From Tubulanus polymorphus (taxonomy: Eukaryota > Animalia > Nemertea), in contig NC_134029.1 in NCBI RefSeq assembly GCF_964204645.1, positions 5,208,001 through 5,272,000 of the forward strand: a stretch of 64,000 bases of DNA, in the 5' to 3' direction. A program made the position numbers and the translations under genes. Within the stretch, counting starts at the first letter, position 1. Each line of letters starts with the position of its first letter. Positions 1-64,000 of the stretch are shown piece after piece. Below the pieces are notes generated by a model. That model ran no database searches. It was not told the DNA's origin and saw only the letters and a program-made list of their open reading frames with translations.

Positions 1-482
1 TATTCCGCCTTCCAAACGAATATTACGATTCATTATCTGTCGCCTGCAATTGAAATTAAAAATAGAAAGCAGGATTTTTTCCCATTTTGCGCTGGCCACC
101 TCGGCAAGAATCCATTATCTTTATTTCGGGTTACGATACACCGTTATGCGCATCGATAACAGATTACAATGACGTGAAACAAGTTTAAGCCCGATGTAAT
201 CGACTTACACATCAAGAGCTCTTTTTGAACCTTTTTTGACGCAGACATGCACACATATCGGCTCTACTGCTCCATAGTCCATTTCGCACTTCTCAACCAT
301 GATGCAGTCAGTATCGGCACGTCGGTTCATTATTTGACGAGACATAATCTGATGCTTTTGAAGATGTCTTTAAAGAAAAAAACGAAGTTAAGAGAGGAAG
401 GTAGTCAATGGTACGGTAGATCAATGATTAAGGTAGTGATAGATTGAAAGTAAGTATAAGATATGAGATTTTAAATGCATTG

Positions 483-751
483 CAGGGGTGGATCCAAGTG
501 GAGGGTGCAGGGATGCGCGCCCCTCCCTAAAACGTCAAGTTGCCCTGAAATTTAAAAAGATGAAAAATATCAACTATACAACACCAACTGACTCTTAAAA
601 AGTTTAAATCCATAAGCAAGTTTTCTGTACCTCCAAAAATGTGAGGTATGTGAGGTATTATGTTTACCGATGATCGGATGCCCTTTCAATTATATATGCT
701 ATATTTTGGGGTAGCACCCTTCCCTGAATCAGACCCTTAAATCCATCCCTG
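483..751. mobile_element. Non-autonomous TIR element (MITE)
   Basis: Imperfect inverted termini CAGGGGTGGAT...ATCCATCCCTG, flanked by a CATTG direct repeat at 478-482 and 752-756 (putative TSD). No ORF. Confidence 0.6.
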
Positions 752-3700
752 CATTGTTTTTTGAGGGCAAAATTCTACATTTTTAATAAGTTTTTTATGA
801 CTGTTGATGTTATCTCAATGTTGCAATCTGAACGAATCAATGTTTCGATAAAATATGAATAAATCATGGCGTCTAAAAGCTACGTTATTGTTATCCGTGG
901 TTTTATGTTTGATATCATACTATGATAAAATTTAGAAAAAAAATAGCAATTTGTTTCGTGTGAATTTCTACACACCACCTCGTATATAGTTTTCAGGCAC
1001 GCGAACTAAAACGCCTTGTCCTGAAATTTTTTTAAAGTGGCATTCGGAGTACGGAAAATTCAATCCTGTAGGAACAGAATGCTAGATATCAGATTTTGTG
1101 GCATTTCTCATCCCTAATCCGTTGAAATCGTACGCCCCACGTAAATTGTTTCACTTCGCATGTATTCTTAGTTTTGCAAGGACACGATTTTCTGTTAAAC
1201 GTTATACCGTCCCACATTGTCTCGGTAAAAGGAACCCTTATTTCGTACATTTCCGAAGTAACGCTTCTACAGTTACATACTACTATACAGGGTTTAGCTG
1301 TTTCAGATCAATTTATATGCAGATATCAACAAAAAAGTTTTCAATTCAATGATATCATCACAGTGTCACCTGAAAAAAACTTTCGATGCTGATTTCTCGT
1401 TTGACACTGCATCCAATTCCAGTAGTATTTTGCTCCTTGACTCGACACTCACGTCATCTATTGACTTAGTTCTATGTCGAGCAAAAAGTACTTAATGTAT
1501 TTCTGAAAGAATATTTCCCCGTTATTGGATTAGATTTTATGCGTGTACGCATCGACGTTATTTCATTTTGTATGACGACGAGCTAACCACGGTAATAATA
1601 GTTTTACGTGCGGAGGTAAAGTCTCTATCGATCCTGATAAACGAGAAAAAGTAAACAGATTTTGAAAACTTCTGTGGATCCTATAATAAACGAGAAAAGT
1701 GAGGAGACTCTTCTTCGAACTACCAAGTCTGTCTGAACATCTTCCTCAATATAAAAAAAAAAACAATCCTGACCTTTGAGGCGATTTACAAGCACGCCGA
1801 TAAGCAATTTGTTTATAAAAATTTTCAATTGGGAAAGTTCCCGAGCTATGAGAATATTTCGAAACTTGTTTTAGGTAAAGGAATGTGTAATTGGTATATT
1901 CCAAAGCTTGTATGGGAATCGATGTTCCGCAACTAAAAATTAGTGGAATAAATGCTGATAATCTGCTAGGAATCAATATCGATATCCTTCGTTAATTTAC
2001 TAAATTCAAAATGAATTGTAGAAAATAAATATTTGCATTGATGATCAAATTGAAGATTTGTACCATGTTTTACTGGTATGTCTACGCTACGCCAATATTA
2101 CAATTCATCCCTAGAAAGTATTTTGTACATGTATCTATGTCGTATTATGATCCGTATTATGTCATTTTTTCCTTTCCTATTCATTAATTCTGTAGAAAAT
2201 CTATATGAGAAAAAAACATATCACATCATGAAAAACGTGAAACTTCAATACTTACTGTGTATCGTCTGACAGATATGAACTGCAACTAACGCCAAGGAAT
2301 AAACCTGGAAAAAAATAATTCAGACCACTTAACACAACAAATACAATAAAAGGTTTAAGTACAGCAGATATATAATGGACGCGGCGAAATGGAAACCATA
2401 GATTTTTGTCGTATGATATGATTTATATGGAGTCATCGACAAACAGTGGTAAGACTTCACACTAAGAACCCATCCCAATCAGAGCTGCACCGTCGATATC
2501 TACGGATACCAGGATAACCTTCTCGTCTGGAAGATTTGCGTTTCGAAATATGCTTCTTTCTATAGTAGACAGATCTTGATCTAGTCAACGCGCGGGACAA
2601 ACAACATAGAAGACTTGTACGCCATCTACTTGAGAAAAAAACTACAAAAAGAGCTTTCGGATTATTTTGAAAAATAACAAGAACTAAGTAGATCATTGAA
2701 CTCATATTACACCGTTTAATACGCGTCTTTCATACAGAAATAACGTGTTGGGTTACATCAAAACATTCAAGGTGAATGGTTTGAGATGAGAAATAACAAA
2801 ATAATACAAATTCTGTGAACTTGCTTTTGAGAAAACCTAAGATTAATAGTTTTATGTATTGAATTATGCCAATATTAGAACAACAATAATATCCCTTACA
2901 TCGCTGATCTTTGATAGCGTATCATTTCACATAAGTTGCTGTTGAAACTTTACAACACACGCGTGGGACTAAGCTCGTTTTAGAATACACTGCGAGGAGC
3001 TACCGACGAGGGAGAACGATAGAAAGGATTGAAATATTGGTTATCCGAAGCATGAGTTTCTATTTACGTGATGATCTTGAAAAAGCGCATTACGGTGAAT
3101 TTGTCGTCTGCAGTTCGTGACAAAAACCGAACTGTAAAAATCCGCACCCGCACGACGAATCCTCTGCCTGCCAAGACACGAATATTTCACTTGGAAGATA
3201 ACCCCATAGGAGATATGGAACGTCACTTTTTATAGATCAAAGGGTTTTTGATCAAATAGACTTTAGCACTACAGGTTATGGTCTTCTTTACCTAAACAAC
3301 CGATCAATAGCTGAAATCGGAAACATCATTTACTGTCACAAATGAAAAAAATATTTCTCTAAACTCTTAAATAAAATTCTACGGTTCCATTAGAAATTCA
3401 AATTCATTTTTTCCACGATATTGTGACCTCAGACGTATGAATACGGAAAGTTAATTCTCTACAAATGCCAAATATTATTCACAATTATTGTAGCAATATA
3501 TTATGCGAGGAAAAGTCAAAGTAAGCTTTAACTAGTCGCAATCCTTCAGTCCATTGACCTTCACAAACACGCCTTCAATCATACTCATAAGCATTCAGTA
3601 CCAGACACATATCGTGCGAAGCAATAAGCACGTGAAGGATATCAATTAATTGTTCAAACCAAGGAATTAATGAAGACTATTTTATTTTACTATTCTAAGA

Positions 3701-5593
3701 ATAATTCTGCTTATTTTTTACTGTATGGGTTCCTCATGAATGTTTTATTGGTTTAACATAGATAATTCATGCATAAAAACGGTATGGGCGTGAAGCTTAC
3801 GGTACATCGATTATTCTGTTCACAAATTAACAGTTTCCTTACCCCGTTATTCATTACCCTAAGGCTTATCGCGTTATGCCATTTTGCGGTAGAATTGAAA
3901 ATGTACGCGGTAACGAAAACGATTATTCGTTTGTGAACATTTTTGCTCTCTGTTCGCCGTGGCCTACACATCTCGGACCAGCTCGTTCAACATGAATTAT
4001 GGAGCAAACTAGATAATCTACTTTGATGTAATTTTATTTTTAGGGAAAACTCCATCGAAAAACGCCAGCCGCCGACCGATGAAATGGAAGATACATTTGC
4101 GTTGCAAATGGATTTGTCTTGCATTTTTGTATCGACGCGCAAGTAAACCCATCTCATAAACACAAGGACATTTCAAAACTATGCCGGTTTGTCTACCATA
4201 ATTTCTTAGAACCCACGAATAGTCGAGGGCAGATAGTAAACTATTTGATTAATGTTCGACATTTGGGATTTAAGAGGTTTGGCTTAATACGTCGATCGGC
4301 CATGGATTCAATATAGCCATAGAGGCCGATAATCCACCCCCTCCTGATATTATCAAATGAAATACAGTTAGCTCTCCCTCTAATCACACAAAATATCAAA
4401 AAGGAGAAAAGAAAACACTTAAGTATTCCTTCAATTTATTAATGAATAGCTCTTCTAAATAGCTCCTATAAATGTAGCTGCAGGATGAGAGATTTCTAGG
4501 GATATTTAACAATTAAGAGAGTGAAATGATTATTGACAATAAATTACTTTCAAAAAGAAATTAAAGGCGCTTGTCGCCACTTTATTCTTGATAATGTTTT
4601 TTTTCAGCCTTCCAAGAGAAATTTCCCTGAAATCACGCTCCAAACTCATGACAATAACCGACTTCCATTTAGAGAAGATTTTTAGATAATTCAATGATAA
4701 TATTTTATGACAACCTTTCCTCTTGTCTCTAACCTTATCACTCCGCAGAGACCAACTCGGCTTCTGCTAAATAATTTAGACTTAAGTTTCCGTCGAAAGA
4801 CACGTTGCATAGAAATACGTCTTTTTTCGGTTACGTGGGCGTCTTTAGCAGGTATGGATACCTGAATATAACATTTGATAAATGTTTTTGAAAACAAAAT
4901 TCTAGAATGGATCATATGATATAATTTTTCAATCGAATGAAAGAGCACACTGGATCGCCTGAACACGCGGTTTATACGTATATGTATATAGATATATCAT
5001 GTGAAAAAGACAAATCATTCTAGATGTTATTTTAATATTTGTTTTAATAGTCCGAGTTTCTGATAGCATCGCATACAACAGGCGAATTAAAACGATATAT
5101 CATTTCTGATTGTCTGATGAAATCAGTTAAACCATACAATACGAAAATCAGCTATGTCTTAAGTTCAAAAAAGTTGCAAAAATAGTCTGCATCAATCAGC
5201 GCATGTCTCGCTTCTCACTCGGTAAATATACTCTTTTATTACTCCAAAGTTATCTTATTCTTATTGAATGGGTTTTCTAAAAGTGCAGAAATCATGTTGT
5301 GTTGAAAACGACATCATTGATAGTGGATGCATTTTCCACTTGAATCAAATACAGACGAACCTGTTTCCATTTCGGATTAATTGGTTTGACTGTATACAAT
5401 TTCCTTTGCCGTCGTCCTTAAAATTTGATTTGACAGCTAAATCTAACCTTTTCCCGCTGCGTGTTTAAGAATATGTCAAAAGGAATATATCATCTTTTCT
5501 ATTGAAAAGAAATTATATACTCGCTTTTCATTAAAAACTGAAAGCATTCGTTCAGAACACTTAAAAAATGAAAAGAAAATAGCTTCAACTTAC

Positions 5594-5627
5594 CGGATAA
5601 AAAGATTAGATGAATGTAGGGATCCAT
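5594..5627 (-). CDS. Putative first coding exon (signal-peptide-like, MDPYIHLIFLS+G) of a gene continuing left of the window
   Basis: ATG at 5627, 11 mostly hydrophobic codons plus 1 nt, then a consensus donor G|GTAAGT (phase 1, common after signal-peptide exons). No downstream exon identified in the window. Confidence 0.35.
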
Positions 5628-7284
5628 TGAAAGTTTTTTTTTCTCGTTCAGTTTTAGACGACGAACAAGGAGGATATGACGTTCAAACCGGAGCCCAGAT
5701 TTTAGTGAACGTTATCTTATCGAATTAGATATGCGCGAGGATATTCTATCCGCCTCTTCACATAAAGCTAAGCCAACCAGAGATGTCGTGCAGTTTTAAG
5801 TCGTGAGAGAAGGGCAGGTGAATTAGGGAAACAATCTGCACCCGAACGACGACTTGAACGGTTTATTCAGTCACCGAAATCGGCGATAACAACTTCAGCA
5901 AACGCTGTTATGTGATCTCGAGGTAGGTTTTCGGATCATATGCTGTTCCGGTCAGTTTCAAAACCCGCGTCTATTCTGCGTATAGTAAGCTTCCAAAAGA
6001 CGCTCATGTCTCGAAAATTAATAATACAGAATCTTTTGAATTTTTGGGAAGCAATACTGAAAGTTCTCTCCGATTTCGCTTTGATGCTTGTGGCTACCAG
6101 TCAGACAAAATATCTTCGAAGCGCGCAGACATTAAATCGTAGTGAAATACGAGAAATGGGAGAAAGCCTTGAAAATACAATCCAAAGGCATTACACTTGA
6201 TACATCGTTCTGCGTATGTGAACAGCTCTTTCTCAATAACACTCGAATTTCGGGTTTCGTTCGCACTTGAAATATTATTCATCAAACGATAGATTCAATT
6301 AATGAGAAAGCATGTAAGAAATGTAATTCTATAGATTTATATTAAATTTGGCAGTGAAATGATAGAGCTGATCGCAATTTTCTACTTACCAGTTTCAAGA
6401 GTCGCAGCACCCATATGACATGAGCGAATGTCTATATGCATATTGCAGGTTCCAGGGGAAGTGTCTTTCGAGCATCCCCCCCCCTTAATAAAGTTTTCTT
6501 GTTGGCTAAAATTCTAAATCCAGAGTATCGGTGGGCAAGAGTACAAATTGGTACAAATACATAGAATGGTCAAAATCAGTGCCTAAATCGTTCACGACGC
6601 AATGAAAAAAACATTACAGTAGAACCCCCTCCTCCGGAAATCCTGGAAACGCGGCTGCTGGCCGTGATTTTGGCAATATTCAAAATAACCTCTCAACAAA
6701 AACCATACCACAGCGAAAAGTACGTCAACAGCGTACAATAAAATCAACAACGACGAATATCTTTACCTTTTTTTATCATATCATGAAAAAAACGTTTATT
6801 GATAATTTACGACTCGGTAAAACGACGATAGTATCTCATAATTGATTACACGTTACTCGTGCGTCTGGAACAAACACAATACGGAGAAAAATCAGAGATT
6901 AAAAAAAAAAAACATTCAGTAAAATATCAGTAGAATTCATGTTAAAGCTCGTCCTTAATTTATGGAAGCACCCGGTGTCCAAAAACGAGAAATAACGGTT
7001 TAGTCAGTACGAACAGAACGAGGCATCTTGAGGCCCTGCAACTGTCGGGAAAACAGAATGAGACGACGCTTATCAGGCGCGTGAGTTTAAAGTGGATCAT
7101 TTAGAAAAAAAAAAACTAATGCCATTCTCGAAAATCATGTGGTTTAGTAAAATGACAACGAAAAACCAAACCTTACTGATAAAAAAGAGAGGATTAATCA
7201 GCGACCGAAGTTTTACGGCATAAGTAATATGAAATATGGCATTATATACAAGACAAATGTATCGTAAGAAATTTGCGTACGTAC

Positions 7285-7287
<3 letters not shown>

Positions 7288-7316
<29 letters not shown>
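7288..7316. repeat. (TA)n microsatellite
   Basis: Read directly. Confidence 0.9.
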
Positions 7317-7318
<2 letters not shown>

Positions 7319-8983
7319 ATATATAATGCGTATAAACGATTATGTCATGGGTTTTTTGTGCAATAAATATACACTGAATGTGAATACATCCCCCGGCACA
7401 GCGCCAACTCGTTGATGTATAGGCCTATATTAGAAAATCTAATTAAACGTACCATGTTTCGTAAAGTTATTGTCGATACAGTACAGCCTTGTGGAACAAA
7501 CAGCATACATAACTGACCACCGACATTTTTTTCGACCGAAATAAAAATATTAGATTACGACATCATATCATATATCATATCGATCACACACATATTCAGG
7601 GTCATCAACGAAAGACAATTCCACGATATTTATGAAACTGACATTTGATACTGGCTTAAGCTATTGCTAACGAACGGATTTTCGTTGAAGTTAAGTTTTC
7701 GTTGTATACAACCGAGGATCCGCCACTCGACGCTTTAAGCAACAAATGATGTTGATCATTTCAATCAAGAACTATCACACGGTTTTCTTTAAGTACCGGT
7801 AGTGAAAATGCGTAAGGTTTCGAAGCCAATTCCGATCACATCTAACATAGAGCAGAACGGCGTACTTGACCTCGAGGAGACGTCAGAGCAATTTCGCATC
7901 GTGCGAAATTTCGTTGGCTTCTTATCGATGAATCTTATCTGACTTATCATATGATAAGTGGTCATTGAACCGTTAAGAAGCCAGTATGTATCTAAGGAGG
8001 CTACCTACTCCACAGTTCCACCGCTTCCCATTTATCAATATATACCTGGTATATATAGCATTTCACGAATAAGGCTTTATGTATTTTTATGCTAGGTATG
8101 ATACGAATTATAAGCAGCAAGGCCCAGTTGTACAGTCGGAATAAAATGGTGAAACCCCCATCAGCTTAAAGACTGGAATGTGATAGGAATTTGTCCAGTC
8201 CAAAGCACAACATTAGATTAGCACCACAGTTTTGATTAGTTCTACACATTTGCGACATACATTGCTAAATTACGTATTACAATTAATTCTACCGAAGATA
8301 GCAAAGCATAATACTAACTTCATCAAGGATGATCGGGGAGGCCTGATAGGAAAACCGAGTGATCATCGATGATATAATATTCCTAGATGTAAGTAACATA
8401 ATGATACCATTATGTCGACATAATCATCATTCGGGAAAGTCGAAGGGCAAATTTCACACGGTCTTTTCCCTCTCAACTGAGCTTCATAGAAGGCTGTCTG
8501 AATACCCAGTTCCCTTTATTCAGGAACGACGGCTGATATTTGACTAGGTAGGAAAAAACGTTGTCGCAAAAGACATAGCTAGAAGCGAGAAAAAAACTAA
8601 TGTAATATCGTCTTACTAAGTACAAAAACATGTACGATGATCACTGAGTGACAACAAGTGAAGCTTCCATTTTCTAATTGTCATACATTCAAGAGCATAG
8701 TATACGCACGCACATACATATAAAAATTTGATTAACATTAATTACCGAATATCTTGAAAATAACACAAATTCATATGTAACAACTTAAAAAAGCCATGCT
8801 TTCAATTCAACTAATTTTACATCACGATTAATGATTTGTCTTTACAGCTGTACAATATATAAATATACACGCGTATGATTAGGTAATCTACGTTTATCAT
8901 TCATTATTATTATGGCTCTAAAACTAAATCGATGAAAAAATAAATGCATTTTACCCGAAGAGTTTAAAAACATTCTAAACTGA

Positions 8984-8984
<1 letters not shown>

Positions 8985-9039
<55 letters not shown>

Positions 9040-9040
9040 C

Positions 9041-9112
<72 letters not shown>
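8985..9112. repeat. Compound (TA)n/(TACA)n microsatellite
   Basis: Read directly; it produces the spurious YIYI ORF. Confidence 0.95.
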
Positions 9113-9114
<2 letters not shown>

Positions 9115-9454
9115 ATACACACGTCGCAGAGAATACTGCTACACTGGCTAATATCCGATTACAATAACATCCAAGGGCCCAGTTCCAGACGCGGGGTGAA
9201 TTTGATTCTGGAAGTTAGTTCATTTTCATCATCGACAAAAATATCAATTACCGGTGTATTCAACTATAAGCACAAGTTGAATACAAATTGAAACTGTGGA
9301 AATGAAATAACCTGGACTTAAAGTGATTGTACTTCAGCTATCTATAGAATTCATGCACTCCGCAATACGATTCTGACCATAATCTCTGAGAATTCTTATT
9401 TCTAAAGCATTTAAATCGATGAAGAACTGTGTTAAAAAAATAACACAACAGCGC

Positions 9455-9707
9455 AAGCCAGCTTAACATGGCATTTAATCTGAAGGCTGGTGTCAAGATC
9501 AATGACTATAGAACCAATGAAAAGTGGTCTAAGACTGACCTTAAATGCAAGCCTTCGATGTGCAACAGGCCCCAGGGGCTGGTTGCATACTGGTGGCTTA
9601 AGTCCAAAAGAGGTCTTAAATCTTAAGATTGGTCTTAGATTGGCTATAGAACCAAGTTGCTCTTACACTGGTCTTAAGTTTAAGCCATGACTGAAACTGG
9701 CCCCAGG
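9455..9707. repeat. Two adjacent related MITE-like fragments with GGCCCC-type ends
   Basis: Shared CTATAGAACCAA and GGTCT(T)AAG segments; ends TGCAACAGGCCCC and TGAAACTGGCCCC resemble PIF/Harbinger-type MITE termini. Boundaries uncertain. Confidence 0.35.
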
Positions 9708-10823
9708 TTACATTTGAAATAGGCCTATTAGTAAATTGGAAATTTTCATTTATACATGATATGTTCATTCAATTGAAACTTATATCTAAGTCTTAATCAA
9801 TATTCAGAACACACATATAGCCACATTCATATTGTATAAAAAAAAGATTTCCAGTTGGCAATTTACAAATATTGAAAGCTTTCCGTGAAATCTCGATAGT
9901 CTAATGGTCAAATTTGACCTAGCACACCCGGCACTCCAAATTGAGATATGTAAATTTCCATACAGTAGTGACATCAGCTTTTAAACCATCAATAGCACAT
10001 TGTATATCAACTTAGAGTTGGTTAAATTCGAAATAAACAAAAAAAAAATAACAAAGTTTGTATCTCGTAAAATTTACGAGAAAAAAAAATAAAGAAGAAT
10101 GCGTAAAAAAGAATCAAGACCAACTCAACAATATCATCAGTTCAAAAAAGTCATAACATGACAGACATAGAGTTGATAAACATGGTAATTCTGAATCATT
10201 TATAAATGCAGGTATCAGATATAAATCAGCCCCTCAGATATTTGGTTCCAGGCTAGATTGATACCTACATTAAAACTGAAACATTATACTAAGGTCTGCA
10301 ATGTACAGTACCTATCAAAAGCTCTCATTAAGACTGAATTTATTTAATTCACTTTCGATATCGTTTTTCAATGAAAGTAAGATTGACTAGAATTTAACTG
10401 GTTTTTGTTTTTATCACAGTTTAATACTGTTTGTTGTCTTCGATACGAATCAGACCAGTATTTCACGAAATACACAGACCAGAGATGAGAAAATGAGAAG
10501 AGTAACGTTTCTACTGAGTAAAGAGTTTATCCAGCGAATTAAACGATGATTTGCGAAGAAGTTCATGAATAAATGACTATTACGATATACATCGAATAGA
10601 TTCCTAGGGGGGAAAAGTTTGCTCCCATTTTTTTTACAATATGTTCTTTCAGGCTCAAGTCCTACTTAAGTAAAGCCCTGTTTCCTCAAGACATCTTTGC
10701 TTGTAGGGTCAACGCAAGATTTCTTCTTAGCAAGCACTCCCACTATCAAGACATCTTATCCTTCTAAATTAAATTCACAGAGCTGTGGACAACACGAAAC
10801 ACATCGACTATTAAAACGTGTTC

Positions 10824-13800
10824 TTAAAGCATCTCGTGCATGACAGGATGTAATAACGACATATGTTCAGCTCCTTTGATCGGCAGTTTGTGGATGGAAT
10901 AATGATGTATCATTTCCGGTATACTCTTATACGGTTGACTGAACTGTCCGAGAATGTACGATCCCTCGCGACACACGATTTTCATGTGCATGAATCCACG
11001 GGCGCTCCTGAAATAATACGTAATAAAATATGTTGTAAGTGACCAGGTATTTCAAGGATATGCATTCCCTAATTATGTCTTCGTGTGGTCAAGGCTTCAG
11101 GTACACATGATACTTACTTGAGTGAGAGTGAAAAATCGTCTTTACTGCTTTCACTATTACGAACGAGATAACTGCCTTCTTTGTGCACTCTCAGCAGATT
11201 TTCAGCATCGACGCGACTGATTGAACCATGATACCACCTATACAGCGAGCAACACAAAGAAAATCAAGATTTACAACTCAATACGCAGACAATGCTTTAT
11301 AGGCATACCAACAATGATCAATAACTAGTTTTCATGCGTAATATACATCCAATCCTAGTTTCAACTTACTCTTGTTTCTTTAGAGGAAGATTAGGATCGA
11401 CTCTTTCACCGACTGACTTGCATGATTGTTCTACATTACGAGGTTTAGGTGGCGGTGGTGGCTGCTGAGGAGGTTCAGACATATGACCTCCTGCTACAAG
11501 AAAATTTAAGATTTTGTTATATCGGTAATAGATATTAAACCCGCATCAGTGTCATCTCAATTCTTATCTTATCCAGATATCAGTGAGGTTCCACCTATAC
11601 ATAAATGTATGTAAAATAATAATGATTAATTCAGATTTCTCATAAATCAAACAAATTTCATAGGTCCGAAATGATCTGGATGAAGTGGTTCTTTCAATAA
11701 TGAGACCTGGAACAAATACAGTAAACTCCGTCTAAATGGGTAGTGTTCGAGCTGTCTTCTTATGAGGTGAGAATCAGTTTTTCCAATGAGTTTCAATTAA
11801 AAGTCACTGACTCACGTGGTTTCTGAGTAAGGAGGCATTTACTGCATCTAAATAGAAAGATTTTCAGAACTGATATACTTTTACGCTCGTTTCAAGGGTA
11901 TAGTGTACTCACCAGACGTTGCTAATTGTTGAAAGACATTTTTCTTGTCCCACGGTTCGTCGTAATCTTCTTTCGGCGGTTGATTCCTCTTCGGTGGATT
12001 ACTGCGCGGTGGTTCGGGAGGTCTATCGCTGCCAGCGTTACGACTGCTAATCGCCGGCCGCTCCACCGGTTTCGAGGCTGACGGTCGCTCGGAGTTAGGC
12101 GGCGGCGGGGGAGGCGGATCTGTGGGAATATTACGCGCAGCGGGGATTGGTTGAGTAGGTACGGGAGGTGGAAGATCAACGGGAATGTTTGAAGGCGCCG
12201 ATGATGGTTGCGTTCGTTCTCGAGGAACAGGCGGAGGAACCGCCGTCTGACGCAGCTGCGAAGGCGGCGTCGCCTGTTGAGGGGGCAGCGAAGGAGGCGG
12301 TTGTGCCGGTAACTGCGGGGGTAACGAAGGCGGGGGTTGCGCCGGTACGGGAGGCGGACCCGAACCCACGCCCGCCTTATTTTCTGGAGACTTGAATTTC
12401 TTAAATTCCGTTTCCGGATCAAAACATAAAAATGTCCACGAATCGCTGCGACTCGCTTCGCGATTTTGAACGATGCCGCCTCGGTATCCGTTAAACGGGC
12501 CGTATCCGTACGACTCCGAACTACTGTCTCCGTCGACGAGGTTGTATTTTTCGCGTAGTTTTTTCTCGAGCGTGTCGTCGCGTTTTTTCGCTTTCACGCG
12601 CGTGTTTCCGGTGCTTTTCGACTCGCGTTCGTTCATCTGCTGTTGGCATTCGTCGCGTTCTTTCGCGTGTTTGTGATGGTGTCCCTCTTTACAGCGCACG
12701 CTCGGATCGAACTGAGTTTCCGCGTGTTTCACTTGCTTACCCTCATTCTGCTCGTGTTTACCCGCGTGTCGAACGCGATCCTGAGCCACCTCGTCTTTGC
12801 CTTTTCGCCGCGGTTTCGGCTGTGGTCGTTTTTTCCCGTCTTTATCTTTCGTCGGTTTAATGGGAGGTTTGTCGCGTGGCGTACGTTCTTTCGGTTCTTT
12901 AACGTCGACCGCGACTGGTTCTTCCTGGTAACGTTTCTCTTCCGTTTTACCTTTTGGTAAGAAGTCCTCCTGTCTGAGGAATCTCGGTCCACCCGCGGAT
13001 TGCTGTCCAGCAGCATCTTTATTAGCCTCGCGTACCGCCCGTTTAATACGACTTTCACCTCCTTTCGGTTTCTCTTTCTCCGCTTCAACTGCCGTGTCTT
13101 TCAACATGAAACTATCCCCATCCAACTGGCCGAATATCTCACCGACCAGCCCGCCCACATCATCCTGCACTTGTATTTGCTCTTCCGTCGCTGAAGTTCG
13201 CTTTTTCGCGGCGCGAAATTTACATTCGAGTTCCTCGGTTTTCGCGCGAAGATCCCACGGTTCTTCGTAATTGCCGGCGCTGAGATTCAAACCGTCGTCA
13301 TCGTCGTCGTCGTTCAGTAAACTCATATCTCTGCCAGCAGAGTCCGAATTTAAAGCGCTGTCCATCATTTTACATATATCCAACTCCATCTGACTCTCCT
13401 TCTCTCTCGCACCGGCTTCGGATCCTTGGTCGAAATGCATCGATTCGCTTTGCGCCATGTCTTTGATTTGAGTGACGAGGCGATTTTTGAACGACCACTC
13501 CCACGGGTCTTCGTAGTCCTCTTTCGGTCGTTCGTCGGCCGGATACTCGGAGAACTCTTCGAATCCGGCGACGTCGTCGAGGTCACAATCGAGAGGATCG
13601 TCGTACAGTTTTCCATCGTCATCTTCAGCATCTAAACTGTATTCTGCAAAACAGAAATACAATCGTCATTTTCAATTCCAGGGATGAGATGCTAGATTCG
13701 GAAATTTTTACATTTTTCCACTTTTTTTAACATTGCGTGTAATTGTTTACAAGTTGTAACAAAATGTAAATACCAATGACCCATCATCAAGTTTCTAGTT

Positions 13801-14828
13801 ATTTGCTTACTTCGTAGCTGTTGAACAGTGTTTTGTGCGTCATATGGTTCTGTATAAGAATCATCCCCGGATGATAAGAAATTCAGCTGAAATTCGCTAC
13901 TTTTGGCATCTAATGGTTCGCTATAGTCATCCAAGTACTGAAAAACATTTCACAAAAACACGGTTTAAATTAACTAGAATTTTGCAGTTCAGTTAATAAG
14001 TAAAGGTTAGGGTTTAGGATTATGTGGTGGTATTATCATTCAGGAAACTTAAGCTTTACGATTATAGGTTGGTAGGTAAGTATGGTAGGTATAATAGGCC
14101 TATGGGAAAATCAAGAAAATGTAACAACTTAAATTTATAATAATAAGGCCCTAATTATTTATACTATCCCAATAGGGTAGGGAATAGTACCAAGGCTTGT
14201 ATAAGTCTTTTAAGCCAATCAAATAATTAAACATGATTTATGGTGAAGCCAGCTGTTGTGGCCTCAGTTTTTAAAAAGTCAAAGTGATAGTGATAACGCC
14301 ATCCATGATATTCCAGTATTGGAATCAGCAATCATCAACTTTTAAGGCTCTAAATCAGGACATATATTTAATAAGTTTGACCCACTCAGTCTAGACAATT
14401 GCGGTCGATGACTCATGAAATAAATAATTGGAAAAGTTGAGATTTTGGCATAAACAATGATTACTCACTTTGTCTTTGCGAGCATTTTCGAACTCTCTGC
14501 TCTTCGCGACTGCAGCTGCAGCCAGACCAGCCGCTAGTTTTTCTCGATTTCTCGGAAATGTGTCTGAAAGGCACGTCTGAAAACTACTCAGTGTGTCGGT
14601 CGGGCTCGCGCCTGTCGGAGGAGAGCAATTGATATCCCCAGTGTCCCGTCTGAGTGGTAATCCCGGTGATGACGGGCTATCTAACCCACCCACGGCCCCC
14701 AATTCACGATCGATCAAATCTCCATCGTCGAAACTTTCTGTTGCCACGCCAAACCTTTTGTTGTAATCGCGTTTTGGCGGTGCCGGGGGAGCTTTTTTAC
14801 CCCCAAATTTCCTCAATAATTTCGCCAT
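10824..14828 (-). CDS. SH2 domain-containing adaptor of the SHB/SHD/SHE/SHF family, ~881 aa, 6 coding exons
   Basis: Exons 14828-14469, 13937-13811, 13643-11913, 11493-11370, 11237-11118 and 11007-10824 join in frame via GT-AG introns (2646 nt). C-terminal [29 protein letters not shown]...SYLVRNSES...GFMHMKI...[16 protein letters not shown] is the SHB-family SH2. Several YxxP motifs (YSEP, YTEP, YDDP, YEDPW, YEEPW, YDEPW). Confidence 0.92.
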
Positions 14829-15096
14829 TCGACGTTCTATTTTATTTCCGGGATACCCTTACTCGAGTCTACGCAGTACCGGCCATCACTGGATTCATCT
14901 GATACTCGAGTATACGCAGCTTGGCGAGTCAATGCCAACAATTATCAATTCAAATATAATTAATTTCAACAGACTTAAGTGGTCTATTCCCTGATTATTA
15001 CCAGGTCGAGAAAGGGATAAATATTCAGTTTCTGAATGTATGTCCGGGGTTTAGAGTTTGGAAATCGAGAGTGGGCCAGACTTGTACTATTAGCCC

Positions 15097-15146
15097 CTCG
15101 TTTTCCTAGTACAAAAAGAGGGCTCGTTTTCCTAGTACAAAAAGAG
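15097..15146. repeat. 24-bp perfect direct repeat x2 in a divergent intergenic/promoter region
   Basis: CTCGTTTTCCTAGTACAAAAAGAG at 15097-15120 and 15123-15146. Confidence 0.9.
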
Positions 15147-15537
15147 CCAACGAGCGTTGCGGGTACTCCAACCGGTAAAACCCACGACCTTAATCTGATA
15201 ACAATGATTAGATATGTGTTAACAGTATAACATTGGTATATGCAGGTCTACATGCGTCAGTACTTAACTGCTGTTAGAGAACTCAGCGAAGGTAAGCCTT
15301 GGTTCTTCAGTCTCAGTCATTTTTGGCACAGTGCAGGAGGCTCCCAGTCGTTTTTTTAATCGACGAACGTGGTTGTGTTTCGGATCGAGAAAAAAAAGAC
15401 TCATTTGAGTAAAAGTAATTCGAATATTATACATTCCTATGAATATTTATGTATTTAACGAAAAAGCATTAGTCACCCACTAAGTGGGAAATCCCTAACG
15501 AATTGACGTAATTCATTTATTTCATGTTCAGGATACG

Positions 15538-18500
15538 ATGGAAGATGATGCGAATTTGACCTCGCGAGCGCTGACTGATCTTCAACTGGTCTCAGAGACC
15601 GTTCAAGCCGCTGATGGAAAAACTCGACGACGATATGACGAGGCTTTGAAGTTCGGTAACTTACCGTGCGCCTACACGAAAGTCATGCTACTCGGAGATG
15701 CTGGCGTTGGCAAAACGAGCACAAGGAAAATTCTAATGGGAGAAAAACACGAAACTTACGATGGACAAAGTACATTCGGTATCGATAAGCATGTCGTAAA
15801 CGATCGATTTAAACCCGTGGAACCAGACGGAGCGAGCGAATTGGCGAAGGCCGCCGCCCATTTTGCCATCCACGGTAAAAGCGAGCTTCTTACCAACGTG
15901 AAAATACCGCTGTATTTAGTAATAATTCGCCGTCTATGGGTCGCGCTAGGCTTTGTTCTTACATTTTCTTTGGGTATCATTCTGTTTTGTTTCCAAGGAA
16001 TCGAGTTTGGGTTCGCGCCTGTGCTAGCGATAGCGACGTTGGCGACTAGTATGCTTCTGAAGAACCCGGTAACCGGTTTCAACATCGGAAACGGATTAGC
16101 GATCGTTCTAGTAACCGTGAACTATCTCACGTCAGTAGAAATTACGGCATTTTATGCTGAAGACAATTCCAACGAGAAATTCGTGTTCTTAATTGCCTTA
16201 ATGTGCACGACATGCCTCGGTTTTTTAATCGGTTTTATTCTGGCAACCGGTTGCGGAGCTGGAATATCAATAGCAGTTTCTTTAATGTTACCTCCTTTAC
16301 AGACGAATCTCAAACCCTCAATTAACGCTGATGTCGTATTGTACCTGGGACTCGGTGATATCGTAAGAGCCGGTAAAGCCCTACTCCTTATTTCTTTCCT
16401 TGTCATAGGCGTTCTGATACAAAGCAAGGTCGATAACAAGAAACTGACGATAACAATAAAAGCTATGTCCGTCCTTTTTGCGTTGACGATGATTAATGGT
16501 GCAGTCTATATGAATATTTCACTGGAATGGATTCTGTTCGTATGCGCAGGATTGGCATACGGAATTGCGTTCATCGCCGGGCAAAAAGAGGGCCGACGAA
16601 TGTCTAAAATTTTCAAAATTGGTTACGTGAACAGATGTTTCACCGATTTTCTCGGGTGGGAAGTGGGAACGATTCTCGCCCATTTTCTGGGATGGCGACT
16701 ATCATTTGCGGATTTGAACGGCACGAACGCGATGCACCTTGCTCTATCCGTAATCGGAGTTGCTTTGGCTGTTTCGTGTGAGATTTACCGTTGGTATATC
16801 GCTACAAATGACGCCTACCCGGTCGATTTGGTGCGCCGCGAAATACGAGATAACATTCCCGGCACGTGGCCTTTCAAATACTGTCTTTTAGACTGCGCTG
16901 GAAATGAACTTTATCACGTCGGACATCACATATTCATGGCTAAACATTCCGTATATTTGATCGTGTTCAGCCTCGAAGATGCATATCTCCGACCAGAATG
17001 GCAGTTAGAGCGGCTTTTGTATTGGTTGAATTCCGTCTTCGCTCACGCCAGACACAGAGATGCTCTGGTATTCCTCGTCGGTACATTCAAAGCATCGCTC
17101 GAGGAGCAGCAAATTAACCACATCGGTCAATGGCTCAGTAACGAACTGTTCGCTACTTTTGCGGGTCGGCTCGCGTTGAATGAGAAAAGATCGAGGCGCA
17201 TTCCGTTGTTTGCGATCGAAAATCGCTATCGAATTCATAACGTCGGTTGTCCGGATCTCGACGAGTTGCAACGATTGATCAAATTGAAGGTATCAAATGC
17301 CGAATACGCTTCGAGGCCTATTCCGTTGAAGTGGTTCGCTTTTTATGACTTCATCGTCGAGTGCAGAGCATTATGTAAGAATGGACGGCCATCGGTGATA
17401 TCTTGTTTCTTTGATTATCACGATTTGTTCGAGCGCCTGAAAACGCGATGCGGTTTTGAAGAGGAAGCTGAATATTTTCGTATGCTGCAATTTTTTGCCG
17501 ATTTCGGTGAGATTTTCTTTCGCCCGAACGACGCGCGTTTATTCCGGTACGTCATACTCGACCCGAAAATCCTAATCGATAGCGTTGAAGCGTTGGCTGG
17601 AAAATACGCATCGTTTAACGACGACCCGTACGCCGAACGTGCCCGGGATAAACTCGAGAATTCAGGAATCTCTTCGAAAAAATTGCTCGTTAACATACTC
17701 GGCCACGTACCCGGAGCAACAGCGATAAACATACAAATTCTACAATCCCTTGAACTACTTATACCAGTCCATCGTCATTCGGCTGACGATGAATACATTG
17801 TTCCATTTCGGTTGCCGTTAGATTCTCGAAATGCATCATTCCATGATATGAACTACGAAAAATTCTTTTATTTCGACTTCGGATATTTTTACCCCGAGGT
17901 AATATTTATGAATTTGTTGGCGAAGTGCTACACGATGACCCGCCTTACGACCGACCAAGACAACGTTAGACTATCCGAACACGATATCCAGTTTTTCAAA
18001 GATTCGGGAGTTTTTTATTTCGGAGGCAGCGTGGTCTATCGGGTGCAACTGAAACGACCGTCGCCTTCGAGAAACATCATCAAAATTAGCGCTCACAAGT
18101 TGAACGAAGAAGCTGAAACTTTTACCGTCTTTCGACAACTCGACGCCATCGTTAACCTGATACGAATGAAAGACTTCGAATATTTAACCTACGAATGTGG
18201 TTTTCTTTGTCACTGTTTAGTGGACAAAGATTTCGAGCTAGATCGATTTCATTTGAATGTAGTCGCCCGCCACGGAACGACGCAAGATTGGGAATTCCCC
18301 AAAAAAGGCCGCCAGAAGTTTCTATGCCGAGGTGAAATAGAAGAGATCGATTTCGGTTTTCCAGAAGATAAAAGTATCGACTATGAAAACGTGAGTGCTT
18401 ACTCGACGGGTAAAATCATCATGTCAGGTAGCGAGTCTTTGATGATCAAAATATAAGGAAGTATTGAAAAGGAATGAAATGATTGAGGAAACCCCACCCC

Positions 18501-19416
18501 CACCCCTTCCTGAAAGTGTAGGCTATATTTCGTAAGAACTATCATTTCAAAATCATCACGGTTTTGAGATAATAAGCCAATATATATGCGTGTATTTGTA
18601 GAACACAGCATTCATTGAGGGCTTAATAAAAATTGAATAATAATGCCACAACACATGAAAATGGATGTGTGAAACCAGGTTCTAATTCAGTAAACATGCC
18701 GTGAATTAAATATAAAGCATAGAACAGGCGAGCGGGCATTTCGATCGATCGGTGTAATTAATAATATCTTGTCATCAGAGTCGTGCAAATATTAGCTCGG
18801 CAGTGATCATTCAATCTAACTGAACGCGTCCCAACTTTACCGTTATTTGTGCTTTATAAAATATTTCTCTTGCCTAATGATAGACGATGCAATTTACACT
18901 CGAATTTTTCAGGAGCAAGCATTAGCAGAAAATCCAACGGACACCAAATCCGAAGATCATCGCCCGCGTTTCGAAGCATACATATCCTGTTGCCGAGACG
19001 ATCGACCTTGGGTCCAATGCGAGTTGCTGCCGGTTCTCGAGAACGCCGAGACGCCATTTCGAGACGTCGGTTTTTTCGATAAACCGACCGTGGCCATCAA
19101 AGTCAATTACGTCGAAAACCCGAATCCAAACATGAACAAATTATCGCTGTTGCAGATGAGCGCTCGTGATATCGTTTCCTGTAAGACGGCAATAGTAGTA
19201 ATCAGTCGAGATTATCTGATCGATGGCAGGTGCACGCGAGAATTAGACTACATCGTTAAACGCCATAAAACGATCATTCCCATTATCAAAGATGGCTGCC
19301 ATGTGCCCGATTCGCTTTCGACGTTAAAAGTGTTGGACTACGAGTCGTGTCGGAAAGAAGGTTCGTTATTGGGTCGGTTTTATCTTCCGCTCATATACGC
19401 GGTTAAACGAGCATGA
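15538..19416 (+). CDS. Roco-family protein: Roc GTPase split by a multi-pass membrane insert, COR domain, C-terminal TIR domain; ~1118 aa, 2 coding exons
   Basis: Exon 15538-18390 (donor AAC|GTGAGT) joins exon 18913-19416 (acceptor TTTTTCAG|GAG) in phase 0. P-loop KVMLLGDAGVGKTS; switch I STFGID; switch II LLDCAGNELYHVGHHIFM...VYLIVFSL; WLNSV; G4 LVGTFKA; COR-like PIPLKW...MLQFFADFGEIFF...YVILDPKILID; TIR-like AYISCCRDDRPWV..ELLPVLE...SCKTAIVVISRDYL..GRCTREL. Probable 5' UTR exon ends at 15291, with acceptor at 15531. Confidence 0.85.
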
Positions 19417-20220
19417 ACATTGATTTGGATTTTTAAAAGTGTATGCATTAGTATGAGACATCGATAAAAAATGTTAAGATTTCATTCCCAAGTAATTCTC
19501 AGATATATTTATATAGCCTTCTCACTTAAAGCAGCGCCAAATGAAATTATGCGGTATATACTGATTATTCTAGATCAGCTAGTAACACAATTACCAATGT
19601 TTTTCATGATAAATGAATTTATTTTCCGAAAGAAATTGCTCTCTTAATTCGAAATGGATTCATTTCCATCGGTTCATACTTAATTGACTCAAAAATATGT
19701 AGCTTTCTTTTTGCCACTAATCTGATTAATCGTAGTGTAGAAATTATTCTGACGAGAGAAACGAAGATTTCTGGTTGCGTGTCTTTTACAATGATTTCTC
19801 GATTCTATGAAAATCGTCAAATAAAATCTGCTGATTAATTTCTCTATTTTCCGTTCTTCTCGTCGCATTTATTATCTGCAGCGTGTACTTGTCAGAAATG
19901 ATATGTCACAGAATATGAAAACTGCTGCAGATGTTGTAAATGTTACAATGAACTTGACATATTTCACTTGAAATAGACGAATAATCGGATGTATACAATC
20001 AAAAGACATGACTATTAATGGATCACCAGTACATGTACTTCGAAAATTGTCTCTATGCGCAATCACATCACTTATGAATTACGTAATGAATATACCAATC
20101 TCATTAATTCCCAAGCATATCTCTCCGACACATTATTAGTAATGATGACGTTTATACACGTATGAGCATCTGAATGCTACTCTGACAAGCGTTTGTTGAA
20201 CGAGTTGAGTGTTTTTGTAG

Positions 20221-22857
20221 TTATATGCGATCGGTGTCGTTTGTGGTTAATTCAGTTCCGCTGTTTGTAGACTGCTGTGTTTTAACCGACCAAACTGATT
20301 GCTCGCCATTTGCGTCTTCGCCTGGGAAGCACCGTCGACAACATCGACCAGATGACAAAATCGACGAATATGCCTGTCTGAAAAGAAAACGATAAAATGT
20401 CATAATACGATTACTAACTACTATTAACTAATATATCCGTATTGTATACGATATTTTTTATGCTTTATAAGGAAATGCAAAAATGTTTATTCTAACGATT
20501 GAACCTGGAATGAGAAATATCAATGAAAGTCGTGTTATTTCGGTACATGATAAAGTTAGGGATAGGGAAGTTAATGAAATCAATACGCCAAACCCGCGTC
20601 CATTGCTAATCATTTAACGACTTATTCGAGTAATACTCCCAAAACTCGCTCAAGATATCGCCAAAACACTCGTTTCTAGATGAAATGAATAAACTCGTTC
20701 CAGATAAGGACAAAAGACTATGAATAAATATGTGTAAGCCTTTTTGGAAATTAATGAAATAACAGTTGATTTCACACACGTAAAAAATAAACATGCATGC
20801 CCAGTTGTTTCCTCGTGAAAAGTAAATACGCGTAGTATGTATTGGCCCTATATAAATAAAGTCAGCTGGTATCAGTCAGTAACGAATTAATAAATTCATA
20901 GATCATGAATGTGATTGGATTCGTTTGAATACATTAATTCTATTGTAGATGATACGATGTCAAACCATGTGATGTAATCGAATGGCAGATACAAGTCCGA
21001 ACTGTAATGAAAATACGACATAATGAAAATACCCTAGAGGACCATGATTTAGCAATGCGCATTATTCATAGACAGGTGTATCCATTAGTCAGGAAAAGGA
21101 CCCATGTATCTATATATACATGTAATTCGAATTGGCGTTATTGGAATTTCCGAAAGAAAACCAAAAATAAGGCACTTTTTCAAGTGATTGTGACATCGCT
21201 AGCTGCGTGAGTAAGTGACGTTCCTCGTCATTGATTCGCGCATTTTCCCGTCCAGGTTCATGAAAAATGTCGATAGAGAAACAAAACATGATTGGTAATT
21301 ATGGTTCGAATCCCAACACTCATGTCGTTTCTAATGAGGTACACGTGCCTTCCAAGACTTCTATTGAATCAATACCATTTTCAAGGGCATGGAAACGAAC
21401 AATCATTTTCACTGCTATGATTTTGTGCTGTTTTCTAGTGCCGGAAGAAAAATTCACAATAACGGTTTTTCTGTTCAAAACGTGTTTTTCGACTGCGGTA
21501 TGTATCCTGGTTTAGTTGAGATCTACGTAACAGGATTCGATTTGCAAGGACGAAACGCTTTTTTGGCCCACTAAAAGTCCTCGAGTTAACGATCCTGTAT
21601 ATTTATGACGTTTAATGGGACCCCATCAAGCCAACTATTCTCTAAATTAATCACTTCTATCCTTCGTTCCGTGTACTCCAGGAGATACGCCTTCGCATGT
21701 CGGCATCGGGTGATTATTTCTTTTAGTTTGCATTATTGGTGAATACCGTTTCTTATGAAAGTGTATGTAAGTGAATAGTTGAGATAATGAATAGAGTAAA
21801 TTGGACGTAAATACGTGTATATTTGCGATTCACGATGCGAACGTATGGTATATATTACAGAAATATAGACCGTTTTTTGGACATTTTCTGTTTTCAATAA
21901 TTCACTAAGACTGAAGCACAGGTATGGATTCTCGATATTTTCCATTGAGAAACAGGCTGCTACTTACCTGAACTCACTGTTCATGCTGCCGTATATGATG
22001 ACGTTCAAGGCGATTGTCAAACAATATAAGCCTATGGTAACTACATACGCTATTAGAGGCTCTTCGAGGTCACTGTCTACTGTTCGCAGAACGAAAAACG
22101 GCGCATAGCCGAAAAAGCTAACGGAACAAATAAACCCGAAAGTTTTCGTCAAACGTAATTCCATCTGAGCCGAATCGCGGCTAGTAGCTATACTGCGTCT
22201 GTTTGATTCGGACTCGTTCGACGAATTTACGCTGAATCTGTTCAAAGCCGTCGTAGTTTTTTTCACGTAAATTAGAATCGCCGTATAACAGAATATCATC
22301 GTGCAAGCCGGCAGCCCGAAAAGCAACAGTAAGCTGACTATTTTCTGAAATGTTGGAGTATCTGGAATGAAGATACATTTCACGTCCAATCCGTCGTCGT
22401 GAGCCTCTTTAAATTCGTCGTACATCGTCGGAATTAGCGAGGCCGGTGGTAAAATCCAACAGATCATTGTTATCAGTACTCGGCCTCTCCGTCTCTCTAA
22501 AAAGTCCACGCTATGCACCAGACGTAAATATCGCTGTATAGCGATCGATGACTGGGTCAACATGGAAGTACCGTAAAGACACAAGTTTAATATGACGAAA
22601 ATTTGACAAAACAACTCACCGAAATGCCACCCGTTTGATACAAGCGTACAAACCATTATCGGGCAGAGAATGCCCAGAAAAAGTAAGTCCGGAATGCTAA
22701 GGCAAATTACGAAAAATCTCGCCGCCTTCCCGCGAAATAACGAGAACTTAGCAATCGAAATAAGGATCAACACATTGCCGAGTATTCCCGAAATACTGGT
22801 TAATGAAATGACCGTTACTCCGATAATTCGTTCGAGCATCGTGAAAGATTCAGCCAT
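20221..22857 (-). CDS. Rhodopsin-like (class A) orphan GPCR, copy A, ~348 aa
   Basis: Exons 22857-21968 and 20377-20221. Seven hydrophobic helices with GN (TM1), LSIPDLL (TM2), WHFGELFC, IAIQRY, ICW, LP..MIFCY, GYAPF and NVIIY, then helix 8 SEFRQAY and a Cys cluster. Loosely Tre1/Moody/GPR84-like; this sub-assignment is uncertain. Confidence 0.9.
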
Positions 22858-23813
22858 CGTACACAACTGGTTCCTCGGAGCGGCGCTCCACTGTCACATT
22901 TACCATTAAATGTCGCCAGATCAAGTTACGAGCGTCCGTTCTTTAGGTTCCGGTAACACTTGTCATCGACATAGATTCATTCGATGGCTCACATTCCCGC
23001 TCGTTCTCTCTCAATCCATTTCTTTCTTGTTGAATAGGAAATATAGTTCCAGCTGCGGTAGAAATAGTCATTTATTAATTTCAGTGAATGTATATATTTA
23101 CATTTCTAACGAAAGCCTGAATTCTAATAAACCTGAACAAACATTGATTAAACACTCAGTCCAATGAAATATGTACGGAATGAACCATTTATCACCCTCT
23201 AAATAATCCAATACCAAATGATTGGACGATTTGAGGCACTATTTGCCATTTCATGATGTTAAATCGTCTAAAATATCAGCGTGTAAATGTTGCCCGGTTT
23301 TCGCGTCAAATTTAATTAAGCGGGAAGTGCTTCTTTTCGCTGGGAGACGATTCTGATTCGATATTGATAATTCCAACGCTGAAAACTCGTTCAAAATTTG
23401 AAACCACTTCGGAAAATTACGTTGTAAAATGATTCGAGGAGATTCCCACGGTCGAGATACGCGTCGAATCAAAATTTGAGTACATGAATTCTGCATAGCG
23501 AAATCGAAATCGTTCTAGGTCAATACATTTTCATCGGATACTGACTCCGATGGGTCTGAAGTATCCTTTTTCCTGGAGTCAGTTGTACAAATTCTTTTGG
23601 GGTTAGTTCTAGTTCCAAAAGTGGAGTCTATTTGGGTACTCTTAGAAAGGAGAAGCAGCTCCCTCTAAGATTCACTGCGCTCAGAATATTCAAATTGCCA
23701 ATCAAATGATTTCTGAAGTTGCTTCAGAATTATACAGATTCCTGCTAGTTTTAACGGAAGTCTGTTGGCAGTCCATCGTGGTGAATTTATATCGATTCAT
23801 CTGATCACTAGTG

Positions 23814-23820
23814 TATATAA
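23814..23820 (+). promoter_or_regulatory. TATA box of peptide gene copy A
   Basis: TATATAA, conserved with the copy B site, ~20-30 bp before a TTCACT initiator-like site and a short non-coding exon. Confidence 0.55.
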
Positions 23821-23983
23821 GCTGGTCTGAATTTGTAACATTCACTGGTCTCTTAACTGCGAGGAGGCAACTAGAAATAGCGAAATAATTGTAGGTAATC
23901 TTCTTAATCGCTGAGAAGATTTTTGTTCTTTTTCACGCACTCATGTTGACATTTTGATTTATTTTTATTTCGATAGAATAACG

Positions 23984-24198
23984 ATGAGTCACGCCGCAGT
24001 GATGTTTTTCGTTGTTTTCTTTGGTTCGTTACGTTCGCCGCCGATGCGCAAAGCTGTCAGAACCAAGCTGAAATGATCGCTTGTTACGTGTACAAAGCCC
24101 ATAGCTGTCTGGAGTCGGGTGTAACTAATGAAGAATGTTGTGCAAATACTGAATATTACTTCAAATACGGTGGAGGTTGTATGCCAGACAGTAGGTAG
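23984..24198 (+). pseudogene. Pseudogene copy of the 8-Cys secreted peptide
   Basis: Versus 34355-34564: a +2 frameshift in the signal peptide (TTCTTTGGTTC vs TTCTTGTTC) and loss of two cysteines (TGC>TAC, TGT>GGT). Confidence 0.85.
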
Positions 24199-24649
24199 CA
24201 AATGGAAAAATAAAACAGCAAGACATTGTTTGTCATGAAAATTGCTTTTAAAAGATTACTCTTCTTGAACTTTTTTTTTCTTTGAGTTTTCTCTATAAGT
24301 CACGTCGTAAAAACCAGGGTTGCAAAAAGACTGTCCCATATTCCATATTTTTCCTACTTTTGAAAAGGCACAATTTCTTTGGGAGACAGCTGATCCTGAA
24401 GAAGCGAAGCCTTAAGCGATGCCGCCAAAAAACGAATAAAATTAGCGCTGGCGGTTGAGAGGATTTCTGCCGGAAGGAACTTGTGTTGCGGAGTTTTTTA
24501 GTAGCAACAGCTTAAAAATCCCCTCGGGCATACTTCAATGAATTTATTATATTCAACTTTCTCATATCTTTTTTTCACGAATTTATTTGTTCTGCGATTA
24601 CCTTTCAACTGCAATGTCTACGATCTTATCCTACGATAAGATAGAATAA

Positions 24650-26842
24650 TAAGCCTTTTTACAGTTTCCAGGCGCCATTTTTTTGGGTACCCGCCGGGTC
24701 CGCATTGTTGAATTTTTTGTCCCTATTTTTCTCCGGTTTAATTTTTTTATTTCGTTCATATCTCTGGATTTGATTAAGATAGAAACAAAGTAGAAATATC
24801 GATGAACTCGGCTGATAATAAACTTTTTTATGATATCACTCATTTATAAAGTTAATGCAACAATGTGCGCTGGTGAAGTTATAAACATTGATATCGTCTT
24901 CCCGATAATTCAACTTGAATTATTGCTCATCTCATTCAAAAGTCCGTAATTCTTACAAATTTTAATCTACATTTTTGAAATTTTCAGGATCAATAGCCAT
25001 CTATATGTGGTCTTATATACCTTTTACCGTTTTTAATTATCTTTATTAGTTTTTAAGTAATTGCGAGTCAAACTTCCAAAACACGTTTTCTAGAGTATCA
25101 TGTGTGCATATTTATATCAAGAAATTTGCCAATTTAACCGGTCCTACATTGTTAAAATCAAAATTTTCAGTAACTATGGAAACAAGGGCACCTAGTTATT
25201 TGAAAAAAATGGTAAATAGAGATATTTCTAGTAACACAGGGACAGACTACGGGTTTGGAGGGTCGGTAGTCCGGACCCCTGCTCCTTCCCATTAAGATTA
25301 CCATCTTTGTCAAGACAGTGATCGCATAAAACTTACAAATCTAACATTCATCCTCTTGCAAATTAAATTGTTTTGGATGTATTTGTTTCAACACCGAGGG
25401 GCACCCTACTCACAGCCTTAATCTACGGAAAATGTCCTTATTTTTGGACCCCTCTCCCAATCATCTAAGATAGTCAAAAAAGTCGAAATAAGTCTTAGTG
25501 TCAGGCATTTAAGTTTCATTGATCTCCCGTCTATATTATATCGTTTAACAGTATATTGCATCAATGAAATATGGCCGTTGGCAGGTGATTCTGGAGCCAG
25601 TTGCTCAAAAGTTAACCATCAGAAATACCATGGTGTAATGGCGAGCGCTCGGTCTTCAGTTAAATACCGGTACCCGATTTACATTTTTGAATTTTCAGCA
25701 GCAGCTCCACGCAAATGGAAGCAGCCACGGTTGTGTCAAACTTGACGTTTGCAAACCGTTGGATCGGGTTTGCTTTTTTGAGAACGTTCGATGTTCGATC
25801 TTTATTACTGATCGTGACACGAGCTGGAAGGTGTTTCAAATTGAATTTGAATATATTAGGCTTAGTCGATTGTGTTGGAAAGATTGGAACTTTGGAATAT
25901 ATTAGTATATATTGAGGAACATAACATTCGTTTACTTTCTGTCAAAATTGATCTCGTGTGTTTGATAGTTGTTTTGAGATTTGGCACGAATTCTAAGTCA
26001 GTTTTGATCATACAAGGTCTGTATTAGCCCACTTCACGTAAGTAGCCATGCAAATTTGCGACGTCAATGCGACGCAGCATTGAGACTGTGGTTCTCATAC
26101 ATGTGCCACATAATGTCTGACTTTCACATTTGCAATCGTATACCCGTACGTGCAGTTTTGGAATCGAATGAAACACGTTGGACAAAATGATCTGTTGTGA
26201 ACCTAGGTAGCTGGTTAAAGCAACACCTGGGTTATTTTGTTTATTTTGACAAATCCTAGAGAATATATATCTTTAATAACCATTTTTCAAAAACCTAGGT
26301 GCCCTTATTTCCATGGTTACTTAATAAATTGATTTTCAACAAAGTAGGAAACGGTGAAATTGTGAAATTTCCTGATATAAAGATGCACCCAGGGGACCCG
26401 GGAAAACGTGTTTTGGAAGTTTGACTCGCAATTACTTAAAAATTAATAAAGATAATTGAAAACGGTAAAAAGTATATAAGACCACATATAGATGGCTATT
26501 GATCCTGAAAATTTCAAAAATGTAGATTAAAATTTGTAAGAATTACGAACTTTTGAATGAGCTGAGCAATAATTCAAGTTGAATTATCGGGAAAACGATA
26601 TCAATGCTTATAACCTCACCAGCGCGCATTGTTGCATTAACTTTATGATTGAGTAACATAGTAAAAAAACTAATTATCAGCTGAGTCAATCAATATTTTC
26701 ACTTTGTTTCTATCTTTATCCAATCCAGAGATATGAACGAAATAAAAATATTAAACGGGGAAAAAATAGGGACAAAAAATTCAACAATGCGGACCCGGCG
26801 GGTACCCAAAAAAATGGCGCCTGGAAACTGTAAAAAGGCTTA
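24650..26842. mobile_element. ~2.2-kb non-autonomous element with ~590-bp terminal inverted repeats (foldback-like)
   Basis: Termini TAAGCCTTTTTACAGTTTCCAGGCGCC / GGCGCCTGGAAACTGTAAAAAGGCTTA; arms ~24650-25230 and ~26256-26842. The paralogous empty site (GATAAGATAGACTAA|TTGGTAATTCGATC) is at ~35021-35049. No transposase ORF seen. Confidence 0.88.
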
Positions 26843-26964
26843 TTGACAATTCGATCAATATAGCACGAAAACGGGTCATCAGATTTTGATAGCTACATTA
26901 CGATCGAAAAAAAAAACTTACACATCGTAAGCTCAGAAAGTTCATATGGTATGGTATGGTTAAA

Positions 26965-29900
26965 ATGGTCGTTAGAGATATTCCGAAGGTATTTTTCATT
27001 TTCAGCAACAATTCTTTCAAAAATGACGAAGATATTTTCGAACTAGCAATACCGGTACGCTGTGTATTTTTCTACTCTAATAGCATATCAAGCTTTACCA
27101 TCAATCTGTGATATTTTGAAGCCATTTACATATCTTCATTTCCCACCGCCTTGGATTCATTTTGTCGTGTTGTCGCATTCAAAATACAAAATAACATATA
27201 TTCTTCAATAATATGTGTTGCTGTTGTCCGATTGCTTAGGATCGAGGGCTCCAAGCCAACGAACTTAAACTTCTTTACAAAGAAAAACATAGTGACTCGA
27301 ATAGCTTCCCGGTGAATAAAATTCCTTCTCAACAAGTGGATCGCACATCGGATTTATATTACACAATCGAAGAATGTCCACCGTGGTACACATCACTTAT
27401 ATTTGGATTCCAAGTGAGCATGTATTTTTACCATTTAGGGAAAGTGGGTTTTTTTATGTATGAAACGATAGATATGTCAGTATGTCTCATATCTGTATAG
27501 GTTGATATTTTACATTCGAATCTAATTGTAAATTCCATGGCCAATTTCAAGCCTGTCAAAAAGCCTACATTATGTTTTTGAGTCAGAAGAAAAAGAGATT
27601 GAAGAAAAATTTAGTGGCATTAATTTCAGCATTATGTAACACTGTTTGGTGGGACGATTAACATCCCGTTGTTACTAGCAGAACCTCTGTGTATGGGCAA
27701 TGATGAGGTGGCAAAAAGTGAACTTATTGGAACTGTTTTCTTCATGGTCGGTATAGGAACGTTACTTCAAACAGTATTTGGAACGAGGTATTTGCTTACG
27801 ATATGACATACTCTACATATAGTATTTATACTAATGATAAAAAAATCAACCTTAATATGCCCTATTCTAACCTCAAATATAATCAAATTAATCGTCTACA
27901 CCTACGATCTTGAAGACAGCTAAGTCGGCTCAATATGAGCCCAAACTACTGAATACCCGTTATACCCGAAAAAGGATAGAATCAGCTAGAAAACTCCGCA
28001 GAACACGCAAAACATTGTTTTCATCTTCAGATTACCAATCGTACAAGGTTGTTCAGTCGCATTTATAATTCCGACGTTTGCTATTCTATCTTTGCCTAAA
28101 TGGAAATGTCCTGGTCCTCAAAACGGTAAGCAGCAATCCCACTTCATAAAAGGCTAATGGTATCATTAAATTGGAACATCGCTTAACCGCACGATCGTTG
28201 CGTAAACCTATAATTACCGATATGAACGCATTGATTATGTTGCTATTTGTAGCAGCAACTGGTCCGCTGACCAATGTGTCCAGTAATCTAATGGCTACTC
28301 AGAAGCTAATGGCTTCAAACCAGTAATTTTTGGGTGCAAACGAAACCAATCAAGTTTTACTCTCTCCCACCGAAGTTTGGCAAAGTCGTATTCGTGAGGT
28401 AACGATTCGATAAAAGAATAAAAGAAAAATTCGAAATTGCACGAAGCACGGGGTGACGACCTCTTGAAATATTTTAGAATTTTAACTCAACTACTGCGAT
28501 TTTATCATAAAAACGACGTCTCTAAAATTTCAGGTGCAAGGAGCAATAATCGGTGCATCCATGATCCAAATCGTGTTCGGATTTAGTGGAATAATGGGAT
28601 ATATACTGCGGTTCATCGGCCCTATAGTTATTACTCCCACCATAAGTCTAGTCGGACTTTCATTGTTTGTACCAGCGGCGGAGATGGCATCTAAACAGTG
28701 GTGGATTGCGATATCGTAAGTGTCTCTTTTTTCATTACCACGGTATCATTTCTAATATCCTCCAAGGTGTGGATTTCCTCGATGATTTTTTTTCTTCGGT
28801 TTTACCTTATATCCAGCAATTTAGAGCCTAATAGTTCCACATTTATTCAATAGTTGAATTTGAACCCATAAGGATTTATCATTTGTTTTTGTAGGACGGT
28901 TATTCTCATAACGATATTTTCTCAATATATGCGTAACATATCGATACCTTGTCTCAAGTACACGAAAGGTCAAGGTTGCACTAGAACGAGCGGTTTTTCT
29001 CTTTTTACGCAATTTCCGGTAAGCGATAACAATTTCCCTCCAATAATTTGATAAACATCCGGGGGTTCTATAATGTGAATAGGCCTACATATTCGAGAAA
29101 GAGATTCGACTAAGAGGCACTATTTTCGCATTAAGATAATACCGTGGACAACTGAAATGTTCGAATCCTAAAATACATTTCTTTGAATGGAGGCGTTTTT
29201 GTGCATTTTTTCGAAGGTGAATGGTTAATCATATTCAGATTTTTGGAAGGGTCCGTTAGTTTTATTTGTACATGTCTTCAATCGGATCGTCATACATATC
29301 GAAATGCATCCAAGATACTGTAAAAATAGCTACTGATATTCCTATTTCAGTTGATATTGTCGATCCTTATGATTTGGTTGATATGCTTCGTCTTGACAAT
29401 AACTGATGTACTACCAAATGAACCTGATAGCTGGGGCTATGGAGCACGAACTGATACTAGATTATCGGTGATTACGCAGTCTTCATGGTTCAGAGTTCCT
29501 TACCCAGGTATTGGAGACATTTTTCATTGCAATGCTGTCCTAATGCTGTCAAAGTTCAAGTTCAAGTTCAACTTGTCCCCGTTTGTCGATTTTTTAAGAT
29601 TTCCAAATATAAGATCACGTGGCTCATCGTCCAATTTCAAATCAAGATCTTCGGGAATATTTTTTATTTTACGATATAGGTCAGTGGGGAATGCCTACAT
29701 TTAGTGCAGCGGCAGTAGTGGGAATGGTATCTGGAGTCTTGTCGTCGATGGTTGAATCCGTTGGTGACTATTACGCGTGTGCGCGATTATCGGGCGCCCC
29801 TCCACCACCAAAACACGCAATAAATAGAGGTACATAACCCTTATACTGACTCACAAGCAGACAGAGTCACGGTGTGTGTGGATGGGGCCCTGTATATTAT

Positions 29901-31316
29901 ATTCGTATCATTTCAGGAATAGGAATAGAAGGCGTGGCTAGTCTCTTAGCAGGAGTTTTAGGCACTGGAAATGCCATGACTTCTTATAGCGAAAATATCA
30001 GCACTATCGGAATAACTAAGGTTTTTTAGACATGCGCCGAAAGAAAAGCCCGACTGCGAACAAATAGTGTATCACATGAAGCAGCTCACTTGAAATGTCA
30101 ACCGTCAAAATGAATGCTTATGAATCTTGAAAATAACTGAATGTGTGGGCTTTTCTTTTGTCTCAGGCAAAAAAGTGGCCGTTCCCCTGATGACAAAGAT
30201 GATAAGCGAGCGTTTTATTCTTAGGTTGGAAGCCGACGCGTAGTTCAGATAGGGGCATTGGTATCACTCGTTTTCGGTATTCTGGGGAAATTCGGTGCTC
30301 TGTTTGTGACGATACCTGATCCGGTTATCGGTGGGATGTCTCTGATCATGTTCGGTACGACCTCGCGTAACCGAAGAAGTTCTCTCTTCTTCTTCGACAA
30401 AGATCGTGAAATAAAACAGAAAACAAAACAAGAAAACTCCACAACATAGATCTTATGATCATCCACTCCTCGAAAATTCATTTGTTTACATTAATCGTGT
30501 TTGATGTATTTTATGCAGGAATGATCACAGCAGTTGGGCTATCAAATCTACAATACGTTGATATGAATTCAACTCGTAATATCTTCATCGTCGGATTCTC
30601 TATATTTTCTGGATTAACTCTACCGCATTGGCTGACCACACATCCTGGTGCTATAAATACTGGTAAAAGTATAGACATTTTTTGGAAGTTTTATTTCATA
30701 AATCTAAACATTGTGCTTTATTAGATGTATTTGTCCATTTAACCAGTATATTTAAGCCATGGTTAAGCCAGAATAATGATAAAAGATATTGAATCAATTA
30801 TAGGTGCACCAATAGTTGACCAGATATTCACTGTTCTGCTTTCTACATCGATGTTTGTCGGCGGATTTCTTGCATTTTTCTTAGACAACACAATACCAGG
30901 TTTGCAATTTGTAGCAAAGACCCCCAGTTCTACCAGATTCTAAGTCCACACTGGAACAAGTAGCGAACTTAATTTGCATTTAATATACTAGAACTGTGGA
31001 GCTGGACCCAAGAAACCTATATTTCGTTTGTCATTTTTAAGTTTCTACCTATTCTGCACAGCCCTCTATTTTCTAATATTCCAGGTACACTCGCAGAAAG
31101 AGGTTTGGATAAATGGTGTAATGAAAGTAGCGAAACTGAGTTTCTGAAATTGAAAATAAAGGAAACTCGTCAACGTATGATTTTCCATTCGGAATGAATT
31201 TAGTAAGGAAGCACAGATGGACACGATATGTTCCGTTCTGCCCAACGTATGGCGAAGAGACGAATGAGGAACAATTGAAAGTTGTCGGAGATGATCGCGA
31301 TGAAATAGAATTGTAA
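26965..31316 (+). pseudogene. SLC23/NAT nucleobase transporter, disabled copy A
   Basis: Same exon chain as copy B, but in-frame TAA at 28324-28326 (TCA in B), signature ENIG>ENIS at 30000-30002, a -1 frameshift near 31137, and 3' truncation at the duplication junction. Confidence 0.85.
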
Positions 31317-31543
31317 ATGATATAATGAACTTGACATATTTCAGTTGAAATAGACGAATAACGGATATGTTCAGAATTACGGATATGACACTATTTATGG
31401 ATCACCAGTACATGTACTTCGAAAATTCTCTATTCGCAATCACATCACTTATGAATACGTAATCAATATATCTCATTAAAAGGCTAGCATATCTCTCCGA
31501 CACAGAGATGGCGATCTACACAAGTAATAATGAAGTTGAGTAT

Positions 31544-33105
31544 CTAAATGCTACTCTGACAAGCGTTTGTTGACAGAATTGAATGGTTTTGTAAATCTAT
31601 GCGATCGGTGTCGTTTGTGGTTAATTCAGTTCCGCTGTTTGTCGACTGTTGTGTTTTAACCGACCAAACTGATTGCTCGCCATTTGCGTCTTCGCCTGGG
31701 AAGCACCGTCGACAACATCGACCTGAAGACAAAATCGACGAATATGCCTGTCTGAAAAGTAAACGATAAAATGTCATAATACGATGACTAACTTTTAACT
31801 GTTGGTAAGATATAGTGGTAACGCATATACTTTATTTTGCATTTTATAAGGAAATGCAAAAATGTTTATTCTGAAAATTAAACTCGGAACGATTATTATC
31901 AATTTAAGTCGTATCATTCGGTAAAGGATAAGTAGTTATATTTAAGTTAATAAATAATAAAGGAAATTAGTTATGTAAAACTGATACGCTAACCCCGCAT
32001 CCAACCCGTTTTGAGATTATGAAAGTGCACGTAATTGGTTAGTTGAGTTTATAAAAAGAGTTAGTTTGACATGGTTATATCGTATTTGCGATGTACGTGA
32101 AACGTGTGGTATATAATAGTAATATAGACCGTTTCTGTTTTCAAAAATTCACTGAGACTGAAAGTAAAGGTATGGTTTTTCGATATTTTCCATTGAGAAA
32201 CAGGCTGCCACTTACCTGAACTCACTGTTCATGCTGCCGTATATGATGACGTTCAAGGCGATTGTCAAACAATATAAGCCTATGGTAACTACATACGCTA
32301 TTAGAGGCTCTTCGAGGTCACTGTCTACTGTTCGCAGAACGAAAAACGGCGCATAGCCGAAAAAGCTAACGGAACAAATAAACCCGAAAGTTTTTGTCAA
32401 ACGTAATTCCATCTGAGCCGAATCGCGGCTAGTAGCTATACTGTGTCTGTTTGATTCGGACTCGTTCGACGAATTTTCACTGAATCTGTTCAAAGCCCTC
32501 GTAGTTTTTTTCACGTAAATTAGAATCGCCGTATAACAGAATATCATCGTGCAAGCCGGCAGCCCGAAAAGCAACAGTAAGCTGACTATTTTCTGAAATG
32601 TTGGAGTATCTGGAATGAAGATACATTTCACGTCCAATCCGTCGTCGTGAGCCTCTTTAAATTCGTCGTACATCGTCGGAATTAGCGAGGCCGGTGGTAA
32701 AATCCAACAGATCATTGTTATCAGTACTCGGCCTCTCCGTCTCTCTAAAAAGTCCACGCTATGCACCAGACGTAAATATCGCTGTATAGCGATTGATGAC
32801 TGGATCAACATGGAAGTACCGTAAAGACACAAGTTTAATATAACGAAAATCTGACAAAACAACTCACCGAAATGCCACGCGTTTGATACAAGCGTACAAA
32901 CCATTATCGGGCAGAGGATGCCCAGAAAAAGTAAGTCCGGGATGCTGAGGCAAATGACGAGAAATCTCGCCGCCTTCCCGCGAAATAACGAGAACTTAGC
33001 TATCGAAATAAGGATCAACACATTGCCGAGTATTCCCGAAATACTGGTTAACGAAATGACCGTTACTCCAATAGTTCGTTCGAGCATCGTGAAAGATTCA
33101 GCCAT
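31544..33105 (-). CDS. Rhodopsin-like (class A) orphan GPCR, copy B, ~365 aa
   Basis: Exons 33105-32216 and 31751-31544. Differs from copy A by 7 residues in exon 1 and has a 17-residue longer C-tail. Confidence 0.9.
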
Positions 33106-34172
33106 CGTACACAACTGGTTCCTCGGAGCGGCGCTCCACTGTCACATTTACCATTAAATGTCGCCAGATCAAGTTACGAGCGTCCGTTCTTTTTGTGCCG
33201 ATAACAGTCGTCATCGACATAGATTCATTCGACAGCTCTCTTTCCCTCTCGTTCTCTCTCAATCCATTTCTCTTTTGCTGAGTAGGAAATATAGTTCAAG
33301 CTGCGATAAAAATAGTCATTAATTTCAGTGAATGTATATATGTAAATATACATTTTTAACGAAAGCCTAAATCCTGATAAACCTGAACAAACATTGATTA
33401 AACACTCAGTCCAATGAAATAAGTACGTAATGAACCATTTATCACCCTCTAAATAATCCAATAGCAAACGATTGGACGATTTGAGGCACTATTTGCCGTT
33501 TCATGATGTTAAATCGTCTAAAATATCTGCATCAAATTCAATTTTGCGGGAAAGTGCATCTTTTCGCTGGGAGACTATTCTGATTCGATATTGATAATTC
33601 CAACGCTGAAAACTCGTTCAAAATTTGAAACCACTTCGTTGTAAAATGATTCGAGGAGATTCTCACGGTCGAGATACGCGTCGAATCAAAATTAGAGTAC
33701 ATGAATTCTGCATAGCGAAATCGAAAGCGTTTTAGGTCAATACGTTTTCATCGGATACTGACTCCGATGGGTCTGAAGCATCCTTTTTCCTGGATTCAGT
33801 TGTTTCAAATCTACAGTTTGAACTAGTTCTAAAAACGAAGTTTATTTTGCTACTCTTAGAATTTAGGAGCAGTTCCCTCTAGAATTTACCGCCCTCAGAA
33901 TATTGAAATTGCCAATCAAAGGATTTCTGAAGTTGCTTGAGAATTACAGATTCCTGCTAGCTATCTAGCTGAGTTGTGTTGACAGTTCTTCCTCATAGAT
34001 ATTTATAGATAGTTCCTGCTTATCAATGTATCATTCGTTATTTTATTCAAATTCCTACCACGATTTGAATATCTCGTGAAATATCAGTGCCGACAGTTCG
34101 TAAAGCGATAAACGCTTGTTCTTTAGTCAATCGTGGTAAATTTACATAGATTCATCTAATGATTACTTAGTG

Positions 34173-34179
34173 TATATAA
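34173..34179 (+). promoter_or_regulatory. TATA box of peptide gene copy B
   Basis: TATATAA followed by an initiator-like CATTCACT near 34198, a donor GTAAGT at 34257 and an acceptor TTTCTATAG ending 34347, just upstream of the ATG. Confidence 0.6.
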
Positions 34180-34354
34180 GCTAGTCTGAATTTATAACAT
34201 TCACTGGTCTTAAAGATTTCACTGCGAGGAAGCAACTAGAAAATAGCGAAATAAGTGTAAGTAATCGTCTTTTCAAATCACTGCAAAGGTTTTTGTTCTT
34301 TTTCACGAACTCATGTTGATATTTCGATTTATTTTCTATTTCTATAGAATAACG

Positions 34355-34564
34355 ATGAGTCAAGCCGCAGTGATGTTTTTGGTTGTTTTCTTGTTCGTTA
34401 CGTTCGCCGCCGAAGTGCAAAGCTGTCAGAACCAAGCTGAAATGATCGCTTGTTACGTGTGCAATGCTCATGGCTGTCTGGAGTCGGGTGTAACCAACGA
34501 AGAATGTTGTGCAAATACTGAATATTACTTCAAATACTGTGGAGATTGTATGCCAGACATTTAG
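34355..34564 (+). CDS. Small secreted cysteine-rich peptide precursor, 69 aa (23-aa signal + 46-aa mature peptide, 8 Cys)
   Basis: MSQAAVMFLVVFLFVTFAAEVQS|CQNQAEMIACYVCNAHGCLESGVTNEECCANTEYYFKYCGDCMPDI. Hydrophobic signal with V-x-S cleavage site; TATA box, 5' UTR intron and a paralogous copy support a real gene. Confidence 0.8.
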   Translation: MSQAAVMFLVVFLFVTFAAEVQSCQNQAEMIACYVCNAHGCLESGVTNEECCANTEYYFKYCGDCMPDI

Positions 34565-35156
34565 AAGTTGATGGAAAAAATACAGAAGACATTTTTGTCA
34601 TGAAAATTGCTTGAAAATGATTTTTCTACTTGGAAATGTTTTCCTTGAGTTTTCTCTATATGCCACGAAACTGTCCCATATTCCATATTTTATCTTATTT
34701 TTGAAATGGCACGATTTCTTTCGGGGACAGCTAATCCTGACGTAGGCGTAGCCATTAGCGATGTCACCAAAAAACGAGTAAAATTAGCGCTGGCGGATGA
34801 GAGGATTTTTCATGTGCCGGAAGGTAATTGTGTTGCGGCGCCTTTAACAGCAACCGAAAGGCAACCGCTTAAAAATCCCCGTAGGATTTCTTAGAATGAA
34901 TCTATTCAAAGGAGATTAAGATTGGCGATTGATATCAAATATCGTCCGCATTTAAGTCGAAATTGATTTTTAGATTTTGGTATTTACTTTAAATGTCGTT
35001 TGACATTATTCGCGATACTCGATAAGATAGACTAATTGGTAATTCGATCGATATAGTTCAAAACCGGGTCACCAGATTTTGATAATTATATTACTATCGA
35101 AAATCAACATCTCAGAAAGTTCATATGGTATGGTAGAATAGATTCTCGAGGATAAA

Positions 35157-38100
35157 ATGGTCGTTAAAGATAGTCCGAAGGTATCTTTCTTTTTTTCAGT
35201 GACAGAAATAACAAACATATTTAGATTCAAATACATAACGTAATGTATTTTCTACTAATTTCAAGCCATTTGCGTATCGATCAATTTTTAGTTTTTTGCT
35301 TTCAAAAGATAGAAAATACAATTATCTATTTTGCTGTTTTCCGATTGCTCAGGATCGAGGGGCCCAAGCTGCCGAACTTGAACTTCTTTACAAAGAAAAA
35401 TATAGTAAATCGAATGGCTTTCCAGTGAACGAAAGTCCTGCTCAACAAGTGGATCGCACATCGGATTTATATTACACAATAGAAGAGTGTCCACCTTGGT
35501 ACACATCACTAATATTTGGATTCCAAGTGAGCATATATTTTTTCCATTTAGGGAAACCGGTTTTCTATATAAAAAGCGATATGTCCGTACGCCTCATATC
35601 TGTGTAGGTTGATATTTTACAACGGAGTCAAATTGAGGGGGGACATGGTCAATTTCAATCCGAAAAAATAGTTCACAAGCCTGTCGAAATGCCCATGTCA
35701 GATATATTATGGGGGGAAAAAGATTGAAGAACAAATTTAAATCATTGAGTGGCATCAATTTCAGCATTATGTAACATTGTTTGGTGGGACGATTAGTATT
35801 CCGTTGTTGCTAGCAGAACCTCTGTGTATGGGCAATGATGAGGTGGCAAAAAGTGAACTTATTGGAACTGTTTTCTTCATGGTCGGTATAGGAACGTTAC
35901 TTCAAACAGTATTTGGAACGAGGTATTTCCTTGCGATATTGATATGCTCTCCATATTGTATTTACACTAATGATAAAAAAATCATACATACTACAGTAAG
36001 GAATCGAACAAAATTGCGAACCTTAGTATGCCCTATTCTAACCTTGTAACAACCTAAACCGTCTACTCCTACGATCGTCAAGACAGCGAAGTGGGCTCAA
36101 TCTCAGTCTAAACCATTCGAATACCCGAAATACCCGAAAAAGCATTGAATATGTTAGAAAACTCTGCATAACACTCAGAACATTGTTTTCTTCTTCAGAT
36201 TACCAATCGTACAAGGTTGTTCAGTCGCATTTATAATTCCGACGTTTGCTATTCTATCGTTACCTAAGTGGAAGTGTCCTGGTCCTCGAAACGGTAAGCA
36301 GCAATCCTACTGCATAAAAGGTTAATGGTATCATTAAATCGGAACATCGCTAAACCTATTCATTTTGATCGTTGCGTAAACCAATAATTACCGACATAAA
36401 CGCATTCATTATGTTGCGATTTGTAGTAGTAAGTGGTCCGCTGACCAATGTGTCCAGTAATCTAATGGCTACTCAGAAGCTAATGGCTTCAAACCAGTCA
36501 TTCTTGAATGCAAACGAAACCAATCAAGTTTTGCTCTCTCCCACCGAAGTTTGGCAAAGTCGTATTCGTGAGGTAACGATTCTATAGAACTTTAGTTCTG
36601 GATTTTTAGCACTTGAAAATAGAAAGTTTGAAATTGCACGAAGCACGCGTCGATGACCTCTTTAATCAATTCAGAATTTTAACTCAACTGCTGCGTTTGC
36701 ATCATATAACGACGTCTCTAAAATTTCAGGTGCAAGGAGCAATAATCGGTGCATCCATGATCCAAATCGTGTTCGGATTTAGTGGAATAATGGGATTTAT
36801 ACTGCAGTTCATCGGCCCTATAGTTATTACTCCCACCATAAGTCTAGTCGGACTTTCATTGTTTGTACCAGCGGCGGAAATGGCATCTAAACAATGGTGG
36901 ATTGCGATATCGTAAGTGTAACGATATCATTCCAAATATACTCGAGGGTGCGGAATTTCTTGATGCAATAAGGTTTTACCTTATGTCCAGCAATTTAGGG
37001 CCTAGTAGTTCAAAAGTTGATTGAGAGATGAGTTTGACTCCATTAGGATGGATGCTATGTGTCATTTGTATTTTTGTAGGACGGTTATTCTGATAACGAT
37101 ATTCTCTCAATATATGCGTAACATATCGATACCTTGTCTCAAGTACGTCAAAGGTCAAGGTTGCACCAGAACGAGCGGTTTTTCTCTTTTTACGCAATTA
37201 CCGGTAAGCGATAACAATTTCCCTCTAATAATTTGATAAACATCTGGGGGTTCTCTGATAGAAAATACATATTCGAGAAAATGTCGACTAGCAGACACTT
37301 TTCCCATCACAATAATCTCGTTGACAACTAAACGCTCGAATCACAAAATTTCTTTCTTTGGGTGGAGGCACTGTTGTGCATCTTTTCAAGTGATTAGTTA
37401 TTCATATTCTATAGTGCAAAAGACTTTTTTTATCATTTCAGTTAACAAAAATACATGATCTTTCGAAATGCATCCAAGTTACTGTAAAAATAGCTACTAA
37501 TATTCCTATTTCAGTTGCTATTGTCGATCCTTATAATTTGGTTGATATGCTTCGTCTTGACAATAACTGATGTACTACCAAATGAACCTGATAGCTGGGG
37601 CTATGGAGCACGAACTGATACTAGATTATCGGTGATTACGCAATCTTCCTGGTTCAGAGTTCCGTATCCAGGTATTCGATAAATTTTTCATTGCAATCCC
37701 AGTTTGTCGATTTTTTAAGATTTCCAAATTCAAGATGACGTGGCTCATCGTACAAATGTAAAAATAAGATCATCGGGAATATTTTGTATTTTACGATATA
37801 GGTCAGTGGGGAATGCCTACATTTAGTGCAGCGGCAGTAGTGGGAATGGTATCTGGAGTATTGTCGTCGATGGTTGAATCCGTTGGTGACTATTACGCGT
37901 GTGCGCGATTATCGGGCGCCCCTCCACCACCAAAACACGCAATAAATAGAGGTACATAAACCTTTATACTGACTCAGAAACAGACAGAGTCACAGTGCGT
38001 GAGGATGGGGCCTTTTATATTTTATTTGTATCATTTCAGGCATAGGAATAGAAGGTTTGGCTAGTCTCTTAGCAGGAATTGTGGGTACTGGAAATGCCAT

Positions 38101-39479
38101 GACTTCTTATAGCGAAAATATCGGCACTATCGGAATCACTAAGGTATTTTTACTTGCAATAAAAGCCCTACTGCAAAGAAATACTTTATCATACGAAGAA
38201 ACTCACTCGAAATGTCATCTGCCAAAATGAATGTTTATGAATCTTTAAAATAACTGAATGTGTGGGCTTTTCTTTAGTCACAGGCAGAAAAGTGGCCGTT
38301 CCCCTGATAATGAATATGATAGGCGAGCTTTTATCTTCCTAGGTTGGAAGCCGACGCGTAGTTCAAACAGGGGCATTGGTGTCACTCATTTTCGGTATTC
38401 TGGGGAAATTCGGTGCTCTGTTTGTGACGATACCTGATCCGGTTATTGGTGGGATGTTTCTGATCATGTTCGGTACGACCTCGCGTAACCGAAGAAGTTC
38501 TCTATTGTTCTTCAACAAAGATCGTGAAATAAAACATGAAACATAACAAAAAACTCCACAATAGTTCTTATGATCATCCGATCCTCGAAAATTCATTTGT
38601 TTACATTATCATGTTTCATGTATTTTTAATACAGGAATGATCACAGCAGTTGGGCTATCAAATCTACAATACGTTGATATGAATTCAACTCGTAATATCT
38701 TCATCGTTGGAGTCTCCATATTTTCTGGATTAACTCTACCACATTGGCTGAACACTTATCCTGGTGCTATCAATACTGGTAAAAGTCTAGACATTTTATT
38801 CTATTTCGAATCATTAGATTTGGTTTGAGTGGAAGTTTTATTTCATATATCTAAACATTGTCCTTTATTAGATGTATTTGTCCATTTAACCAGTATATTT
38901 AAGCCATGATTAAGCCAGAATAATGATATCAGATATTCAATCAATTATAGGTGCACCAATAGTTGATCAGATATTCACTGTTCTGCTTTCTACATCGATG
39001 TTTGTCGGAGGATTTCTTGCATTTTTCTTAGACAACACAATACCAGGTTTGTCATTTGTTACAATGACCTCCAGTTCGTCCAATTCTAAAGTCCAAATTA
39101 GAACAAGTAGCGAACTTAATTTGCATTTATTCTACTAGAACTGCGGAACTGGATCCATGAAACTTATATATTTCATTTTTTACAAGTTTTTACCATTCCG
39201 CTCGGCCCTCTATTTTCTAATATTCCAGGTACACTCGCAGAAAGAGGTTTGGATAAATGGTGCAATGAAAGCAGCGAAACTGGAGATACTGAAATTGACA
39301 ATGAAGGAAACTCGTCAACGTATGATTTTCCATTAGGAATGAATTTAGTAAGGAAGCACAGATGGACACGGTATGTTCCGTTCTGTCCAACGTATGGCGT
39401 AGAGACGAATGATGAACAACTGAAAGTTATCGGAGATGATCGCGATGAAATAAGAAGATCAAGCGTAGTGACAGTTTAA
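35157..39479 (+). CDS. SLC23/NAT (NCS2) family nucleobase-ascorbate transporter, intact copy B, ~14 coding exons
   Basis: ATG exon 35157-35180, then [21 protein letters not shown]|[42 protein letters not shown], signature [48 protein letters not shown]. Stop TAA at 39477-39479. Confidence 0.93.
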
Positions 39480-39928
39480 CCTTAGCCAAAATAAAGTATA
39501 TCCACAAAAGCACAGTATCTTTATTTTTTTCATTTTCACCAATCTATCGTGTAATAACGAATTCGGCCGGGAGAACTACCATCTCGTAATAAGATCTGAA
39601 ACTCACTGCCTGGCCCATATGGACCACGTTCTTTAAGCTCTCAATTTCCCCTTAAAACATAATGTTATTATATTATCACATATTTTCTAATGAAATTGGA
39701 TGGGATATTAATGAAAATGCCAATATCAGAATACAACGGCATTTCTGATCCCATCCCAAATCTGCGAAAACAACCCAAGCTTTTTAAACTTGAAGTGCTG
39801 AAGCCTTCTGGAAGCAGATGCAAGTGTACAAGAAATAGCCGATACACTGTAGTTTAAGACATATTGCAAACTTCGAAGGACAGCATATATTATCATATCT
39901 TCGGTTGATTTATTCTAATCATTTGCGT

Positions 39929-40109
<181 letters not shown>

Positions 40110-40895
40110 CACGATTTGAGCGGCAGTATCAAGGACCAAAATAACGGTATCGACCTGGTTCGGGCAACATCATATGGTATTCAGTCAATGATATAATCTT
40201 ACTCAGCTGTCTACGAAGGATCAGTGATATCCGATTGTTCGAATCCTCTTATCTTTTCATGCGATTCATCAGACTTTTTAAAGTCACGTCATATGGAGCG
40301 AAGTTCTTGATCATCCAGTCAGTGACATCAAACATCTTGGCTTAGATCAATCACTTCGAATTAGCAAGGATTATGAATAGCTGAATTCTATTGATATTCG
40401 ATATCGAGTTTGCGATGAATAGTAATTAAAATAAAAATGAAAATAATAATTAAACCGGCCTCCAACTGATGTTACTCCTCTGTGAAATTTATCGATAAGC
40501 AATAACTTCAAATTCTAATGCTATATCAACAGTAACAGTTGTCACGGCCCACAGAGCTTAAACAATGGAACATGTGTGAAAGACAAGCAAGGCACTTTTG
40601 CTATGAAAATGACTCCGAAATCATGGAATAAATTATAGGAGTTACAAACGTAGAAATAGTTGGAGTAACAAAGGTAAGAAAAAATGAATTTAGTCGTGAA
40701 CAGAGAAACATATACAGTATGCGTTAGAAATGGTACCTTTATGAACTATCAATTTTTCGCAATGTTGGCTCATATACATACAAGCCTCAGGTCGACCACG
40801 ATTCTGAGAGGGTTTGCCGGTTTTTTTTTTAGTCTGGAATTTTCGTAGGAAATACGTGTGTATCATGTTTTATTTCTTTGTATAATCTAGTCGCC

Positions 40896-43800
40896 ATGCA
40901 GCGAATTCAGTTTTACGCGATCGTATGTACTCTATGGCTCATCGCTTCCAAAATTCTCGCCGACGACAACAGAAGGAACGGTCATGAAACAAACAGAGGA
41001 AATGCCTTGCAATATTTCGACGATTTAAAGTCGCTTGAAGGAATTCTTAAAAGGTTGAATACAAAGTTTCATTGCCTGGTTTCGGAAAAATCTACTCAAC
41101 CCTATGGCATTGAAAAGATACGTAAGTGCCTGATGTATTCGGGAATGTAACAAGCTTAAGTGACAAAACAGCAAAGAACTTTTGTTTCAAAGTCTTCGTC
41201 CTACATACATTCTTTCGTTCGGTTTTAGTGTCGGAAAAAACTGCGAAATCACTGATAAAAACATCTGAACACTTAGCGACAGCGCTCTCCCGGTGGACTT
41301 CATTGATTCAGTACAACTTACATTCAAATACTAAAAACCAGCTTATCAAAGAGATTGTAAGTTCTACATAGTTTACCAATACAAAATCGTAAGAAAGAAT
41401 CTTATGTTACTTTTAATGTAATTACAGCAACCATATTTCAATGATATCAGCGTTAAATGTGACTCGGTCATGTTTAGTCGACTGTCGTTCTTCAATGCAT
41501 CCAGATTATCCAAATCTACTCGACGCTTATTCAACGCCAGCCTAGGATATTTCAGAGATAATCCCCCGAACCAGGCCCTACAGTAAGCGAATCTCTCTTA
41601 CCTACACCACTGTATTGTGACGATTGGAACTCGCGTAATATGCAAAATAGAGATGCCATTTTCGACCGTAAATTCTAACCTGAGCGACAACAACAAAATC
41701 AATATGTAATTGCATTTTCAGACGTGCTTCGGAACTAGCGAAAAATATTTCGGAAATCTACGAAGCCGCGCGTGTCTGTCTTGAAGGTCGGTGTTTAGAC
41801 ATAGACGAGATACAGGTCGTATTACAAAAAACAACCGATTACGACAAAGCTCTCTTCATATGGCAAAAATGGCGGAACGAAACGGGTAGAAAAATGAGGA
41901 AACCTTTTGAAGAACAGATGTCTCTCTATAGACAAGGTAATAAGATGCAAGGAAGCTGGTCCGCGAATAATTCGAAATGACGTAAACTCGCTGAATTTCA
42001 TGAAATATGAGACACATTTTTTACCGTTACTTTCAGCCAACCACGATCCATCGCGATATTGGAACGCAAAATCGATACATGAACCGGATGTCCCCGACGT
42101 CGTCACCAGACTCTGGACTGAAATATCACCTTTCTACACAGAATTACATGCTTACGTGCGTCACCATTTGATTAAGATGTATCCTGGAAAACTAAAGCGT
42201 AATGAACCAATTCCAGCCCATCTATTCCGTATGTTAAACTCTTTTTCTTCCCTATTCAAGTTCATCGCGTTGATGTGAATTTTTCAAGCTCCTTTCATAC
42301 AGGATCATATGGTGGCTGATAAGGGCCATAGCGTAAAATTCCTGGTATGTAAATGAGGGCGCCAGAACGCCAGAACGCCAAAACGAAAAAAAACGTCCAA
42401 TTTTCTCTAAAAGTTCGTTTTGGCGCGCCAAAACAAAGAAAATTTCGTTTTGGCGCGCCAAAACAAAGAAAATTTCGTTTTGGCGCGGTTATTTCCGTTT
42501 TGGCGCCTCCGCCAAAACAAGCATTCAACCACAGTAAAATTATTTTTCAATTTGGCGCGTTGATCTTGTGTGTAATTTGCATAAATTTGCATATATGAAA
42601 ATATTTTACGTATATATAGAATTATTTTACGTGGTTTAAAGTTCGTTTTGGCGGGGGCGCCAAAACGAAAGTTCGTTTTGGCGCCACGGAATATTCTCCG
42701 TTTTGGCGCGCCAAACGAACTTTTAGAGAAATTTCGACGTTTTTCGTTGTTTTGGCGTGGGCGCCAAAACGAAAGTTCGTTTTGGCGGGGGGGGCCAAAA
42801 TGAAAGTTCGTTTTGGTGGGGGCGCCAAAACGGAATTTTCTTTGTTTTGGCGCGCCAAAACGAACTTTCAGAGAAAATTGGACGTTTTTTTTTTGTTTTG
42901 GCGTTCTGGCGTTCTGGCGCCCTCATTTGTGTACCAGGAACTTTACGCTATGGCTCTTATCAGCCACCATAGGATCATGGATGCAAGTCTAAGTCCCTTG
43001 TGGAACCATTGTACAAAACTGATCAAAGAATTGGATTATCCAATCATTTTGAATTTCAAATTACCTTACTGTTATCGGGCTTTCGTTATTGCTTATACTC
43101 AGTGTTTTGGAACAGACACAACGGCGTTTCTGTTGTTTTATACAGGAGAGATGTACGCTATGAATTGGGACATGTTAACGCATGAAATGTTGCCTTTTCC
43201 AAAAAGTAAAAGTCCAGACTTCTCAGACGAAATCAAACGCATGAATCCTTCGCCAACTGGTATTTTCAAAATGGCCGAAGATTTCTTCACGTCAATTGGA
43301 ATGCCAGCAATGACTAAGAAATTCTGGAAGTACAGTCATCTGGAACAACGCAAAGATGGCGGGCACATCAGTTGTCACGGGACGGCATGGGACATGGATT
43401 CAAAAAAGAAGGACGACTACAGGTCTAAAAACAAATCTTGACACTGAAAATAAATCTTTACATTGATGAATAATTATGGTGAAATTGTAAAACTGATAGC
43501 AATTGTAACATTAAAGATAGAATGGTAATTGTAATTTTCTATTGTTGTATAGGATATTATTTTGCGCAAAGCCAAACATGATGAGTTTTCAAACCGCCCA
43601 CCACGAGATGGGACACATCCAGTACTACATGGCATATAAGAATCAGCCTTTAAAGTTCCGTAGATCTGGAAACTCGGCATTCCACGAAGCGACCGGAGAT
43701 ACTGTGACGCTTTCAGCAATGAGCTTGAATCATCTGCACGCGTTGAAAATCTTCCAAGATTATAATGCTACCGATGAGGGTAAGTTTTGTAGAAAGAAAT

Positions 43801-44697
43801 GTTTTAAATCAAATCAGCATTTTTAGTAAAACTTTAAATCGAAGGTTCATATTTATAGGAACTAATATCAACTATTTGTTTAATATGGCTATGGTGAAAT
43901 TACCCTTGTTGCCGTTCGCGATGTCTTTAGCCACATGGAGATGGGGCGTGTATAACGGCACAACGCCTCTCGGCAAATTGAACAGTGAATGGTGGCAGAT
44001 ACGGTAATTTCATCATTTTACATGTAAATATATCCGCAAAAAACCTTCAATAATGGCCTCCGTCGATGTCGTGTGCTATCACGCATTCTCTTAGTTACAC
44101 AAGATCAGAATCTCTTATTCTAGGAAGAGGTTCCAAGGTGTCGCCGCACCTGTCTCCAGGTCGGAAGATGATTTCGACGCCGGCAGCAAATACCACATTG
44201 CTTACGAGAATAAGTATATAGTGTAAGATGATCATTCAATCATTATCTAAACATCGACAACTTTAACCCAAGCCAAAGGGTATAATATGATATTATATGA
44301 AATTTGATTTTCTTTTTTTCTGATTTCGTAGGTATTTCCTTTCCGTTGTATTGCAATTCGAATTTTACCAATCGCTTTGCAACGTATCGGGCCACGCTGG
44401 CCCTTTGCATCAGTGCGACTTCTATCAATCGAAAAAGGCCGGGAGAAGGTTCAGGTACCACACAAAAACGAAATCAAGAAGAAGTTTAAGCTGAATTCAG
44501 GTTCTTCAATTCAATGTTTCGTTTTTGTTTTCAGTGACTTCCTGAAACTAGGGGCAAGCGTCCCGTGGAAGAGAGCTAAAGAAGAATTCACCGGTTCATC
44601 CGATATCGAGGCAACATCTTTGTTAAGCTATTTCCAACCGTTATACAATTGGCTTCACCAGTACAATAGCGAAAATGGTGTTTACGTAGGTTGGTGA
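40896..44697 (+). CDS. Angiotensin-converting enzyme-like M2 metallopeptidase, single domain, secreted, ~11 coding exons
   Basis: Signal peptide [22 protein letters not shown]; [30 protein letters not shown], zinc motif HHEMGH (43599-43616), [33 protein letters not shown]. Ends ENGVYVGW* with no membrane anchor; AATAAA at 44702 and 44726. The exons splice in frame. Confidence 0.92.
42308..42971. mobile_element. Intronic MITE with TATGGTGG termini, ~135-bp TIRs and a 6-bp TSD (IS3EU-like)
   Basis: TATGGTGGCTGATAAG...CTTATCAGCCACCATA; GGATCA at 42302-42307 and 42972-42977; many internal GTTTTGGCG(CG)CCAAAAC palindromic subrepeats. Confidence 0.88.
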
Positions 44698-44828
44698 TGT
44701 AAATAAAACGTTTAAGATGCAACAGAATAAAACTCCTCGTTGTCTTGTTTGTTTTTACGACGTAGTTACTGACCTCTGAAATTTACCATGAAATTTACCT
44801 CAACGCAATATTACCTCAACGCCATTAT

Positions 44829-45061
44829 TATGGTGGCAGATTCGGGCCTTACTAAAAAATTTTTCTGTACGGCTAAAGCAACTATAAAAAATTTTTCACA
44901 CTGGCCCGTTTTATCAAAGGTTTTGAATTCTCGCACGAGAAAACCAAACTTTTTGAATTCTCGCGCGAGAAAACTAAAAAACGGGCCAATGTGAAAATTT
45001 TTTTATCGTTGCTTTAGCCGTACAGAAATTTTTTTTAGTATGGCCCGAATCAGCCACCATA
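44829..45061. mobile_element. 233-bp near-palindromic MITE with TATGGTGG termini and a 6-bp TSD (IS3EU-like)
   Basis: TATGGTGGCAGATTCGGGCC...GGCCCGAATCAGCCACCATA; CATTAT at 44823-44828 and 45062-45067. Confidence 0.88.
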
Positions 45062-48000
45062 CATTATATATCCACAAGATTCCTGATGTTTATCGATGGA
45101 AAATTACGAAAGTATTTCACATAGACATTTCGATGTATGGAAAATAACCAAGCTATCGTGCTAGGTTTATCGATGATGGTGCTAACCAACGACAAATTGA
45201 TGAAGTGCGTCATTATACAAAAATAAATGAAATCCCCCGTATATTGTCCATCCAAAGCGAACGGAAGGCCTCCTGACATGCGGATAAAACCGAACGCCGC
45301 ATAACGAATCAAATGGGAAAGAATTTGTATGCAGGGCACGACGCCCCAGCGTGGACTAAACAGTGTAAATGATTTCATCACAGTCGTCCATCTTCCCGCA
45401 GGCCTAAACACACAGCCACGCGCTATAGACGCTTAGCTCGGCGCATTAACGCTTGTCGAGCGGCAGTAATTGGAGAGAAAAGTTATTACAATTAACGATG
45501 ATAAATCAAATAAATAAACGGATAATTAACTGATCTGGAGACTCACTCGCAATGGTTATTATTGAATAGTCAATTGTGAATAAATTAGCTGAATTTTTCC
45601 CTAATGAAAAAGCTCCTCGGGCTGGTCGGCCGCAACTGTCGAGTACGTAGCACTACACTTGGAGTACGTGGGATTGATCGGGAGATTTTCTCGAAGATTC
45701 GAGAATAAAAAATATATCGTATATATATATATATCGAAATTATCAATTCATATTCACTTAAACCTTCAATTCGAGGTTTAACCTCTGGGTAATGGCAGCA
45801 TTTGTTCCCATTACGTAGAATGGTATTATTATGTGTTTAATGTCTATATTCTACTTCGAGTGCTTTTATGCATTTTTTCGTGGCTTATACTTATCGAATG
45901 AACGAGCTAATGAATGACGCGGTGCCTACAAGTAAATATAACGCAATTGAATGTTTTTCTAACTGATTGATATGACGTTGATGCATGAAATATTGGTTAA
46001 TATGTTGAAAGAGCTATTGAAGATCGGCGACACATTTCTTCGTTACTACTCTCATAGTAAACGCGTTCGTATCCAAGCGTTCGACTGAATCAACTGATAA
46101 ATTTCAAACCAACTCGAACATAATTGTTATGGATGTAACGCTTAATAAATAAAAGCTCTGATTATACAATGCGACGGCTAAAATCTCATTTCATCTCAGA
46201 CATTCTAAAGAGCTGACAAAATTGTTGTATTTTTATAAGAACGAGTTCTTTGTTTTAGGCCTTCGTGCAAACATGAAATTTGTCATATATCAGCCTTCCT
46301 TCACTTTTACTTACATGAACTGCAGTTGAATTTTGTATTTTCTGTATCGAATAATTCTCATGAGAAATGTAATTGGCAATCCTCTACCAACTGAATTTCT
46401 GTTCTCTGTGTAGGGTGACAAAACTAAGTCCACCTTTGGGCTGGGTGCAGGTTATTGCATCCTCCCCCGGCAGGGATTCGAGGATGAGGTTATTGATACG
46501 CATCATATTTAACTATATTGCACGTCACTACCATTACATATCATACCTATTATCAAAGAAACGTACAGGAAAATTGTTACACACTAAAAAAAACTTATAC
46601 TAGTTTCTGCTATTTCAGTGCAAAGAAAACGAATTAACGGAAACATTAGAGAAATCATTTTGGTTGCAGATGATGAGCCAGTGTGAAGTGAATGAATTAT
46701 TCATCCGAGGTGAAACATAACGTCTCGACATCGGCCCAGATTTTTTGTCGAGAGCGCGCGAAAGTCAATGAAAAACCATGAATAATTGAACGAAAGATGG
46801 TTACGAAAAATCGGTTCAATCGACCCGGAACCCGGAATTGATGCAGCCTTCGAAGCGATAGTATTATCTTTAGTTCTCGCATCACATCGCACGTTTGGTA
46901 TCTTTACCACACAAATTGCCGCATTAAAACAACAATGAAGGTTAGAGCGCCGGCTTCGCTTTAAAAACAAACTACCGTGTATCTGTGATGATAAAATGTG
47001 TATTTTTGAAGTCTTAAAAAGCGTTTCATGTTTATATACATTGGTATCTATTATGCGTTATATATAGGGTTCTGTGTGAGTCGATTTCCACTACGTCATA
47101 GTATTGGCGTTTCAAAATAATAATAATAATAGCACTTGTGAATTTTGGCGTTTATTCTGCAATTATATATACATGTATATATATTTCATGACTCTTATTT
47201 CATTTTTGAGAGGGTGTGCACTACGACATCAATAAATCGGGTATAGACTGGTTGCCGGTCAGTTCAATTCAAAAATCAATATACTCAAATCCAAAATAAC
47301 TTTATTGATCCATAATGTTATATGATTTATATCAGACTAAATATTCTCGACAATATTAAGCAATATGTGTTATTTTTCAAGGCGGCAATAACACTTTCAA
47401 GCTAGGTTTTCTTGTTATAACATTTCTGTAACTGGTGCAGATTTCTGCCCTATTGTTTTGCAAAAATAGAGTCGTGTATTTTTGTGTCGAACAGTAAAGA
47501 GTTGGGTTTCTACGGTGGTGCATCCCTGACACACCTAACCAGTGCCCGTGCTATACATCGTTCTGGGTAAACCAGAAATAATATGCGCGTCAACATAGAA
47601 ATCGGTGGATCATATATTTTTCTCACGAGATTGGCCTTCGATTCGCAGATGAGCTGCTCGTCAAGAACAATCAATATGAGATAGAAGTTCAATAGCATTG
47701 TGCAATAGTTCATTACATCCGAAAAACGAAAATATTTTAGTTGAAGAAAAACTGTGCATTAAGTTAATTAGCAATTTTCATATGCGCGCGTGCTGGCTGC
47801 GCTGGCATAGTTTTCAGACATCACTCTTGAATATCAGTTAGTATAGTATCAATGAAAGTTAGGCTGTTATTTGCATTTTTCATGAGCGAATACAGCGTAA
47901 CAGCGCCAGTATGAAGTAGACCGTTGATATATCACGAAAATATCACCGTAAACATTATTCCTCCTCATCGCAAAATGAAAAACAGATAATTACGATGTAT

Positions 48001-49429
48001 CATAACAATTAATGATTATAACGATGTAATTTGATAGTCGTAATTGAAAATATTATCCCGTTACGGTGGACCAGAATTTACTTCTTTTCACCCGATGAAC
48101 CACCGAGTATCGCCTCCCCACTCCCAATTATGAATAGCAAAATATGAATGATAATTCGATGTAATTTCGGATAATGATTCAAAGACCTTTATGATATTTT
48201 CAAAATTTCGGGTATATTACTGTATACCTATCATATAGATACTGTTCTAAAATAATACATGATCTATCTCTGGCAAGCGAGGATAAATTTTTGCCTCCAC
48301 GGTAGTTTACCGCGGTTGATTCATCGAGACGCTGTCTGCCACTGGCACGTTAGGATGAACTTTTTATGTTCTCTCCTCGAAAATTGCCTGGTCTACGTCA
48401 AGCTATAATCCAATTTATCTCCTACGAAACATCGCTCGCAATTATAGTTCAATCAGTACGACCAGACAGTGTACCGTTTAGCGCGTGTTGACTTCGGCCA
48501 AAGATATATTTTGTTCATCGGTCAGTAGGTTTGCTTCATGTTTTCTATGAACGAAACGCTGAAAGTGCTTGATCAATATAAAATAAGGAACTGCGACTAG
48601 CTAAATCATTTTTGTAGTTTTTCGATAAGAAACTAACCTAGACAGGAAACCCATCATATTGGAATAGTTCAATATTTACATACTGGCCACCATGACAGGC
48701 AGGTTTGTGAAAGCTGTTTGGCATGGGGATCAATGTTTTTCGAGCCGTCACCAAAGTTATTTCTGTTTATTTCATAATTCGCTAGCTAAAGAGCTAGTTA
48801 TATTTGTTCAATTTCCCCTACATGTATTGATAGTATAAGTGCCCGAAGTTTTTGCATCAGATCGGTCGTTTGTTGTGTGTAGTCAGTAGAGACGGCTATT
48901 TGCGGAAAATCAGCGTGAAAACAACAACGATTAATAGAAATAAGTAGTTGCCGTCGTCGCGTCTGGTGATCAGTGGCACGCTAGCATCGCTCTCTGCAGA
49001 GACGGCAGACCCGCGCGGGAATGCTTTATACATCGGCTCAAAGGTTTCCTGGTGATTTAGTTAACCACACCGTAACGGGCGGAAGTTTCTGGAATATTCG
49101 AATACGTAAAAAGATCATACATCAATGAAATATGGAAAATTGAATACGAAGGCGGATGCAGTTTGAATGAATAAAGGCGCACTACGTATTCGATGCCGGT
49201 CGAGTCAGAATTCTGAACGAAATGCTTCGGTGAACCTCGCGCAAGCGGGTAATTCGTCGATACGGCGCCTGTAGAATTCGCGGAGAATACAAGCACTTTC
49301 AGGAGATTCGGAACAGTCGAGAATCCTCATTCGTGTACAATCGGTCAAACGTCTGCATGAAAACGAACTCGGATCTATATCGGACTTGGTCAAAAACTTG
49401 GCGAAATTTCTCACCTCTTCCATAAGAAG

Positions 49430-52400
49430 ATGGGTTACAACATGATAATAGCGAAAGCTATTTTAGCGCGTGTTTTGTTCATCTTACACGCTGTAGTATG
49501 TATGTTCAGAGTTCATGCTAGAAATCATAATCAGATGCATTTTCTGTTGCTGACGCCTCTTGTTGTCTTACTTGCCGAAACCTATTTCACGTTGAGGTAC
49601 AAGAAAAACGGCGAGTGGAAATGGTAAGTATGTAGAACTAAACACGGCCGTCCGAAAGCTTAGAAAGATTTCAAATTCGTTTAAATTGTTCCAGTAGTTT
49701 TATGGTTTAGGAAACGAGATAAAAAGAGCGACCAGTAGATATACAGAACTTGACTGTCGGAGTCGAAACATCACAACACAACAACTTGATATCGTTGAAT
49801 GATAGCGAATTGTTTAGGTTGAAATTGCTTCGATTCTGCTATCGTTGTAGAAAATACTTGAATCCGTAAGATTTGAAATATCCGCCAAGCTTTAAGGTTT
49901 TCATTCAAGAGAACTGCGTACACCGCTTGAAAGTTTCTTCCAAAGTAATTTTTCGATCTTCCTCATATCATGTTCAGCCTAACGAAAAATATCATATTTG
50001 ATCGTGTTTGTTAGAAACAGACGAACGTTTCTACAACAGAAGTAACATAATCGTAAGAAAATATTTAATGATATAGATATAAATATTTGATGATGATATA
50101 GTTTTTATTTACTTGATCTTGGTTCAGTGAATATAGTGCAAATAGGTATTTCCTATTAAAAGCACAACTTGCCAATAATTCGAGCGATTATTGTTTTTTT
50201 TTCTGTATCAGATATACATCGTTGTGATGGCCACTTACCGGAATAGCATATTAGATTTTTTTATATTAATTTTGCCCCCTTGTCTATCTTATTTGCGATA
50301 CTCAAATATAAAAAATGCCTCTCAAAGGCGGGAATTTAATCACTGTACTTAAGTACAAATCTACCCAATATTGTTTCGATATTTTCTCGTATACGAAAGG
50401 GTTTCTTTCGTTGCATTGGCAAATATTGTGAGAGCCAATATTTCCCGTTTTGGAAACTTGTTGACTAACGTGATCAATTTGACATCAACTCCTCGTGCGA
50501 CACACTGACTCGTCAAACAATCAACTCAGCCTCTTGAATATCGTCGAAAAATTGTGGAAAGGACGTAAACCAAGATTGCACCGCATCATATTGGGGTAAT
50601 TAATTATCCTAGCAGATATTTTAGATTTTGATAGTTTGCTACGACATCATCATGGTTACCTTTTCATAACATTTTATCTTTTACAAATATGATCCTTTAC
50701 GATATGTTTAACGATGATATTTAGGCTACGATACTATTTTAAGCCGATTCCAACGGTGTAGTTTTTTTTAATCTAAATAGTCTGTATACCTACCGCTAGA
50801 TTTCTCGTTGTTAACCGTATGGATTTTTAAATTCACAAAATTCTAAATCCATTTTTCAATACGATGCCTCCGCGCTCTAGTCAATTCATGTCAAAACATT
50901 GGAGACTCCAATGTTTTGACTATTGAATTCACAAAATTCATTCTCAATACGACGTCTGCACGCTCTTCTCGTGTCAACACTGGAGATATTAAAGATGGAA
51001 AAGTGAAAATGTTATAGGATGATTGAATGTCTCTGAAAACTGTAATGTTTCCCAAAGGCGTCGTAGTACCGTGATTTGCCATCAAGATGTGTACAAAACA
51101 GCGTCCCAACTCGTACGCGTTTTCTGATTGCACAGGCGGTTAACACAGTTTTTCGTATTCCTCTCCACCGTGAAGCATCTCTTCTCGACGGCACCATTTA
51201 ATTACAATACTATATCAATGCTTAAACATTACATTATCAGGCCCATACTTTTACAACCAGCGAAAGTAAAAGCCATTGATTCAACGAATGTGCCGAATCC
51301 TTCAGCGTTGTATATACTTTTACTATAACGTATCTATAGAAAGGCAACTTCAAAATAGAAGTTTAAACAATAATCGAAAACCGCGTAGGAAGCTTATTAC
51401 TTATTCATTAATGAGAGCTCAATACCACAGAAATTCAATAAGCACGATTACGATCAGAATCTAGAACATAATTAGTTGGTAGTTTTCAGTTGTAGTACGC
51501 CTTCGCTTATTCCACACCAATGAGAAAACCATATAGATTCGATTGTAAAACGAATCTATAATGATTTGGTCATTCAGTTTTGTTCGCTTTTTCCTACATT
51601 TTTAGGCTCATTTTTACTTTTTTATATACCGGTACCGAACCGCGAAGATTCGTTTTCACTTCGATCAAAACTACTTGAAAATAAATCTTGTCAATATCTG
51701 AGGCGACTGTGTTGTTTTTCGAATTGAGAAATATCACTCTCGTGACAATCTACTCTACCAATACAGCGCGTATAGTATATTTACTCGCTTCATGTCTGAA
51801 TATTTGATTGCCTCTCAAGAAATGGAGTACAGACTTTCCATAATTGTAATATGCATTTCGTTCCTTCGGCGATTGGCATTTTGCTTTGGACAAAATTTCA
51901 TTCATAAAAACGAACGACTCGCATTTACCAGGGTATTCCACTGATAATCTACTATGGTCAAAGGGATGGTAAAATCAGAGTTTTGTCAGGAATAACAAGG
52001 AAAATGCCTCCCAGAATGTCGAAGCTTTAAACCCAACGGTTTCGAGTGTGAAAATTAATCCATTGACATTAATGGCCGTTTTATACTGGCCAAGTCATAA
52101 GTCATCCTCCCCTACTCCCAAACTACACGCATCTATAAGTTGTTAGTATGCCAAGTGGCATCGTTTGGGTCGAATTTTGGGAGATGCACCATCACTGAAA
52201 AACAGCTTGAAATAGAAAATAGAGGACTCCACAACTCCTATCATTTGTTTTCCACAGAGTTGTCGACAATCAACAAGATGTAGTCCATCGTAATAAATAA
52301 GGAATTCACTAGTCATCGGTAGATTTATTTCTTTTCGGCTGCTTGCCCACGGATAATCGTTTTTGTCTGCGAACTGGTGATTCCTCATACAACTGTCCAT

Positions 52401-55400
52401 GCGGGATATGAAAGTAATTCATCAGATTTTATTACGCAGACACAAGAACCGCGACGTAAGGAATTGTATTCGGCGTTAATCTCTGAATCGCCCTGACACT
52501 CGCAGCGATGATGAAGCATTCGTTGTTATACAGTCAGGGCATGTTTATATTATTACCCGTAATAACTATAACGTGCCAAGTTAAAACTAACGCCTTTCAT
52601 TCTTTACTCTTCAATCCAACTCGTATCTATGATTTGCAGCGGTCTTATTCAATAGCGAGTTAATTCAACGTGTCAAGGGATTTACGCAGCCTGGATCTAA
52701 TATCATGTTCGCGTCTGGAATCGATTTCATTATTATATTAATTAAAAATGCGAAAATAAAAAAATAACTTGATTTGGAACGTTCTGTTTATTCTTTTTAA
52801 TGCAAAACTAAAGCTTTTATTTCTAATTGCACCTGATGATGGCTGTTAGTCAAGAGCCAAAACGTTCTGGTTTCGTTTCAATGAATTCTATCGTATAAAA
52901 TTTGAATTGCGGGACATTTTCAACAGTTTACACAGATTAGAGTGTTTTATTCGACTACTAAAGCTTCTATCTCATTTTGGTTTTTTGTGCTGGTGTGTAC
53001 GGGGTAAAACATATACAGTTATATCATAGACGTATAAACTTATAAACTAGAAACTCTAGTTTATACGTCCATCGTTATTACGGACATCGAGCGGTATTTC
53101 TGTTTTATGCAAATCAATGCACGCTCGTGGTTACCGGTTACAATCCGTGCTGTTGGGCCGATATTCACTCGTGCTTTTTTCTCGATACGAAAATCACTTC
53201 TTGATTCTTAATGAACACAACAACATCATAACTTGCATAGTCGACAAAATGAAGCGTAAGAAAGTGCTTCATCCGTGCATAGATAGAATACAAAATAGGT
53301 TGTGCTTTAAATGCAAAGTGCAATCATAGTGTTTTGAACAACAAGCAAAACGAAATCCTTCTCTCGAAAACTGTTCAATTTAACTCCGATACTCGTCTTT
53401 CTATACGAGCTTTCGTTTGCATGCGAAGAAGTAATTAAGCAATGTCGTTTGTGAAGAGGTAAACATTCGCAATGTATCGCGAATAATAGCAAAGTCATTT
53501 GTGACTTTCACAATTAATTACACGCGATTATACGAATGTAGATTTGCAAAACCTGATACGGAAAAAAATGTGGTCGACGATATAGCATGTGATTGCCTTC
53601 GATCGAAATAAAGTCGTCAAGACGAAAACCGACCCGAATGAGTGTAAATAAAAGACACGTCAATAGCCTAGAAGATAGGTTATCTCTTCGTGCAGAGCCC
53701 TGGGGATTCGACAATTGCATTGGTGGCGTCTGCCAGAGCAAATAAAACTGTACATTTTGCGGATTTTTTTGCCGTCCAAGTGCGAGGCTACAATTCCGCG
53801 TGGACCGATTTCGCGGCTCGTTTATGTATTTGATGACAGATATAAATTAGCCCTAAGTAAATACGTAAACGAACACAAACAAAGTTGTAAATATCAATTA
53901 TAGATGAAAGAGTGGAAGTCGTTGACCAAGACTACAGGGGTTCGGCTAGCATTTATACGTAAATTGCGATCTTCGGTTGAGAAATATCGAAATAGGAGGA
54001 AATCTTATGGATCCAGCTGATGTAATTCCATCTTCCCGAGATAATTTTGCGAAGAAAATTGTCGTAACCAAGCGCTTAAATTTCTAATACGACTTATTAT
54101 AAACCAAACTATCAATCTTCGTCGTCATTGTGGTTCATTAGTCGTTGACGTTTTACGCGCGTCAAAATTGACTTCGCATTTCGTTTATCAAGATCGTTCA
54201 ATATCTAAACGATTCAGATCAGTAATTAATCACTGAGTGTTGCTAAACTCAAAGAAATCTGACTGAATTTTATTATTTGATATATTTTCAGGTTTTGTCC
54301 GAGTGTGTTTTTGTATCTATGTAGCGTCATTCCATCGACGTGGTTCATAGAGTTGGACCTTCTGGAGAAACGGGTTACGCATACAAACATGACGAAAAAT
54401 TTCACCGACTCTACACCGACAACCGACGGTAAAGACGCGACTACGCTGAACGGGTTCCATGAAGAAGAACACCACGATAAATACTTAGTCCTCGAAGGAG
54501 TGAGTACAAAACCATTAAACAGTTTTACTGTGTAACAACGCTCGAGGGGCCGGGTTGGCTATTCAATTTGGTAGATAATGGAGAAGTATGATTATGTTAG
54601 AATGATTAAGACACAATGTTCTGATAAAGAATGACCACTTCTAGATTAGAATAATGTCGAAGAGTATTCGAGAACGCGATATAAAGGTTCTCAAATAAGA
54701 GCATTGACCATAACCGAAAGACTAATCGTAATTACAAGTCTGCATTGCTTAATTGATATCAAAACAAAATTGATTTTAGATCTTACTTTGAATGCTTTCG
54801 AAGAAAATGTATTGCTACCTTTCCAGATCACGAACTGTATTGATAACTGATAACGCTAATGCGAGGTAGCCCGATACATACAGCCACAAAATGTGTGTAA
54901 CAGTCTACTTAAATATTCTGGTATCGCATTGTATATGTCTATTTGGGCAGTAAAAGCATCCATTTCTTTACAAAAGTATCGACATATGAATACAGAAATC
55001 GCCTGTTCGATGGGGAAGAAAAACATAATCAGATAACCCTACTATCGGGATTCAGGATGGCGAGATTTCGTGATAAGAATCCACTAAGATGTTCGCTTTC
55101 CCAAGTGCGAGGCTACAAATCTGCGTAGATTGGCTTATTTCTTCATTTGACGACAGGTCTTAATCAGCCCCAAGTAGATAGTATTTAAGTATACTAATGG
55201 AAAGCAAGTTGTAATAAACGTCAATAAGAGATGAAAGATTTAAAAGAAAAAAGATAAAAGTTCAGTTGGGGGAATATTGAGATATATACGATGAAATAAA
55301 ATGAAAAATAAAGGATAAGGATGGGTTTGATTGAGTACATGATACACTCCTTTTCACTCGAGACTGGGAGTAGTAAATGAATAAAACGCTATCAATTTAG

Positions 55401-56339
55401 AAAAGCAAACTGATGGTACATATTCTTAATTCTAATGTATTTCAGTTGATCATTCCGATTATGTTTTCCCCGGAAGGTTGGGCGAAGGTTCTCGAACAGC
55501 TCCTGCTACTGATACTAATTATTGGAAGATGGCTGTTACCCAAGGGTAAAATCACACGTGATCAGCTATCTCAACTACTACTGGTTTATATAGGAATGGC
55601 GGCCGATATATTAGAGTTGTTTGAGGCGTTTAAAGAGGATATTGTCCAAACGAATATAATTCTAACCATGGCGATTCTTGGATGTTGGTCGTTGAGCGTG
55701 TTGCAATTTTCGTTGGTCGTCACTTCGACTAGAAAACGCAGTAAACGGAAGCGGAAATGGCATCACGACCACTGTTGTTTCTGTTGCGAGACGGAGATAT
55801 GGGCGATAGCTACTACGGTGTTAATGCAAGATCTGCCATTTCTCGTCTTGAGACTTTTGCTCATCGTTAAATTTAAAGTGTTGAGTTATATGAATATATT
55901 TTTCACGTGTAAGAACACGTTGGTCGTATTGCTGCAGGTGTACCGAGGCTTTACCCTGTGTTACGAGCGCGAACGAGTCCTCAAAAAGAACGGCGAAATC
56001 ACGCTCGTACGTCACGTGAGCACGACGGCGAATTTGTGCGAGCATTCGCGAGACTATTCCTGGAAAAGTCTCAGCATGACGACCGACCTCTCACCGGAAA
56101 CTGATATTACTGACGTCCGACCGATAATAAAGCGAAGAACGGATTTGATGCTTCCGAGTCCAGAATCGTGGCACGAAGATGCCGACGCAAAAAGCCAAGC
56201 CGTGACGCCGCAGAACTGTAACTATCTACCACAGACTCGTATACCACCCAGCATTTCATACGAGTTAGAACGAGCGAACTCTATCCAACGAAACATTAGG
56301 AACACTCCAGCGTATATCGCTGACACGGAAGATTTGTGA
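49430..56339 (+). CDS. TMEM26: Transmembrane protein 26 family, ~431 aa, 3 coding exons
   Basis: Exons 49430-49623, 54292-54499 and 55446-56339 join in frame (1296 nt). Family motifs GEWKWFCPSVFLYL, EQLLLLILIIGRWLLPKGKITRDQLSQLLLVYIGMAADILE, QDLPFLVLRL, FFTCKNTLVVLLQVYR. Confidence 0.9.
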
Positions 56340-56863
56340 CGAAGCTAACTATCATTGATAAAACATGAAATAGTCGTTGTTGTCGAACAAACAAAAAATA
56401 TCATTAAACAAACGATTACGATTATGTAAACTGTTTTAATCGAGTTACAATAATATATGTATCTAAATTTGCCAAAAATACTCCGAATGATTCCTCTTTT
56501 CTTGGAGCTAAATATCATCCTAGCGAACAAAAACCCGAAGCCCGATCTTATGAGCACCGTAGGTTCGTAGGTTCGAATCCCGATGGGTGCCTTCCCCCAG
56601 AAAATTTTGAAATACAGGATGCCGTATATGCGATTTCCAGGCATCTGAAGACAAAATCCACACTGTTGTCTTTTTTTAAACCTATCTCAGCAAAAATAAG
56701 GGGGCGTAGGCCGCTTCCAACCCCCCCCCCCTCCTAAATCGACCGGTTATCGCGGCAGAAGGTCTTTACTCCCTGATCCTTTCGAGATTTTTGAACGTGG
56801 ATCAACCTTTCTACAGGAAAGATTTGAACTAGGGCGTTTACAATATCATATACACACGTCGTT

Positions 56864-57067
56864 TTTATTGTTCCTTTGTCCATTAGATGCCATTCCATAA
56901 CATGTTGTAGATCGAATTTAAGCGAACAACAACGTCGAACTATTGAATCTCAGCTTGCTCTTGTCTGAACAGTCGAAATGCTCACATTTCTTACATTCCT
57001 TTTAACAGACTTAGTCGAAAGTGCAAAAACGAAGAGTTTTGCCTACGTCCAGTTTTATGATATATGT
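56864..57067 (+). pseudogene. Degenerate remnant of a PDI promoter/exon 1
   Basis: 56864-56993 aligns with 57522-57666 (TTTATTGT..., TGTTGTAGATCG.AT..AAGCGAACAA, ATCTCAGCTTG, AAATGCT.ACATT.CTT). It encodes MLTFL...KSFAYVQFYDI, resembling MLTFL...[13 protein letters not shown]. Confidence 0.6.
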
Positions 57068-57651
57068 CAAATGTTATTTCAAACTAGTGTAACCAAGTTG
57101 CAGAGGATAACGGAGACAATTTGAAACTAAAGACGAACACATTACTATCTTAGAATTTTTCTTTACCAAACCTGAGACAATCTGAAAGAAAATGCTGCTG
57201 ACTCTGATCAATTTGACTATTGCATTTGTGACGCCTGCCAGGCCAAAAAAAACTATATTTTGTAAAATTAACTAACGTCCAAGTGCGAGGTCTTAAAACA
57301 TCAATAAGGCGCGATTGTTGGGTTTCATAAGTGCTACCGGTTATCACGGGGAAATCACTCTATTTCCAATGAGTACATATCTATGGACTCTACGATAATC
57401 ATGAAAGAAGCGCTAAGTTTCTACAAAGAAAACCCCCTATTGTGACTTAAAGTCAATTTCCCAGTACTGGTCGTTATAAATAGCACTTCTGAACAGGAAC
57501 TTTTACAATTCCACGTAATGCGTTTTATTGTCCCCCTTTGGCCAATAGGGGCCTTGCCTCGTTTGTTGTAGATCGTATTAAAGCGAACAATTGCGTTGAA
57601 CTTATTGTATCTCAGCTTGTTCTCTCGCCTGTGCTTATCTCGACGGTCAAA

Positions 57652-60600
57652 ATGCTTACATTCCTTCTGATATCTGTTGCTGTGGTGCTTACTGGTGCTT
57701 CCGATGGCATAGACTTAACGGATTCTGACTTTGCAAGCAGGATTAAAGAATATGACTTGGCTCTGGTTGATTTTTTTGCTCCTTGGTAAGTGCGGCCAGT
57801 ATAATGCACGCTGTTAACATTGAATCCTTGTTTCAATTATATTGTTGAGGTTTTTGAGGTTTACGTATTCCAATTGCATCTGTATCTGTTGGAATATTAA
57901 ATGTGATATAAAATCATTTCTATGTTTAAATACGATTATCAATCCTTTTGACTTGTTTGAAGGTGCGGACAATGTAAGAGACTGGCTCCAGAATATGAAT
58001 CAGCTGCCATTACGATTCTTAAGAATGATCCTCCTATAAGATTATTCAAGGTTGGTCTCTTCATAAAGTTAATGGTCTAAACATTGAAGCGTGCACTAAT
58101 TTTGACTCCTTGAGTAATCTATTTCTAGGTTGACTGCACAGAAAGTGGCAAGGAAACTTGTTCAAAGTATGGCGTGTCTGGGTATCCTGATCTGCGAATA
58201 TTCGAATATGGCAAGCTGCGAATGAAATATGATGGCCCCCGAGACTCAAGTACGTATTCTGCAGGATACAAATGTCTTCTTTGTTAGTTGGCGATAAACT
58301 AATGATATACCCGATATATATTTTTTTTGTTTTTAGGCGGCATAGTAACTTATATGAAAAAGAAGGCTTCCCCTGTAAAACACTTAAAAGATCTAGACCA
58401 CGCTACTCTCGTCCTCAAAGCTGCTGAGAAACCGATGGTTATTGGTAAGACCAAGATTGTATCGATGACAAGTCAGAATCTGTCTAGAGCGTTTTGTCAT
58501 ACCGGTTAATATAGAGATATCACCCGGAAATCTGTCTACTTCAATCCTTTTTCATATTGTTAACAGGTTTCTTTGAAAAGGATGACGCCGACCTTCGGGA
58601 GAAGTTTCGCAAAGCAGTTAATGAATTTAATGGAATGTTCACATTCGCTTATTCAAGCAACAAAGATATCAACGCGGGACTCAAACATAATGAGTAAGTA
58701 GTTTTTTTGTGGGTATATGGGCACAGTTTCATGTTGCGTATATCTCAAAAACCTCTAGGGGATAAATGAGTGTCTGAATAACATCGACGATTGTCAAAGC
58801 GTATTCATTAGAACAAACTAGGTTTTAGTTTACTGGGATTAAAGGCTATTGTCGTTGAAACAAAATTTAACTATTTAGATTTTTGGTTAAGTGCGATGAG
58901 AGATGACGAAATGTTTCAATACACCGTCATCTCGGTTGTGTCTATCGCCGCTTTGTCGGTTAGCTGAAAGCATGGACGTATCTCTAACCGCGTGGTAAAT
59001 TTTCATATTCCGGTTCGGCTACGTTTAAAAACCAGTCTAAACAAGTGACTGATTTTCAGTAGACTACATTGCGCCCTAGACTCGTCTGTGCGGGCTTGTT
59101 AATCCCGTCTCTAGAAGACATTTACGACGTATATTGTGAATCATTTGATCAAATCCACGATGTGTTCGGGCGCCCACAGCATGGACACCACGAATGAATG
59201 TATTTGGTCCGAACAGGCGCGAGCCAAATTTTCGCACAGGTGAAATTATTTCGGCGCGTGTGAAGTGACTCACTTCGCTTTGTCACGGCAATTTGGGGGT
59301 GGTCTCGGGGGGCTGCCTTCCTAATGAGGTTGTCCTTTTCAACAAGTCAAAGATCGTTAAGACCTCCATATTTGACGGTCATCCTTTCGGAATTTTTCGA
59401 TGTTTTTCTTAGAAAGAGAAATCTAATAACGGGGATGGGAACCCAATAGTAGCATATGAAATGGCTGCTTTCATCTGAATGATGCCTTTTTGGGTCAGAT
59501 CGCAGCTAATGAATATACTTCAAAGCAGTCCTGTTAACATCAGCAATAAGTTGATTTTGTCAAAACTTCCTATGAAAGTAAAGTCATATCGTATCAATAC
59601 AAATGCCGTGAAAGGTAGTTGTGTAATCTATACATTACTGTTTTTTTTCTGTGTGATATTGTATCCCCCATGTATGCTTGTATATCGTCACAAAGTTACA
59701 ATAATGATTGTGATGGTTTTTTTTAGTGAAATAGTTTTATACCGCCCGAGATTCTGGAAGAATAAGTACGAAGATTCGGAAGTTGTCTACAAATCCGGAG
59801 ATATTTTGCAGTTTATAAAAAACAATATATTCGGTCTTTGTGGAATAAGGGATTATAATAATCAGAAATATTTCAAAACCCCGCTGGTCGTCGTTTACTA
59901 TGAGATCGATTTCAAACGAAATCCCAAAGGATCAAAGCATTGTAGAGACAGGTACCTCGAAATTCGAAATCTGTTGATATGAGAAATTCTAATGATATCA
60001 ATTCAATACAAACTGAATGATCATAAATTACCGATTTTCATCATTTAGAATTTGGATTTGTTGCTAAAAGTTATAAGTTACATGGACGTAAATCAACAGA
60101 TCAGCTTAATACACATGATATACATTGTTTTTGTTCGTTTACAAAATAGCGTGCTAAAATTGGCGAAAAAGTTCATAGGGAAGAATGTGAATTTTGCCGT
60201 CTCAAAACGTGGCGAATATTCGAGGATGTTGGATGATTATGGCTTAGTCGGATCAAGTGTAAACGCCATCGCAACGAATAATGACGGTCAAAATTTCGTG
60301 ATGGCTGAAGAATTTGAGTTCGTCTAATTTTTCAAATCTTTATGACCTTGACCGATATATGCCACTCGATTTTTGTCGATTTTCTCTAGAAAAGAGCTAA
60401 ACGTGCAACGTAATTTACTTTTATCCAGTGAGGAAACCTTGGAGAGATTTGTGCAGAATTTTCTGGACGGCAATCTGGAGCCTTACATGAAGTCCGACCC
60501 GGTACCAGAACACAACGATGGTCCAGTAAAGGTAAAATGACATTCGAAATATGAATATTTTACTTTATTCAGCATATGTGGCACTTACATTAGAACGTAT

Positions 60601-61477
60601 TTCAATTCATGTTTGATATTAATTCAAACTGCGTACTTAGGTTTTATATGATAATCTTTTCTAGGAAGTGGTTGCTATAACTTTCAATAAAATAGTCAAC
60701 GACCCAACTAAAGATGTGCTCATAGAATTTTACGCTCCTTGGTGCGGACACTGTAAACGTCTAGAACCTAAATATAACGAACTAGGCGAAACCGTGAGTT
60801 GAAACCATAAATAAACTTCGTATGTAGTTTTCACATATTATTTATGTGAAAAATGCGTGAAATTACGTTTAAACGTATTATTCAGTTAAAGGATGAGAAG
60901 AGCATAGTGATCGCAAGATTTGATGCAACAACCAATGACGTACCACTGCCATACCATGTCCACCAGTATGTAGAAATTTTATCGTTCATATTTCCAGGCA
61001 TCTGCTAAAATATACTGGCTATATGATGGCAGTGTTAAAAAACAGACATAACTTATTTTCAATTACTGTGACTGTCCATTATTGTGACAACAGCTTACCG
61101 TTAATTATCACAGTTATTCTCCGAATTACCCGAATAACATACAGGTACCGGTACCGGTATGGCTGTTTCGAAAACAACGACTGATCGAAATCTCTCCGAA
61201 CTTTTTGTATAATAGGTTTCCAACTATCTATTTCGTACCAGTTGGATCTAAATCGCACCCGCAAGTCTATAACGTGAGTATTACTCTTAATATTGTAAAC
61301 ACCAGTTCAAAAAGGGATAACCATTGCAATATCTGTTTTTTCACGACTTAAGATTTGATCACCGCTAAACGGCTGTATATCTTTATGGTCTTTTTCTATT
61401 AAATGTTTTTTCAGGGAGGTCGTGAACTTGAAGATTTCCTCGCATTTTTAAGGAAGATGAATTCTTTGGGTAATTAA
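57652..61477 (+). CDS. PDIA3: Protein disulfide-isomerase A3 (ERp57)-like, divergent; a-b-b'-a' architecture, ~12 coding exons
   Basis: Signal peptide; FFAPW|[15 protein letters not shown]; [20 protein letters not shown]; YDGPR; [15 protein letters not shown]; [16 protein letters not shown]; [21 protein letters not shown]; FDATTNDVP; FPTIYF; GGRELEDF. All exons splice in frame; stop at 61475-61477. May be a paralogue rather than the true orthologue. Confidence 0.88.
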
Positions 61478-62864
61478 AACCAAAAAAGGAAGCGCCGCTA
61501 TAGCGATAAAGATAATAATGTTTTATTTAAGAATTAAATAACACTATAAAGTAGTAGCAATTAGTACAAAATATTGTAAAATAGGACGTTGGACGACAAG
61601 TGAAGTTACAATAAACTTATCAGTCGCCCACACACTCACATTCACGCCCCATTCATACATACAACTTACATGACAAAAACATTCAACATAGAAAATATGA
61701 TAATTCCAGGATATTCAGTATATTAGATTGATCAATTAGAAGTACATAATTTCATCTAAACAAATTGGGAAATGAGATGATTTTTTACAGTATTTCCAAA
61801 CGACGAGATAGAATGACATAATTTCAGATTTTTCTGCACAGAGTTCCAGAGTTTTGGGCCATTGTGGATTATTGTAAATTGCCTATAATTATGCTTTGTG
61901 AAAGTTACATCTAATTCCTTACATCGACGTGTATTGTGGTTGTGTTTAACTTTGTAAATAAATTATTTTATCGCTTGGGAAGTAGGTCATTTATAGATTT
62001 AAACATGAAGTGTAGAACTTGTTGATTATTGATATCGAATATTGTGAGTTGTTTCGTAGATTTGAATAATGGTCCTGAATGTTCTAGGTAATGTTTCTTA
62101 TTTATTATGCGCGTAGCTTTTTCTGTAGGGTATAGAGATTATTTAGTCTAGAGGGGTAGTTGTTAGCCCCGACGATATTACAGTATTGTATGTGAGGTAA
62201 TGCTAATGATTGATATATTGATATATATTGATACATTGAGTTATTTTTGATAGAATCAAAACTATTTGATTCGGATTGGTTTTGTGTCTATGAATTTTGA
62301 TTTATTTTGGTTAGATGATACGCCGTTAGTCTGGATTCGACATCGATTATCAGTTAATTTACCATGATGGTTGTCACGTTTGAAAGTAGAATATATACAG
62401 TATAGAATTTTCCTTTTGTTCCTTTTTGTTCTAATGGATATCTTAGTTGCAAAACATATCGGATTTTGTTGATAAACTCAGGTCATTAATTCATACTCGG
62501 TCGTTGAGAACAAAGCAAGTTTACAGTTATCGCTAATGATGGTGGTATGATGACGGCACAGTGGCTATTATTATTCTTCCCATTCTGCTGTGGAATGGTA
62601 GGTTCTGGTGAGAAAGACGGAGGTCGTATTGAGAACGGATTGTTGGGTGTTATTTACATACCAAAGGAAAATTGACAATTGAAAATTGCGTAATCACCGA
62701 TAATCTAGTATCAGTTCGTGCTCCATAACCCCAGCTATCAGGTTCATTTGGTAATACATCAGTTATTGTCAAGACGAAGCATATCAACCACATTATAAAG
62801 ATCGACAATATCAACTGAAATGGGAATATCAGTAGCTTTTTTTACAGTAACTCGGATGCATTTC

Positions 62865-64000
62865 GAGATATTGGCGATAGCTACTACGGTGTTAAAGCAA
62901 GGGCTGCCATTTCTCGTCTTGAGACTTTTGCTTATCGTTAAGTTTAAAGTGTTGAGTTATATGAATATATTTTTCACGTGTAAGAACACGTTGGTCGTAT
63001 TGCTGCAGGTGTACCGAGGCTTTACCCTGTGTTACGAGCGCGAACGAGTCCTCAAAAAGAACGGCGAAATCACGCTCGTACGTCACGTGAGCACGACGGC
63101 GAATTTGTGCGAGCATTCGCGAGACTATTCCTGGAAAAGTCTCAGCATGACGACCGACCTCTCAGCGGAAAGTGATATTACTGACGTCCGACCGATAATA
63201 AAGCGAAGAACGGATTTGATGCTTCCGAGTCCAGAATCGTGGCACGAAGATGCCGACGCAAAAAGCCAAGCCGTGACGCCGCAGAACTGTAACTATCTAC
63301 CACAGACTCGTATACCACACATTATTTCATTCGAGTTAGAACGAGCGAACTCTATCCAACGAAACATTAGGAACACTCCAGCGTATATCGCTGACACGGA
63401 AGATTTGTGACGAAGCTAACTATCATTGATAAAACATGAAATAGTCGTTGTTGTCGAACAAACAAAAAATATCATTAAACAAACGATTACGATTTAACTG
63501 TTTTAATCGAGTTACAATAATATGTGTATCTAAATTTGCCAAAAATACTCCGAATGATTCCTCTTTTCTTGGAGCTAAATATCATCCTAGCGAACAAAAA
63601 CCCGAAGCCCGATCTTATGAGCACCGTAGGTTCGTAGGTTCGAATCCCGATGGGGGCCTTCCCCCAGAAAATTTTGAAATACAGGATGCCGTATATGCGA
63701 TTTCCAGGCATCTGAAGACAAAATCCACACTGTTGTCTTTTTTTAAACCTATCTCAGCAAAAATAATAATGGGCGTAGGCCGCTTCCACCCCCCCCCCTC
63801 CTAAATCGTCCGGTTATCGCTGCAGAAGGTCTTTACTCCCTGATCCTTTCGAGATTTTTGAACGTGGATCAACCTTTCTACAGGATACATTTGAACTAGC
63901 GCGTTTACAATATCATATACACACGTCGGTTTTATTGTTCCTTTGTCCATTAGAGGCCTTCCCATAACATGTTGTAGATCGAATTTAAGCGAACAACAAC
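62865..64000 (+). pseudogene. Duplicated 3' half of TMEM26 exon 3 plus downstream flank (start of a second tandem duplication)
   Basis: Near-identical to 55794-~56930 (offset ~7.07 kb). Begins mid-exon, lacks exons 1-2, and has W>L, M>K and D>G changes close to the breakpoint. Confidence 0.85.

Follow-up and report, generated by a model that had tools for sequence, protein, structure and literature searches.

LOC141905184 of the nemertean Tubulanus polymorphus encodes a Roco protein in which the Roc domain is divided by a predicted bundle of ten transmembrane (TM) helices and is followed by COR and TIR domains. Gene structure, splicing and domain order could be established, and the bundle is conserved in four animal phyla. 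By its Roc-COR core, the protein belongs to the Roco family as a new architectural variant that is kept across these phyla. The novelty is the membrane bundle and not the combination of Roc, COR and TIR. Based on sequence comparison, the bundle-bearing Roco is probably an ancient type of receptor for immunity or stress that sits in the membrane and has so far been overlooked. The chances appear about even that the bundle, placed between switch I and switch II, is the input controlling the clustering of the C-terminal TIR domain. More tentatively, these proteins may represent a bilaterian family of single-chain membrane receptors that has not been described before, with a ten-helix sensor in the Roco interswitch driving swappable TIR or Death outputs. 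The window referred to below is the whole stretch of 64,000 nucleotides analysed here (NC_134029.1, positions 5,208,001 to 5,272,000 of the forward strand). All positions are window positions.

Gene structure and transcript evidence

At the locus, a frame of 985 codons (15499-18456) is followed by a second frame (18820-19416). Joining 15538-18390 to 18913-19416 over a phase-0 GT..AG intron gives a product of 1118 aa, which is RefSeq XP_074650075.1 (isoform X2), annotated as "uncharacterized". The motif positions given earlier from the sequence alone (GDAGVGKT, STFGID and DCAG), the limits of the intron and the length of 1118 aa were all reproduced (Table 1).

Table 1. Features of LOC141905184, in window positions
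Feature	Position	Strand	Remarks
Long coding exon	15532..18390	+	acceptor AG 15530-15531, ATG 15538; holds Roc N-half, TM bundle, Roc C-half and COR; the run X2 contig covers exactly 15532-18390
Roc N-half	15670..15792	+	beta1; P-loop GDAGVGKT 15694-15717; switch I STFGID 15769-15786
Pre-TM1 cytosolic linker and helix (predicted)	15793..15936	+	flanking helix resembles one in soluble relatives
Ten-helix membrane bundle (predicted)	15937..16785	+	aa 134-416
TM1 (predicted)	15937-15993	+	
TM2 (predicted)	16009-16062	+	
TM3 (predicted)	16084-16137	+	
TM4 (predicted)	16183-16245	+	
TM5 (predicted)	16255-16293	+	short
TM6 (predicted)	16369-16419	+	
TM7 (predicted)	16447-16500	+	
TM8 (predicted)	16528-16584	+	
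TM9 (predicted)	16642-16695	+	
TM10 (predicted)	16732-16785	+	
Post-TM linker helix	16786..16872	+	invariant P428; runs into beta3
Roc C-half	16873..17307	+	G3 DCAG 16891; G4 GTFKA without Asp (T516 at 17083, A519 at 17092); G5-region FAIENR 17209
COR region	17308..18327	+	COR-A reaches Pfam E 6e-4 here, below cut-off; P0008 and P0015, two homologues, pass the cut-off
COR/TIR intron	18391..18912	+	522 nt, phase-0, GT..AG
TIR exon	18913..19416	+	TIR_2 above cut-off; alphaC Glu E1061 at 19240; stop 19414-19416

The splice evidence consists of assembled contigs from runs of which none is recorded as RNA. The 18390/18913 joint was found in one of the four runs of a first study (run X2, with 30 letters on the short side) and in one of the two runs of a second study (run X5, 55 letters), in agreement with the sequence-only reading, which had attached the TIR exon by a clean phase-0 intron. 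That reading had also named removal of the insert by splicing as a way in which it could fail. The run X2 contig that carries the joint covers the long exon without a break, so the insert is retained in the mature transcript. Together with the RefSeq model, this contig rules out that exons were joined wrongly in the gene model or that the insert is removed by splicing. Contigs of runs X3 and X4, which may be DNA or unspliced RNA, read through the intron, and run X1 spans it within a 10 kb contig. In run X6, the locus had no cover.

Reading through the intron in the window leads to a stop after 21 codons (18391-18456), which would give a TIR-less form of 972 aa. RefSeq isoform X1 has a donor within the TIR exon and an acceptor near 20271 (19361-20270), by which the last TIR helix is replaced, and isoform X3 likewise ends early. 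No contig joint from this donor to about 20271 was seen in the runs examined.

The acceptor of the long exon lies seven bases upstream of the ATG, and a 5' exon was looked for and not found. A hidden N-terminal LRR is unlikely, judging from an in-frame stop nine codons upstream of the nearest strong upstream donor (15292) and from the homologues, which start about 50 residues ahead of the P-loop. Pfam likewise gave no LRR or kinase match in the protein, in line with the earlier proposal that both are missing.

Domain composition of the split Roco protein

Pfam recovers Roc in two stretches, above its cut-off (36.7 bits against 27), in agreement with the split Roc of the sequence-only reading. 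A TIR_2 domain is found in both this protein (33.3 bits against a cut-off of 28) and its paralogue LOC141901616 (32.8 bits). COR directly follows Roc, as in Roco proteins, and a weak COR-B match is present in homologues P0013 and P0015. The Roc features of Roco proteins are present as well, namely G1 (GxxxxGKT), the G2 Thr, G3 (DxxG) and, in the model, a Ras-like fold. In the predicted model, the two Roc halves come together and close into one G domain, the reassembly that had been expected. In the beta2-beta3 region and in the stretches that link bundle and Roc, pLDDT falls below 50, and tight coupling is not visible in the model. In fold searches with a 597-aa model, the lists were filled by GTPases; the membrane rows of Foldseek had an rmsd above 20 A, which says nothing on the fold of the bundle. 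A first AF2 model, based on three sequences (pLDDT 36), was unusable.

The canonical G4 motif, (N/T)(K/H)xD, is absent from the LOC141905184 protein. Its place is taken by GTFKA (P0003), by GTHRA in the paralogue (P0007), by GTRKA in homologue P0008 and by GTRRE in the crinoid member. GTHRD is found in three of the seven members examined (Ptychodera, Branchiostoma) and in the soluble relatives L001 and L002, and LRRK2 has GTHLD. Despite the altered G4, the P-loop, the switch I Thr and DxxG are intact in P0003, P0007 and P0008. Judged by these motifs, the guanine-specifying Asp is lost in the nemertean branch, with G1, G2 and G3 kept. Since this aspartate is lost, guanine specificity of the LOC141905184 protein is doubtful and a normal GTP cycle uncertain. 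On this point, the earlier assignment as a GTPase domain has to be revised.

With regard to a possible NADase activity of the SARM1 type, the alphaC Glu of the TIR domain is E1061, within CTREL; the paralogue has CMAEL. This Glu is also common in the TIR domains of non-enzymatic Toll-like receptors. The TIR domain shows a weak likeness to those of Hydra TRR2, TLR6 and TLR10 (E 0.1-1).

The membrane insert

Kyte-Doolittle hydropathy (windows of at least 1.4) reveals nine windows in the LOC141905184 protein, all within the insert and none outside it. Averaged over the family, ten peaks are obtained over aa 134-416, which fits the predicted multi-helix insert with an even number of helices. The insert has a GRAVY of +0.71 to +0.90 in the membrane family versus about -0.85 for the same slot in soluble relatives. 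With the ten-helix layout, Lys and Arg make up 107 of 669 residues in loops on the Roc side versus 31 of 542 on the opposite side, a bias with the same direction in all nine sequences, and N-glycosylation sequons number 11 on the far side versus 3 on the Roc side. Based on these distributions, both ends of the bundle are predicted to be cytosolic (N-in/C-in), which would place Roc, COR and TIR at the cytosolic side of the membrane. The Roc halves would then not end on opposite membrane faces, an outcome that would have spoken against the sequence-only reading.

Within the bundle, G184, A188, G238, G348, G352 and E415 are invariant in all nine members and R353 is kept in eight. The conserved residues gather toward the cytosolic half. 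No internal 5+5 repeat was detected by hhalign.

Relatives in other phyla

An insert-only profile search of 1.84 billion proteins gave nine hits at E up to 0.001: two from the nemertean Tubulanus, two from the hemichordate Ptychodera flava, one each from the amphioxus Branchiostoma lanceolatum and the crinoid Anneissia japonica, and three other records. As the profile was built from three sequences, other lineages may be missed. Seven of the hits are Roc-(TM)-Roc proteins in which G1 and G3 lie 399-416 residues apart (P0007 stands in for isoform P0004). The remaining two are fragments that show Roc sequence at one end of the insert, either switch I or the beginning of G3. The paralogue LOC141901616 has the whole architecture, including TIR, at 43% identity.

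A compositional false match among hydrophobic inserts was rejected: in each of the 10 tests, the real score was matched by 0 of 200 controls, for which sequences were reversed or given a local 10-residue shuffle. The hits had first been selected with a nemertean-side profile, so the control in that direction is circular, and the group labelled 'spiralian_clade' includes records without a known taxon. A deuterostome-only TM1-TM10 profile scores 59 bits against the LOC141905184 protein, compared with a shuffle maximum of 17. By this profile evidence, the bundle is homologous between a protostome phylum and three phyla of deuterostomes, and vertical inheritance would place its origin in the bilaterian ancestor. 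In a Roc tree with long branches, a single origin of the insert was not resolved (support 65/87).

Other searches with the insert gave no match in PDB sequences (best E 1.2) and no Pfam family. NCBIfam and PADLOC, run on whole proteins, gave nothing for it, as did the ESM Atlas and phage records, plasmid records searched with P0011, and prokaryote genomes and metagenomes searched with alignment A3. Of the known membrane folds considered (DUF4396, DedA, TRIC and transporters), DUF4396 reached E 0.005, below cut-off, in one of the eight proteins scanned. A word-indexed search was blank, but it missed even the paralogue and carries little weight. L003 proved to be a false hit within a bacterial contig.

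At the C-terminus, both nemertean genes encode TIR, and the full-length Ptychodera and Branchiostoma members carry a Death domain. The TIR domain of the sequence-only reading is thus confirmed for the nemertean genes, but it is not part of the core, given the Death domains in hemichordate and amphioxus. In the crinoid protein as annotated, an effector domain is absent. Exon shuffling would fit the phase-0 intron that separates COR from TIR. In the ESM Atlas, one homologue was placed among Roc-COR-Death clusters.

In the soluble Roc-COR relatives L001, L002 and P0009, the insert at this place is hydrophilic and is flanked by similar helices. Variation at this site is known, and in the bundle family it has come to hold a membrane domain. 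L001 (1596-5058) and L002 (3866-7200) are intron-containing soluble Roc-COR genes from a metagenome assembly, in which an acidic, Ser-rich insert is present in place of the TM bundle.

Comparison with known systems

Compared to known Roco proteins (LRRK1/2, DAPK1, MFHAS1 and the C. tepidum and M. barkeri Roco proteins), the LOC141905184 protein has no LRR, ANK or kinase, holds about 370 residues with ten predicted TM helices inside Roc, and has lost the G4 Asp. According to the accessible text of the respective papers, proteins with Roc-COR-TIR or Roc-COR-Death are found in Aplysia (PMC9334734), in anemones (NG1/NG3, PMC5094078) and in prokaryotic AP-GTPase systems (PMC8195603), likewise combining Roc-COR with a swappable TIR or Death effector. 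As described there, however, these proteins bear LRR, MBT or EF-hand, with no polytopic insert inside Roc. The part of the PMC8195603 supplement examined contains no 'GTPase+TM' or 'TM+COR' string. The architecture had been thought uncharacterised. This no longer applies to Roc-COR-TIR itself, known from Aplysia and anemones, but seems to hold for the bundle: the literature searches, which covered mainly freely accessible article texts, showed no report of a Roc domain with a polytopic bundle in it.

Work by Aravind in 2004 reportedly described KAP-family NTPases with TM segments inserted in the NTPase domain. The inserts of KAP proteins are smaller, with up to about four helices. In the available part of PMC13552941, the KAP family is defined by TM segments within the NTPase domain, and its members (Kidins220, PifA, Tmn) also have fused effectors. 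They are a different NTPase class with a Walker B, whereas the LOC141905184 protein has a Ras-like Roc; no KAP hit was obtained in Pfam, which gives Roc/Ras, and the modelled fold is Ras-like. The resemblance is one of analogy, not homology.

Insertions within Roc are described for brown algal ROCOs, some of which have C-terminal TM anchors (accessible parts of PMC11378527 and PMC3341825). Ectocarpus ROCOs (PMC3341825) and anthozoan TM-NLRs (PMC5094078) are likewise membrane-attached, immune-type switch proteins, but their TM segments are, in the portions available, terminal (one or two C-terminal, or three to five N-terminal) and not inside the nucleotide-binding domain. Toll-like receptors also combine a membrane protein with a cytosolic TIR. 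In contrast to their LRR ectodomain and single TM helix, the LOC141905184 protein has no LRR in Pfam, is polytopic with ten predicted helices, and has Roc-COR between membrane and TIR.

Possible mode of action

To our knowledge, the input route to the Roc switch in LRRK2-type proteins is an open question, and a natural Roco with an interswitch membrane bundle offers a compact, testable case of membrane-to-Roc coupling. In the proposed mechanism, the conserved Gly/Arg/Glu cluster, located toward the cytosolic side within the bundle, would respond to a ligand, a lipid or a change in the membrane. The resulting change in the bundle would move the beta2-beta3 interswitch, and this movement would shift the nucleotide state and COR-mediated dimerisation. 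Dimerisation would bring the TIR domains (Death in hemichordate and amphioxus) together, leading to immune or cell-death signalling. The bundle would thus substitute for the LRR sensor carried by other Roco proteins, and the G4 change in the nemertean branch may have relaxed nucleotide specificity.

Several observations speak against this mechanism. The bundle is the least conserved part of the core (mean identity of 20%, whereas the Roc halves reach 48% and 42% and COR 28%), the luminal loops are short with no ectodomain, and the linkers and beta2-beta3 have low pLDDT (<50). In addition, the G4 Asp is missing in P0003, P0007 and P0008, the annotated crinoid protein has no effector, and the alphaC Glu is not particular to enzymatic TIR domains. 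COR-mediated dimerisation of Roco proteins is established (PMC4104024) and the Arf interswitch is a precedent for membrane contact being relayed to the nucleotide site (PMC2063696), both according to the text accessible.

The low conservation of the bundle and the low model confidence of the linkers could also mean that the bundle serves just as an anchor or targeting module. It would tether the Roco switch at a particular organelle or membrane, where its local concentration would rise, with activation by other proteins. The slot accepts unrelated, disordered inserts in soluble relatives, and Ectocarpus Roco proteins with a C-terminal TM anchor exist (accessible part of PMC3341825). Nevertheless, we consider this rather unlikely: ten helices, a nearly constant G1-G3 span of 399-416 residues, and invariant Gly and Glu with a near-invariant Arg in protostome and deuterostomes go beyond an anchor's needs.

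For the nemertean branch, the change from GTHRD (Ptychodera, Branchiostoma, L001/L002) or GTHLD (LRRK2) to GTFKA, GTHRA and GTRKA might reflect a degenerate or non-guanine-specific Roc site. The protein would then be a scaffold or receptor in the membrane, and its TIR would cluster independently of GTP cycling. This seems improbable, with the P-loop, switch I Thr and DxxG intact in the same three proteins and the Roc halves being the most conserved regions.

Finally, the signal may run in reverse. The bundle, as a channel, pore, transporter or scramblase, would be the effector and the nucleotide cycle of Roc its gate, with TIR or Death serving as an additional output or as an adaptor. The same has been proposed for TM-bearing KAP/Tmn NTPases, and plasmolysis is caused by Tmn-type NTPases, whose TM helices follow Walker A (PMC13552941, in the part available). 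The Gly-rich helices, the short TM5, the conserved charged residues near the membrane boundary and the one member without an annotated effector domain would agree with this. It is nonetheless quite improbable, as Pfam, NCBIfam and PDB sequences gave no significant match to a channel or transporter family, an internal repeat was not seen in the sequence, and the full-length nemertean, hemichordate and amphioxus members have a signalling domain.

Should the bundle indeed act as the sensor, receptor, G protein and effector would be fused in a single polypeptide, giving a one-chain receptor family and a candidate polytopic receptor class for invertebrate innate immunity, beyond Toll-like receptors and NLRs. 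The family also adds an uncharacterised ten-helix membrane domain, kept across four phyla.

Other genes in the window

A gene on the minus strand (11881-14828, ATG near 14828) forms a head-to-head pair with the Roco gene, at a distance of about 700 bp. It has three YxxPW motifs (YEDPW, YEEPW, YDEPW) and Pro-rich stretches, which are reminiscent of SHB/SHF-type adaptors, but no Pfam hit. Several duplications are present in the window. Two near-identical rhodopsin-family GPCR frames are found on the minus strand (21964-22893 and 32212-33141, a duplication of about 10 kb), and the regions around 27200-31000 and 35300-39100 are duplicated at a spacing of about 8.1 kb with 85-98% identity. The last exons of TMEM26 are duplicated as well (55401-56339 and 62799-63410, about 7 kb apart). 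Furthermore, an exon of an ACE-like M2 peptidase (42620-43441) and a weak thioredoxin-like exon (59479-59982) were identified.
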